Positions 1 through 40,116 of a stretch of DNA of 40,116 nt are shown one piece after another. Origin of the DNA: Spirochaetota bacterium (GTDB lineage Bacteria; Spirochaetota; UBA4802; JAFGDQ01). The stretch covers positions 1 to 40,116 of the forward strand of contig JAXHTB010000001.1 in assembly GCA_034190185.1 (NCBI GenBank), read 5' to 3'. Within the stretch, counting starts at the first letter, position 1; every line of letters begins with the position of its first letter. The notes beneath the pieces were generated by a model. That model was not told the origin of the DNA. It searched no databases and saw nothing but the letters and a program-made list of their open reading frames with translations. The position numbers were made by a program, and so were the translations under genes.

Positions 1-184
1 ATTTAACTAAACGTACTCCATTCAAAGTTTCCAGTACTGCAATCGAATAACCTTTCGATATCTCGCTTAATTGTTTCCCAAACTTTTTAGAACGAGAAAT
101 CGCATACTGGTTAACTACCATAATCGTACCTAATAGTATGGTCGCAGCAATAGTCAACTCCCACGAAGTAGATAATAGTATTCT
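1..184 (-). pseudogene. Fragment of a type-I ABC exporter (MsbA-like) transmembrane domain, running off the left edge
   Basis: Reverse-strand translation of 184..1 reads RILLSTSWELTIAATILLGTIMVVNQYAISRSKKFGKQLSEISKGYSIAVLETLNGVRLVK. This matches the SW-L-T...G-[IV]-R-x-VK stretch of ABC_membrane domains. An in-frame TAG (187..185) lies directly upstream, so the expected N-terminal part is absent. Not in the ORF track because it has no start codon. Confidence 0.5.
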
Positions 185-204
185 CTAATACATGGATTAT
201 TTGT

Positions 205-501
205 TTGTTTGTATTCTTAATTTGTGCTTATTTTGTCGGAGCAATTCAAGGAATCAGCCAAGACCTGGACTTTGTGGGTGTGTACGGCATAATAGTAGCG
301 CTGTTGGGAGGATTGGAATCCTTTCCGGGAGCTATCATCGCAGGATTGGTGATCGGTTTAGTACAGTCCTTTGTGGGAGGATATCTTGCAGGTGTATTGG
401 GAGGTGGTATTGCAGAGACAGCCCCATTTATCATAATGTTTCTTATAAGTTTTTGGAGACCATATGGCTTCTTTGGATTAGAAAGGATAGAGAGAATTTA
501 G
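205..501 (+). pseudogene. livH: 3' remnant (last ~95 codons) of a LivH-type branched-chain amino acid ABC permease
   Basis: The translation ...VALLGGLESFPGAIIAGLVIGLVQSFVGGYL...FLISFWRPYGFFG matches the conserved C-terminus of LivH/BPD_transp_2 permeases (normally ~290 aa). The frame is closed by a TAG at 169..171. The listed start is a TTG, and the gene sits 22 nt upstream of livM as in livHM operons. About 200 N-terminal codons are missing. Confidence 0.6.
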
Positions 502-523
502 CATGTTAGGGGGTAAATAATAA

Positions 524-1582
524 ATGAATAACAGACCTTGTGGAGTTTTTGATGTAAGATACAGTCAGGATAAAGCCGTACTTCGTACCAAGGCGCATTG
601 GGTGCTCTTTATTCTTTTTCTTGTGGCTATTGTTGTTGTGCCTCAATATATGACTGGTCATCTATTAAGTGTTGGTGTAATAATCGGAACAACAATCATA
701 GCAATGTATGGTATACAGATAATGATCGGCTATACATATCAGATCACCCTGGGACATGCAGCCTTTGTTGGTGTTGGTGCATATACTTCTGCAATGCTTA
801 CACATTATTTAGGATGGAATTTCTTCTTTGCTTTGCCAATTGCAGGATTAGCGGCAGCCATTTATGGTTTGATAATAGGGGCTTCTACTGTTAGGTGTAA
901 GGGGCTCTATTTGGTAATACCAACCATCTCAGCTCATTTTATCTTTTTCTATTTAGTAAATGAGGTATTTTCCAGATGGACACTTGGATCAGAGGGGATA
1001 GATTGCGAGGTTCCTACACTTCTTGGATTTGCTTTTGATACTGATCTAAGTTATTTTTACCTTGTAGCCTTTTTTACTCTTATTTTAGGTATATTGGTGA
1101 AAAATATTACTCGAACAAAGGCAGGAAGGGCATTTGTGGCTATTAGGGATAATGATATTGCTGCAGAGGTTATGGGAATTGATATATTCCGTTATAAACT
1201 ACTTGCATTTGCTATTGGGAATTTCCTTGCTGGTATAGGTGGAGCCTTCTGGGCGCATTATGTAGGTTATATAAATACTGAGTTCTTCCCAATATTAGAT
1301 ACTGTTTATTATGCGGCATTTTGTGTTGTTGGAGGAATGGGTTCAGTAATTGCAGCGGTTTTTGGCGCGGCATTCTGGAGGATTTTGGGTGAGATTGTAA
1401 ACATGGTTGCGCCAATTCTGGATGAATTACTAGGTGGGACAGGCGCTAATGTTGTATCTTCAATGGGTTTAATTGTTTTTGCAATAGTAACAATTCTCTT
1501 TTTAATATTTGAACCTAGAGGTATTTCACATAGATGGGAGTTGTTTAAAAAGTCCTATAGACTGCATCCATTTAATTATTGA
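524..1582 (+). CDS. livM: LivM-type branched-chain amino acid ABC transporter permease
   Basis: 352 aa and polytopic. Contains the motif GYTYQITLGHAAFVGVGAYTSAML typical of LivM (G-Q-x-S-L-G-h-a-a-F-x-G-x-G-A-Y). SD-like GGGGGT lies 9 nt upstream of the ATG. Confidence 0.85.
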   Translation: MNNRPCGVFDVRYSQDKAVLRTKAHWVLFILFLVAIVVVPQYMTGHLLSVGVIIGTTIIAMYGIQIMIGYTYQITLGHAAFVGVGAYTSAMLTHYLGWNFFFALPIAGLAAAIYGLIIGASTVRCKGLYLVIPTISAHFIFFYLVNEVFSRWTLGSEGIDCEVPTLLGFAFDTDLSYFYLVAFFTLILGILVKNITRTKAGRAFVAIRDNDIAAEVMGIDIFRYKLLAFAIGNFLAGIGGAFWAHYVGYINTEFFPILDTVYYAAFCVVGGMGSVIAAVFGAAFWRILGEIVNMVAPILDELLGGTGANVVSSMGLIVFAIVTILFLIFEPRGISHRWELFKKSYRLHPFNY

Positions 1583-1682
1583 TGTAGTATATATATTAGA
1601 GGTTTATCCCTGCTTGGTTTTAATTCATATAGTAGAACAAAAATGGAAAACCTCAACTAACAAGAAAGGAGGTAGAGGAATT

Positions 1683-2336
1683 ATGGTTAAAAATCTGTTT
1701 TTAGTTATGTTGTCTTCTGTTTTTCTTTTTAGTTGCGCCACATTAGGTGGAAATAGTTCTGGAGACTCAGAATATAAACCACCACCTCTAGAACTTAGTA
1801 TTGAGTTAAAAAGTGTTGAAGTAAAACTTGGTGCAGAGAAAATTTTAAGCGATAAGATTTTAATGGCCAAGAAACTCGCTAAAAAGCAAACAAAAAGTGG
1901 ATGGCTTAAATTAATGGGAATGGGAAAGGATAAAAAGATAGGGCCTGTTAAAATGCCATCAAATGCACTACTTGGACTTGTTCCAAAGGCAGATATGACT
2001 GTTACTTTTAAAGTGAAAAATCCTAACGATTACGATGTAATTGTTGGAAGTATTGCATTTGGACTTTCTGAGGAAACAATAATATTTTTTCCTGCAAAAT
2101 CAACAGCAGCTGAAACATGGGTAGATATATTTGCAGGTGAGGAATCAGAATTTGAAGTACAGATGAATATTCTTAAAATTCCATCGCTTGCTTCTATTGC
2201 ATGGTCAGCTATTGAGAGTGGAACCGCTATGTGGAAAGCTAGAGGGACCATTGTTGTCCTTGCAGATCAGATTCCAGGAGGTGGAGTGAGACAAAGATTT
2301 GAGACTAAAAAAGTAAAAACAACAATGGCAAAATAA
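1683..2336 (+). CDS. Putative lipoprotein of unknown function (LEA_2/LEA14-like beta-sandwich suspected)
   Basis: The internal ATG at 1683 is preceded by AGGAGG. The N-terminus MVKNLFLVMLSSVFLFSC has a lipobox (LFSC). The stretch TVTFKVKNPNDYDVIVGSIAFGL resembles the NPN-containing strand of LEA_2 domains. The upstream part of the track ORF (1509..) overlaps livM and has no SD. Confidence 0.6.
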   Translation: MVKNLFLVMLSSVFLFSCATLGGNSSGDSEYKPPPLELSIELKSVEVKLGAEKILSDKILMAKKLAKKQTKSGWLKLMGMGKDKKIGPVKMPSNALLGLVPKADMTVTFKVKNPNDYDVIVGSIAFGLSEETIIFFPAKSTAAETWVDIFAGEESEFEVQMNILKIPSLASIAWSAIESGTAMWKARGTIVVLADQIPGGGVRQRFETKKVKTTMAK

Positions 2337-2515
2337 TAATACAATAGATTATTGAATTATTAGTTGTGTTCGAAAAGTAAATAAATGTAAATAAAAAATT
2401 AAATTAAAAATTTAAGTGAGGTAAGAACCCGCGTTTGTAATGACCTGCATACCTTAAACTATTTAACAGTAGTATTCAACAAAAATTGAATGCAAAGAAT
2501 ATGGAGGTAATATTT

Positions 2516-3772
2516 ATGAAGGAAAATAAAAGTAATATACTAATGTTTTCTGTGTTTACCATCCTTTTTTTTACTGTTATGATTGCTATTGCATCTCAGG
2601 CAGACGCTAAAAGACCAATAATAAAGCATTATGGAATAGTTGATTTAACCGGTCCTTACGGTATCTTAGTGCCGGATTTATGGGAAGGGAAGCTAGATTA
2701 TTACAGATTTATTAATGAAGAAGGTGGAATTGAAGGTCATCCAATAAAACTGATTTGGGGGGAGACCGGTAATATGATGGCAAGAACATGGTCTCATTAT
2801 AAAAGGTATAAGAGGGCAAATGTTCAGTTACTTTGGTTAGCCTCCTCCCCTGATGGTGAGGCCTTAAAGAAGATACTAAAAAGGGATAAGGTTTTATGTC
2901 CACTAAATTATGGCCAAAGTGATCCTCAGTTATATCCTCCAGCTTGGATTTATATAGATGGTCCAAGTTACGGTGAAGGTTTTGGAGCCTTCTTACGAAT
3001 GGCAAAAGCGAAATGGGATAAATCAGGGAAAAAAGGCACAATGAAGGTTGGTATCATTGGTCCAGACACAGCTTATGGAAGAGCAGCTATTGAACCTGGA
3101 AAGAGATTTGGGAAGAAGATCGGTGTAGATGTAGTCGGACAGGAGTATGCTCCAGTTGTACCAATAGATTTAACACCACAGATTTTAAGGCTTAAAGATA
3201 AAGGAGTGGACTGGATCTGGTGTCAGGGATTAAGTCAGATCGCTACTGTTTTTTTAAAGAACATGTCTTCTCTTGGGTTAAAGGGAAAAATTCCTGTTGC
3301 TGGGTTCTGGTGGGTAACTGGTGCAGAGATGCTTAGACGTATTGGACCTAAATTTTCAGAAGGTTATATATTCCTTACTTATAACTATCTTCCGCAGGTA
3401 GAGAAAAATCATCCTGGTATTAAGAATTGTATTAAAATGCGGCAAAAATATCACAGGAAAGATCCTGATGAGTATTATGTAAGGGGAGTAAGAGCTACTC
3501 AATTTGTAATAGAATTAACAAAAAGAACCATTAAAAAATATGGATTTAAGGGACTTACTGCATCAAATTATATGAGAACGATGGAGACATTTAAGGATTG
3601 GAAGACTCCATGGGATTTAGGCGCACCATTTACAATCACCCCTAATGATCGTAGGACTGCAAAGAAAATGCTTTTTTATCAGGTCAGAGGTGGTAAGATA
3701 TATAGGTACAGTGATTGGATAAATGCCCCTCATCTCTATCCCGAAAATATGTCTCACCTCTTTAAGAAATAA
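2516..3772 (+). CDS. ABC transporter periplasmic substrate-binding protein (Peripla_BP_6 / LivK-like), paralog 1
   Basis: ATG at 2516 with GGAGGT 8 nt upstream. Has an N-terminal hydrophobic signal/anchor. GIVDLTGPYG...INEEGGIEGHPIKLIWGET fits the type-I PBP fold of Leu/Ile/Val-binding-like proteins. Gapless and highly similar to 4189..5448. Confidence 0.8.
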   Translation: MKENKSNILMFSVFTILFFTVMIAIASQADAKRPIIKHYGIVDLTGPYGILVPDLWEGKLDYYRFINEEGGIEGHPIKLIWGETGNMMARTWSHYKRYKRANVQLLWLASSPDGEALKKILKRDKVLCPLNYGQSDPQLYPPAWIYIDGPSYGEGFGAFLRMAKAKWDKSGKKGTMKVGIIGPDTAYGRAAIEPGKRFGKKIGVDVVGQEYAPVVPIDLTPQILRLKDKGVDWIWCQGLSQIATVFLKNMSSLGLKGKIPVAGFWWVTGAEMLRRIGPKFSEGYIFLTYNYLPQVEKNHPGIKNCIKMRQKYHRKDPDEYYVRGVRATQFVIELTKRTIKKYGFKGLTASNYMRTMETFKDWKTPWDLGAPFTITPNDRRTAKKMLFYQVRGGKIYRYSDWINAPHLYPENMSHLFKK

Positions 3773-3776
3773 AAAA

Positions 3777-3812
3777 GGGGGGAGGTGATTGATATATTGT
3801 TATAACCTCCCC
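3777..3812 (+). terminator. Hairpin downstream of binding-protein paralog 1
   Basis: GGGGGGAGGT (3777..3786) pairs with ACCTCCCC (3805..3812) across an 18-nt loop. There is no clean U-tract, hence the low confidence. Confidence 0.35.
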
Positions 3813-4188
3813 AATTAAATTTCTAATTCATATGTTGTGAATATTATTCATAAGAGTCTTCCTAGTAATTTTAGGGAAGCAAATTATTCTATATAATACA
3901 ATACTGTGAAGTTGAAAATATGTATGTTGATAGTATTACTATTCTGTAAATTTGTTTTCACCTTAAATGAGAATATTAAAAGAAATTTGATTAAGATGTA
4001 TTTCCCTATATGATAGATTTAATATTTATATAAAATTTATAATAATAGTAAGGAGGTTAATTACAAGCTAATAAATATAAATTTAATTTTAAGTGGAAAT
4101 AATTCACATTTGTATATGTCTATGCACCTAAAAAGAAGTCTATATTTAGTATTATTAATCTTATAAAAAATATTGGAGGTAAGAGTTA

Positions 4189-5448
4189 ATGAAAAGAAAT
4201 AATAGTAAAAATTTGCTAATGTTTTCTGTACTTGCTGCCCTTTTTTTTAGTATGATGATTATTTTTGTTACTAATGTAGAGGCAAGAAAACCATTGATTA
4301 AGCATCATGGAATCGTAGATTTAACTGGGCCATATGGTGTACTTGTTCCTGACGTTTGGGAAGGGATGCTGGATTACTATAGGTTAATTAATGAAGAAGG
4401 TGGTATTGATGGACATCCTATAAAGCTTATTTGGGGAGAGACCGGTAATATGATGGCCAGGACATGGTCACATTATAAGAGATATAAACAGTCAGGTGCT
4501 GAGTTGTTGTGGCTTGCATCCTCTCCTGATGGAGAAGCACTAAAGAATAGATTAGTAAGGGATAATATTTTCTGTCCAATAAATTTTGGTCAAAGTGATC
4601 CTCAGCTATATCCACCAGCAATGACTTACCTCGATGGACCAAGCTATGGGGATGGATTTAGTGCATTTCTCAGGATGATTAAACAGAAGTGGGATAAAGC
4701 AGGAAAGAAAGGGATCATCAAGGTTGGGATTATTGGTCCGGATACAGCTTACGGAAGAGCAGCTCTTGAGCCAGGAAAAAGATTTGGGAAGAAGATTGGA
4801 GTTGAAGTAGTAGGCCAGGAGTATCCACCTGTTGTGCCTATAGATATTACACCTCAAATACTTCGTTTAAAAGAGAAGGGAGTTCATTGGATTTGGATGC
4901 AAGGATTGAGTCAGATTTGTACAGTATTTCTAAAAAATATGAATTCTCTTGGTTTACAGGGTAAGATAAAGGTAGCTGGTCTATGGTGGACAACTGGTGC
5001 AGAGATGCTTAGGCGTGTTGGTCCAAAACTAACAGAAGGATATATCTTTGACACATACAACTATTTACCACAAGTAGAAAAAAATCATTTCGGAATTAAG
5101 AAATGCAAGGAAATGCGGCAAAAATATCACAAAAGAGAACCAGATGAATATTATGTAAGGGGTGTTAGAGCTACTCAATTTGTTATGGAGCTTACTAAAA
5201 GGACTATTCAAAAATATGGATTTAAGGGTCTTACAGCAAAGAACTATAAAAGTATGATGGAGACCTTTAAAAATTGGAAAACCCCTTGGGACCTTGGCGC
5301 ACCTTTTGATATTACTAAGAATGATAGAAGAACTGCTAAAGTAATGCTTTTTTATCAGGTTAAGAATGGAAAGATTCGTAGATATAGTGATTGGATTAAG
5401 GTACCCCATATATATCCAGACAATATGGCTAAATTTTTTAAGAAATAG
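4189..5448 (+). CDS. ABC transporter periplasmic substrate-binding protein (Peripla_BP_6 / LivK-like), paralog 2
   Basis: 419 aa, roughly four-fifths identical to paralog 1 over the full length without gaps (by eye). GGAGGT SD. About 110 bp of upstream sequence is also duplicated (compare 2370..2460 with 4065..4140). Confidence 0.8.
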   Translation: MKRNNSKNLLMFSVLAALFFSMMIIFVTNVEARKPLIKHHGIVDLTGPYGVLVPDVWEGMLDYYRLINEEGGIDGHPIKLIWGETGNMMARTWSHYKRYKQSGAELLWLASSPDGEALKNRLVRDNIFCPINFGQSDPQLYPPAMTYLDGPSYGDGFSAFLRMIKQKWDKAGKKGIIKVGIIGPDTAYGRAALEPGKRFGKKIGVEVVGQEYPPVVPIDITPQILRLKEKGVHWIWMQGLSQICTVFLKNMNSLGLQGKIKVAGLWWTTGAEMLRRVGPKLTEGYIFDTYNYLPQVEKNHFGIKKCKEMRQKYHKREPDEYYVRGVRATQFVMELTKRTIQKYGFKGLTAKNYKSMMETFKNWKTPWDLGAPFDITKNDRRTAKVMLFYQVKNGKIRRYSDWIKVPHIYPDNMAKFFKK

Positions 5449-5460
5449 AAGTAATATATC

Positions 5461-5496
5461 TTATAAGGGGACATTTAAACCAATGTCTCCTTATAA
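5461..5496 (+). terminator. Rho-independent-type terminator after paralog 2
   Basis: A 14-bp stem, TTATAAGGGGACAT / ATGTCTCCTTATAA, with one G.U pair and an 8-nt loop, followed by a T-rich tract. Confidence 0.55.
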
Positions 5497-5555
5497 TTAC
5501 ATTTTTACTTTTTAATTCTTCCTTTCTAATTTTAAATTCTTTCAATCCTGCCATA

Positions 5556-5980
5556 GATATTTTTTCCAGACAATTTTGGTTAAAGTGATCTACAGATATG
5601 TCCTCAGGTATTACATATTTGGATATACCTGTATATGCCGATGCATTTACTTCATTTAAAATATATATGGTAATCGAATTAGTGTAAAAGGAATTCCTAA
5701 AGTCAGTATTTTATGGACTGTTGTTGGTTGCACTGGAGCATTGCTTATTGCAGAAGAATATGAGAAAAAGATTGGAGTTTAGATGTAGGTAAAGAGTATA
5801 TAAAAGTAGTTCAGATAGTCATTGCTTCACAAGAGTTAAGGCTGAAGTATAAAGGTGTTAACTGTATTTAGATACAGTGATTAGATCAGATTTCTACAGT
5901 TTTTTAATATATAACAACTTTAAATTATAAGAGAAGATTATAATTACCAGGTTTTTGTAGATTATCAGAGCAGAGACTTT
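5556..5980 (+). pseudogene. Heavily decayed internal fragment of a third copy of the 2516/4189 binding-protein gene
   Basis: The DNA aligns colinearly with ~4574..5012 of paralog 2. Examples: caattttggttaaagtgatctacag vs aaattttggtcaaagtgatcctcag; aagattggagtttagatgtaggtaaagagtat vs aagattggagttgaagtagtaggccaggagtat; attagatcagatttctacag vs attgagtcagatttgtacag. It carries many stops and indels. Confidence 0.7.
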
Positions 5981-6418
5981 TTTTTATGTATTAGTGCTAA
6001 ATTTACAGTAGAATATATATTTACTCTTATTTATTATCGAAATGAAAAATATTGATATATGTAAATTTGTAAGATTTATTTGAAAAAAATCGTTGCAAAA
6101 AAATTTTCTTAATATATAAAAATTATGGAATTCTACTCACAGTTTTATAAAATAATCAAAAAGAAACAGTTTATCATTAATAATTACTGTACAATTAATA
6201 TTATTTGAAATTTGTATATACTGTATCTATGTAGAATATAAACCAATTGTTATAAGGATTATAAAATACATCATCTGAACCTAACCAACGAAATATCGTA
6301 AGACCTTTTTTAAGATAAAAGTTATTTAATTTATATACAAAAATAATATTTATAATTTTAATTAGATTGATTACAATTATACAAATTATAATAAAAATAA
6401 TATATGTTGAAGTTCGGT

Positions 6419-6978
6419 ATGAATGCAATAAGTAACTTATTATTTTGTTTATTTTCTAGGTTTGCATTGTTCTTATTAACAGTTCCATTAGTAAGGCAGA
6501 AGATGTAAGAGGAGTAACAGATAATTCGATTAAGATTGGTCTTAGCATGGATCAAACTGGTCCTGCTGCCTCCACTCTTGTCCCTCTTACTAGTGCAGTT
6601 CGAAATTTAGCAAGAAATGTGAATGAAATTGGCGGTGTTAATGGTAGAAAATTAAAAATAATTGTTGAAGATGATCGTTATTCAATCCCACCAGCTAAAG
6701 CTGCAATCAAAAAACTAGTATACAAAGTAATATATTTGCACTTATTGGTCCCAGTTCTGCAAGTTTAATAAATGTTATATGGAAACATATCCAGAAAAAT
6801 AAATTACCGATCAGGGAATTAATGAAGTTTGGATTAAAAATTTCGGTCTTTCAAACTTATGTTGCTATATTAGTTGAGGAACTAGCTCAAATGGGAAAGG
6901 TAGCAGAGAATGCATATATAGTTCATGCAATTCACCATGGTATGGAAAGGGTGCTGGAGTTGCAGTGATGAGGAATTG
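6419..6978 (+). pseudogene. Deleted and frameshifted copy of the 9719..10924 binding-protein gene
   Basis: Near-identical DNA to 9719..10626. The track ORF 6547..6768 translates to MDQTGPAASTLVPLTSAVRNLARNVNEIGGVNGRKLKIIVEDDRYSIPP, matching residues of the 9719 gene. There is an early stop in the signal-peptide region and 1-nt deletions (e.g. acaaagtaatatatttg vs acaaagataaaatatttg). A 348-bp internal deletion joins 6810|6811 (equivalent to 10113..10460). Confidence 0.9.
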
Positions 6979-7155
6979 GAGTAAATATTATAATTTCTTC
7001 TGATGCAAGGATATCTTTCATATTAACAAAAATAGAATTCTTGCATCATTAGGAATGACACCATCTGATAATTGGATTTTTCCATAGTTTTTGGAGATAC
7101 TCATATCATTTACTGCATATCTTATCATAAAAATATATAATTGGAATACTTTGAT

Positions 7156-8055
7156 ATGAAGAATTTGAAATATTTTGCAAGCTTGCATAATCATACAATT
7201 TATTCTGATGGCAGTTTTCAGATTCGAGAATTGATTAATAAAACTAAAGATGTAAATGAGGAGCTTAGAGTTAAGCGTGGGATAATGATTAAGGGACTTG
7301 CAATCGTTGATCATGATTTTTATCCTAATGAGGTTATTATTGAAGAGGAGAGGGATTATGCTAAGAAGTTCGGTATTGAACTTATATTTGGCACAGAGAT
7401 CAGCGCTGATAGTGCCAGTGTCCATATAATTGGATATGAGTTAAAACCCTCTAATTATTCTATCTATCAGTTTATGTTAAAGGAGCAGTTTAAAAGGCTT
7501 GAAGCTTTTGAGGATACATGCCGACGGCTAAATCGGTTATTCGAACGAGAAGGCATTACTATTGACTTAAATAAAGATGTTGGCCCTAAGGCTCTAAAGA
7601 AGGATAAAAAGGGCAGAATAATTGAACATGCGCCTCTTAGATGGCATTATTTAAGGGAGGCTATGAAGGAGCGCGGCATGGCAAAAGATAGTAAGGAAGC
7701 TAATATCCTTATTGGACCAGGCGGCCCTTGTTATCATCAAAGGGAAACTATTGATAGCATTAGTGCAATTGAGCTTATCATAGGCAGTGGCGGAAAGCCA
7801 GTGTTAGCGCATCCGCATAAGATACCAGAGAGCTATCGATGGAGGATTATACGCTCTTTAATTGAAGCAGGGCTTACTGGGATAGAAGCTTTTCATGAAT
7901 CTTATTATGAATCGGAAGAAAGCAATATATACGTTGACCTCGCAAGGAAAAATGATCTTATGATATTATCAGGAACAGATCTTCACGATAATATTGAAGA
8001 TATAGGAAGATTTCTTGTGACTTATGATAAATATGAAAGCCTTAAATTGTGCTAG
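7156..8055 (+). CDS. PHP-domain metal-dependent phosphoesterase (TrpH/YciV-like)
   Basis: The motif series LHNHTIYSDG, VDHD, GTEIS, HIIGY, AHPH, GIEAFH and GTDLH is characteristic of the PHP fold. I prefer the ATG at 7156 over the TTG at 7141. Confidence 0.8.
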   Translation: MKNLKYFASLHNHTIYSDGSFQIRELINKTKDVNEELRVKRGIMIKGLAIVDHDFYPNEVIIEEERDYAKKFGIELIFGTEISADSASVHIIGYELKPSNYSIYQFMLKEQFKRLEAFEDTCRRLNRLFEREGITIDLNKDVGPKALKKDKKGRIIEHAPLRWHYLREAMKERGMAKDSKEANILIGPGGPCYHQRETIDSISAIELIIGSGGKPVLAHPHKIPESYRWRIIRSLIEAGLTGIEAFHESYYESEESNIYVDLARKNDLMILSGTDLHDNIEDIGRFLVTYDKYESLKLC

Positions 8056-8252
8056 CCAATATTTAATCTGACACTCTCATTTACTTTTGTTGTCTGCAAG
8101 TTATTATCCATAATTCTGGATTCTGTCTCTACTCTACTGGCTAATAATTTTAACAATTTGATTCAGGATACTCCAATTGTAATAATTGAATAAATTAACC
8201 TGATAAAGCTTTATAAGAATTAACCATGCTTCCAAAATCTAAATGATACTCT

Positions 8253-8282
8253 TTTTACCCTGATCTAGATCAGGGTAAAAAA
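8253..8282. terminator. Bidirectional rho-independent terminator between convergent genes
   Basis: Perfect palindrome TTTTTACCCTGATC|TAGATCAGGGTAAAAAA, with A/T runs on both sides. It lies between the PHP stop (8055) and the CBS gene stop (8285). Confidence 0.8.
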
Positions 8283-8284
8283 TT

Positions 8285-8932
8285 CTATCTCGCTCTTTCT
8301 TCTATTTCGTAGCCTTTACTTTTTAATTTTTTTATGATTTGATCAGCATCAGCTATATCTAAATGGATAATACAGTCTTCTTTTTCTTTTCCGGGAGGTA
8401 TAATTGTGAACATAGAATTGATCTTCCCTTCTTGCTCAATGATCATACTTAATACTTCTTGAACGCTCCCAGACTCAGATGGATTAATGATGTGTAAGTG
8501 AACCCCTTTTTCTCCAAATCCTAATAAGGTAGTTGTTACTTTGTATAAATCAGTTGTAGTAGCTATACCTAGCAGTCTTTTCGGATCATTTTTTTCTACT
8601 ACAAGTAAGGTGCCGATTCCTTGTTCATGCGCTTCGGTTATTGCCTTTTCCAAAGGAGTATCAGGATTAACAGTGTAAAGGCTTGTCACCATAACATCTT
8701 TGACCTTCATTTTAGCCAGTAAATAATTGAGTTCCCATACGCCTAAACTTGTAGCTGGAGTGATAGTCGCTTCTCTGATCCTATCTTTTGTTACTATGCC
8801 GACCAATTCCCCTTTATCTACAACTGGTAAACGACGTATTTTATGATCACGCATTATTTTCTCAGCATCATGGATTAATGTACCGCTATTCACAGTAATA
8901 ACATTGGTGTTCATATACTCCTTTATATACAT
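8285..8932 (-). CDS. CBS-pair protein with C-terminal ACT-like domain (AcuB-like architecture)
   Basis: Two CBS repeats are present (MNTNVITV...HKIRRLPVVDKGELVGIVTKDRI and VKDVMVTSLYTV...GIGTLLVVE...LLGIATTTDL). They are followed by a ~70-aa beta-alpha-beta-type tail. AAGGAGG SD. Confidence 0.75.
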   Translation of the reverse strand: MYIKEYMNTNVITVNSGTLIHDAEKIMRDHKIRRLPVVDKGELVGIVTKDRIREATITPATSLGVWELNYLLAKMKVKDVMVTSLYTVNPDTPLEKAITEAHEQGIGTLLVVEKNDPKRLLGIATTTDLYKVTTTLLGFGEKGVHLHIINPSESGSVQEVLSMIIEQEGKINSMFTIIPPGKEKEDCIIHLDIADADQIIKKLKSKGYEIEERAR

Positions 8933-9057
8933 GTTTATAACCTCCTTATAATTTAAATTTTATTTTAGAAACATAATTTATTAGTTTATCTTTTTATCTA
9001 TTGAAATTTTTTGTTAGCCGACCATATTAACTAGAGTAAAGCTTTTTATTATATAGT

Positions 9058-9277
9058 AGGGCGGCGAGTATATTAAAAGTGTGTATAGTAAGGGGAAACT
9101 TCAGAAAATTAACTTAACTCTATCTATTGTAATTATGAGTAATAATTATGACTCATTAACATCTGCTTATCTCTTTGGTATTAAAATCCATCATAAAAAC
9201 TTTAACCACCATTTTAGCATAAACATTGTTTTAATTTATATGTGAGTTTTATGATTATAACTAATACTCGCCGCCCT
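9058..9277. repeat. 220-bp MITE-like element or structured RNA bounded by perfect 14-bp GC-rich terminal inverted repeats
   Basis: AGGGCGGCGAGTAT (9058..9071) is the exact reverse complement of ATACTCGCCGCCCT (9264..9277). The interior is AT-rich and non-coding, with an inner hairpin TTATGAGT...ACTCATTAA. I could not see a target-site duplication. Confidence 0.4.
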
Positions 9278-9718
9278 GTTAACATAACTTAAGTATAATG
9301 TACTTATAGACTAAAAGATTGCAATCAGCTATAGGCTGATTGTTTAATAGGATATATGATTTTTTTATTGTAGGATTGATGGATGTAAATTTGTAGGTTT
9401 TAGGGATGATCAGGTGAATAGTTAAATATTATTGGCATCAGGAATGAAAATTATACTGTCAAAGGATTATATTAATAATTAAAGTATAATGATTATTACT
9501 TGACTTTTTCAAGATCAATAACTAAAAAGTAAAAATCATTGAAATAATAAATAAGAAAGATCATCATCTGGAACTTGCCAACTAACTTTCATAAGTCTAT
9601 CATTATTCTGAGCAAAAAAAGAGAGTTAAGAAATATAATATTGTATATTTAATTTCATAATTTTAAATCGATAGATTATAATTTTTGTAATAAAATTTTT
9701 ATATGTTGGAGTTTTAGT

Positions 9719-10924
9719 ATGAAAGAGAAGAGTAAAGTATTATCTTTGTTATTTTTTTCAGTAAGCATTTTTTTCTTGAACAGTTCAAATACTAAGGCAA
9801 AAGAGGTTAGGGGAGTATCAGAGAATTTAGTAAAGATTGGTCTTAGCATGGATCAAACAGGTCCTGCTGCCTCTACACTTGTTCCTCTTACAAATGCAGT
9901 TCGAAATTTAGCTAGACATGTGAATGAGATTGGCGGTATTAATGGTAGAAAATTAAAAATAATTGTTGAAGATGATCGTTATTCAATCCCACCAGCTATA
10001 GCTGCAATAAAAAAACTAGTATACAAAGATAAAATATTTGCACTTATTGGTCCCAGTTCGGCAAGTTTAATAAATGTTATATGGAAACATATCCAGAAAA
10101 ATAAATTACCGACTATTGTTGCACCATCAACTGAGGTTGCTGTTGTACCTTACAAAAAGTATTTATTCATCTTTACTGAGACTTATACAGGTCAAGCGAA
10201 AATTCTAGTCAACTATATGATCAATGATTATAAAATGAAGAAAAGGAGGATCGGTCTAGTCTATCCTGACACTGAGACTGGAAAAACTGATTTAAGGGCA
10301 GTTTTACCGAAATTAGAACAGTATAAAATTAAACCAGTTACAAGTCAAATATTGATGCCTGGTGCATTAGATGCTACATCTCAGGTTTTAAATTTGAAAA
10401 GGAATAGGGTAAATTGTATACTAAATATTGGGACAATTCCACCAACATCTGTCACCCTACTCAGGGAATTAATGAAGTTTGGATTAAAAATTCCGGTCTT
10501 TCAAACTTATGGTGCTATGTTAGGTGAGGAACTAGCTCAAATGGGAAAGATAGCAGAGAATACATATATAGTTCATGCTATTTCACCATGGTATGGAGAG
10601 GGTGCTGGAGTTGCAGAGATGAGGAAGATAACTTTAAAATATCATCCAGGAACTGAAAAACCGTATCGCGGTACCGCATATACTGGTGGATGGGCATTAG
10701 AGTCTGCCCTTGTTATTGGGATGAAAAAAGCAGGAAGAGATCTTAATTGCAATACATTGATTAAGGCTCTTGAGACTTTCAAAGATTATGATAATGGTGG
10801 ATTATGCGGAATTATTAATTACAGTCCCACAAGCCATAAAGGTGGGGATACTGCTAGAATATTTAAAGTTGATACCAATAGTAAGAAATATGTTGCCATT
10901 ACAGGATGGCTAAAGGCAGAATAG
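9719..10924 (+). CDS. ABC transporter periplasmic substrate-binding protein (Peripla_BP_6 / LivK-like), second family
   Basis: 401 aa with a signal peptide (LLFFSVSIFFLNSSNTKA). IGLSMDQTGPAAS...NEIGGINGRKLKIIVEDD is the canonical N-lobe of Leu/Ile/Val-type PBPs. Confidence 0.85.
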   Translation: MKEKSKVLSLLFFSVSIFFLNSSNTKAKEVRGVSENLVKIGLSMDQTGPAASTLVPLTNAVRNLARHVNEIGGINGRKLKIIVEDDRYSIPPAIAAIKKLVYKDKIFALIGPSSASLINVIWKHIQKNKLPTIVAPSTEVAVVPYKKYLFIFTETYTGQAKILVNYMINDYKMKKRRIGLVYPDTETGKTDLRAVLPKLEQYKIKPVTSQILMPGALDATSQVLNLKRNRVNCILNIGTIPPTSVTLLRELMKFGLKIPVFQTYGAMLGEELAQMGKIAENTYIVHAISPWYGEGAGVAEMRKITLKYHPGTEKPYRGTAYTGGWALESALVIGMKKAGRDLNCNTLIKALETFKDYDNGGLCGIINYSPTSHKGGDTARIFKVDTNSKKYVAITGWLKAE

Positions 10925-11096
10925 GAATTAACTCCCTTATAGCAACTTCAAAAGCCCTAAATGTATGTGAGATATTATCTAAAGTATTTAACCATAGTAA
11001 CAGGAAATAATCACCATTGGGATAAAATTTCACAATAAATTATTATCTTTATAAACATCATTTTACTTGGTATAAATAGTCTAATGTTGAAAGCTG

Positions 11097-12584
11097 TTAT
11101 ATATCAAATTTAAAAATATTCTCCCTGAATAATTTTAAACAAGCTTTAACTGCATCAGTATTGTAAAGGATACCTCTGTTTTCTGATATGTGATCAAGTG
11201 CCTTATCTATACTGTATGCAGCTCGGTATGGTCGATGAAACGATATGGCTTCAACTACATCGGCAATACTTATGATTTTAGTTTCAGCTAAAATTTTATC
11301 AGCTGATAGACCTGATGGATATCCTGAACCATTACATCTTTCATGATGCTGCAAAACAATTTGGGCAACAGGCCATGGGAATTCTATCATTTTTAATATA
11401 TCGTAACCCGCTTTCGAATGCGTTTTTATGAAGCTTATCTCTAATTCGGACAGACGGCCAGGTTTGTTTAGGATTTCAATAGGCACAGAGATCTTGCCGA
11501 TATCATGAAGAGTTCCGGCAACACGAATTCCCTCAATCTGATCCTCGGGCAAATCCATCTCTTTTGCAATTGCGCATGCTAGAAGCGTCATACGTTGTTG
11601 ATGACCGGCTGTATACGGATCTCTTGTTTCAGTAATTGCAGAAAGGGCAAGAACAGTTTCATCTAATGTCCTTCTTAGAGTGTTATAATTTTGTTTAAGT
11701 TTTTCTTCAGCTTGCTTTCGATCTGTGATATCCTTTGATATTACAGTCACTGATTTAATCACTTCTGTTTCAGCCTCTATTACAGGGCTTATTGTACGTA
11801 AAAAGAACCTTTTGTCCCTTTGGCTTTGATGCTCGTATATTATAGACTTCCCCGTCTTCAAAGTTTGATTTATATATTGCATAAATTCTTCTGTTTCATC
11901 ATAAGAGTGAAATTTTCCATATTCTTTCCCAATTATATCATTTAATGTTAATTCAAGCCTTGATAAATATTTTTTATTTGCATAAAGATATTGCAGGTTA
12001 TATCTATCTATCAGATATACAGCATCTTCAGTTGATTCGATAAGAGAGTGATACTGTTCTTTACTCTCCATAAGAGCCATGCAAGTCTGATTTCGAGCTG
12101 TAATGTCTATGTAGAGAATTGTGGCGGCCTTAACAAGATTTTTATATATTATCGGAATTATTCTGCATTCATACCATGCAGTTCCAGGACCATAGGCTCC
12201 TATTGATTGAATCTCGCAGATCTCTGGTTTTCTTGTTTCGAAGACACGGTTTAAGGAATTACTCAATATTTCTCGGTGTCCTTCTGATACAAAGTCATAA
12301 ATACTTTTTGGGGTTTTTCCTTTTTTTACAGGGAAATGGGACAGGTCTCTATTTATTGAATGAATAATGCCATCCTTTGATACAACCATTATTATATCTG
12401 GTGTATTTTCAAGGTATATCTTAATGTTGCGTTCTAATTCATAATATTTTTTATCTACATGTATTTTTTTAGTGTTGGATGTTTTTATTTCAGAATTATC
12501 ATGAGATGATACATCCTGATTGTTTTTTTGTTGATTTTTTATTTTATTTTTATTATTCATGATTAAATGATTTGAATAATACAA
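11097..12584 (-). CDS. PAS-PAS-HD-GYP protein (putative c-di-GMP phosphodiesterase)
   Basis: The C-terminus carries HDIGKISVP ... HHERCNGSGYPSGL, the HD and GYP signatures. It is preceded by two PAS-like modules and a low-complexity N/K-rich N-terminus. The start codon choice is uncertain. Confidence 0.85.
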   Translation of the reverse strand: MYYSNHLIMNNKNKIKNQQKNNQDVSSHDNSEIKTSNTKKIHVDKKYYELERNIKIYLENTPDIIMVVSKDGIIHSINRDLSHFPVKKGKTPKSIYDFVSEGHREILSNSLNRVFETRKPEICEIQSIGAYGPGTAWYECRIIPIIYKNLVKAATILYIDITARNQTCMALMESKEQYHSLIESTEDAVYLIDRYNLQYLYANKKYLSRLELTLNDIIGKEYGKFHSYDETEEFMQYINQTLKTGKSIIYEHQSQRDKRFFLRTISPVIEAETEVIKSVTVISKDITDRKQAEEKLKQNYNTLRRTLDETVLALSAITETRDPYTAGHQQRMTLLACAIAKEMDLPEDQIEGIRVAGTLHDIGKISVPIEILNKPGRLSELEISFIKTHSKAGYDILKMIEFPWPVAQIVLQHHERCNGSGYPSGLSADKILAETKIISIADVVEAISFHRPYRAAYSIDKALDHISENRGILYNTDAVKACLKLFRENIFKFDI

Positions 12585-12837
12585 ATTTAATTTTAGCGAT
12601 TAAAAAAGTCAAGTTATTGTTTTTGAAGAACAGGACTTAAATTTAGAGGGATAATCATAATATTTATCGTGCTATAATAATTTTTCCATAAAAATATAAT
12701 AATTTGCTTTTCAAAAGATCAGCAATTGATATCATTTTTCAATATCTTTTCGTATATAATTTATATCCGCAGATATTGTCGATATTTACTTATAAAAAAA
12801 TGTCCTCGAACCTAAATAATAACAGATAAAAAATATT

Positions 12838-14658
12838 ATGAAAGACACAAAAATATTAATTGTTGAAGACGAGCCGTTTATAGCAATGGGCATTGAGCAG
12901 ACCTTGAGAAAATTTGAGTATAGTGTTACAGATATTGCGTGTTCCGGGGAGGAGTGTTTAAATTCGGTTTTGGTCAATAGGCCTGACTTAATACTTATGG
13001 ACATTAAATTAAGCGGAGAAATTGATGGGATTGAGGCTGCCGCTGCGATTCGAGAAAATTATGATATTCCTGTAATCTTCCTTACAGCGCTTTCTGATGA
13101 ACTATCATTGCAAAGGGCCAAGATTACTGAACCCTATGGATATATTGTTAAACCGATAAATGAAAGGGAGCTTTACTTTACAATCGAGATATCGAAATAC
13201 AGACATGAAATTGAAAATAATTTAAGAGAGAGCGAAAAAAAATACCATGCGCTATTTGAACAGTCAAGGGACCCTATTTTTTTGTTTAATGAATATGGAA
13301 ATATTACTGATATAAATCGATCAATGATTGATCTCTTCGGTTATAATAGGGATGAAATGATTGGAATGAACATGCGGGATTTATTTATTCTATTTGAAAA
13401 AGGTGATGAGTTTTTATCAAGCATAAGAGAGGCGAGTTTTGTCGAAAATTATGAAATAGAGCTTAAGAAAAAGGATTGCTCGCAGATTAATTGTTTGATA
13501 ACCTGTGTAATCATATTCGATGACCATAAAGATGATCCTGTTTGGCATAGTATTATTCGTGATATTACTGAAAAAAAACGCTTAGCAGAGGAAAAAGAGA
13601 TACTCCTGCATAATATTAGTAAGCGTGTGAAAGAATTAAACTGTTTATATACCCTCTCTGAGATTGTTGAACGGCCAGGAATTACACTTGATGAAATAAT
13701 TGAAGAGATGATAGATATTATCCCCCTTTCCTGGCAGTATCCTGATATTACATGCGTAAGAGCGGTTTTATATGACAAAGAATTTAAATCGGATAATTTT
13801 CAATTAACCGAATGGAGGCAGGCTTCTGACATCTTTATTGATGGAAAAAAAAGGGGGATCATTGAAGTCTGCTATTTGAAAGAAATGCCATTGTTGTATG
13901 AGGGACCATTTTTAAACGAAGAAAGATCCCTGATTGATTCTATTGCCGAACGTCTTGGAAGAATTGCTGAATATAAAGATGCAGTTGAAGAGTTGATTAA
14001 ATCGCGTGATCAATTACGCAGCCTTTCATCACATCTGCAATCTGTAAGAGAAGAAGAGAGAACAATGATCGCCCGTGAGATACATGATGAACTTGGTCAG
14101 TCCCTGACTGCTTTTAGGATGGATTTATCATGGATAAAAAATAGATTAAATACAGGACAGAATGAACTTATGGATAAGATTGAGTCAATGATCAATCATG
14201 TGGATGCAACTGTGGAGTCTGTCAGAAAAATATCATCTAAACTAAGACCGGGCTTATTAGACGATCTTGGGCTTTCCGCTGCAATTGAGTGGCATACGGG
14301 GAAGTATGGAAATAGCGAAACTATGAAGTGTGAGGTAGTTTGCGATCCTGAAGATATTATTGTAAATAGTGAACAAGCGATATCGATTTTTCGTATTTTT
14401 CAGGAAGCTCTAACAAATGTAGTTCGTCATTCCGGAGCTACATTGGCCGAGGTTCTGTTAACCGAAAAAGATGAGGCTGTTGAACTAACGATCAGGGATA
14501 ACGGCAAGGGCATAACTGACGAACAGGCCAACGCCCCAGGATCCTTCGGCATAATTGGCATGAGGGAAAGAGTAAATTCGTGTAGTGGTAAAATAAGTAT
14601 AAAAGGCGCTCAAAATAAAGGGACAATAGTCAAGGTGATAATCCCACTTAATAAATAG
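12838..14658 (+). CDS. Hybrid sensor histidine kinase: REC - PAS - GAF-like (LNCLY) module - HisKA_3 - HATPase_c
   Basis: The N-terminal receiver reads KILIVEDEP...DLILMDIKL...FLTA. A PAS module follows (YHALFEQSRDPIFLF). The H-box EEERTMIAREIHDELGQSLTA is of NarX/DegS type. The ATP-binding region includes DNGKGI and GIIGMRERV. Confidence 0.85.
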   Translation: MKDTKILIVEDEPFIAMGIEQTLRKFEYSVTDIACSGEECLNSVLVNRPDLILMDIKLSGEIDGIEAAAAIRENYDIPVIFLTALSDELSLQRAKITEPYGYIVKPINERELYFTIEISKYRHEIENNLRESEKKYHALFEQSRDPIFLFNEYGNITDINRSMIDLFGYNRDEMIGMNMRDLFILFEKGDEFLSSIREASFVENYEIELKKKDCSQINCLITCVIIFDDHKDDPVWHSIIRDITEKKRLAEEKEILLHNISKRVKELNCLYTLSEIVERPGITLDEIIEEMIDIIPLSWQYPDITCVRAVLYDKEFKSDNFQLTEWRQASDIFIDGKKRGIIEVCYLKEMPLLYEGPFLNEERSLIDSIAERLGRIAEYKDAVEELIKSRDQLRSLSSHLQSVREEERTMIAREIHDELGQSLTAFRMDLSWIKNRLNTGQNELMDKIESMINHVDATVESVRKISSKLRPGLLDDLGLSAAIEWHTGKYGNSETMKCEVVCDPEDIIVNSEQAISIFRIFQEALTNVVRHSGATLAEVLLTEKDEAVELTIRDNGKGITDEQANAPGSFGIIGMRERVNSCSGKISIKGAQNKGTIVKVIIPLNK

Positions 14659-14684
14659 CAATTTTTTATATATGATGGATTGAT

Positions 14685-15320
14685 ATGATAAATGTAATAA
14701 TAGCAGATGACCATGCAATTGTGAGAGCCGGATTAAAGCAGATCCTTTCGGAATGTTTGGATATGGAGGTGACTGATGAGGCTGTAGATGGGCAGGATCT
14801 ACTTGAAAAGGTGCGAAAAAAGGGGTGCGACGTAATATTGCTGGATATATCGATGCCTGGCAGAAGCGGTCTGGAAATATTGAAACAGTTAAAAGTGGAA
14901 AAACCTCGTATACCAGTTCTGGTTTTAAGTATGCACCCTGAGGAACAGTATGCCATACGAACATTAAAGGCCGGAGCCTCCGGATATTTGACAAAGGAGA
15001 CAGCTTCCGATAAATTAATTGAGGCCATTAGAATAGTCTACAATGGTGGGAAATATATCAGCCAAACCCTTGCAGAGGCTCTTGCAGATAACATAACTAG
15101 TGATAAGGAAGGTCCCCCTCATGAGTGTCTCACGGATCGTGAATATCAGGTTTTCTGCATGATAGCCTCTGGGAAAGCAGTCTCGGAAATTGCTAAGGAA
15201 TTGTTTCTTAGCGTTAAGACAATAAGCACTTATAGACGGCGTATTCTTGATAAAATGAATATGAAGAAGAATACAGAGCTGACTTACTATGCAATCGAGA
15301 ATAATATAGAATCCCTTTGA
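14685..15320 (+). CDS. NarL/LuxR-family response regulator (REC + LuxR HTH)
   Basis: Motifs IIADDH, DVILLDISMPG, VLVLS and YLTK are followed by LTDREYQVFCMIASGKAVSEIAKELFLSVKTISTYRRRILDKM. Starts 26 nt after the HisKA_3 kinase. Confidence 0.9.
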   Translation: MINVIIADDHAIVRAGLKQILSECLDMEVTDEAVDGQDLLEKVRKKGCDVILLDISMPGRSGLEILKQLKVEKPRIPVLVLSMHPEEQYAIRTLKAGASGYLTKETASDKLIEAIRIVYNGGKYISQTLAEALADNITSDKEGPPHECLTDREYQVFCMIASGKAVSEIAKELFLSVKTISTYRRRILDKMNMKKNTELTYYAIENNIESL

Positions 15321-15336
15321 TATGTAACATTATTTA

Positions 15337-15359
15337 TAGCCATTTACTGTTAATGGCTA
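15337..15359 (+). terminator. Weak hairpin after the response regulator
   Basis: TAGCCATT / AATGGCTA 8-bp stem with a 7-nt loop, followed by a T-rich tail. It is AT-rich, hence the low confidence. Confidence 0.3.
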
Positions 15360-15748
15360 GTTATTTATAAGCCATAAGCATTTTCGTAGTATTAGTTCCT
15401 TCCAATTTTTTATCAACCTCTAACTATGAACATTTGTCAATGTTTTACAGTAATCCTCCATTTTTCATGATATCGCAATTAGTATTATTCATAATTTACC
15501 CCATCGGAATATTTATTTCGGTTTGTAGGACAAATCCCTATTAGTTATGTCACTCACTCCTATAACAAATCGATCCAAAGTTTGACAAAAAAAAAGGAGT
15601 TTGAGGTGCATTAGAATAAGATTGTGACTGATTGCGTTTTTTTTCATCATCGGTTAAGTTGTCAATGCATAGTAAACAGGGTGGATTATATCGTAGAAAA
15701 TTCATTAATTTTAATGTATTTATTTTATTATACGGTAAGGAGGAATTT

Positions 15749-16225
15749 ATGAATTATAATGATGTTTTTGATAATAGTTTAAACGAATTCAAGCGTAATA
15801 TCAGGGTATTTATTATAGATGATTCTTTGTTTACATGCGGCAGGCTAATCGATCTTCTTTCCTCAGTCGAAGGGGTTAAGGTTGCCGGCATTTCCAGAAA
15901 TTCGAATGAGGCTCAAGTGATGATTGATGAGATCAAGCCTGAAGTGGTCATTCTTGAAGCTGTCTTATCCAGAGGAAGCAGCGCAGATTTGCTTTTGAAT
16001 ATCAAGCAAGATATGCCGGCAACTACTACTGTTGTATTTACCGACTATTATTATCCCGAAAATGTTGAAGAATGTGAAAATAATGGAGCAGACTATGTTT
16101 TCAATAAATTAACAGATTTTGACAGTTTGATTGATCTTATATTAAAGATATCTGTTGGTGATATATATACAACAAGATATTTTAATGAACAAAAAGACAG
16201 AATAGAAGCTGAGATAAATATTTAA
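15749..16225 (+). CDS. Stand-alone atypical receiver domain with Glu at the phospho-acceptor position
   Basis: ATG at 15749 follows AAGGAGG. The sequence aligns without gaps to the neighbouring regulator: FIIDDS (acidic pocket), VVILEAVLS vs VILLDISMP (Asp replaced by Glu), VVFTD (Thr) and YVFNK (Lys). There is no output domain. The track start at 15632 (TTG) lacks an SD. Confidence 0.7.
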   Translation: MNYNDVFDNSLNEFKRNIRVFIIDDSLFTCGRLIDLLSSVEGVKVAGISRNSNEAQVMIDEIKPEVVILEAVLSRGSSADLLLNIKQDMPATTTVVFTDYYYPENVEECENNGADYVFNKLTDFDSLIDLILKISVGDIYTTRYFNEQKDRIEAEINI

Positions 16226-16242
16226 TTATTATGGAGGAGATT

Positions 16243-16464
16243 ATGGAAGGTGTGGATGTTGCCGGAGAAGTTCTTTGTAATAAAATATTCATAGAAGATG
16301 AGGAAATCAAGAAAGATTTGAGATCGATTTTTGAAAATGGTCTGGAAGATAATAACAATATAACTAAAGGAATCAGGAAATTGGGAGATAAATTTTCGGA
16401 ATTAGCAGAAAGTATATATATATGGGCAGATATTGTCGAGATGGAAGACTTGTTAGATAAGTAA
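16243..16464 (+). CDS. Small acidic hypothetical protein (73-77 aa)
   Basis: ORF with ATGs at 16231 and 16243. The second has GGAGGAG at the correct spacing. 21 of 77 residues are D/E by my count. Starts 5-17 nt after the atypical receiver, and I recognise no domain. Confidence 0.5.
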   Translation: MEGVDVAGEVLCNKIFIEDEEIKKDLRSIFENGLEDNNNITKGIRKLGDKFSELAESIYIWADIVEMEDLLDK

Positions 16465-16628
16465 TAATATCAGGTAATTGTCCATCACAAAAATACCCCC
16501 ACGTAGGCACAAAGGAAATATGAGTTAAAAAATTATTTTAGCGTATCGGAATTTCAATTGATTTATCAATCCTCATTTATTGCTAAATATCATGTTTATT
16601 GTTTATCAATAAAGGATCCCATGAGCAG

Positions 16629-16656
16629 GTAGGGGCGACGGGCCCTTCGCCCCTAC
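16629..16656. repeat. GC-rich palindromic (REP-like) element
   Basis: GTAGGGGCGA-cgggccct-TCGCCCCTAC: a perfect 10-bp stem in otherwise AT-rich intergenic DNA. A decayed second copy lies at 28385..28412. Confidence 0.6.
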
Positions 16657-16730
16657 ATCTACTAAAGATGTGAAATATTGTAAGAGGGGATGCCGGAGAA
16701 GAGAATATTCTAAACGGGAGGGGATGCTAA

Positions 16731-16898
16731 ATGACTCAATATATTGGCGAGATATTGTTAGATTATAAGAAAATATTACCTGATCAATTAAAAGTGGCCT
16801 TAGAGATTCAAAAGAATGAGGGGAGTAGTTTAGGAGAGATACTTATCAGGCTTCGATTTATTGATGAAGAGACTCTTCGAAAATATCTAATACGATAA
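16731..16898 (+). CDS. 55-aa stand-alone MshEN / T2SSE_N-like domain protein (candidate c-di-GMP receptor)
   Basis: Not in the ORF track (<60 aa). The ATG is preceded by GGGAGGGG at 7-nt spacing. The translation is MTQYIGEILLDYKKILPDQLKVALEIQKNEGSSLGEILIRLRFIDEETLRKYLIR. It shows the tandem LGE-[IL]-L...L..AL..Q / LGEIL...[FI]...E..L..L repeats of the GspE/PilB/MshE N-terminal domain. Confidence 0.6.
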   Translation: MTQYIGEILLDYKKILPDQLKVALEIQKNEGSSLGEILIRLRFIDEETLRKYLIR

Positions 16899-16973
16899 GA
16901 AGCAATCGTTGAAGTGAAGAGGTGCTTCCATAATCATGTATACTTAAGATGGTGATAAACTGTGATTTTATAC

Positions 16974-17104
16974 CGCTGATGAACGCAGATTTAAAAGGAT
17001 TATATATTCAAATGAACTTTTACAAACTTAACAAAATTTTCATTGGCTATTTAGTTTCAATCGCTTAAAATCTTCAAAAAAATAAAAATCTGCGTTTATC
17101 AGCG
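16974..17104. repeat. Inverted-repeat element (19-bp arms, 93-nt spacer)
   Basis: CGCTGATGAACGCAGATTT (16974..16992) pairs with AAATCTGCGTTTATCAGCG (17086..17104). The single mismatch is a G.U pair if transcribed from the + strand. A partial third arm (aaaatctacggc) follows. Confidence 0.5.
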
Positions 17105-17421
17105 AAAATCTACGGCAAAAATACATGAATAATAATTGTCAATTATGCCCTTTGTGGGTGTGGGTTTGATGAGCAATAGAAAAAAGGCGTATTAATGACC
17201 AAAAATGTACACATTTATATCAGGATGAGCGTATTCTCTTATTGCTAAGAGGGGTAAGTAATTTTTTTTATTACAAAGGCAATTCCCTATATGACTGAGA
17301 AGGCTTCTGAAAGTGCACCACCCTGGAATCATTGCGAATGCATGATCAATGGATTTATATATCTAAAGGATATAGTTAATAGCTCATATAAGCTACATAG
17401 AAAGGTTTTTAAGGAAATAGA

Positions 17422-19314
17422 ATGTACTTAAGAAAAATGATAGAATGGATAAAAATAGAAAGTGTGAGAATGTTCAAACAATATTTGCGAAGTGATTGGT
17501 ACAAATTTTTTACAATAGGTACTCTTGTCATTATCTGCTCTGTTTTTGTATATTATTACCATTTTATTCTTGGATATGACAATGTTTATACTCACCTGTT
17601 CTATGTTCCTATTGTATTATCAGTTCTATGGTGGGGAGGTAAGGGCTTATATGTTGCGGTCGGTTTAACATTATTGCTGATATCTAGCAATATTTTTAGT
17701 GGGAGAATGATTTTTGACAACTATATCAGGGGCGCGATATTTATAATGATCTCACTTGTTGTCTATTTTCTAAGTGAAAGGATTAAAAGGGCGCGCGAAA
17801 GGGAATATCATCTTAACTCTGTATTACATGCAATTCATAATGTGAATCAACTTATTTCAACAGAGAAGGATAGGCAGCAGCTTATACAAGGCGTGTGTGA
17901 TGATCTTACAAGGAATAGGGGTTATATTAACGTATGGATAGCCCTTTTCGATGGCTTCGGAAAATTTGACGTTGCCGCGCAATCCGGAATTGGCGAAGAT
18001 TTCAAACTTATTGTTGATAAAATGAAAGACGGAGACTTGACGAAGTGCTCCGGCAAGGCGCTTCCGGAATCGGACGTTATAATAATAGAATACCCTATAT
18101 CTCAATGCGCAAATTGTCCTTTAAGTGGCAGATATGCCGGCAGGGGAGCGATGACTGTGCGGATTAAGCATAGAGACAGGTTATATGGGATTATGACAGT
18201 GTCTATTCCTTTAGATTTCATTCATAGTTCAGACGAACACGATTTACTGAAGGATGTAGCCGGAGATATTGCTCTTGCTCTGTATAGCATTGAAGAGGAA
18301 GAGAGAAGAAAGAGCGCTGAAGATGCGCTAAGAGAAGGTTATGAAAGATTTAGGGGAATAATAGAGAATGCCCCAATCGGATATTTTCAGATCAGCAAGG
18401 ATGGTTTATGGCAGTATGTTAATTGGGAATGGCAGGCTATCCATGGGTATTCCCATAATGAAGTTATTGGCAAGAATTTTGAAATTGTTTACCCAGAAGA
18501 AGTTAAAGAAGAAGTTAGGGGAAACGTTCTTAGAGCCTTATCAGGCGAGGTCATATCAGGGAAAACTATCCAGCTTTGCAAAGAAGGGAACATAACGCAT
18601 CATTTAATTAGTCTTCAGCCAATTTATCAGCGCGGAGGAATAGAAGCGATAGAGGGATTTGTTAATGATATTACTGAACGTATACAGGCAGTGAATATGA
18701 TTAAGGAATCGCTTAAGGAAAAGGATTTGCTTCTTAGAGAAATTCACCACCGGGTTAAAAACAACATGCAGGTAGTATCCAGTATTCTTAACCTTCATTC
18801 GGTATATACATGTGAAGATCATAAAAAGGATATTTTTAGGGATGCCCATGACCGTATCTATGCGATGGCATTAATTCACGAGATGTTGTATCAGTCACCA
18901 AATATGGTAAATGTCGATTTTAGTGAGTATATTAAAGATTTTACAGCTCAATTGTTTCATTCTCATAATATAGATTCTGGAAGGATAAGATTGGTAATGG
19001 ATATTCAGAATGTGCATCTTGGCATTGATCAGGCAATACCATGCGCTCAGATCATAAATGAGATTTTTTCGAACTCATTAAAACATGCATTTCCGGAAAA
19101 GAGAGAGGGAGAGATCAAAATAGATTTTCGAAGGCTTGAAAATAATAATTATTCACTAATGATAAGCGACAATGGGGTGGGTATTCCGGATGGATTGGAC
19201 ATTAACAAAACAGATACCCTAGGGTTAAAGCTGCTGAACGCCCTTGTTAAACAGTTGAAAGGCAACATAGAAATTGTCAAAAACAATGGCACACTGTTTG
19301 TCATTACCTTTTAG
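17422..19314 (+). CDS. Membrane sensor histidine kinase: TM region - Cys-containing GAF-like module - PAS - HisKA_2 - HATPase_c
   Basis: There are about 4 N-terminal hydrophobic helices. The H-box LLREIHHRVKNNMQVVSSILNLH is of HisKA_2 type. A PAS module (FRGIIENAPIGYF) is present. The ATP-binding region includes NSLKHAF, SDNGVGIP and LGLKL. Confidence 0.85.
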   Translation: MYLRKMIEWIKIESVRMFKQYLRSDWYKFFTIGTLVIICSVFVYYYHFILGYDNVYTHLFYVPIVLSVLWWGGKGLYVAVGLTLLLISSNIFSGRMIFDNYIRGAIFIMISLVVYFLSERIKRAREREYHLNSVLHAIHNVNQLISTEKDRQQLIQGVCDDLTRNRGYINVWIALFDGFGKFDVAAQSGIGEDFKLIVDKMKDGDLTKCSGKALPESDVIIIEYPISQCANCPLSGRYAGRGAMTVRIKHRDRLYGIMTVSIPLDFIHSSDEHDLLKDVAGDIALALYSIEEEERRKSAEDALREGYERFRGIIENAPIGYFQISKDGLWQYVNWEWQAIHGYSHNEVIGKNFEIVYPEEVKEEVRGNVLRALSGEVISGKTIQLCKEGNITHHLISLQPIYQRGGIEAIEGFVNDITERIQAVNMIKESLKEKDLLLREIHHRVKNNMQVVSSILNLHSVYTCEDHKKDIFRDAHDRIYAMALIHEMLYQSPNMVNVDFSEYIKDFTAQLFHSHNIDSGRIRLVMDIQNVHLGIDQAIPCAQIINEIFSNSLKHAFPEKREGEIKIDFRRLENNNYSLMISDNGVGIPDGLDINKTDTLGLKLLNALVKQLKGNIEIVKNNGTLFVITF

Positions 19315-19557
19315 GGATGCTTTATCCAGATAGTAAGGGTAAAACAGGTTTCACGGGTTTCAAGGATAGACAAAATTTAGGGCAAAAGATGAAATGCTTA
19401 AGATATATATAGTGAAAATTTAATAGTTAACATTGAATAGTGAATGGTAGCATGATTAGCGTTATGATATGGAAAGCGCTATTTCCACAAAAAAGTGGTG
19501 GGGGGGCTTTATTGTAGGAAGTTAATCAAGGTCTATTGTAATATCTAAGGAGAAAAT

Positions 19558-20495
19558 ATGAAAGCAGTATTCAATAGAGACGAACTACTAAAGCTTGAAC
19601 ACTCCCTGAAAAAGGAGTATCTATTTTTCCCCGGAATATTTGAAGTAGAATTGGAGCAGGGTCAGTCTGTTATTTTTAGGACGTCAATTGAAAAAACCAG
19701 CTTATAATAGATGAATGGGAAGAAGAAATAACGAGGAAAGGGAAAGAACATAATAGATATTCAAAAAAGAAAGAGCCCCTTAAAACATTATAATTGGGAT
19801 CTCCAAATTCTATTATTGATAAAGACAGAATAAACGCGGGCTATCACTGGTTTAGTGAATGGGGGCGCAATGCTATGATATCGCTTACAGGCTTGACCTT
19901 GTGCGCCGGTAAAAGGGATATTGCCTTTAATATTTTACGTAAATACTCAAATTATGGGAAAAACGGGCTTCTTCCAAATTATTTATCAAAGGATAATAAT
20001 CACTCATATAATTCTATAGATACTTCGCTGCTTTTTGGGGGGCAATAGAAAATTATATCTATTATACAAAAGAAAAGGATATCGTAATATAGCATCTTCT
20101 AAATCCTATGATAGAGATAATAAAGGCGTTTATAGAAGATCGTATGCCTATCGCGGAGATAAGGAAGGACGGGCTTTTATATTCGGGTAATAAGAACAGC
20201 CAGTATACATGGATGGATGCCGCTGTTAATGGCAAACCCGTGATACCGCGGCATGGCGCGGCAGTTGAGATGAATGCGCTCTGGTATAATGCCGTATCTT
20301 TTCTATATCTTGAATTCGGCGATTTTCTTGAGCTTGGATTATTGGAGAAAATTGAATATAAAATGCAGCTTTTTGAAAATCATTATATCCGAGATATTCA
20401 ATCTGGATCCGCCGTATACTGCCAAGGGGTGTATGGCGCAGGCATGGAATATGGGTGAGGTTATAAGATCGCTTGATTTAATTAGTCATGTCTAA
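19558..20495 (+). pseudogene. Glycogen debranching enzyme (GDE_C / amylo-alpha-1,6-glucosidase, archaeal type) pseudogene
   Basis: The AAGGAG SD and ATG are intact, but the reading frame is broken into at least 4 pieces in 3 frames. The pieces are MKAVFNRDELLKLEHSLKKEYL..., AGYHWFSEWGRNAMISLTGL..., YTWMDAAVNGKPVIPRHGAAVEMNALWYNA... and ...GCMAQAWNMGEVIRSL. Total length is under half of the ~2 kb expected. Confidence 0.85.
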
Positions 20496-20595
20496 TTATA
20501 TTATAGATTGTAGATAATACTCGATAAACTTAATTTCAATTATATCAATATAATAATCAAGGTTAATTCTTTTTTCTAAAAGGAGGTGACATATT

Positions 20596-21873
20596 ATGAA
20601 GGCTCTCATGTTTGGTTGGGAATTCCCGCCATTTATTAGCGGAGGTTTGGGAACGGCATGCTATGGCATAACAAAAGGACTTCTGGAAAATGATGTGGAC
20701 GTTACATTTGTGCTGCCGACAAAAAAGGGCAAAGGAATAACAGGTCCCTTAAAGGTGATCGGCGCTGACGAGGTTCCATTAGTAAGCGATATTGAGGAAA
20801 TAGAAAGACGCCTTAAAATAATTAATACGGAGTTCGCCGCCCCTCTAACTCCTTATGTTACATCTTTGATCAATAATGAACATGAAAGCACAGGCGCTTC
20901 TATCAAGAACATGTTAGGCATGCATGGCGGCATTCTTAATTTTACAGGAAATTATGGAGAAAATCTTCTTTCAGAGGTAATGAGCTACAGCCTGGTTGGA
21001 GAAACTCTAGGTTTATTTGAGGACTTTGATATTATTCATGCCCATGACTGGCTCACCTTCCCAGCGGGTGTTCGAGCGAAACGGATAAGCGGCAAGCCCT
21101 TGATAGCGCATGTGCATGCCACTGAGATAGACAGGAACGGCGGCTGCGCCAATGAGGATGTTTTTAATATTGAAAAATATGGCATGGAAAATGCAGATAA
21201 AATAGTGGCAGTAAGCTTTTATACAAAAAATATTATAGTTAACCATTACGGCATAGATACTGATAAAATTGAGGTTGTTCATAATGCTGTAAATAAAAAA
21301 AAGCAGATTGAGAGATATAAAATAACAAGAAATCTTGATGAAAAGATAGTTCTTTTTTTGGGCAGGGTCACTATGCAAAAAGGACCGGAATATTTCATTG
21401 AAGCTGCGAATCTTGTGTTAAAGGATATTGATAATGTGAGATTTGTTATGGCAGGCAGTGGGGATATGCTTCCTCATATGATATCCAGAATGGCTGAGCT
21501 TAAAATTGCGGACAGATTCCATTTTACAGGATTTTTAAGGGGGGTAGAGGTCGAGAAAATGTATGCCATGAGTGATTTATACGTTATGCCTTCAGTCTCC
21601 GAGCCATTCGGACTTACTCCGTTTGAGGCTCTTTTATATGATGTGCCGATTATTATTTCTAAACAATCAGGGGCTTCTGAAATACTAAGGCATGCAATAA
21701 CATTAGATTTTTGGGATGTTGAAAAACTTGCAAACAGTATTGTTGCTATCTTGGGAAATGGTAAGGTGGGGAAAGAGATCGTAAGGGAATGTCAGGAAGA
21801 GATCCAGAATCTTGAATGGCACAATGCAGGAGAGAGGTTAAAGGATATATATTCTTCAATTAGTGTAAATTAA
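20596..21873 (+). CDS. GT-B glycosyltransferase, group 1 (glycogen/alpha-glucan synthase-like)
   Basis: The N-terminus MKALMFGWEFPPFISGGLGTACYG has a K/GGL-type loop. The C-terminal region contains SVSEPFGLTPFEAL (E-x7-E). Sits upstream of GH57 with an 11-nt gap. AGGAGG SD. Confidence 0.75.
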   Translation: MKALMFGWEFPPFISGGLGTACYGITKGLLENDVDVTFVLPTKKGKGITGPLKVIGADEVPLVSDIEEIERRLKIINTEFAAPLTPYVTSLINNEHESTGASIKNMLGMHGGILNFTGNYGENLLSEVMSYSLVGETLGLFEDFDIIHAHDWLTFPAGVRAKRISGKPLIAHVHATEIDRNGGCANEDVFNIEKYGMENADKIVAVSFYTKNIIVNHYGIDTDKIEVVHNAVNKKKQIERYKITRNLDEKIVLFLGRVTMQKGPEYFIEAANLVLKDIDNVRFVMAGSGDMLPHMISRMAELKIADRFHFTGFLRGVEVEKMYAMSDLYVMPSVSEPFGLTPFEALLYDVPIIISKQSGASEILRHAITLDFWDVEKLANSIVAILGNGKVGKEIVRECQEEIQNLEWHNAGERLKDIYSSISVN

Positions 21874-21884
21874 GGAGGCGCAAT

Positions 21885-23114
21885 ATGATCTCAGTATGTT
21901 TTTACTTTCAGGTTCATCAGCCCTTTAGGCTGCAAAAGCATTATTCGTTTTTTGACATAGGGGCTAATCATTTTTATGAGGACGAAAGGAGGAATAGAGA
22001 AATATGCAATAAGGTGGCAGCAAAGTGCTATATCCCAGCAAATGAGATGATGCTTGAGCTTATTTATAAATATGAAGGGAAGTTTAAGGTAGCATATTCC
22101 ATCAGTGGTATTGCCCTTGAACAGTTTGAAAAATTTAATCCTGAAGTGATTGATCTTTTTAAAAGGCTTGCAAAAACAGGATGTGTGGAGTTTATCAATG
22201 AGACCTATTATCATTCATTATCTTTTTTGTACTCCAAGGATGAATTTAGAGAGGAGATACTTAAACATAGGAGAAAGATAGAAGAACTCTTTAACCAGAC
22301 ACCGACGACCTTCAGGAATACTGAGCTTATCTACAATGATGAGCTTGCTGAATTTATTGAAGAGATGGGTTATAAAATGATCCTTGCTGATGGGGCTGAT
22401 CAGGTGCTTGGATGGAGGTCCCCAAATTATCTCTATCAGCCTGCTAAATGCTATGAATTAAATCTGCTTATGAAAAATTATAGGTTATCAGACGATATTG
22501 CTTTTAGATTTTCAAATCGTGATTGGTTGGAATATCCCTTGACCGCGGATAGATATGCTCATTGGATTCATAATATAAGAGGGAATGGGGAGATTATAAA
22601 TCTTTTTATGGATTATGAAACACTTGGAGAGCACCAATGGGAAGATACAGGCATATTCGATTTTTTCCGCGCACTTCCAGAGATGATACTACGTCATAAT
22701 GAATTTCAGTTTATTACACCATCTGAAGCAAGCAAATATTATTCACCGATAGCTAAAATTGATATTCCTTATTATATATCCTGGGCTGATTTAGAAAGGG
22801 ATCTTACTGCATGGCTTGGCAATTCCATGCAGAATTCGGCTATTGAAATGGCATATGGGCTTGAAAAGGAGGTGTTATCATCAAATAATTTAGAACTGAT
22901 AGGTATTTGGAGAAAATTGTTGACTTCTGATCATTTTTATTATATGTGCACAAAGTGGTTCTCTGATGGAGATGTTCATAAATATTTCAATCCATACGAT
23001 TCGCCCTTTGATGCTTACTTGGTTTATGTAAATGTTTTGAATGATTTAAAAACTACACTAAAGAAGGATAATGTGTATAATAATATAGAGAGAGAATATT
23101 CTTTTACGGTATAG
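21885..23114 (+). CDS. Glycoside hydrolase family 57 (AmyC-like alpha-amylase / alpha-glucan-active enzyme)
   Basis: GH57 signature regions are present: CFYFQVHQPFRL (region I), FRNTELIY (candidate nucleophile Glu), FMDYETLGEH (candidate acid/base Asp) and LTSDHFYYM (region V). Confidence 0.8.
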   Translation: MISVCFYFQVHQPFRLQKHYSFFDIGANHFYEDERRNREICNKVAAKCYIPANEMMLELIYKYEGKFKVAYSISGIALEQFEKFNPEVIDLFKRLAKTGCVEFINETYYHSLSFLYSKDEFREEILKHRRKIEELFNQTPTTFRNTELIYNDELAEFIEEMGYKMILADGADQVLGWRSPNYLYQPAKCYELNLLMKNYRLSDDIAFRFSNRDWLEYPLTADRYAHWIHNIRGNGEIINLFMDYETLGEHQWEDTGIFDFFRALPEMILRHNEFQFITPSEASKYYSPIAKIDIPYYISWADLERDLTAWLGNSMQNSAIEMAYGLEKEVLSSNNLELIGIWRKLLTSDHFYYMCTKWFSDGDVHKYFNPYDSPFDAYLVYVNVLNDLKTTLKKDNVYNNIEREYSFTV

Positions 23115-23120
23115 ATTTTA

Positions 23121-23279
23121 CTTAGGGCCTATTTCAGTAGGTTGTGACGACCGGCTTTTTCAGGATTTCGTCATATAATTTCGTTATAATTAATTAGTTG
23201 TCGTATTTAATTCAATGAGACTCAAACGCAACCCAAAATTGTCATCGACATACTCTCACTTACTGAGGTAGGCTCTAAG
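23121..23279 (+). ncRNA. Candidate structured intergenic RNA element closed by a 21-bp stem
   Basis: CUUAGGGCCUAUUUCAGUAGG (23121..23141) pairs at all 21 positions with CUUACUGAGGUAGGCUCUAAG (23259..23279). That is 17 Watson-Crick and 4 G.U pairs on the + strand; the same four positions would be C.A mismatches on the - strand. Inner hairpins are GUGACGA/UCGUCAU and UGUCG/CGACA. It lies between GH57 and the CBS gene. Confidence 0.4.
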
Positions 23280-23319
23280 TATTATTAAAAAAATATTATT
23301 GTTATATAGGGGTGAAGAA

Positions 23320-23760
23320 ATGAAAGTAAAAGAGATAATGATTAAGAATGTTTTAGAAACAAAGGCAGATTATTCGATCAAGGAGGTTAGTCGTCATTTA
23401 ATAAAAAATCATATTAATTGCATGCCTGTTGTTGACAATGATGGTTCATTAATTGGAATAGTGACTCAGGCAGATATTTTCCGAGCAATTCTTCCGAGCT
23501 ACGATGAATTATATAAAGAGGGAGAATATATAAATTTTGAACAGATAGAGGCACGTTCCTCTGATGTTAAAAATAGGAATATTAGTAATATTATGACGAA
23601 AGAAGTAATTTATGTTGATGAAGAAACACCTGTTGTCAAGGCTGGCTCTATTATGCTGTTAAAAAAAATAAAACAGATACCGGTTATAAACAGTAATAAA
23701 AAGTTAGTTGGTTTAATTACCTTTCATGATATCATTGAAGAGTTGATTATTAACCGTTAA
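23320..23760 (+). CDS. Stand-alone CBS-pair protein
   Basis: Two CBS repeats are present (VKEIMIKNVLET...INCMPVVDNDGSLIGIVTQADI and ISNIMTKEVIYV...IKQIPVINSNKKLVGLITFHDI). I prefer the ATG at 23320 over the TTG at 23299. Confidence 0.8.
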   Translation: MKVKEIMIKNVLETKADYSIKEVSRHLIKNHINCMPVVDNDGSLIGIVTQADIFRAILPSYDELYKEGEYINFEQIEARSSDVKNRNISNIMTKEVIYVDEETPVVKAGSIMLLKKIKQIPVINSNKKLVGLITFHDIIEELIINR

Positions 23761-24021
23761 GAGACTATCTTAGCGGACCTAGGCAACTAATATAAATTAA
23801 AGAGCTGTGCGGGTTTTCTCTTATTTTAATACTGTATTTATTGAATTGTGAGGAAATTCAACAAGGGAACCTAATGTAAAATCGTTTAATCTACCATATC
23901 GATGTCGGCTTTGATTAATGAGATGAACAAATGCTGATAATTTATTCTATTATTCATCAATTTTATTGCTTATCAGTCTCGATCATCATGAGAGAAATAA
24001 ATTCTATGCCAGAGGGATGAT

Positions 24022-27000
24022 ATGAAAAAGGGCAATCAGTTTCTTTTCGAAATATCATGGGAAGTTTGCAATAAAGTTGGAGGTATTTATACTGTAATTA
24101 GAAGCAAGCTTAATGAGGTCGTAAATAACTTTGGAGAAAATTATTTACTATTAGGACCCTTGTTTGAAGATAATCCAGAATTTTATGAAGATCATAGCGG
24201 AGATCTCGCAATTATTAATGATCAATTAAAACAGTCTAACATTACTTCTAAGGTCGGCAGGTGGAAGGTCGATGCTTCACCGAAGGTAGCACTTATTAAA
24301 TTTGAAGATTTTTCGGATAAAGATAAACTATTATACGAATTATGGAACGATTATGGCGTTGATTCAATGAGCGGCGGTTGGGATTATATTGAACCAGTGC
24401 TTTTTTCAACTAATGCTGCAAAGGCAATTGAGGTTATATATTCTCAATATGAAGATTTTAATATTTTTGCCCATTTCCATGAATGGATGACAGGAGCAGG
24501 ACTGCTATACTTAAGAAAAAATGTGCCAAATATCGCTACGATCTTTACATCTCATGCAACAGTTCTTGGAAGAAGCATGGCAGGAAACGGCGTCGATATC
24601 TACGGCACATTTCAGAATATTGATTCCAAAAAAGAATCGGCGAAATATAATGTAACAGCTAAACACACCCTAGAGTCAGCTTCGGCAAGAGAGACTGATT
24701 GTTTTACAACAGTAAGCGAAATAACAGGGATGGAAGCGACACATATTCTACATATGAAACCGGATGTTATTCTTCCAAACGGCTTCAATGTTCATGAGAT
24801 TCCTGACTATAATTCGAATAGAACATATTACAGAAAGAATAGAAAAAAAATGACGACCTTTGCTTCTCAATTCCTAATGAAGGATTTATCAGAGGAGGAT
24901 ACTGTCATCATATCAACATCAGGTCGGTATGAATATCACAATAAGGGAATTGACCTGCTTATAGATACGCTTGGAGAATTGTACAAAGAACAACATGAAT
25001 TAGAAAAAGGGATCATTGTATTTTTCTTTACAATTGGCGGATTTGTGGATATGTCAAAAGAAAAGAGTGGGAAGCTCTCCGGTGTCAAAGAAAGAATCCA
25101 GAAGTATTCTATGATATCGACTCATCCCCTATGGGACCCTTACAACGATCCAATTGCAAATGAATGTCACAATAAGAATATACAAAATAATCCAACTGAT
25201 AGAATAAATGTCATTTATATTCCAGTTTATCTTAACGGCAGGGACGGAGTTTTTAATATGGAATATTATGACGCCCTCTCAGGATGCGATCTTACGATCT
25301 ATCCATCCTTTTATGAGCCATGGGGCTACACTCCCTTAGAGAGCGCTGTGTACTCTATACCAACTGTTGTTTCGGATGTCGCAGGATTTGGGAATTGGAT
25401 AATAACTAATAAATTAAAGGGAGATGGTATAAAGATCGTTAGAAGATTTGGGGTTAATTATAATGATTCTGTGATTGATCTTAAAAGCTTTATTTTGTCA
25501 TTTATAAGAAAGGATGCCGACTCAATAAATTCGATGAAAATCTCTGCGAGGAGAATCGCTGAAAAGGCTGATTGGAAAATATTTTTTCAAAATTATACAC
25601 ATTCTTACGATATCGCATTAAAAAATAGGAATGATAGGCTTATAGGTAGAGACAGAAAAGAATTATTAAAATCAAAAGAACTCTTTCTTGCAAAGACATA
25701 TTCAACACGCCCGAGATTTCGCCAGTTTTCAATACAAGCGGCAATTCCAAAAGAGGTCGGGAAACTGAGAGAGCTTGCATATAATCTTTGGTGGACTTGG
25801 AATGACGACGCTTGCGATTTTTTTAAAAAAATGGATCCTGAACTATTTGAAGAACTAAATAATAATCCTGTGGCTTTTCTTGAATCTATAGAAATTCAAA
25901 AATTAAAAGGGATTATTTCAAATAAAGAATATATGCTGCTATACGAAAAGGTGACAAAAGAATTCACCAGATATCTTTCCGCAAGCAAGCCTCATTTGGA
26001 TATAAAATATATCTCAACAAAAAGACCCGTTGCTTATTTCTCTATGGAATTTGGATTCCATGAGTGTATGCAATTTTATTCCGGTGGATTGGGAATTCTT
26101 TCTGGAGATTATATTAAATCCGCTTCTGATTTGAATATGCCTGTCGTAGGAATTGGCCTTTTATACAAAAATGGCTATTTTAAACAACATATATCTAAAA
26201 TCGGGGAGCAGATTGAAGAATATGCTTTTAATGATTATTTGAGAATGCCCCTAAATGAACTTAAAAGAGAAAACGGGGAGAGATTATTAGTTAAATTAGG
26301 ACTGCCAGGCAGAACCCTGTATGCCCGTGTCTGGATGGCTGATATAGGAAGGGCTAAGGTATATTTCTTCGATACTGATATCCCAATGAATTCCGTATCT
26401 GACAGAGAGATAACGGGAAAATTGTATGGGGGAGGTGAAAGGATAAGAATAGAACAGGAGATATTGCTGGGTATAGGAGGTGTAAAATTACTTCAGAATG
26501 AATTAAATATATTTCCATCAGTCTATCATATCAATGAGGGGCATTCTGCGTTTCTTATCATTGAAAGGATCATAAACCTAATGAAAAAGTATAATATTGA
26601 TATAGATACAGCAAAGGAGGTTGTTAAGGCAAGCACTGTTTTCACTACACATACGCCAGTGCCGGCCGGCAATGAAACATTCGATATCCGCTTAATTGAA
26701 AATTATTATAGTAACTATATAAAAAATACAGGAATAAATCTTAAGGATATTATTGAGATGGGACACATTCAGCCATCAAATGTTGACCCCTATGAGATGA
26801 CTGTCCTAGCTTTGAATAATTCATATAAACGAAATGGCGTGAGTCGTCTTCATGGATATGTATCGCAAAATATGTGGAATGATTTATGGAAGGGATTTCT
26901 ATTAGAGGAATCCCCAATATTTCATATAACCAATGGGGTGCATGTGCCGACATGGCTTTCAAAAGAGATGAAAGAGCTGTTTTACGAGTATTGTTCAGAT

Positions 27001-28293
27001 GACCTTAATAAAACTTTATTGATAAGAGAGCAATGTGAGAAAATATTTAATATTCCGGATGATATTTTGTGGCAAACACATTTTGATTTGAAAAATAAGT
27101 TTATTAGTTATGTAAAAAAGGAAATTACAGCGCATTGGGAGAGGGAAGGAGAAGACTCAAGTCTTCTGAATAAATTTTTATCCACTCTGAACTCATCCTG
27201 TTTAACAATTGGTTTCGGAAGGCGCATTACAGCCTATAAAAGGGCCGCGCTATTTATAAAAAATTTGGACAGGCTGAGGAAAATAGTTAAAAATGAAAAA
27301 TATCCTATACAATTTATTATTGCAGGAAAAGCGCATCCTGATGATCAGAAGGGGCAGGATCTGGTAAAAGAGATTGTAGATATATCGAAACAAGAGGATT
27401 TTCTTGGTAAGATCGTATTTTTGGAAGACTATGACATGAAAATAGCACGAAAAATGGTCTCTGGAGTGGATGTATGGCTGAATAATCCAAGAAGACCTCT
27501 TGAAGCAAGCGGAACAAGCGGACAGAAGGCAGGCATCAATGGCGTAATAAACTTTAGTATACTTGACGGCTGGTGGGATGAAGGTTATGAAGGATCCAAT
27601 GGATGGATCATTGGAGATAGGAAGGAATATAAGAATCTGGATACGCAGGATGTTGTTGACAGTAATTCATTATACGATATCCTGGAAAATGAAATTATCC
27701 CCGCATATTATTTCAGAAAAGAGAAAGATATTCCTGAGAAATGGGTAAAAATAATGAAGAACTCCATAGTATCAATAATCTCTGAATATAATACTAACAG
27801 AATGCTTCGTGATTATGTTGTAAAAATGTATGAGCCAGCGGCTAAAAAATATTTTAAAATGTTTGAAGATGATTTTAATAAGGCAAAAGAAATTGTTCAA
27901 TGGAAGAAATCAATCAAATCAAGATTTTCCACTATCCGGATAAAAGATATTTCTGTTGTTGGGATATATGGAGATAATATAGATATCAATGACGAAATAT
28001 CAGTTACAATGGAAGTTGAATTGGGCAAGGTTTTTATAGAAGAATTAAGAGCAGAAATGCTAATATTTCAAGACAAGAAGATGGAAAACATTGATTATAC
28101 TGAAATGAGACCTGAGCGCAATAAAATAGAATATATTACAATGGATGCTATCGAAGAGAATGATAATAGTGTCAAATACAGTTGTAAATATAGAGGAGAG
28201 AAATCTGGGAAATATAATTTCGGCATAAGGGTTATTCCATACAACAATGATATTGACGATATTATCGATCTTGATCTGGTATATTGGGGATAG
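24022..28293 (+). CDS. Fusion protein: N-terminal GT3 (eukaryote-type) glycogen synthase + C-terminal GT35 alpha-glucan phosphorylase (DUF3417-type)
   Basis: Uninterrupted 1423 aa. The N-terminus [21 protein letters not shown] matches the GT3 glycogen-synthase signature ([17 protein letters not shown] in animals). From ~25.72 kb come [10 protein letters not shown] (DUF3417), YFSMEFG...[19 protein letters not shown], the PLP-lysine motif [15 protein letters not shown], and the typical ...GIRVIPYN...VYWG tail. Confidence 0.85.
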   Translation: [1423 protein letters not shown]

Positions 28294-28384
28294 TGTTTAT
28301 AAGCTTAGGTGAAATTAAAATATTTTTGATTTATTGAGTGATTGAAGGAGTCGGGGATTTAAAGAACTACGTTAGGGTAAAGCA

Positions 28385-28412
28385 GTAGGGGCGAAAGCCC
28401 TTTCCCTTCTAT
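28385..28412. repeat. Decayed copy of the GC-rich palindromic element
   Basis: GTAGGGGCGAaagcccTTTCCCTTCTAT: the left arm is identical to 16629..16638 and the right arm is mutated. Both copies are preceded by AGCAG. Confidence 0.45.
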
Positions 28413-28485
28413 ATCGATTCACGGCTTTGCGCTAAGACCTTTTACACATAGGTCGCATATTATATTATGGAAGGATGTATCTTAT

Positions 28486-31197
28486 ATGGTAAAAAGAGTG
28501 TATCTATTTGGAGAGGGCTGTACTGAGGGAAATGCAGAAATGAAAAATCTCCTTGGTGGGAAAGGAGCCAATCTGGCTGAAATGTCAATAATAGGAATTC
28601 CTGTTCCTGCTGGTTTTACAATCACAACCGAGGCATGTAATGAGTACCATACCAATAATAATATTATCCCGGAAGGGTTAGAGGGTGAGGTTGATCTTGC
28701 TCTTAAAAGGGTAGAGGATACTATGAAGGCGAAATTCGGGGATGAACATAACCCTTTATTGGTTTCTGTAAGATCTGGTTCGAGAGTTTCAATGCCTGGC
28801 ATGCTGGATACAGTGCTAAATATTGGTTTGAATGATAAGACTATAATTGGCATAATAAATAAAAGTAATAATGAAAGATTTGCTTGGGATACTTATAGAC
28901 GATTTATTCAGATGTATGGGAATGTAGTTATGAGCATAAAACCCTTGTCAAATGATAATTTCGATCCCTTTGAAGAAATTATTGATGATATAAAGAGATT
29001 GAAAGGAATAGATTCTGATCTTGAATTAAGCATTGATGATTTGAAAAAAATAGTAGAAAGATTTAAGGGAATGATCTGTAAGCGCTTGGGAAAAGAACTG
29101 CCGTCAGATCCATATGAGCAATTGTGGGAAGCTATTAAGTCAGTTTTTAAATCATGGAATAATGATAGAGCAATACTATATAGACGACTAAATAATATTG
29201 ATGATGATTGGGGAACTGGTGTGAATGTCCAAGCAATGGTATTTGGTAATATGGGTAAGGATTCTGCTTCTGGTGTTGCCTTTACAAGGAATCCAGTTAA
29301 TGGTAATAATGAATTATATGGTGAATATTTGATAAATGCTCAAGGGGAGGATGTAGTTGCTGGTATTAGAACACCACAGCAGATAACACTTGCAGGGTCT
29401 TTAGAATGGTCAAAGGCAAATAATATTGGTGAAGAAGAGAGAAACTCAAAATATATATCCCTTGAGGAGTATAAGAACGATATCTATAGAGAATTTATTG
29501 ATATTATTAAAAAGCTTGAAAATCGTTTTCTGGATATGCAGGATATTGAATTTACAATTCAGAATAACAAGCTCTGGATGCTGCAAACAAGGACTGGTAA
29601 AAGAACTGCAGAGGCAGCAGTTAGAATTGCTGTTGAAATGGTGAAGGAGGGATTGATTCAAAAGGAAGAAGCTCTTATGAGGATTGAGCCTAACTCTATC
29701 GAACAGTTATTACATCCAATATTTAGCCCAAAAGCAGCTAGAAAGGTAATTACAAAGGGTTTGCCATCATCCCCAGGCGCAGCAACCGGGAGGGTTATAT
29801 TTAATGCTGATGATGCAGAGAAGTATACAACTATAGGAGATGATGTTATTCTAGTAAGAATAGATACCTCTCCAGAAGACTTAAAGGGAATGAGTTTAGC
29901 TAAGGGAATTTTAACTGCAAGAGGAGGTATGACCTCTCATGCTGCTGTGGTCTCACGAGGTATGGGGAAATGCTGTGTCTCAGGATGTGGGGAATTAGAA
30001 ATAAATTATGCAAAAAGGGAGATGAAGGTCAAAGATATAATCATTAAGGAGGGAGATTATATTTCCATTGATGGTTCTAACGGAGATGTTATGGTTGGTC
30101 AGGTGCCAACTGAAGAGGCGCAGCTTTCTGGAAATTTTGAGATTATTATGAAATGGGCTGATGAAGTTAAAAGACTTAATATTAGAACAAATGCTGATAG
30201 CCCACACGATGCTGAGATTGCAAGGAGTTTTGGTGCTAAAGGTATAGGTTTATGCAGGACTGAGCATATGTTTTTTGAAGAGGATAGGATCAAAGTGATG
30301 AGAAAAATGATTCTTTCACATGACCTTGAAGGCAGGAAAAGGGCTTTAAATGAACTGCTTCCAATGCAGAGACAGGATTTTTATGGTATATTAAAAGCAA
30401 TGGAGGGATTTAGTGTCACTATTAGATTGCTGGATCCTCCATTACATGAATTTCTACCTCACGAAGATTATAATCAAAGAAAGATGGCTGAAGAGATGGG
30501 AACTAGCTCAGAGATCATTAAAGCAAAAGTTGATTCCTTGTATGAATTCAATCCAATGCTTGGTCATAGGGGTTGTCGTCTTGGTATTACATATCCTGAA
30601 ATTACAGAGATGCAGTCAAGGGCTGTCTTTGAAGCTGCATGTCAGCTTGTAAAGGAGGGCATTGATGTTAAACCTGAGATAATGGTTCCCCTTGTAAGTA
30701 ATGTTAACGAATTTCTACAGGAGAAAATGGTTATTGAAAAGACAGCCGAAAAAGTAATGAAAGAGCTAATGGTGAGGGTGGACTATTTAATAGGAACGAT
30801 GATCGAGGTGCCTAGAGCTGCAATAACAGCAGATGAGATAGCAAATGAGGCAGCGTTTTTTTCTTTTGGCACAAATGATCTCACACAGATGACTTACGGT
30901 TTTAGTCGTGATGATTCCGGAAAATTTTTAAATGAATATATTGATAAGAAGATATTAGCGCATAATCCCTTTAAAGAACTTGATCGTGATGGCGTTGGAC
31001 AGCTTATAAAAATAGCTATTGAAAAAGGCAGAAGTGTAAATTCAGAATTAGATGTTGGAATCTGCGGCGAACATGGTGGGGAACCAAATTCGATTGAATT
31101 TTGTCATATAGTGGGAATGGACTATGTAAGTTGCTCTCCTTTTAGAACACCTGTTGCAAGACTGGCAGCAGCTCAGGCTGCAATAATGAATAATTAG
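28486..31197 (+). CDS. ppdK: Pyruvate, phosphate dikinase
   Basis: 903 aa. Contains YLFGEG...GNAEMKNLLGGKGANLAEM, the catalytic-His loop GGMTSHAAVVSRGMG, and the PEP-utilising C-terminal domain (GLCRTEHMF, FFSFGTNDLTQ). Confidence 0.95.
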   Translation: MVKRVYLFGEGCTEGNAEMKNLLGGKGANLAEMSIIGIPVPAGFTITTEACNEYHTNNNIIPEGLEGEVDLALKRVEDTMKAKFGDEHNPLLVSVRSGSRVSMPGMLDTVLNIGLNDKTIIGIINKSNNERFAWDTYRRFIQMYGNVVMSIKPLSNDNFDPFEEIIDDIKRLKGIDSDLELSIDDLKKIVERFKGMICKRLGKELPSDPYEQLWEAIKSVFKSWNNDRAILYRRLNNIDDDWGTGVNVQAMVFGNMGKDSASGVAFTRNPVNGNNELYGEYLINAQGEDVVAGIRTPQQITLAGSLEWSKANNIGEEERNSKYISLEEYKNDIYREFIDIIKKLENRFLDMQDIEFTIQNNKLWMLQTRTGKRTAEAAVRIAVEMVKEGLIQKEEALMRIEPNSIEQLLHPIFSPKAARKVITKGLPSSPGAATGRVIFNADDAEKYTTIGDDVILVRIDTSPEDLKGMSLAKGILTARGGMTSHAAVVSRGMGKCCVSGCGELEINYAKREMKVKDIIIKEGDYISIDGSNGDVMVGQVPTEEAQLSGNFEIIMKWADEVKRLNIRTNADSPHDAEIARSFGAKGIGLCRTEHMFFEEDRIKVMRKMILSHDLEGRKRALNELLPMQRQDFYGILKAMEGFSVTIRLLDPPLHEFLPHEDYNQRKMAEEMGTSSEIIKAKVDSLYEFNPMLGHRGCRLGITYPEITEMQSRAVFEAACQLVKEGIDVKPEIMVPLVSNVNEFLQEKMVIEKTAEKVMKELMVRVDYLIGTMIEVPRAAITADEIANEAAFFSFGTNDLTQMTYGFSRDDSGKFLNEYIDKKILAHNPFKELDRDGVGQLIKIAIEKGRSVNSELDVGICGEHGGEPNSIEFCHIVGMDYVSCSPFRTPVARLAAAQAAIMNN

Positions 31198-31778
31198 TTT
31201 TGAATCATAAGCTATTTAGATGCCAGTTATGGAGGGATTAGATATATCAACCATGCTTAACTCATTGAGGATTTTTTTTGTATGGAGATGATAATATAAT
31301 CCATTACAGAATTATATATATTTCTTTAAGTCATCTTCTAATACTTTGATAGCGAAATAGGGCATACAACTTCAGGTTCAGCAAGGTAAGTATCTGATGT
31401 AGCAATCTTATATCTGTACACATATTTAGCAGTCACTAAAAAAAAGAAAAGTACTTGTTTTTTTGTTGAATTTCTATCATATGTTATGAACTATTTTTTT
31501 ACATATTTTTAAATCGAATTGTAAGTCCCCACCCTTAGTTTTTTACCTTAAAGAGAATATAGATACAAATTGGACGATTAAAGGATAAGGAAGATAGAAA
31601 TTATAGACTTATGATCCTTTATGATTTTCATTATAACTATGTTGAATAATTTTTGCTTAGAGTTTCAGACGAATAAGTATATTAAAAAGTTATTAGGTTT
31701 TAACAGATTTTTGTATGGATAATATAGCAATTTAGGATCAATAGATAATAAATTCAGATTTTTGCAAAGTAGGTTAAC

Positions 31779-32924
31779 ATGAAAGATCCATTAACCCCTT
31801 ATGGCAATAAACCTATGGTAACACCTATAGTAAATGCTGTAAATTATGAATATAAATCCTTTGAGATACTGCATCAAATCACAAATGGTGAAATTGATGG
31901 CTATACATATCATCGTGATGACAACCCTACTGTTCGTAAGGTAGAAAAGATGATGACAAGTATGGAGGGTGCTGAAGATGCAATTATATGTACTACAGGC
32001 ATGGCTGCCTGTACAATGGTTTTTCTCACTTATCTTAGTGCAGGTGACAGCCTTGTAATATTTCACGATGTATATGGCGCAAATTACAAGGTATCTTTAA
32101 TCCTTGAGAGGTTCGGCGTTGATGTAATATGGCTGAATGCCTCGGAGAGTCACAGAATTGAAGAATATGTTAAAGATAATACAAAGATGATCTTTATGGA
32201 AACCCCGACGAATCCTCTTTGTAAGGTGATTGATATCGAAGAGACAGTAAAGGTAGCTAAAAAGGTCGATGCAATGCTTGTAGTTGATAATACCTTTGCA
32301 ACTCCATATCATCAGAAACCCCTTTCCATTGGTGCAGATCTAGTTATTCATAGTGCCACAAAAGGACTTGGCGGGCATAATGATCTTATGGCTGGAGTTA
32401 TTGCATGCCCTACAAAAGAGTTATACAGCGATCTATGGTTTACACGTCAGGCTATAGGTACAACCCTTGATGCTTATTCTGCATCATTGCTAGAACGGGG
32501 ATTGAAGACTTTTGAGTTGCGCGCAGATAAAATGGCAAAGAATGCTCTTGGAATGGCGGAGTATTTAAAGACACATCCCAGGATTAAGAGACTTGTATAT
32601 CCTGGTCTGCATGATGATACAGGTTATTCTATTGCCTGCAGACAGATGAAAAATGGATTTGGTGGAATTTTAGCATTTGATGTTGGAGATACTCTAGAAG
32701 ATGCTAAAAATTTTATTAGCGCTCTTAATAATATATATCATGCTGTAAGTCTTGGGGCAACAGAAACACTTATCTGTATTCCCTATTTAACTACTATGCT
32801 TTATCTACCAGAGGAACGGCGTCTTTCTTTTGGTGTGAATAAAAATACAGTTCGACTTTCTGCTGGAATAGAAGATCTTGAGATATTGATAGATGATCTT
32901 AAACAGGCACTTGGTAAAATATAA
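31779..32924 (+). CDS. Cys/Met-metabolism PLP-dependent enzyme (cystathionine gamma-synthase / beta-lyase / methionine gamma-lyase family)
   Basis: 381 aa. Contains YHRDDNPTV, VVDNTFATP and the PLP-lysine motif HSATKGLGGHNDLMAG. Substrate specificity cannot be read from the sequence alone. Confidence 0.85.
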   Translation: MKDPLTPYGNKPMVTPIVNAVNYEYKSFEILHQITNGEIDGYTYHRDDNPTVRKVEKMMTSMEGAEDAIICTTGMAACTMVFLTYLSAGDSLVIFHDVYGANYKVSLILERFGVDVIWLNASESHRIEEYVKDNTKMIFMETPTNPLCKVIDIEETVKVAKKVDAMLVVDNTFATPYHQKPLSIGADLVIHSATKGLGGHNDLMAGVIACPTKELYSDLWFTRQAIGTTLDAYSASLLERGLKTFELRADKMAKNALGMAEYLKTHPRIKRLVYPGLHDDTGYSIACRQMKNGFGGILAFDVGDTLEDAKNFISALNNIYHAVSLGATETLICIPYLTTMLYLPEERRLSFGVNKNTVRLSAGIEDLEILIDDLKQALGKI

Positions 32925-32954
32925 ATTTGATGAATTTATTTAGATTGGAGAAGA

Positions 32955-32982
32955 GAAGGCTCAGTCCATTGGATGAGCCTTC
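32955..32982. terminator. Hairpin between convergent genes
   Basis: GAAGGCTCA-gtccattgga-TGAGCCTTC, a 9-bp perfect stem, located between the stops at 32924 (+) and 33040 (-). Confidence 0.6.
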
Positions 32983-33039
32983 CAATTAAATGAAAGTAAT
33001 TTAATACTTATATTGTCTAGTGCAGTTTCATTGATCAAA

Positions 33040-33846
33040 TTATGGTTTTGCAGCTTTTATCATGACCCATGTCATTTCTCCCTTTGCCATAAGCTTCCCT
33101 TTCCATTCCCTGAATGCAAAATAGTTATCTTCGAATTTTCCCATTAGTTTTTCGCCTTCTCTTCTCCAGAGGAGTTCATAAGCGTCAAACCAGTGTGCTG
33201 CCATAGGTATCCCATCCGTGCCTTCCTGTTTATAGGAATATTTAAATGGCTGACGTTTTTTTATAATCATTCCTAATCTCTGGTATAAATTGATCAGCTC
33301 TTCTTCAGAGAAGAACCTGAAATCAGGACCATGTGAATTTTGAAATGCTTCTTCTATTAAATTGTTTATCTTTTTTTCGTCATCATCTACAGGGTCTTTT
33401 AATACTGGATCAACTGAGACTAAATAGCCATTGGGTTTCAAAACTCTGTGAATTTCCTTTACTGAACCTTCTGGATCAGTAAAATGGTGAAAGCTGAGCA
33501 TCAGGCATACTGAATCAAAAGATTCTGAGGGAAAAGGAAGTTTATCAGCTTTACCTAACACAACAGAGAAGTTCTTGATATTATTTTTTTCAATTTTTTC
33601 ACTGGCTAATTTAAGCATTCCATAACCGCTATCAATTCCAATGATAGTTCCTTCGGAGATTATATTATTGAGCAGTATTCCAAGTCTTCCTGTACCTGTT
33701 CCAACATCAAGCACCTTATCATTCTGAGATGGTGACAATTCTTTAATTAGGCTCTGTGTCAATTTTTTCACTGTTCCCATACTTTCGACCATTTGATCGA
33801 AATGAATAGCCTGATGATAATCCTGATAATTTATTTCTTCGTTCAT
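33040..33846 (-). CDS. Class I SAM-dependent methyltransferase with ~110-aa C-terminal extension
   Basis: Motif I is VLDVGTGTGRLG, followed by acidic post-I (IGIDS) and Methyltransf_11-like spacing (FDSVCLMLSFHHF, LKPNGYLV). The start overlaps the coaE stop in ATGA (33843..33846). Confidence 0.75.
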   Translation of the reverse strand: MNEEINYQDYHQAIHFDQMVESMGTVKKLTQSLIKELSPSQNDKVLDVGTGTGRLGILLNNIISEGTIIGIDSGYGMLKLASEKIEKNNIKNFSVVLGKADKLPFPSESFDSVCLMLSFHHFTDPEGSVKEIHRVLKPNGYLVSVDPVLKDPVDDDEKKINNLIEEAFQNSHGPDFRFFSEEELINLYQRLGMIIKKRQPFKYSYKQEGTDGIPMAAHWFDAYELLWRREGEKLMGKFEDNYFAFREWKGKLMAKGEMTWVMIKAAKP

Positions 33847-34448
33847 GACTTTCCTTCAATTTTTTGTTCCCATATCTCATTTACATGTTTTTCAACATCA
33901 GATATAGAACCAGTATTTTCTATAATAACATCTGCATGCTTTTTCCTTTCTTCATCTGATAGTTGTGATGCTATTCTAGATTCTGCATGTTCCTTTGTAA
34001 AACCCTTTGCACATAAGCGTTCGATTACAGTCTCTTTCTCGGCAACCACAAGCCAGACTTCGTCCACTAGGGGCAGCCAATTTGCTTCTATTAAGATTGC
34101 GGCATCAAGTACTATGACACCCTTATCTTTATTCTTCTTTTTAAATGCTTCTATGGTTTGTTCAAAGTTCTTATACATTCTGGGATGAACAATTTGGTTT
34201 AATTTGCTTACAGCCTCTTTGTTACTAAATACAATCTCACCAAGCTTTTTCCTGTTAATTGTCTTGTCCGGCTGCAGCAGGTCTTCTCCAAAGGTATCAA
34301 TTATATCCTTCCAAGCTTCGGTATTAGGAAGATATATTCCATGTCCTACTTTATCAGCATCAATAATTTCCGCGCCAAGTTTTGAAAGAATACTAGAAAC
34401 TGTACTCTTGCCTGTTGCAATACCTCCAGTTAATCCTATGACCTTCAT
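33843..34448 (-). CDS. coaE: Dephospho-CoA kinase
   Basis: 201 aa. P-loop MKVIGLTGGIATGKSTV is followed by ...DADKVGH...VHP...LDAAILIE, typical of CoaE. Confidence 0.9.
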   Translation of the reverse strand: MKVIGLTGGIATGKSTVSSILSKLGAEIIDADKVGHGIYLPNTEAWKDIIDTFGEDLLQPDKTINRKKLGEIVFSNKEAVSKLNQIVHPRMYKNFEQTIEAFKKKNKDKGVIVLDAAILIEANWLPLVDEVWLVVAEKETVIERLCAKGFTKEHAESRIASQLSDEERKKHADVIIENTGSISDVEKHVNEIWEQKIEGKS

Positions 34449-34486
34449 TATATAAACTCCTTTTTAGGTTTGCCTTGTATATTCAA

Positions 34487-35707
34487 TTATCCTAGCATTT
34501 CCATAAAATTTGCTATCTGATTTCTAATATATTCTTTATCATAGTCTCTTACATCTGAAAGATCACCAGGGATCAAGAGGGATGGTATTCCGAATTCTTC
34601 TGTAATCTCATCTTTAACTATCTTTTGACCTCCACAGTATAATCTACATCCTTTGTGGGTATACATTATTACTCCATCGATCTTATTTTCTCTGATCATT
34701 TCCTTAGTGAGATTTACGCGATTTTCAATAACTCCATTGAAAAAATTTGCAATATATTTTCTTGCCAGACTGTCAAGAGGATTATCTGGGTCTAACTCTC
34801 CAAGATATATATAATCCATATCTGACCGAACAAGTACACCTCCAAATTCTTCTACGTAATTGAGGAGGCTTGTATCATAGTTGATAATTGGTCCAAGCCA
34901 AAGCAGTCTATGCTTCTCATTTTCTATAATTCCCTTACCCTCTTTGACACGCTCTTGCACCTCTTTTAACAGCATCTGATAAAAACCAACTGCTTCTTTT
35001 GTTCCGAGTAACTGGATGAGTGGGTATATAGTGGATGATTCTTCAACGAGACTCATTGGGCAGGGAACAGTCTTTCTAAGCTCACTTATTTCCATCCAAA
35101 GGTCGTTAGTTTGTTTTGCATATCCAATTGTTTCTTTTAGTTTCTTTTCATCCAGTGGCTTGTTTGTTAATTTTTCAAGTATTGCTATCAATTCCTCACA
35201 CTGTTCCCTGTAGTATGCCACCTTTTCTTCTTCTACAGTTTCTTCAGTTCCGATTGTTGTTTGAAAGGGTGAATCCATTACATAATAGGGTACCTTGTAG
35301 TGTTCAACAACAGGAATATGAAGTTTAACACCACCATCACATGCATTAGTAGCCCCGATCACAAAATCGGGTTCCGGGATCATTAATTCCTCGCCAGAAA
35401 GCGCATATCCAACCACAGCCCTGTGGAAAGAGCAAATATTTCTTGGATAACCAAGATTTTCTGCCAGTTCAAGATAAGGAACTATCTTCTGCTTTACTGC
35501 AAGAAGTGTAGAGAAATGTTCTGTCATCATTGGCACAACATCCATTGCATGCAAAAGCTCAAGGGGCGCCATTAATATTGTCCAGATTACAGGCTTTTTA
35601 TCAAGTTTAGCTTGCCTTGCTTTTGCATAATAATCCTTTGCAATAGGCCATACAAGCCTTGCTGTCTTAAGCTTCTTTTTGGAACTGCTAAGGTCTGTTG
35701 AGCTCAT
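34487..35707 (-). CDS. 2-hydroxyacyl-CoA dehydratase / benzoyl-CoA reductase BcrB/C-family subunit (HGD-D), subunit 2
   Basis: 406 aa. Family-typical blocks are ICSFHR, PDFVIGATNACDGG, VPYYVMDSP, IDGVIMYTHKGCRLYCGG and GIPSLLIPGD. GAGGTG SD. Confidence 0.75.
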   Translation of the reverse strand: MSSTDLSSSKKKLKTARLVWPIAKDYYAKARQAKLDKKPVIWTILMAPLELLHAMDVVPMMTEHFSTLLAVKQKIVPYLELAENLGYPRNICSFHRAVVGYALSGEELMIPEPDFVIGATNACDGGVKLHIPVVEHYKVPYYVMDSPFQTTIGTEETVEEEKVAYYREQCEELIAILEKLTNKPLDEKKLKETIGYAKQTNDLWMEISELRKTVPCPMSLVEESSTIYPLIQLLGTKEAVGFYQMLLKEVQERVKEGKGIIENEKHRLLWLGPIINYDTSLLNYVEEFGGVLVRSDMDYIYLGELDPDNPLDSLARKYIANFFNGVIENRVNLTKEMIRENKIDGVIMYTHKGCRLYCGGQKIVKDEITEEFGIPSLLIPGDLSDVRDYDKEYIRNQIANFMEMLG

Positions 35708-35999
35708 TTCTGCACCTCAATTTTTATATTTATGGTTTTTATTGATCTAAAGGAACAAAGGCATAAAGATACTAAGGCAAAAAAGCAAGGATGTAGTTAT
35801 TCAACATTATTGGTTAATTATTTGAGTGTAACCAGAAACTATCGAATTTCTCTCATTTTATAGCTACAATTAAGTAAATAATAAGGATTTAGCATTTTTA
35901 AAGCAAATAATCTTTGCTTTAAGTTTTGAGGTTTACGATTTGCAGCTTAAAATATATCCTGAATTATATATTCTATAACCTTTGAACTTATAATTGATA

Positions 36000-37478
36000 T
36001 TAACCTTTTAAATGATGATGTCTATAATATTCAATAACCTTACTAAGGGCAACAGCTCCTCTTGTAAAGCTGGGGAAGTTTGCAATGCTTTTTTCAAGAA
36101 GTCGATTTTTCATTTCAATAGCGCCTGTCTCTACCTTTGAAGGTGGAATAATAACTATCAACGGTTTTTTTGACTTATTTCTGAAATTCTCAAGTGTGTT
36201 ATAAAAATATTCTTCAAAGTCTGTAAAGGCTTCTTTAAACCATTTTAAAAGATGCGCTGACATTTCTATTACAATAGCATCTATATTTTCATCATTATCA
36301 AGGATATCCATAGTAATATCTAAAAGTCTTTCCTTGCTTGGTATATCATCTCTTCCTAATAATGCTCGTCGAGTACTTTCTGCTAAGGAAAGGTTCCCAC
36401 CAAGATCGATAGGATTTCTATAACTAGCGCCTACAAGTGCAAAGATGGAGGCTAATTCTTGATAAGATTTTTCTGTAAGCATAGGAGCCTTAAAACCAAC
36501 TTTGGCAAATTGGTCTGTCATGTTTACACATTGCCCACCGCTTAATGATATAAGCCCAAGATTTTTCCCTCTTACTTCTGGAGTGTAGAGCAACATCATA
36601 ACAGTGTCAACAAGTTCTTCCAGATCATCAATCTGTATAGCTCCGCACTGCTTTATCAATGTCTCCCACATAAACATTGACTCCGCCATGGAACCGCTGT
36701 GCGAGGATGTGGCTATTGATCCCTCCTCAGTTTGACCGCCCTTCCATATAAGAATCGGTTTGCTGTTTGCTGATCTACTTAATAGATTGAACAGGGCTCT
36801 TCCATCTTTTATCCCTTCAATGTACATAGCAATAATTTTAGTCTCGTCATCCTGTAATAGATATTCACAATAATCTGTGCTGTCTAGAATATATGCATTC
36901 CCGAAACTGACAAGTTTGCTAATATTTATTCTGTTGTTATGTCCCACTACACTGAAGTTTATAGCGTGCCCACCGCTTTGAGATATAAAACCTACTTGGC
37001 CATTTTCTCCAGAATATTGGTCAGGGCTGTTTCTTAGACCCAATCTTGGATTGAAGATACCCATGCAATTGGGGCCAATGAGGTTTAGGTTTCCTTCCTT
37101 TGCGATTTCAGTGATAGTATTTGCAAGCTCTATTCCTTTTTCTGTCTTGGTTTCTGCAAAACCTGAAGTAAACATTGTAACTCCACCTACATCTTTATCT
37201 ATGCAATCCTTTAATATTATTGGAGATACCTCTCTAGGAACCGCCATTATAACATAATCCACAGGATCGGGCACATCCTTCAAGCTCAAATAGTTCTTTA
37301 TGCCGAGTTCTTCTATCCCAGGAATTTCATTTGGATCAATATTAACTGAAAAGACATCTCCCTGAAAGGTTTTTAATGATCTAAGGAAGAAGTAGTTATT
37401 ATTTTCATATTTATCACCAATAACTGCAACAGATCTTGGGTTAAATGCTCTCTTTAATCGGTCTAATTTAGATTCCAT
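36000..37478 (-). CDS. ADP-forming acyl-CoA synthetase alpha-type module (CoA_binding_2 + Succ_CoA_lig), no ATP-grasp domain
   Basis: Contains FNPRSVAVIGD, LIGPNCMGIFNP, GFISQSGG and the phospho-His motif region TSSHSGSMAES (compare SHTGALAG in ACD alpha). 492 aa, so there is no room for a fused beta/ATP-grasp part. Confidence 0.75.
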   Translation of the reverse strand: MESKLDRLKRAFNPRSVAVIGDKYENNNYFFLRSLKTFQGDVFSVNIDPNEIPGIEELGIKNYLSLKDVPDPVDYVIMAVPREVSPIILKDCIDKDVGGVTMFTSGFAETKTEKGIELANTITEIAKEGNLNLIGPNCMGIFNPRLGLRNSPDQYSGENGQVGFISQSGGHAINFSVVGHNNRINISKLVSFGNAYILDSTDYCEYLLQDDETKIIAMYIEGIKDGRALFNLLSRSANSKPILIWKGGQTEEGSIATSSHSGSMAESMFMWETLIKQCGAIQIDDLEELVDTVMMLLYTPEVRGKNLGLISLSGGQCVNMTDQFAKVGFKAPMLTEKSYQELASIFALVGASYRNPIDLGGNLSLAESTRRALLGRDDIPSKERLLDITMDILDNDENIDAIVIEMSAHLLKWFKEAFTDFEEYFYNTLENFRNKSKKPLIVIIPPSKVETGAIEMKNRLLEKSIANFPSFTRGAVALSKVIEYYRHHHLKG

Positions 37479-37620
37479 TAATGTGCCTCTTTGTTTTATG
37501 CAATTAATATTACTATTGAGGATATTTTTTTAAGTCTTTAGATAGACTTATAGCATTAGATACAAGATGTTATTGGGCGCCTATTATATTTATGGAAATA
37601 GTTTTTCGAAGGTAATTTTT

Positions 37621-38265
37621 TTATTTTTTTCGATACATCTCTGCTCTGTATCTTCCAGCTTTTAGTTCACGGATAAGATCTTGTACATTCTCTATCCTGT
37701 TTTCAAATATTGTTACAGAGCGTCCAACCTCTTGTAGTGTATGAGCATCGCTGCCGCCAGTGCCTTTAAGGTTTAGCATATTGCATACATTCATAGTGAA
37801 TTCATTTTCAATATCGCTGTTTTCTCCATTTATTGCCTCAATTGTGTCCATCTGTTTTAGGTATGGTTTTTTACTAGCTTCTTCCACGCTTAGGGATAAG
37901 CCAGGTATGGAGAAATCTTTTCCTTCAATAAATGCTCCTCTAAAGGGGTGAGCTGCTATCATCACTCCACCAACTTCATCAACCTTCTTTCTCAATTCAT
38001 TTATTGATACAATTCCTTCGCACTCTTTATCAAGACCAAAGACCAGAATGTCTCCATCCATTGAGGTTATCTCTACTCCCCCAAGGACTAAGAAGTTGTG
38101 TTCTTCGGACAATTTACGGATTTCCTCTGAGTCCCAGATTTTGTCGTGTTCAGTTAAACAGATACCATCAAGTCCAATACTTATAGCTTCCTCTATTAGT
38201 TCAACAGGGGTTATCTCACTGCATTGTGAGGCAGGAATTGTATGAATATGCATATCTATTATCAT
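37621..38265 (-). CDS. PHP-domain metal-dependent phosphoesterase (short form, 214 aa)
   Basis: Motifs MIIDMHIHT, LTEHD, GGVEIT, AAHPFR, EAING and GGSDAH. Its ATG overlaps the stop of the upstream HGD-D subunit in ATGA (38262..38265). Confidence 0.8.
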   Translation of the reverse strand: MIIDMHIHTIPASQCSEITPVELIEEAISIGLDGICLTEHDKIWDSEEIRKLSEEHNFLVLGGVEITSMDGDILVFGLDKECEGIVSINELRKKVDEVGGVMIAAHPFRGAFIEGKDFSIPGLSLSVEEASKKPYLKQMDTIEAINGENSDIENEFTMNVCNMLNLKGTGGSDAHTLQEVGRSVTIFENRIENVQDLIRELKAGRYRAEMYRKK

Positions 38266-39386
38266 AACATCTCCAAAAAAGCCTGAATTCTTGTTCTTAG
38301 TTGACCGAGGCCTGATGAAGGATGTTCTAACTCCACTTCAATTACGGGAATATTTTTTTCTTTGAGTCTGTTTTTTTGACCTACAAAATCGTATTGAAAG
38401 GTATCACAGTACATAAGACCGTATAAGATCACTCCATCAACCTTATAATCTTCTATCATATTAAACATATATTCAAATCGGGCATAAGGAGGTTCAATAC
38501 AGGCGCATGGAGCCATATTTAAATATCGAACACTTATATCATTTAAGGGATTACCCCCGTTATTGATATTGTCCCAGAAATACCGAGTTCCTGTACATAG
38601 ATCATCAGTGACTACTTCTGCTCCACACTCCTCTATTAGTTGAAAAAAGGATGTATTATCAATAATACTTCCACTGATCATTAATCTTGGTTGAGATTTC
38701 GGTTGATTTTCTATATTGTCGATATCTTTAATTAGTTCTTTCAGCAGCTTATTGTGCTGATCCTTTGGCATTATCATGCTTGATCTAATAATCTCAGATA
38801 TCTCAATAGCGCTTAATGGAGATTTATCATTTTTAAGATGGTTATGAATCTGCTTTAACAGTTCTCGGTTTTCGTTGTAGATTTCAATGGCATTCTTAAG
38901 GCTATTATCAGTGATCTCTATACCGGAGAATTTCTCTAACGATTCTTTAAGATTTTGTAATAATTTGAAATGATATTTTTGAGCTGTGTCAGTGATCTTA
39001 TGAGGATGATCTAACATGAATGAATATTTTGGTTCTATATATAATCGCCAATTATCAAAAAGTCGACATACAGCATCACAGCAATGAGCCACAATTATTC
39101 CATCTAAATAATCGTATTGTTTATCCAAAGCAAGGCCAAGGCAACCTCGAATGTAAGGGCACATATTGCTTTGCAGATAATCATCTCCCTCGCTTATTGT
39201 TGTTTCTTTGCTCATGATCCGGATTGGCAACATTCCGGCTGCATAGACAATTTCTTCCGGAACATAGTTACAAACCCAGCCGATTGCTTTTTTACCTTGG
39301 TCTTTCCATTCTATAATTGATTTATTGTGAGGGAATGAATTTAGTTCATCCCTCATTATCTTTAAGCTTTCAATTGAATGTGACAT
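38262..39386 (-). CDS. 2-hydroxyacyl-CoA dehydratase / benzoyl-CoA reductase BcrB/C-family subunit (HGD-D), subunit 1
   Basis: 374 aa. Family-typical blocks are KAIGWVCNYVPEEIVYAAGMLPIRI, MCPYIRGC, LDGIIVAHCCDAVC, VVTDDLCTGTRYF, VDGVILYGLMYCDTFQ and IPVIEVELE...GQLRTRIQAFLEML. Confidence 0.8.
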   Translation of the reverse strand: MSHSIESLKIMRDELNSFPHNKSIIEWKDQGKKAIGWVCNYVPEEIVYAAGMLPIRIMSKETTISEGDDYLQSNMCPYIRGCLGLALDKQYDYLDGIIVAHCCDAVCRLFDNWRLYIEPKYSFMLDHPHKITDTAQKYHFKLLQNLKESLEKFSGIEITDNSLKNAIEIYNENRELLKQIHNHLKNDKSPLSAIEISEIIRSSMIMPKDQHNKLLKELIKDIDNIENQPKSQPRLMISGSIIDNTSFFQLIEECGAEVVTDDLCTGTRYFWDNINNGGNPLNDISVRYLNMAPCACIEPPYARFEYMFNMIEDYKVDGVILYGLMYCDTFQYDFVGQKNRLKEKNIPVIEVELEHPSSGLGQLRTRIQAFLEML

Positions 39387-39779
39387 ATCTCACTCTTCCA
39401 GCTTTAATTAGTAATCGTGTTGAATCTAATTTTTTTTATAAATTGTAGATTAATGCATTATTTGTCAAGATAATTTATCTGTCAGTTGACAATTTTATGA
39501 CAATTTTCAATAAGTATGAGTATTAATGAGTATTTATTTACAATCGATTATTAATCGATTGATTGATAAGTTTTTCTGTTAGCTCAAACCTATTTTGTAA
39601 ACTTTCGATAGAATGGCTCCAACTTCTTCGGAATGTAACCGCAAGCTTCAGCCTGGGCAATGTCGTTCAGCTGATGCCGATCATTCTCATATTATTCCCA
39701 TATAAATCATAAATAGATGTTTACAACCTTGTAGATAAGTATATCAACAGAAATATTAAAAATCAATTACAGTAAGAGA

Positions 39780-40116
39780 TCAAGGTTCAATATTAGCAGT
39801 AATGAGTCCATCGGAAATTGTAATTATCCCCTTTCCCAACTGTTTCTCAATCACATCTCCAAGTAGAATATCCGGGTCTGTTTTCAGATATAGATCGTTC
39901 ATCTCGATGAACCAGACGCTCTTTTTCAAATAATTGATATATTCGTTTTTTTCAATTCTACCCTTTCTTAATATATGAAATATTATAATCCTGGGCAGCA
40001 AGTGATGAGCAATCATTACAGGATCATTGATGAATTCATCAATACGCAAAAGACAGGTGTCGATATTGTTTTGTGCATCATAGATTGGTTTTCCGTGTCC
40101 GGGATAGATGACATCA
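39780..40116 (-). CDS. C-terminal part of an MBL-fold metallo-hydrolase-like protein (partial, runs off the right edge)
   Basis: The frame is open to the window edge. The translation begins DVIYPGHGKPIYDAQNNI..., the PGHG motif near the end of the metallo-beta-lactamase fold, followed by a ~90-aa helical tail. The 'start' in the ORF track is an internal TTG. Confidence 0.55.
   Translation of the reverse strand, partial: DVIYPGHGKPIYDAQNNIDTCLLRIDEFINDPVMIAHHLLPRIIIFHILRKGRIEKNEYINYLKKSVWFIEMNDLYLKTDPDILLGDVIEKQLGKGIITISDGLITANIEP

Follow-up and report, generated by a model that had tools for sequence, protein, structure and literature searches.

Within the window, by which we mean the whole 40,116-nucleotide stretch of Leptospirales DNA analysed here, a 55-codon open reading frame (ORF) encodes what appears to be a degenerate and truncated copy of MshEN_N, the 53-residue four-helix module with which MshE/PilB/PilF-type ATPases bind c-di-GMP. 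Judged from its constraint and its orthologue, this mini-ORF is a genuine protein-coding gene. The reading that we prefer, to which we give a probability of roughly 0.55, is that its product is a remnant that is likely blind to c-di-GMP or binds it weakly. The mini-ORF is a free MshEN_N unit belonging to a subfamily that diverged, as a paralogue, from the stand-alone MshEN_N mini-proteins common in Leptospirales, and it forms part of a conserved three-gene block of pseudo-receiver, 77-aa acidic protein and mini-MshEN_N. In the lineage of the window a nonsense codon has taken the place of the motif-II glutamine, with loss of both a ligand contact and a basic tail. Together with the subfamily's Ser and Tyr at the stacking positions, its Lys/Arg turns and its Lys at the position of MshE I19, this would leave one half-site crippled. 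If the 55-aa product is made, any role left to it would rest on protein-protein contacts and not on being a diffusible high-affinity adaptor.

A free-standing MshEN_N unit

The source genome is that of an uncultured Leptospirales bacterium, a 4.1-Mb MAG with 34% G+C in 640 contigs. The features of the window that bear on the mini-ORF are the following.

11097-12584, reverse strand: PAS-HD-GYP protein (HD_5 117.8 bits, PAS_4; HDIGK and HHERCNGSGYP motifs)
12838-14658, forward strand: REC-PAS-HisKA_3 kinase (ORF list, Pfam)
14685-15320, forward strand: NarL-type regulator (ORF list, Pfam)
15749-16225, forward strand: stand-alone receiver with Glu at the phospho-acceptor position (VVILEAVL; Response_reg 31.9 bits)
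16231-16464, forward strand: 77-aa acidic ORF between the receiver and the mini-ORF, 90% identical in nucleotides to metagenome contig L039
16531-16706 (approximate boundaries), no strand assigned: insertion in the leader of the mini-ORF, absent from the orthologous locus by DNA alignment and present also in metagenome contig L117
16629-16656, no strand assigned: REP-like GC-rich hairpin GTAGGGGCGA-N8-TCGCCCCTAC in the inserted element, recognized by recurrence of its arm sequence
16684-16693 and 16718-16727, forward strand: direct repeat GAGGGGATGC (exact matches), the second copy overlapping the Shine-Dalgarno sequence
16716-16723, forward strand: Shine-Dalgarno-like GGGAGGGG, read in the sequence 7 nt 5' of the ATG
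16731-16898 (stop included), forward strand: 55-aa mini-ORF consisting of the MshEN_N / c-di-GMP_motif unit only (ORF list, NF053729.1)
16896-16898, forward strand: stop codon TAA opposite the orthologue's CAG (Gln), the motif-II glutamine (Q61 of MshE), from DNA and protein alignments
16899-16943, forward strand: vestigial C-terminal tail of 15 codons, homologous in frame to the tail of the orthologue (read-through translation, BLASTP)
17422-19314, forward strand: HisKA_2 kinase (ORF list, Pfam)

The mini-ORF runs from an ATG at 16731 to the TAA at 16896-16898, and its 55-aa product in the program-made translation is MTQYIGEILLDYKKILPDQLKVALEIQKNEGSSLGEILIRLRFIDEETLRKYLIR. The frame and its strong Shine-Dalgarno sequence at 7-nt spacing, both noticed in the first-pass annotation, were confirmed by reading the sequence. 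The ORF had been called unannotated there, which does not hold: it is already among public gene calls and is also called on an independent contig.

The product matches the NCBIfam model NF053729.1 ('c-di-GMP_motif, MshE-related'; 53 model positions, curated cut-off 38 bits) across residues 5-53 (56.4 bits, E 1.9e-15), covering model positions 2-50. EpsG-type and NfrB-type models were secondary matches in the same NCBIfam search. A Pfam scan at E up to 10 gave no match, T2SSE_N (PF05157) included, because the Pfam model covers the MshEN_C part of the domain, which the mini-ORF lacks. The profile check suggested at the outset was divided in its outcome, negative for T2SSE_N and above the curated cut-off for the MshE-related model.

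Residues 9-58 of Vibrio cholerae MshE (5HTL) align to the mini-ORF without gaps. Each protein has a pair of 24-residue motifs with a 5-residue spacer in between (KNEGS in the mini-ORF vs KNTGR in MshE), and motif II of the mini-ORF is without its final residue owing to the stop codon. The GSPII domains of Thermus thermophilus PilF also align to it in the comparison with PDB sequences. The chain stops after helix 4, and the alpha/beta subdomain MshEN_C (T2SSE_N1) is absent.

An AlphaFold2 model, with 23 stand-alone homologues as input, folds into four helices (5-11, 17-30, 34-40, and 46-53) at a mean pLDDT of 85.9, and it keeps the predicted turns despite K13 and R42 at the turn-glycine positions. 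Its best PDB match is 5HTL_B (query-normalised TM 0.87, rmsd 0.5 Å, 49 columns), and the top 12 matches are, without exception, MshE or PilF GSPII structures; with so short a query, the E-values of these structural matches are weak. The earlier reading of a two-motif architecture over the whole length is borne out by the HMM, the ungapped MshE alignment and the predicted fold, and on these lines of evidence the mini-ORF is an MshEN_N subdomain, free-standing, with nothing attached.

The orthologous locus, the truncation and the leader

Searched exhaustively with HMMER, 1.84 billion representatives yielded 529 relatives at E up to 0.001, mostly multi-repeat or fused MshEN_N proteins. One is a close relative, P0002, a 91-aa protein that is 75% identical to the mini-ORF across residues 1-55 and scores 56.9 bits on NF053729 (model positions 2-53). 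It was recovered by this search alone. Word-index protein searches with the mini-ORF and then with P0002 each returned the query itself as the sole match, and a scan of metagenome contigs gave no close orthologue, its one match being 35% identical. With two known members in 1.84 billion representatives searched, the subfamily is, on this sampling, rare and lineage-specific.

The P0002 gene lies on two short contigs from ENA metagenomes, one of which, L039, is syntenic with the window. The synteny covers three genes only, in the order receiver, 77-aa ORF and mini-gene, and on L039 it is the C-terminus of the receiver that is conserved 5' of the orthologue. The 77-aa ORF has no Pfam match and no homologue in six same-family genomes; the nearest receivers in those genomes are 27-34% identical, with no mini-ORF on their contigs. 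The genus is represented by the source genome alone in the genome set compared. By Pfam matches and motifs, the neighbourhood is as first described, with a PAS-HD-GYP phosphodiesterase about 4 kb off and a pseudo-receiver nearby. For the HD-GYP gene, which lies 4.1 kb upstream on the opposite strand, proximity is a weak sign of linkage; it is the pseudo-receiver and the 77-aa ORF that are conserved alongside the mini-ORF.

Coding status was assessed from the comparison with P0002. Over 55 codons, dN/dS is 0.39 (16 non-synonymous and 9 synonymous differences), a value that represents 25 substitutions in one pairwise comparison and is not assignable to lineages. For the syntenic neighbours, compared with L039, dN/dS is 0.42 in the 77-aa ORF and 0.27 in the receiver C-terminus. 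The synonymous excess is marginal for the mini-ORF alone (P = 0.045) and reaches P = 4e-4 with the three genes pooled. The differences between the two proteins fall on the surface, and none touches the core and ligand-site residues that they share, among them the hydrophobic cluster, both motif glycines and Q27. At the Shine-Dalgarno position the orthologue has GGGGGGG, and both this signal and the ATG are conserved in the DNA alignment. The dN/dS, the synonymous excess and the core residues unchanged between orthologues show the subfamily to be a real gene. A chance, non-coding ORF with superficial resemblance to MshEN would be short, would lack a Pfam match and would return only itself from a word-index search, all of which apply here. 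That explanation is nonetheless refuted by an HMM match over the whole length (E 1.9e-15), an orthologue with 75% identity at a syntenic locus, the paralogues that the genome carries and a confident match of the predicted structure to a known fold, and we regard it as exceedingly improbable.

The window gene differs from its orthologue in where it ends. Its TAA falls on the codon of the motif-II glutamine, a residue found at this column in 22 of 22 other stand-alone homologues aligned. Beyond the stop, the read-through frame EAIVEVKRCFHNHVY matches the orthologue tail GATVEEKRRFHNHLG at 10 of 15 positions (BLASTP, E 1e-5), and past these 15 codons a 4-nt indel and stop codons break both frame and similarity. 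The tail of P0002, which is strongly basic, is missing from the 55-aa window product. Because the TAA sits on the Gln codon and tail homology continues in frame, the window gene derives from a longer one by C-terminal truncation.

The independent contig L117, from another sample (ERZ23498357), is 99.54% identical to the window over 1095 nt. It has the identical TAA and leader insertion, and its 5 SNPs all lie outside the ORF. Assembly error as the source of the stop is ruled out, since L117 carries the TAA too. Programmed read-through is also unlikely, as the frame meets stops 18 codons on and the tail homology is broken by the 4-nt indel.

Is the gene dead? The 55 codons could be a pseudogene remnant, left by the nonsense mutation and not yet eroded. 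Such decay would fit a stop that is premature relative to the orthologue and every other homologue, a tail broken past codon 15 by an indel and stops, a repeat element inserted in the leader, and a subfamily with two members among 1.84 billion representatives. Against it, the 55 codons contain no frameshift or internal stop despite the decayed tail, the Shine-Dalgarno sequence and ATG are intact, no core residue has been hit by substitution, and dN/dS was judged not to exceed the values of the neighbours. Nor does any SNP fall in the ORF between two strains 0.46% apart, though only 0.8 would be expected. One pairwise dN/dS cannot settle whether constraint continued after the truncation, and the value itself bears no sign of relaxed constraint. 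We consider complete loss of the gene unlikely, and favour a real but degenerate and truncated MshEN_N gene.

The leader of the mini-ORF is 266 nt long and contains the insertion, which the orthologous locus lacks. Over positions 16531-16675, identity to a stretch on another contig of the same genome (G000:C61:6747-6891) is 87.6% (BLASTN, pairwise alignment), and on this alignment the inserted stretch is a dispersed repeat element of about 145 nt with a second copy at that locus. The arm sequence of its hairpin occurs 21 times in the genome with both orientations counted, at about 10 loci among the matches listed. No T-run follows the hairpin and the terminator scan made no call, so it is not an intrinsic terminator.

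The 10-bp direct repeat that the first-pass annotation had placed at 16684 and 16718 was confirmed (2 matches vs 0.02 expected from shuffles, none elsewhere in the window). The GAGGGG of its first copy also ends the C61 copy of the element. Because GAGGGG is part of the element, the repeat is best read as an element end that resembles the native Shine-Dalgarno sequence and not as a regulatory duplication. A target-site duplication was rejected, as both copies lie on one side of the inserted element. An Rfam scan of 15300-17500 found no riboswitch or other family (one chance snoRNA match, E 0.15), and promoter and terminator scans were at chance level.

The ligand site

A free MshEN_N module can bind c-di-GMP, because isolated VcMshEN_N 1-62 does so at 0.35 uM (Wang et al. 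2016, PMC5013675). Published work on MshE assigns recognition of guanine O6/N7 to the backbone amides of the glycine at motif position 3, and in its mutagenesis G11L abolished binding, G40I weakened it ~70-fold and single Leu-to-Ala changes cost >10-fold. Gln32 and Gln61 of MshE make two hydrogen bonds each, to ribose and phosphate (PMC5013675).

Aligned to MshE, the mini-ORF keeps G11 (as G6), Q32 (Q27), and G40 (G35), as well as the six hydrophobic cluster positions L10 (I5), L25 (L20), L29 (L24), L39 (L34), L54 (L49), and L58 (L53); Ile is tolerated at cluster positions (PMC12002112). The intact G6, G35, Q27 and six cluster positions, in an ORF that is open and has an intact Shine-Dalgarno sequence, speak against the reading of a weakly binding or blind remnant. 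The ligand-site changes are R9 to Tyr4, G18 to Lys13, I19 to Lys14, R38 to Ser33, G47 to Arg42, and Q61 to the stop codon. Thus, the stacking residue at motif position 1 (Arg, Lys or Leu) is missing in both motifs (Tyr4, Ser33), the glutamine at motif position 24 is present in motif I (Q27) and replaced by the stop codon in motif II, and the turn glycines G18 and G47 are both absent. At the turn-glycine positions the orthologue P0002 has E13 and D42. The substitutions had been described correctly from the letters, with Y/S for the leading Arg and K/R for the central Gly. One turn glycine, however, had been placed at K14, and the alignment puts the two at K13 and R42.

How much each change should matter can be gauged from characterised domains. 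Binding does not depend on Arg in the stacking role: PilF GSPII-B has Lys and Leu there, its K167L variant has an affinity of 2 nM, and Arg put in their place weakens binding (PMC11731258). For this reason Tyr4 may stack well. One half-site looks intact apart from Tyr4. The second half-site is without both a stacking side chain and the glutamine, with a new C-terminal carboxylate predicted to lie in the place of the latter. Replacing the motif-II glutamine of GSPII-B (Q218E) caused a 77-fold loss of affinity, and the double Gln mutant did not bind (PMC11731258). The natural non-binder PilF GSPII-A has Ser39, His33, Arg62, and Ala41; measurable binding needed S39R, H33Q, and R62Q together, and restoring Ser39 abolished it, in a background that also has Ala at the Gly position (PMC12002112). 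For the non-binding XpsE, the changes that Wang et al. cite include I19R, R38G, and Q61V (PMC5013675). Because one half-site has lost its stacking residue and its glutamine, we infer that c-di-GMP binding by the mini-ORF product is probably weak or none, with high-affinity binding lost or strongly reduced. The caution that nucleotide binding was 'not assured' was apt, given these degenerate ligand-site residues.

The same evidence bears on the proposal that the ORF encodes a small diffusible c-di-GMP adaptor. A functional stand-alone receptor or adaptor could signal to the pseudo-receiver, to the acidic protein or to a kinase, or could buffer the nucleotide. Several observations are consistent with such a role, including the NF053729 score above the cut-off, the predicted MshEN_N fold, retention of G6, G35, Q27, and all Leu-cluster positions, the binding of isolated MshEN_N at 0.35 uM, and the ability of hydrophobic stacking residues to raise affinity. 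The genome also has c-di-GMP signalling genes (16 GGDEF, 2 EAL, and 5-6 PilZ matches, plus the HD-GYP gene), and the ORF is intact, with a strong Shine-Dalgarno sequence and a dN/dS of 0.39. Opposed to these are Ser33 at position 1 of motif II, the missing motif-II glutamine with a C-terminal carboxylate beside the phosphate site, and three basic residues, K13 and R42 in place of the turn glycines and K14 in place of I19. The lost basic tail was, moreover, the sole candidate output of the 91-aa orthologue, and three better-conserved stand-alone paralogues in the genome could do the same job. What survives of the original proposal is the free-standing MshEN-like unit in a genome with c-di-GMP signalling; the adaptor role of this copy is weakened by the stop at the motif-II Gln, by Ser33 and by Lys14, and we hold it to be doubtful. 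A degenerate remnant, with weak binding or none, is the reading that we retain.

Paralogues and known systems

Eight NF053729 matches were found in the genome. Two lie in PilB/GspE-sized frames, one each in frames of 738 aa and 233 aa, and the remaining four are small ORFs with stand-alone MshEN_N, of 65 aa (C21), 72 aa (C123), 103 aa (C4), and, in the window, 55 aa. The genome thus has at least four stand-alone MshEN_N mini-genes. The 65-aa protein belongs to a family with the consensus MAKPLLGEiLlEnGEITqEQLdkALEvQKKEGGLIGIILVnlGfIdEqTLVKYLAiQAERVvkSe, present in all 41 of 41 genomes sampled across the order and at 59 named MAG loci, and annotated mostly as 'hypothetical protein'. Named relatives from the mini-protein alignment are nearly all Spirochaetota or Leptospirales MAGs. 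The family gene usually lies just 3' of an FGGY carbohydrate kinase gene and is convergent with a class-IV aminotransferase gene. The search for homologous mini-ORFs that had been suggested thus found stand-alone relatives order-wide, but the stop of the window gene is absent from the 91-aa orthologue and from the 22 homologues.

The mini-ORF is 47-54% identical to the 65-aa family, and the genome has its own family orthologue at C21; for these two reasons we take the mini-ORF to be a diverged paralogue. It shares with the family (64-65 aa) the single-module stand-alone architecture and a place in the same genome. Unlike the mini-ORF, the family has all four glycines, both glutamines, and Leu at both stacking positions, and it has a QAERVVKSE tail and the FGGY-kinase neighbourhood. 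By identity, tail and neighbourhood, the mini-ORF is not its orthologue. Scored on these ligand-site residues, the 65-aa family looks to be a strong c-di-GMP binder, and it is a more promising object than the window ORF.

A broader interpretation is that unfused MshEN_N proteins constitute an undescribed class of mini c-di-GMP effectors, with several paralogues per Leptospirales genome. The block in the window might then be a three-protein signalling module, in which an MshEN_N with one degenerate half-site has to form a homo- or heterodimer to sense c-di-GMP, or acts as a ligand-blind decoy for other MshEN_N partners, and the truncation would be an adaptive re-tuning and not decay. We think this whole scenario distinctly unlikely.

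To our knowledge, widespread c-di-GMP receptor domains number only two or three, and MshEN, which is among them, has been studied almost entirely within ATPases or glycosyltransferases. Free-standing single MshEN_N modules, if they bind, would count as the smallest known protein receptors for c-di-GMP, and could explain missing effectors in spirochaete-type genomes. The window copy adds little to this, beyond indicating that the mini-genes duplicate, diverge and decay; its natural truncation at the motif-II glutamine could be used to test the contribution of that contact. The 65-aa paralogue has Leu at both stacking positions, where in PilF Leu goes with nanomolar affinity.

Domain, motif and binding mode have already been described in detail (PMC5013675, PMC11731258, PMC12002112), and a curated NCBI model exists. 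To this known family the window ORF adds a new member that is degenerate, truncated and minimal in architecture. Wang et al. (2016) list MshEN_N-only architectures that include (MshEN_N)2 in Cyanothece cce_1044, MshEN_N-AAA_31 in EpsG, and REC-MshEN_N in Bd2402, and also fusions with CheX, peptidase, and CheA. These forms, and NfrB, resemble the mini-ORF in having MshEN_N without the T2SSE_N1 part. They differ in being tandem or fused, and the single unfused module is absent from the table; no paper describing one was found in the literature searched.

Among individual proteins, V. cholerae MshE (5HTL, PMC5013675) resembles the mini-ORF in its tandem 24-residue motifs and in the four-helix bundle predicted for the latter, and its Gly amide donors, Leu clusters, and motif-I Gln are kept. 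In contrast to MshE, the mini-ORF has neither MshEN_C nor an ATPase part, and its chain ends one residue short of Q61. T. thermophilus PilF GSPII-A (9G1W, PMC12002112), the third-best structural match to the predicted model, likewise has Ser at the start of motif II and no motif-II Gln, two deviations that in GSPII-A were shown to prevent binding. It differs from the mini-ORF in that His replaces the motif-I Gln and Ala the motif-II Gly, its helix 1 is N-cap-extended, and a clamping subdomain follows at the C-terminus. PilF GSPII-B (8PDK, 8PE0; PMC11731258), with nanomolar binding and Lys/Leu stacking, bears on Tyr4 and also on the Leu/Leu pair of the 65-aa family; unlike the mini-ORF, it has both glutamines, a C-terminal subdomain, and an ATPase part. 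Finally, in the Xanthomonas citri complex of the PilB N-terminal domain with PilZ (7LKM; TMq 0.77 and 12% sequence identity to the mini-ORF), a degenerate MshEN-type helical domain contacts a protein and not a nucleotide. That PilB, unlike the mini-ORF, has an ATPase part, and it serves only as a precedent for the kind of ligand-independent role that the truncated product may have.

Upstream genes and leader of the mini-ORF

Upstream of the 55-aa truncated MshEN_N gene (the mini-ORF) lie two genes, followed in its leader by a repeat element:

15749-16464, stand-alone receiver and 77-aa acidic ORF
16531-16706, REP-like hairpin within an element of ~145 nt
G000:C61:6747-6891 (same genome), second copy of the ~145-nt element

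The receiver carries Glu in place of the phospho-acceptor Asp (VVILEAVL), and the acidic ORF starts 5 nt past its end. For the acidic ORF we found no family match, and no homologue across six same-family genomes. Both genes are kept upstream of the mini-gene on the ENA metagenome contig L039, at 88-90% nucleotide identity. Relative to the orthologous locus in L039 and a second such contig, L040, the mini-ORF leader carries the ~145-nt element as an insertion. The GC-rich hairpin (consensus GTAGGGGCGAACGGCCGTTCGCCCCTAC) is dispersed through this 34% G+C genome, with cores on contigs C23, C38, C196, C203, C540 and C608 and at window position 28385.

Other MshEN_N proteins

The genome encodes further stand-alone MshEN_N paralogues:

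G000:C123:5526-5681, 72 aa
G000:C4:1535-1684, 103 aa
G000:C21:6754-6951 (= L001 1486..1683), member of a 64-65-aa family (relatives at L010-L028 and L041-L113)

The 72-aa protein has a basic tail (KIKIKERKEK), and its gene adjoins that of a sigma-54-type AAA+ regulator; second-best matches in relatives suggest that it, too, has orthologues across the family. The best relatives in a library of 1.84 billion proteins (P0003-P0150) are mostly 200-400 aa long and consist of three to six tandem MshEN_N units. In Pfam, DUF2949 and DUF4388 match the 65-aa and 72-aa paralogues weakly, below threshold, and may be unrecognised MshEN_N relatives.

The conserved 64-65-aa family

The 64-65-aa protein is highly conserved: every one of the order's 41 sampled genomes encodes it, and it occurs at 59 named Spirochaetota/Leptospirales MAG loci. 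It is usually labelled 'hypothetical protein'; no cultured Leptospira species is among the named matches. An FGGY carbohydrate kinase gene lies immediately upstream in 53 of the 59 named loci, and a class-IV aminotransferase gene is convergent in 43. Both Gln and all four Gly are retained. Leu occupies both stacking positions (the first residue of each motif); in the Thermus thermophilus ATPase PilF, Leu at these positions is accompanied by nanomolar affinity for c-di-GMP.

Follow-up and report, generated by a model that had tools for sequence, protein, structure and literature searches.

The question raised by this locus is whether a single bacterial polypeptide really unites a glycogen synthase with an α-glucan phosphorylase and, if so, what such a protein would do. 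It was addressed in a window covering the whole analysed stretch of 40,116 nucleotides from a Spirochaetota MAG (contig JAXHTB010000001.1), in which the gene and its upstream signal were located as follows:

24012..24016, + strand: Shine-Dalgarno core GAGGG, 5 nt before the fusion ATG (seen in the sequence itself)
24022..28293, + strand: whole fusion gene, GT3 glycogen synthase :: GT35 α-glucan phosphorylase (single ORF, domain matches, identity to an NCBI record)

As an earlier sequence-only reading of the window had claimed, the gene is one uninterrupted ORF starting from ATG and encoding 1423 aa, according to the ORF listing and its translation. The protein exactly matched MDY6967047.1, an NCBI record from a Spirochaetota MAG. 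The NCBI annotation of this record names the phosphorylase only. Over the length of the gene, 98 and 158 stops interrupted the other two forward frames, while 1423 stop-free codons would be expected by chance with a probability of about 1e-46 at 34.9% GC.

A merger of two adjacent genes through a missed stop or frameshift, an objection that the sequence-only reading had raised against itself, would be in keeping with the adjacent split pairs known from other taxa, some of which share one frame with a single stop between the genes (L012, L018), and with the frameshifted GH133 gene neighbouring the fusion on the same contig. However, no hidden stop or frameshift was found, and the length of the ORF argues against such a merger. 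The proposed check of the architecture and its taxonomic spread returned more than 120 independent protein clusters from several phyla, all with full-length GT3::GT35 proteins of 1401-1429 aa. The join was gapless in 34 homologues from independent assemblies, one of which is the closest relative, assembled twice (L001, L002) and likewise fused. Because more than 120 clusters share the architecture, including those of complete Desulfovibrionales genomes, the 1423-aa fusion is a real gene and no assembly artefact, a merger being extremely improbable. The GT3::GT35 fusion is widespread in anaerobic bacteria.

Pfam and NCBIfam matches confirmed the proposed order, a GT3 synthase and then a GT35 phosphorylase of the DUF3417 type, complete and with the PLP lysine in place, and the two motifs quoted for these modules were found at the expected places. 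The N-terminal half is delimited as:

24022..25617, + strand: GT3 glycogen synthase module, residues 1-532 (Pfam, Gsy2p residue mapping, AF2 model, Foldseek)

It matched Glycogen_syn (PF05693; E = 2.9e-100, 337 bits) and yeast Gsy2p (E = 5.5e-82), and possessed the GT3 hallmark [21 protein letters not shown] at residues 9-29. The catalytic and UDP-binding residues E154, H178, R302, K308, Y415, E432 and E440, corresponding to Gsy2p E169, H193, R320, K326, Y492, E509 and E517, respectively, were invariant in 35/35 aligned fusions, a diverse set with 44-66% overall identity. The first 39 Foldseek matches of the AF2 model (pLDDT 88.6) were eukaryotic glycogen synthases only, with TMq values of 0.79-0.86, including GYS1, Gsy2p and CeGS. 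The module shares the GT-B fold, the KVGG motif and the catalytic and UDP-binding residues with eukaryotic GT3 enzymes (yeast Gsy2p, human GYS1, C. elegans GSY-1), whereas their regulatory features (glucose-6-phosphate site, phosphorylation tails, tetramerisation insert) are lost. The glucose-6-phosphate arginine cluster is absent (Gsy2p R580, R581, R583, R587, R589 and R592 are A, D, I, K, S and R in the fusion) and Gsy2p H500 is replaced by D423. The fusion also has no phosphorylatable N- and C-terminal tails, and the tetramerisation insert of ~86 aa is shrunk to a disordered loop of ~28 aa, with residues 343-356 disordered in place of the eukaryotic coiled-coil insert.

Residues 564-1423 form a complete clade-2 GT35 α-glucan phosphorylase, with the following domains:

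25744..26070, + strand: DUF3417 α-helical domain, residues 575-683 (Pfam PF11897, E = 4.8e-31)
26029..27837, + strand: GT35 catalytic core, residues 670-1272 (TIGR02094, ScGP alignment)
27937..28239, + strand: C-terminal β-sheet domain of clade-2 phosphorylases, residues ~1306-1406 (AF2 model, ScGP match)

The NCBIfam model TIGR02094 scored 802 bits over residues 670-1272 (cut-off 192 bits), and the Pfam Phosphorylase domain was recognized at residues 834-1183. The PLP-lysine motif [15 protein letters not shown] occupies residues 1161-1175, the lysine itself being K1169 (codon 27526-27528). The closest characterized counterpart is ScGP of Segatella copri (PDB 9L6I and related entries; PNAS 2026), an active clade-2 glycogen phosphorylase forming a pentamer that wraps glycogen, with its DUF3417 domain as the pentamer interface (PMC12912991). 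It aligned to the GT35 half with an E-value of 1.2e-204, and the AF2 model of this half (pLDDT 84.1) matched it over the whole chain (TMt 0.93, 37% identity), compared to only ~0.6 for clade-1 and clade-3 phosphorylases. The shared features include the fold, the catalytic residues and the C-terminal β domain, which appears as β strands at residues 786-886 of the model and is recorded as PF28476 (GlgP_C) on the homologues. The active-site residues H877, R1067, R1068, Y1072, K1073 and K1169 (ScGP H316, R507, R508, Y512, K513 and K609, respectively) were invariant in 35/35 fusions. The arginine of the distal AMP site, R583, through which AMP inhibits ScGP (PMC12912991), is also present as R1143, and this position was R in 29, K in five and S in one of the 35 fusions. 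In contrast to the fusion, ScGP is a stand-alone protein of 852 aa, and the counterpart of its N-terminal loop runs on into the linker and the 532-aa synthase module.

The K/R-rich linker previously noticed at 25.62-25.72 kb was located precisely:

25618..25710, + strand: inter-module linker, residues 533-563, 31 aa (alignment of 35 fusions)

Lys and Arg account for 10 of its 31 residues. Its length was 27-31 aa in 35/35 fusions, 25 of which had exactly 31 aa; its sequence was variable except for the invariant R539 and an F/Y-x-G-x-x-S motif. Residues 539-571 were predicted to be disordered in the monomer AF2 model, and the gene boundary of split GT3/GT35 pairs coincides with the linker position. 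The fixed length may indicate that the linker does more than tether the modules, by imposing a better-defined geometry or by allowing the domains to communicate.

The fusion is usually the last gene of a conserved operon, GH133–GT4–GH57–[GT3::GT35], whose other members were detected upstream in the window together with one additional gene:

19612..20483, + strand: decayed GH133 (amylo-α-1,6-glucosidase, GDE) pseudogene, operon head (tblastn)
20596..21873, + strand: GT4 glycosyltransferase, 425 aa, operon partner (Pfam and NCBIfam matches; syntenic in 23/30 fused loci)
21885..23114, + strand: GH57 protein, 409 aa, operon partner (Pfam PF03065, E = 1.4e-77; synteny)
23299..23760, + strand: CBS-pair protein, 153 aa, between the GH57 and fusion genes (two Pfam CBS matches)

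Of 30 fused genome loci, 23 have GH133–GT4–GH57 next to the fusion, as do L001, L003 and L004. The GH133 pseudogene is missing its N-terminal ~216 aa and residues ~480-616, with its tblastn pieces scattered over frames 1, 3, 2 and 3, whereas L003 and L004 each have an intact copy. The best PDB relatives of the GT4 protein were GlgM, MshA and P. abyssi GlgA, and this enzyme could be the true or a second glucan synthase; no PDB sequence relative was found for the GH57 protein. The CBS gene had no counterpart in 84 related loci and, as an insertion, was seen on the present contig only. Two loci (L075, L077) possessed GH133–GT4–GH57–GT35 without GT3. Neither galU nor glgC was found on the 40-kb contig. 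Activity has been measured for a relative of the GT3 half in Prevotella bryantii, a species that has no glgC and relies on a UDP-glucose glycogen synthase of eukaryote type (PMC7935935, PMC4432691); UDP-glucose-based synthesis without glgC is documented for this species (PMC7935935).

The rarity implied by the sequence-only reading was not supported, as this fusion type is already catalogued in databases. It is listed as KEGG K16153, 'glycogen phosphorylase/synthase [EC 2.4.1.1 2.4.1.11]' (PMC8307300), and carries the IMG product name 'phosphorylase/glycogen(starch) synthase'; roughly one in three of the nearest GT3 cluster representatives is such a fusion. The K16153 members, such as those of Salidesulfovibrio onnuriiensis CP040751 (P0067), Alistipes and Rikenellaceae, share the order GT3, ~31-aa linker, DUF3417–GT35–C-terminal β domain, a length of about 1400-1430 aa and the operon partners; the present protein is only 44-66% identical to them, and differs in its locus by the GH133 pseudogene and the CBS gene inserted upstream. 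No enzymatic, genetic or structural data on any fused GT3::GT35 protein were found in the searchable literature, consistent with the earlier statement that none was known to have been characterized biochemically.

Adjacent but separate GT3 and GT35 genes occur in gut Bacteroidaceae, Tannerellaceae and Muribaculaceae. These split pairs (Bacteroides faecis, Phocaeicola vulgatus, Parabacteroides, Muribaculaceae) have homologous modules in the identical order, but encode two polypeptides with an intergenic gap of 11-119 nt, and none adjoins GH133–GT4–GH57 (11/11 split loci with full flanks). They probably arose by secondary fission. The main clades agreed between the neighbour-joining trees of the two halves, which therefore have a long history of co-inheritance.

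With both catalytic sets intact and conserved, the best explanation is probably a bifunctional glycogen enzyme that brings equal doses of both activities to one glycogen particle. We infer its GT3 and GT35 activities, sugar donor, oligomeric state and regulatory logic as follows. The N-terminal module would lengthen α-1,4-glucan chains, with UDP-glucose as the most likely nucleotide-sugar donor, and the C-terminal clade-2 module would degrade these chains to glucose-1-phosphate (G1P) by reversible, PLP-dependent phosphorolysis. The gene itself is a GT3 → GT35 pair in fused form, present as two neighbouring genes in other bacteria, and most plausibly yields synthase and phosphorylase in equal amounts on the same particle. 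The phosphorylase half would bind the glucan and, if it behaves like ScGP, assemble into a pentamer, and may therefore stand in for the tetramerisation insert and the glycogenin tether absent from bacterial GT3. This pentamer is extrapolated from a protein of a split-gene lineage, and five added N-terminal modules of 60 kDa could alter or block its assembly. Whether glycogen is made or consumed would depend on the supply of UDP-glucose and on metabolites that act on the phosphorylase half (AMP, Pi/G1P), and not on control of the synthase by glucose-6-phosphate or phosphorylation.

Alternatively, the phosphorylase half might be mainly synthetic, a glycogenin substitute that makes and holds primers by extending or retaining short malto-oligosaccharides from G1P and passing them to the primer-dependent GT3 on the same chain. 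GT3 synthases require a primer, supplied in eukaryotes by glycogenin (PMC11046441), and the absence of a glycogenin-like gene from the conserved operon, the fixed linker length and the reverse reaction of ScGP with its good Km for G1P (PMC12912991) are all consistent with such a role. However, the kcat of ScGP for synthesis is low, and the enzyme attaches to entire glycogen particles and breaks them down (PMC12912991). The GT4 of the operon is also an equally good priming candidate. Cellular Pi/G1P ratios normally favour phosphorolysis by GT35 enzymes, and a priming role is considered unlikely.

Among the three functional options of the sequence-only reading, co-localisation on the granule is favoured by the evidence and obligatory reciprocal allostery is not. 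In the latter case the modules would be in contact, the active state of one blocking the other. The linker of 27-31 aa across phyla with its invariant R539 and the concordant trees would suit this arrangement, but the Bacteroidaceae, Tannerellaceae and Muribaculaceae clade runs both modules as separate proteins, the allosteric machinery known from GT3 enzymes is missing and disorder is predicted for the linker, making obligatory control within one chain quite improbable. Even less credible is an inactive half, for example a phosphorylase that serves only to bind glucan or to drive oligomerisation, or a relic GT3. The phosphorylase-only name at NCBI and the one ScGP protomer in five without PLP (PMC12912991) point that way; against it, the loss of catalytic residues that had been anticipated as a possible objection was seen in neither half, all those checked being invariant in 35/35 sequences despite their divergence, and both models have high-confidence folds.

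Compared to the bifunctional enzyme favoured here, other α-glucan enzyme fusions, namely TreS–Mak/Pep2, GlgB–MalQ (Neisseria) and GlgA–GlgB (Waddlia), are described in a review that does not mention GT3::GT35 (PMC11046441). They similarly place consecutive or related glucan steps in one chain, but these steps run in the same direction, whereas GT3::GT35 unites nominally opposing activities.

The fusion gene was a single open reading frame (NCBI MDY6967047.1), with a Shine-Dalgarno core (GAGGG) 5 nt before its ATG, encoding a GT3 glycogen synthase half followed by a GT35 alpha-glucan phosphorylase half. The probability of 1423 stop-free codons at 34.9% GC is ~1e-46, and the remaining two forward frames contained 98 and 158 stops across the gene. 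The sequence-only reading had described one uninterrupted GT3 plus GT35 ORF with a signature motif for each family and a Lys/Arg-rich linker, and all of these were present as described, the motifs being located at residues 9-29 and 1161-1175. The features of the gene and its product were as follows.

24022..28293, + strand: fusion gene, 1423 codons, single ORF
Two stretches of the protein: Glycogen_syn (Pfam PF05693), E 2.9e-100, 337.1 bits vs a cut-off of 27
Residues 533-563 (nt 25618-25710): linker, 31 residues including 10 Lys/Arg
Residues 575-683: DUF3417 (Pfam PF11897), E 4.8e-31
Residues 670-1272: TIGR02094 "alpha-glucan family phosphorylase" (NCBIfam), 802.4 bits vs a cut-off of 191.7
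Residues 834-1183: Phosphorylase (Pfam)
Residues ~1306-1406: C-terminal beta-sheet domain (AF2 model)

The best 120 matches in 5.8 billion protein clusters were all between 1401 and 1429 aa long, and every one aligned over 99-100% of the query with an identical Pfam architecture. They originated from Spirochaetota, Fibrobacterota, Ca. Raymondbacteria, Bacteroidia, Acidobacteria, Syntrophales, Smithellaceae and Desulfovibrionales, the latter including contigs of 3.8-4.1 Mb (Salidesulfovibrio, Pseudodesulfovibrio and Desulfovibrio), from which Salidesulfovibrio onnuriiensis CP040751 was retrieved. The nearest relative among the matches listed was 66% identical to the window protein and was fused in two independent assemblies. 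The sequence-only reading had named a hidden stop or frameshift at the junction, or the loss of catalytic residues in either half, as findings that would count against it. No such defect was found at the junction, the architecture being full-length across independent clusters, and no catalytic residue was lost in an alignment of 35 fusions sharing 44-66% identity with the window protein. As the catalytic residues of both halves were invariant and the fused form recurrent, neither objection applies, and the probability of an assembly or sequencing artefact is negligible.

The N-terminal half belonged to CAZy family GT3 by profile, fold and residues, and was nearer to solved GT3 enzymes than to GT5 or GT4. 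It retained all the catalytic and UDP-binding residues of the yeast GT3 Gsy2p; E154, H178, R302, K308, Y415, E432 and E440, mapped through the Gsy2p alignment (E 5.5e-82) to E169, H193, R320, K326, Y492, E509 and E517, were invariant in all 35 fusions. The AlphaFold2 model of residues 1-560 (pLDDT 88.6, pTM 0.86) retrieved solely human GYS1, Gsy2p or the C. elegans enzyme in its top 39 Foldseek matches (TMq 0.79-0.86), whereas GT5 GlgA reached only 0.53-0.56. Several elements of Gsy2p were nevertheless missing. Its tetramerisation coiled-coil insert of ~86 residues (Gsy2p 355-440) was replaced by a segment of ~28 aa (336-363), predicted to be disordered (pLDDT < 50 at 343-356). At the glucose-6-phosphate site, H500 corresponded to D423, and the arginine cluster R580, R581, R583, R587, R589 and R592 was represented by A, D, I, K, S and R in the window protein, these positions being variable within the family. 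Also lacking were the phosphorylatable tails at both termini of Gsy2p and GYS1, as the window protein begins 8 residues ahead of the hallmark motif and the GT3 C-terminus continues into the linker. Assignment to the eukaryote-type regulated glycogen synthases was thus rejected on the grounds of the glucose-6-phosphate site, the tetramerisation insert and the phosphorylatable tails. Judging from the alignment and the model, this half is a stripped-down GT3. Prevotella bryantii, which has no glgC, employs a eukaryote-type UDP-glucose synthase (PMC7935935; PMC4432691), and from homology and this physiology we infer a UDP-glucose:glycogen 4-alpha-glucosyltransferase activity.

The closest solved structure to the C-terminal half was the glycogen phosphorylase of Segatella copri (ScGP, PDB 9L6I; E 1.2e-204). 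Residues H877, R1067, R1068, Y1072, K1073 and K1169, mapped through the ScGP alignment to H316, R507, R508, Y512, K513 and the PLP lysine K609, were invariant in all 35 fusions. The two halves were modelled as separate pieces, each as a monomer, and the model of residues 521-1423 (pLDDT 84.1) superposed over the whole chain on ScGP, C-terminal beta domain included, with a TMt of 0.93 to 9L6I vs ~0.6 for the phosphorylases of E. coli (EcGP), rabbit and Dorea (DlGP). Alignment and model together place the GT35 half in clade 2 (TIGR02094/ScGP type), not in clade 1 or 3. ScGP, described in 2026, is an active phosphorylase whose pentamer wraps a glycogen particle, and when AMP occupies its distal site (R583), two pentamers stack and glycogen is denied access (PMC12912991); that paper makes no mention of glycogen synthase or of fusions. 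R1143 was the counterpart of ScGP R583, the one residue on which the match to the distal AMP site is based; of the 35 fusions, 29 had Arg at this position, five had Lys and one had Ser. The Thermococcales maltodextrin phosphorylase equivalog (NF041129) scored 749.8 bits vs a cut-off of 1500, indicating a related subfamily to which the window protein does not belong.

The linker between the two halves measured 27-31 aa in each of the 35 fusions, and 25 of these had a linker of exactly 31 aa. Apart from R539 and an F/Y-x-G-x-x-S motif, the linker was variable in sequence, and the monomer models predicted it to be disordered.

In a genome scan with one genome per GTDB species, 80 loci were retained and sorted by ORF analysis and tblastn. 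A single fused ORF was found in 30 of them (Alistipes, Rikenellaceae, many Bacteroidales, Flavobacteriales, Planctomycetota and Desulfovibrionaceae), adjacent separate genes in 14 (Bacteroides faecis, Phocaeicola vulgatus, Parabacteroides, Tannerellaceae and Muribaculaceae), and a phosphorylase without GT3 in the other 36. The split pairs followed the order GT3 then GT35, with stop-to-stop frames of 554-612 codons (complete loci) and 852-882 codons, respectively; the GT3 gene stopped just past the final helix of its product, the GT35 gene opened at the post-linker motif, and the intergenic gap was 11-119 nt. Programmed read-through was rejected, as most pairs were out of frame with spacers of this length and only two, L012 (823-5112) and L018 (5878-10284), had both genes in the same frame with one stop codon between them; either a recent fission or a sequencing variant may account for each of these two. 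Neighbour-joining trees of the GT3 and GT35 halves, which carry no support values, concurred in the main clades, and grouped the window protein with those of L001 (Spirochaetota MAG), L004 (Bacteroidia MAG), and L003 and L034 (Desulfovibrionaceae). The split forms made up one clade of the GT35 tree, nested within the fused Bacteroidota, which suggests that they arose by a single secondary fission. ScGP, from a gut Bacteroidota, appears to be a secondarily split-off half of the fused unit. Since an entire clade has GT3 and GT35 as unfused proteins, their covalent joining cannot be a mechanistic necessity, and the earlier proposal that the fusion may impose obligatory reciprocal control was not borne out.

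The neighbours of the fusion gene in the window were as follows.

19612-20483, + strand: GH133 amylo-alpha-1,6-glucosidase pseudogene, four pieces in frames 1, 3, 2 and 3
20596-21873, + strand: GT4, ~425 aa
21885-23114, + strand: GH57, ~400 aa
23299-23760, + strand: CBS-pair protein, 153 aa, between GH57 and the fusion gene
28486-31197, + strand: pyruvate,phosphate dikinase (TIGR01828, 1360 bits), downstream of the fusion gene after a gap of 192 nt

In Salidesulfovibrio onnuriiensis and a Bacteroidia MAG, the fusion gene was the last of a GH133 (debranching, ~650 aa)–GT4 (~426 aa)–GH57 (~400 aa)–fusion series. This trio, or its visible part, directly adjoined the fusion in 23 of the 30 fused loci, lying downstream of it in Alistipes and Rikenellaceae; three loci lacked it despite full flanks, and another four were too short to judge. 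Within 6 kb of the split pair, the trio was absent from all 11 loci for which full flanks were available. GT4 and the short GH57 were near-constant partners of the fusion across phyla (L003, 7498-9981; L004, 7422-9928). Among solved structures, the GT4 was closest to GlgM (maltose-1-phosphate synthase), MshA and archaeal GlgA, while the GH57 (Pfam GH57 match, 1e-77) matched nothing in the PDB at E <= 0.001. The GH133 remnant of the window was missing its first ~216 aa and residues ~480-616; an intact GH133 gene occupied the corresponding position in the Desulfovibrionales and Bacteroidia relatives, and none was present in L001, the closest Spirochaetota relative, which had GT4–GH57–fusion. Two further MAGs, of Bacteroidales (L075, 1604-8547) and Prolixibacteraceae (L077, 1233-8550), possessed GH133–GT4–GH57 followed by a clade-2 phosphorylase without GT3; there, either GT3 was lost or relocated, or else the GT4 is able to serve as synthase. 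The CBS-pair gene had no counterpart in 84 related loci, and in none of the related loci did pyruvate,phosphate dikinase stand beside the fusion. As CBS pairs often bind adenine nucleotides, a putative local regulatory role is conceivable for the former. Promoter and terminator scans of the window were near background (60 promoter-like sites vs 42±7 expected; 3 terminator-like sites vs 5.2 expected), and no Rfam families or tRNAs were found in it.

The best-supported reading is that the fusion would be a bifunctional enzyme with both modules active. The GT3 module would synthesise glucan from UDP-glucose, as suggested by its GT3 membership and by P. bryantii, and the GT35 module would carry out phosphorolysis, by analogy with ScGP. 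At its simplest, the fusion would deliver both modules in equal dosage to the same glycogen particle, and the phosphorylase half could contribute the glucan binding and oligomerisation that the minimal GT3 would have lost, with regulation possibly exerted via AMP, Pi/G1P and UDP-glucose supply. A more elaborate proposal, which we hold to be possible though rather unlikely, is a self-contained glycogen machine in which oligomeric state acts as the switch between growth and phosphorolysis. Here, the ScGP-like half would assemble into a ring round one glycogen particle, the linker of conserved length (31 residues) would keep five synthase modules at a fixed distance, and AMP-driven stacking of rings, or another quaternary change, would toggle the particle between the two states. 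If true, such an arrangement would replace both the eukaryotic control by phosphorylation and glucose-6-phosphate and the glycogenin tether.

Three other roles were weighed beside the bifunctional enzyme. The phosphorylase half could act as a primer maker for the synthase, which we consider unlikely. Still less probable is true intramolecular allostery between the modules, to be set beside both the near-constant linker length and the clade in which the modules are free proteins. That one half is only a scaffold is very doubtful given the full set of catalytic residues in each.

Concerning cataloguing, KEGG orthologue K16153, "glycogen phosphorylase/synthase [EC 2.4.1.1 2.4.1.11]", has the same architecture as the window fusion (PMC8307300) and is in routine use by annotation pipelines (PMC11093988). 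In carrying both modules on a single chain of ~1400 aa, the window protein fits the definition of this orthologue, and homologues aligned with 100% coverage were named 'phosphorylase/glycogen(starch) synthase' or 'glycogen phosphorylase/synthase' in IMG. Searched against 1.84 billion 50%-identity cluster representatives, the GT3 half had 441 matches at E <= 1e-30. The best 150 of these included 27 of at least 1300 aa, 20 of 720-1299 aa, most of which are probably fusions truncated at a contig end, and 96 of 480-719 aa, a class in which cut fusions also occur (P0128, a 662-aa cluster protein, stops within the DUF3417 region). From these length classes, cut fusions among them, about one third of the nearest GT3 lineages (best 150 of 441) are fused. 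The literature search returned no paper describing a fused GT3::GT35 enzyme, and the parts consulted of a 2024 Chem Rev review (PMC11046441) cover other glucan-enzyme fusions with GT3::GT35 absent. A link to glycogen futile cycling in Fibrobacter succinogenes was dropped, as the papers on strain S85 list the synthase and the phosphorylase as distinct genes, together with an ADP-glucose pathway. The kind of fusion is thus known to databases and absent from the literature searched, and the window instance is a new member; the gene itself would not be very surprising to a specialist. New here are the conserved operon, the fused/split relation to ScGP, a linker of fixed length and the finding that all eukaryotic GT3 control elements have been lost.

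Glycogen synthase and phosphorylase are textbook examples of separate, reciprocally regulated enzymes, but in many anaerobes (Spirochaetota, Desulfovibrionales, Syntrophales, Fibrobacterota, Planctomycetota and many Bacteroidota) they form one polypeptide in a conserved operon. The fusion could reveal how a GT3 functions without glycogenin, glucose-6-phosphate control or phosphorylation, as well as the ways in which bacteria escape futile cycling of glycogen or make use of it. The NCBI name of MDY6967047.1, "alpha-glucan family phosphorylase", describes the C-terminal half only, and most NCBI homologues are named likewise; the synthase function is therefore invisible to reconstructions based on product names, which can falsely infer that such MAGs lack glycogen synthesis.

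Elsewhere in the window, a gene for a branched-chain-amino-acid-type ABC permease was found near three paralogous genes for Peripla_BP_6 substrate-binding proteins (524-10924), in a region also encoding a second protein with two CBS domains.

2486-3772: Peripla_BP_6 substrate-binding protein
4189-5448: Peripla_BP_6 substrate-binding protein
8285-8932, - strand: protein with two CBS domains
9719-10924: Peripla_BP_6 substrate-binding protein

At the other end, a cluster on the - strand (34487-39386) encoded a 2-hydroxyacyl-CoA dehydratase D-component-like protein, a double-cubane-cluster-type reductase-like protein, a protein with succinyl-CoA-ligase-like and CoA-binding domains, and a CehA/McbA-type metallohydrolase-domain (PHP-like) protein, which suggest anaerobic acyl-CoA metabolism.

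Follow-up and report, generated by a model that had tools for sequence, protein, structure and literature searches.

A conserved five-gene operon with two separated HGD-D subunit genes, most likely for an uncharacterised acyl-CoA reductase or dehydratase

The analysed window, a stretch of 40,116 nucleotides of contig JAXHTB010000001.1 of a Spirochaetota bacterium, carries near its right end six complete minus-strand genes, whose positions, as claimed in an earlier note on this DNA, were confirmed by ORF calling and Pfam searches (gathering cut-offs: HGD-D 28.4, PHP 26.4 and PHP_C 21.3). Listed in the direction of transcription, and preceded by a partial gene, these are:

39780..40116, minus strand: 3' part of a metallo-beta-lactamase-fold gene (Lactamase_B/ODP; Pfam Lactamase_B 4e-33)
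38262..39386, minus strand: N-type HGD-D subunit (subunit 1; BzdN/HadC-like; Pfam HGD-D 328 bits, 1e-97)
37621..38265, minus strand: PHP-fold metal-dependent hydrolase of 214 aa (Pfam PHP 31.5 bits and PHP_C 55.3 bits, both above the gathering cut-off)
36000..37478, minus strand: ACD-alpha, an alpha-only NDP-forming acyl-CoA synthetase subunit (CoA_binding_2 and Succ_CoA_lig)
34487..35707, minus strand: O/alpha-type HGD-D catalytic subunit (subunit 2; HadB/BzdO-like; HGD-D 260 bits, 4e-77)
33843..34448, minus strand: CoaE, dephospho-CoA kinase (NCBIfam equivalog TIGR00152, 171.9 bits, above the cut-off of 65.55)
33040..33846, minus strand: UbiE/MenG-like class I SAM methyltransferase (Pfam Methyltransf_31/11/25)

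Direct reading of the sequence confirmed the ATGA overlaps at the N/PHP and coaE/methyltransferase junctions, and the coordinates confirmed the gaps of 142 bp and 292 bp on either side of the ACD-alpha gene, in neither of which was a terminator-like site found; coaE starts 38 bp after the O gene. The first five complete genes (window positions 33843-39386; N, PHP, ACD-alpha, O and CoaE) constitute a conserved operon. Judged by the 4-bp overlap, the N and PHP genes are translationally coupled, and the N gene contains a GGAG motif here, within its conserved ...LEML* end.

A comparison with related contigs revealed the whole block in about six sequence lineages, which come from a few uncultivated anaerobes. 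The N/PHP/ACD-alpha order is present in all related contigs, and both the N/PHP overlap and the GGAG motif are the same in 10 of 10 contig records (L001 being the window's own organism), so that the coupled PHP gene between the two subunit genes, which the earlier note had singled out, is a conserved feature and not an accident of this genome. The coaE gene follows the O gene in all six records that reach that far (the window, L006, L012, L013, L014 and L047; four lineages). The upstream flank is different in every lineage and the downstream flank occurs in three versions, while the block itself is never interrupted; for example, the N subunits of L004 and L014 are 96% identical and the block is whole in both, with unrelated upstream regions. 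The conserved block together with its differing flanks supports a five-gene unit. The methyltransferase, counted as a cluster member in the earlier note, does not belong to it, since it was seen in this window only and a search for a homologue in all related loci found none. No link between a PHP gene and the BCR/HAD enzyme family was found in the literature searched.

The best solved relative of subunit 1 is BzdN (8s02_B, 9e-59), followed by HadC and then by DCCP. Six of its cysteines (Cys39, 76, 103, 264, 294 and 327) align with BzdN Cys36, 73, 100, 263, 293 and 327, named as cluster ligands in the Bzd-type class I benzoyl-CoA reductase (BzdNOPQ; BzdNO 8s02, PMC11971306), and they are accordingly the predicted ligands of an [8Fe-9S] double-cubane cluster in this subunit. 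These residues are invariant in the orthologues and are present in 67 of 82 sampled relatives. In the beta subunit of true dehydratases the double cubane is lost and a [4Fe-5S] remnant is left, and therefore the description of the pair as dehydratase-like is doubtful: the full six-Cys site points to a reductase-type electron store. The same signature occurs in DCCP (6eno; reductase DCCP-R), whose model gave the top NCBIfam match of subunit 1 (NF040772, 251.9 bits against a cut-off of 350); however, DCCP is a one-gene homodimer, whereas the block also encodes a catalytic-type partner subunit that holds a single cubane.

For subunit 2, the best solved relative is HadB (3o3m_A, 1.3e-35), followed by MbdO and BzdO. 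Residue mapping showed that it retains Cys92, 123 and 354 and the catalytic Glu63: these make up a three-Cys [4Fe-4S] site whose iron is open and a conserved Glu, as at the [4Fe-4S]-OH2 site of BzdO. Unlike BzdO, it lacks the His131 and Trp46 of benzoyl-CoA reductases (BCR), with Gly126 and Ala47 in their places; the missing His is a trait shared with HadB. In BCR this His and Trp position and protonate benzoyl-CoA. Among the sampled O subunits, the signature A-E-C-C-G-C was found solely in this clade.

The known systems of the family resemble the locus in parts. Two paralogous HGD-D subunits are shared with BzdNOPQ, but the operon has no BzdP/Q ATPase genes, has PHP, ACD-alpha and CoaE interleaved, and its proteins score far below the BzdN and BzdO equivalogs (193.8 against a cut-off of 453.8, and 89.7 against 448.6). 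HadBC (3o3m; activator HadI) provides the first solved match of subunit 2 and the second of subunit 1, but scores against models of the HadBC/hgdCAB/fldAIBC/lcdCAB type were also low (164 against a cut-off of 750, and 225 against 700) and, unlike in those clusters, there is neither a CoA-transferase nor an activator gene and the subunit genes stand apart, which bears out the earlier view that the layout is not the classical hgdCAB, fldAIBC or lcdCAB one. The closest two-subunit relatives are metagenome operons of the forms N-ACT-O-ACT and N-ACT-O-O (L017, L018, L020 and L026; 44% identity for N and 39-45% for O). These also keep their N and O genes apart and lie in acyl-CoA catabolic surroundings (in L020, enoyl-CoA hydratases, thiolases, an acyl-CoA dehydrogenase and a methylmalonyl-CoA mutase), but their intervening and trailing genes are BcrAD_BadFG ATPases (PF01869); compared with N-ACT-O-ACT, PHP and ACD-alpha stand in place of the first activator gene and CoaE in place of the second.

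The ACD-alpha protein has CoA-binding and phosphohistidine domains and no ATP-grasp part in Pfam searches, and its SSHSGSMAE motif begins at residue 258, making His260 the candidate phospho-His. Its best solved relatives are the Pyrococcus horikoshii protein 2csu (8e-58) and the ACD1 alpha subunit 4xyl. The whole alpha architecture of these and of the Pyrococcus furiosus subunits aligns end to end; however, unlike the known ACD/ACS alphas, the block protein scores below the equivalog cut-off (TIGR02717, residues 8-484, 310.7 against 567), has no beta in any copy and is set between the two subunit genes of a radical enzyme. It is 74-76% identical to the related-contig copies, which are 78-91% identical among themselves. 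The alpha-only state noted earlier holds for the window but carries little weight as evidence, because P. furiosus encodes two ACS beta subunits against five alphas and any pairing of the two kinds is active (PMC3942289); a beta subunit encoded elsewhere thus has precedent.

In the PHP protein, H6, H8, H40, E65, H106, D173 and H175 are invariant in 64 homologues and are presumably the metal ligands of the PHP fold. Its AF2 model (pLDDT 95) has as nearest folds TM0559, RNase AM, BVU_3505, BAD_1165, PsfC and Cv1693; it is closest to proteins of uncharacterised function and only loosely similar to RNase AM and the pAp phosphatase Cv1693. With TM0559 and the TrpH/RNase AM/Cv1693 branch it shares a common fold and a full set of metal-ligand-type residues (TM-scores 0.58-0.74), but it is shorter and only 15-22% identical. 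The strongest NCBIfam match is the CehA/McbA metallohydrolase domain (1.5e-19, below the cut-off). Its own subfamily is uncharacterised and elsewhere comes after two DUF2889 genes or a polyferredoxin gene.

The 40-kb window contains no BcrAD_BadFG activator and no ATP-grasp partner, as had been claimed: neither was found when all 27 non-nested ORFs of 100 aa or more were scanned with Pfam, and an activator HMM built from 22 family-associated activators matched none of the window ORFs of at least 70 aa. To the right, where Logan contig L001 continues for about 1.8 kb, no activator was found, and tblastn of the 22 activators, YjiL and PatZ against the window and this extension gave no activator and a PatZ match confined to its alpha-like part. 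Neither gene was found in any of about six independent copies of the block, with up to 10 kb of flank, and no orthologous cluster lacks PHP or ACD-alpha; neither of the two findings that the earlier note had named as damaging, an activator or ATP-grasp gene to the right or the loss of PHP from relatives, was thus made. The absence of an activator stands, but it says little by itself, since 9 of 20 other N-O loci (45%; loci with at least 2 kb of upstream and 5 kb of downstream flank) also have none nearby, which makes an activator encoded elsewhere plausible.

The reading favoured here, with confidence somewhat above even, is that the block is the operon of an uncharacterised class I BCR/HAD-family (HGD-D) enzyme whose activator and beta subunit are encoded elsewhere; an acyl-CoA reductase or dehydratase is most likely. 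The first reading of the locus, as an uncharacterised CoA-thioester-processing module, is thereby supported in part. The enzyme is a heterodimer of the two paralogous subunits, and its substrate would be the CoA thioester of some acid other than benzoic acid. From an ATP-driven BcrAD_BadFG activator encoded elsewhere, an electron of low potential would pass through the N cluster to the O cluster and convert the carbonyl group of the thioester into a ketyl-type radical; retention of the two-electron store tips the balance slightly from redox-neutral dehydration towards net reduction. ACD-alpha would form or split this thioester by way of an acyl-phosphate and of phospho-His260, in partnership with an ATP-grasp beta whose gene lies at another locus. 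The PHP hydrolase, its synthesis coupled to that of the N subunit, would serve the same pathway by acting either on the acid's phosphorylated or esterified precursor or on CoA at its nucleotide end, and CoaE would share the transcript as a conserved neighbour and may link the pathway to CoA supply. This reading is favoured by the catabolic surroundings of the nearest relatives (L020), by the L004 copy, which adjoins genes for an acyl-CoA dehydrogenase, ETF and an FAD-oxidase/CCG protein, and by the recurrence of alpha-only ACD genes beside N-O pairs of a separate clade (L043) and, as a second copy, both in L002 and at the right end of the window. Against it stand the activator-free and ATP-grasp-free flanks of all copies, and the closest two-subunit relatives, which hold activators within the operon. 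Reductase-type members of the family are thought to need the ATPase stoichiometrically, so that one would less readily expect the operon to lose it. None of the tests accounts for the roles of PHP and CoaE, and the scores of N and O stay below the NCBIfam equivalog cut-offs and so point to no one substrate or reaction type.

A more specific form of the same explanation, unlikely in its details, is a linear catabolic pathway, in which PHP frees an acid from a phosphorylated or esterified precursor, ACD-alpha joins it to CoA and the resulting thioester is reduced or dehydrated by N/O, with CoaE only a conserved housekeeping neighbour. The order hydrolase, ligase, catalytic subunit and the CehA/McbA match fit this pathway, as do the housekeeping genes downstream of coaE in L006 and L014, among which, in L006, is a CTP_transf_like gene 3 kb further on that matches CoaD in size and that we take to be PPAT; but PHP is coupled to the N subunit and not to the ligase, no candidate substrate is indicated, and CoaE stays attached despite three changes of the downstream flank.

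It is improbable that PHP is, as the earlier note suggested it could be, a 3'-phosphatase on CoA, acyl-CoA or 3',5'-ADP and that CoaE restores the phosphate, so that the module would process dephospho-CoA or CoA thioesters cyclically. CoaE is indeed a true equivalog and always present, and the PHP model neighbours RNase AM and the 3',5'-adenosine bisphosphate phosphatase Cv1693 (TM-score 0.58-0.65), and the N-terminal part of the protein weakly matches the model for nucleoside bisphosphate phosphatases; but this is family resemblance, the score against NF041577 is 33 (cut-off 400), the top structural matches are the distant, uncharacterised ones and the top NCBIfam match is to ester/carbamate hydrolases. 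As a rule, the wider subfamily does not stand beside CoA enzymes, and a phosphatase and a kinase acting on one group would form a futile cycle.

Still less probable is that the gene order reflects common ancestry of close kin and not joint function. All five proteins, housekeeping CoaE included, are 65-96% identical across copies (CoaE 73-83%, similar to the other four), the GC content of the contigs spans just 35-45%, and the phylum labels of the MAGs conflict with one another, perhaps through binning errors; the changing flanks around an unbroken block, the 4-bp overlap kept in all copies and the independent linkage of an alpha-only ACD to an N-O pair in L043 argue otherwise.

Least probable of all is that PHP, ACD-alpha and CoaE do the job of the two BcrAD_BadFG subunits, and that in this clade the enzyme is primed or driven not by an electron-injecting ATPase but through reactions of phosphoryl groups or of CoA (an acyl-phosphate, phospho-His or a CoA 3'-phosphate cycle that consumes ATP): the slots match exactly those of the closest two-subunit relatives, no clade copy has an activator nearby and the N/PHP coupling is strictly conserved, but a coincidence of position is no evidence of function, the three proteins have no Fe-S Cys motif or known redox cofactor site and so none is an obvious electron donor, activators are also missing near 45% of the other N-O loci, and the N subunit has as its immediate sister a solitary N gene that also lacks one, so that N may already have stood apart from an activator when PHP and ACD-alpha joined it.

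At the right-hand edge, ORF 39780-40049 proved, with the L001 extension, to encode the C-terminus of a metallo-beta-lactamase-fold protein of 309 aa; further to the right lies the second, divergent, alpha-only ACD gene. The metallo-beta-lactamase-fold gene is a same-strand upstream neighbour and no conserved block member; metallo-beta-lactamase genes near other copies belong to other subfamilies and occupy other positions.

The window is a 40,116-bp contig from an NCBI metagenome-assembled genome (MAG) labelled Spirochaetota (NCBI accessions of its proteins: MDY6967025-55), and it carries genes for a BCR/HAD-family (Pfam HGD-D) enzyme within an undescribed conserved operon. ORF calling returned six minus-strand ORFs at the coordinates proposed in the earlier note, and Pfam and NCBIfam searches confirmed their family assignments, with both HGD-D subunits scoring over the family cut-off. 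The features are:

38262-39386, minus strand: HGD-D protein, subunit 1 (N-type; Pfam HGD-D 1e-97, 328.3 bits vs a cut-off of 28.4)
37621-38265, minus strand: PHP protein with PHP (31.5 vs 26.4) and PHP_C (55.3 vs 21.3) domains
36000-37478, minus strand: ACD-alpha, the alpha subunit of an NDP-forming acyl-CoA synthetase (Pfam CoA_binding_2 and Succ_CoA_lig, without an ATP-grasp domain)
34487-35707, minus strand: HGD-D protein, subunit 2 (O-type; Pfam HGD-D 4e-77, 260.5 bits vs a cut-off of 28.4)
33843-34448, minus strand: CoaE (TIGR00152 equivalog, 171.9 vs 65.55)
33040-33846, minus strand: UbiE-like methyltransferase (family assignment upheld)

Both ATGA overlaps described earlier were seen directly in the nucleotide sequence. 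Rfam gave zero matches in the window, and promoter and terminator scans of it detected no signal exceeding the shuffled background.

Related contigs came from exact-protein look-ups, made with the nearest homologues of subunit 1 and of PHP, and from a metagenome scan; seed searches served to annotate them. This comparison revealed the gene order N / PHP / ACD-alpha / O in all contigs of one clade (L002, L004/L011, L005, L006, L012-15 and L047), with CoaE following the O gene in every one of the six contig records that extend beyond that point, representing four lineages. The five proteins share 65-96% pairwise identity between copies, which indicates about six distinct lineages. The coupled HGD-D and PHP genes noted in the window recur beyond it, as the same 4-bp N/PHP overlap and a GGAG within the conserved ...LEML* codons are present in 10 of 10 contig records. 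The flanks change from copy to copy: (i) SecA and ArgJ in L005, (ii) four PaaK-like ligases, a second ACD-alpha and a GalT-like HIT protein in L002, (iii) a solute-binding protein, a MarR-type regulator, an FAD-oxidase/CCG protein, an acyl-CoA dehydrogenase and ETF in L004, (iv) PGK and a DnaC-like gene in L014, and (v) an M50 peptidase gene upstream and ribosomal and tRNA genes downstream in L006. The window has 35% GC and the other contigs have 41-45%, with the core similar to its flanks within each contig. The methyltransferase, counted into the cluster by the earlier note, was rejected as a member, being present in this window alone and having no counterpart at any related locus. The shared order, the trailing CoaE, the changing flanks and the lack of a methyltransferase elsewhere thus define a conserved unit of five genes, of which N / PHP / ACD-alpha / O is with certainty the core and CoaE probably the fifth member. 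Metallo-beta-lactamase genes, found near three copies, were also rejected, as they are of ODP type or glyoxalase II type and differ in position.

Several features vary among the block carriers. In L012 (6707-8178) ACD-alpha is broken into two overlapping ORFs; it is intact in the near-identical L013 and L014, so the split is a frameshift or a sequencing error. In two lineages coaE is followed by a gene of about 150 aa without a Pfam match (L006 10800-11258; L012 10340-10786; L013 8362-8660; L014 12654-13100), which the window lacks, having the methyltransferase at that position. The MAGs carrying the block (the window, L002 and L005) are labelled Spirochaetota, Thermodesulfobacteriota and Pseudomonadota, and CoaE shows 73-83% identity among the four copies displaying it, despite the differing phylum labels; either the block, including coaE, has passed between phyla or some contigs were binned wrongly. 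Besides the window's MAG, two other MAGs with the block are GCA_034190725.1 and GCA_043818015.1. A search of species-representative genomes with subunit 1 yielded one distant match only (33% identity, L010); the block itself was found in no cultured or representative genome, and as far as seen it is confined to a handful of uncultivated anaerobes.

The closest solved relatives of subunit 1 are BzdN (8s02_B, 9e-59), followed by HadC and the double-cubane protein DCCP. The [8Fe-9S] cluster of BzdN is ligated by Cys36/73/100/263/293/327 (PMC11971306), with which Cys39/76/103/264/294/327 of subunit 1 align, and these are invariant in its orthologues. Subunit 2 is closest to HadB (1.3e-35), followed by MbdO and BzdO, and its Cys92/123/354 and Glu63 align with Cys95/128/380 and Glu65 of BzdO, an E-C-C-C pattern found in nearly all O subunits sampled. 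At the positions of the catalytic His131 and the ring-stacking Trp46 of BzdO it has Gly126 and Ala47, as do all clade members, and the signature A-E-C-C-G-C was exclusive to the clade among the O subunits sampled. The BzdN double cubane is a store of at least two electrons for two-electron reduction; in the dehydratases it has been lost and a [4Fe-5S] remnant kept (PMC11971306). Retention of the six double-cubane cysteines together with the absence of His131 and Trp46 thus suggests an enzyme in which a reductase-type electron store is joined to a catalytic subunit not built for benzoyl-CoA.

Scores for the NCBIfam equivalogs of known BCR/HAD families all fell far short of the cut-offs; judged by sequence, the predicted enzyme belongs to the superfamily, yet stands outside every characterised family of it. 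Class I benzoyl-CoA reductase resembles it in the six [8Fe-9S] cysteines of the N subunit and differs in the His131 and Trp46 that are missing from the O subunit here. Subunit 1 scores 193.8 and 172.3 against the BzdN and BcrC equivalogs (cut-offs 453.8 and 421), and subunit 2 scores 89.7 and 97.6 against BzdO and BcrB (448.6 and 486.6). The class I operon also has two ATPase genes, which are absent from the window operon and present in the sister clusters described below. Against the HadB and HadC equivalogs the scores are 164.1 (cut-off 750) and 224.7 (cut-off 700). The beta subunit of the Had/Hgd/Fld/Lcd enzymes is a single-cubane ([4Fe-5S]) protein, whereas subunit 1 keeps all six double-cubane cysteines, of which Cys39 and Cys264 face non-Cys residues of HadC in the alignment; the Had/Hgd/Fld/Lcd clusters encode a CoA-transferase and an activator, whereas the window has neither and carries ACD-alpha instead. 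Subunit 1 reaches 251.9 with the DCCP equivalog NF040772 (cut-off 350); DCCP is a homodimer of one subunit type, whereas the operon encodes a second.

The earlier note had seen neither a BcrAD_BadFG (PF01869) activator ATPase nor an ATP-grasp beta partner for ACD-alpha, and Pfam likewise found none among the real genes of the window. An HMM built from 22 activators gave zero matches in the window, and tblastn searches of the window and its right extension with these activators, YjiL and PatZ detected no activator, PatZ matching through its alpha-like part only. A Logan contig carries the window about 1.8 kb further to the right, where the earlier note had allowed for an activator or an ATP-grasp subunit; neither is present in this extension. 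The 89-aa ORF at 39780-40049 represents the C-terminal part of a metallo-beta-lactamase-fold gene of 309 aa, past which lies a second, divergent, alpha-only ACD gene. In total, the window, the 1.8 kb to its right and up to 10 kb of flanking sequence around about six other copies held no activator, and no ATP-grasp beta gene was found in the window or at any related locus. The 1423-aa ORF of the window was ruled out as an activator-dehydratase fusion, being a glycogen synthase-phosphorylase fusion.

Of the 20 other N-O loci that extend at least 2 kb upstream and at least 5 kb downstream, 11 contain an activator and 9 do not. L043, from an unrelated clade, likewise has an alpha-only ACD gene after its N-O pair, and in P. 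furiosus five ACS alpha genes and two beta genes give ten combinations, all of them active (PMC3942289). Given the nine loci without an activator, this alpha/beta mixing and the other alpha-only genes, the local absence is consistent with partners located elsewhere in the genome. In a search with a profile of 12 sister-clade activators there were at least 8000 matches, and no Spirochaetota among those listed with a source name.

In ACD-alpha both the CoA-binding and the ligase-CoA Pfam domains exceed their cut-offs, TIGR02717 (ACD alpha) aligns over residues 8-484 with 310.7 bits (equivalog cut-off 567), and the candidate phosphohistidine is His260 in the motif SSHSGS. The second alpha-only paralogue shares 32-42% identity with the one in the operon and is found upstream of the block, in divergent orientation, in two lineages: L001, from the window's own organism (2-994, about 40950-41940 in window numbering), and L002 (7875-9365). 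In L002 it adjoins the 349-aa GalT-like HIT-motif protein, which is also found upstream of the block in L006. The protein beside an N-O pair in L074, considered as a full-length ACD, was identified as an acetyl-CoA hydrolase/transferase-GNAT and ruled out.

The conserved operon encodes an N/O heterodimer with predicted [8Fe-9S] and open [4Fe-4S] clusters, ACD-alpha with its phosphohistidine, a PHP protein with predicted metal ligands, and CoaE. By analogy with the family (PMC11971306), an acyl-CoA would bind the O subunit, and low-potential electrons would pass from the N cluster to the O cluster and reduce the thioester to a radical intermediate; net reduction would be favoured over dehydration, because the two-electron store is retained. 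ACD-alpha may make or break the thioester with a beta subunit encoded elsewhere, as the activator would also be; the PHP protein may act in the same pathway on some phosphoester or ester, and CoaE would be a conserved co-transcribed neighbour. We hold this explanation as a whole to be a little better than even. A linear pathway from hydrolase to ligase to reductase, with CoaE incidental, would refine it and agrees with the gene order, whereas CoaE follows the O gene in every record long enough; in this more specific form it is rather unlikely.

The earlier note pointed out that CoaE installs the 3'-phosphate of CoA and that a PHP enzyme could remove one, which would amount to a CoA 3'-phosphate cycle. 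In the PHP protein H6, H8, H40, E65, H106, D173 and H175, presumed here to ligate the metals of the PHP fold, do not vary among 64 homologues, and the protein is thus likely an active hydrolase. Its AF2 model (pLDDT 95) and structure matches confirm the PHP fold; the nearest structures are TM0559 and BVU_3505 (both of function unknown), RNase AM, BAD_1165, PsfC and the pAp phosphatase Cv1693 (TM-scores 0.58-0.74, identities 15-22%). The model of 3',5'-nucleoside bisphosphate phosphatase (NF041577) scores 33.4 against a cut-off of 400, over residues 2-67 only, and the best NCBIfam match, under its cut-off, is the CehA/McbA metallohydrolase domain, presumably of an ester/carbamate hydrolase family. 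No result here singles out the CoA 3'-phosphate as the substrate, and we regard such a cycle as distinctly unlikely.

The PHP subfamily has thousands of members. Relatives of about 50% identity are preceded by two small Cys-containing DUF2889 genes in three of three independent contexts (fusions exist), those of 60-62% identity by a NapH-like polyferredoxin, and only in this clade, among the PHP subgroups compared, does PHP lie downstream of an HGD-D gene. PHP is preceded in each subgroup by a gene for a Cys-rich or Fe-S protein. The DUF2889-DUF2889-PHP unit is widespread (L008 9080-10627; L093 4992-6633; L094 5106-6633), two PHP-DUF2889 fusion proteins were recovered (P0216 and P0217), and the DUF2889 proteins have 3-5 Cys at recurring positions; in the literature the family is essentially undescribed. 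The polyferredoxins upstream of the closest PHP proteins outside the clade (L007 7926-9942; L095 5203-7642) contain 27-29 Cys. A second, longer TrpH-like PHP gene (about 300 aa) lies at 7141-8055 (plus strand) of the window, next to a CBS-pair protein (8285-8932, minus strand) and a Peripla_BP_6 binding protein (9719-10924, plus strand), and the L093 triad is likewise flanked by a CBS gene and Peripla_BP_6 genes.

In a bootstrapped NJ tree of 82 N-type subunits the clade was monophyletic in 100 of 100 replicates, and its sister is a solitary N gene amid housekeeping genes (L016/L058; 89 of 100). The next relatives are N-ACT-O-O and N-ACT-O-ACT clusters (L017-L026; larger group in 41 of 60 replicates), where the ACT genes encode bona fide PF01869 activators. 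The O subunit independently agrees, its closest counterparts outside the clade being those of L026 and L020 (45%), then L018 and L017 (39-41%; others at most 37%). Since N and O are separated in the nearest relatives too, the split is older than the clade, and relative to this layout PHP and ACD-alpha stand at the position of the first activator and CoaE at that of the second. At the sister locus L020, genes for two enoyl-CoA hydratases, methylmalonyl-CoA mutase and its B12 subunit, thiolases, acyl-CoA dehydrogenase and DUF35 make up an operon of acyl-CoA catabolism. The solitary N gene (L058 9415-11128, also in L016), at 49% identity the nearest non-clade relative of subunit 1, has no O partner; its neighbours are UvrC, MreB and GGDEF genes, and on its upstream side there is an overlap with a small TehB-like methyltransferase gene. 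Synteny through descent only we judge highly improbable; the upstream regions of L004 and L014 are unrelated despite 96% N-subunit identity.

Least probable of all is a functional replacement of the activator, in which PHP (co-produced with the double-cubane subunit), the beta-less phosphohistidine protein ACD-alpha and CoaE would couple phosphoryl/CoA turnover to priming or driving the radical enzyme. The three occupy the activator positions. If true, this replacement would be a new way to energise the family. To our knowledge every characterised BCR/HAD-family enzyme relies on an activator that hydrolyses ATP and supplies an electron of very low potential. The architecture is real and unexplained, and activation without an activator rests solely on absence from the neighbourhoods. 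The small, well-delimited clade has kept the reductase-type cluster set ([8Fe-9S] and open [4Fe-4S]), and its operon has lost both activator genes and gained a PHP hydrolase, an ACD alpha subunit and CoaE, which makes it a concrete test case either way: activators elsewhere in the genomes would mean a new acyl-CoA reductase/dehydratase pathway with an unusual ligase and hydrolase, and activators absent from the genomes would point to a new activation mode. The operon also provides a first genomic context for an uncharacterised PHP subfamily of several thousand members and for beta-less ACD-alpha proteins; in the literature searched, 'PHP domain' and '2-hydroxyacyl-CoA dehydratase' were not found together, nor were an ADP-forming ligase and that dehydratase in a gene cluster.

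Elsewhere in the window, the 1423-aa ORF (24022-28293, plus strand) joins an N-terminal glycogen synthase (Glycogen_syn, GT1), DUF3417 and a C-terminal carbohydrate phosphorylase, and a GT4 glycosyltransferase, a GH57 enzyme and a CBS protein accompany it in a glycogen cluster; fusion of synthase and phosphorylase in a single polypeptide is unusual. An amylo-alpha-1,6-glucosidase gene (GDE_C; 19558-20495, plus strand) is split over at least 4 ORFs in differing frames, and is either a frameshifted pseudogene or the product of assembly errors. Finally, an AT-rich stretch of about 1.7 kb without a long ORF (5449-7140) contains a 73-aa fragment (6547-6768) that resembles a piece of a Peripla_BP_6 binding protein and is probably a gene remnant.
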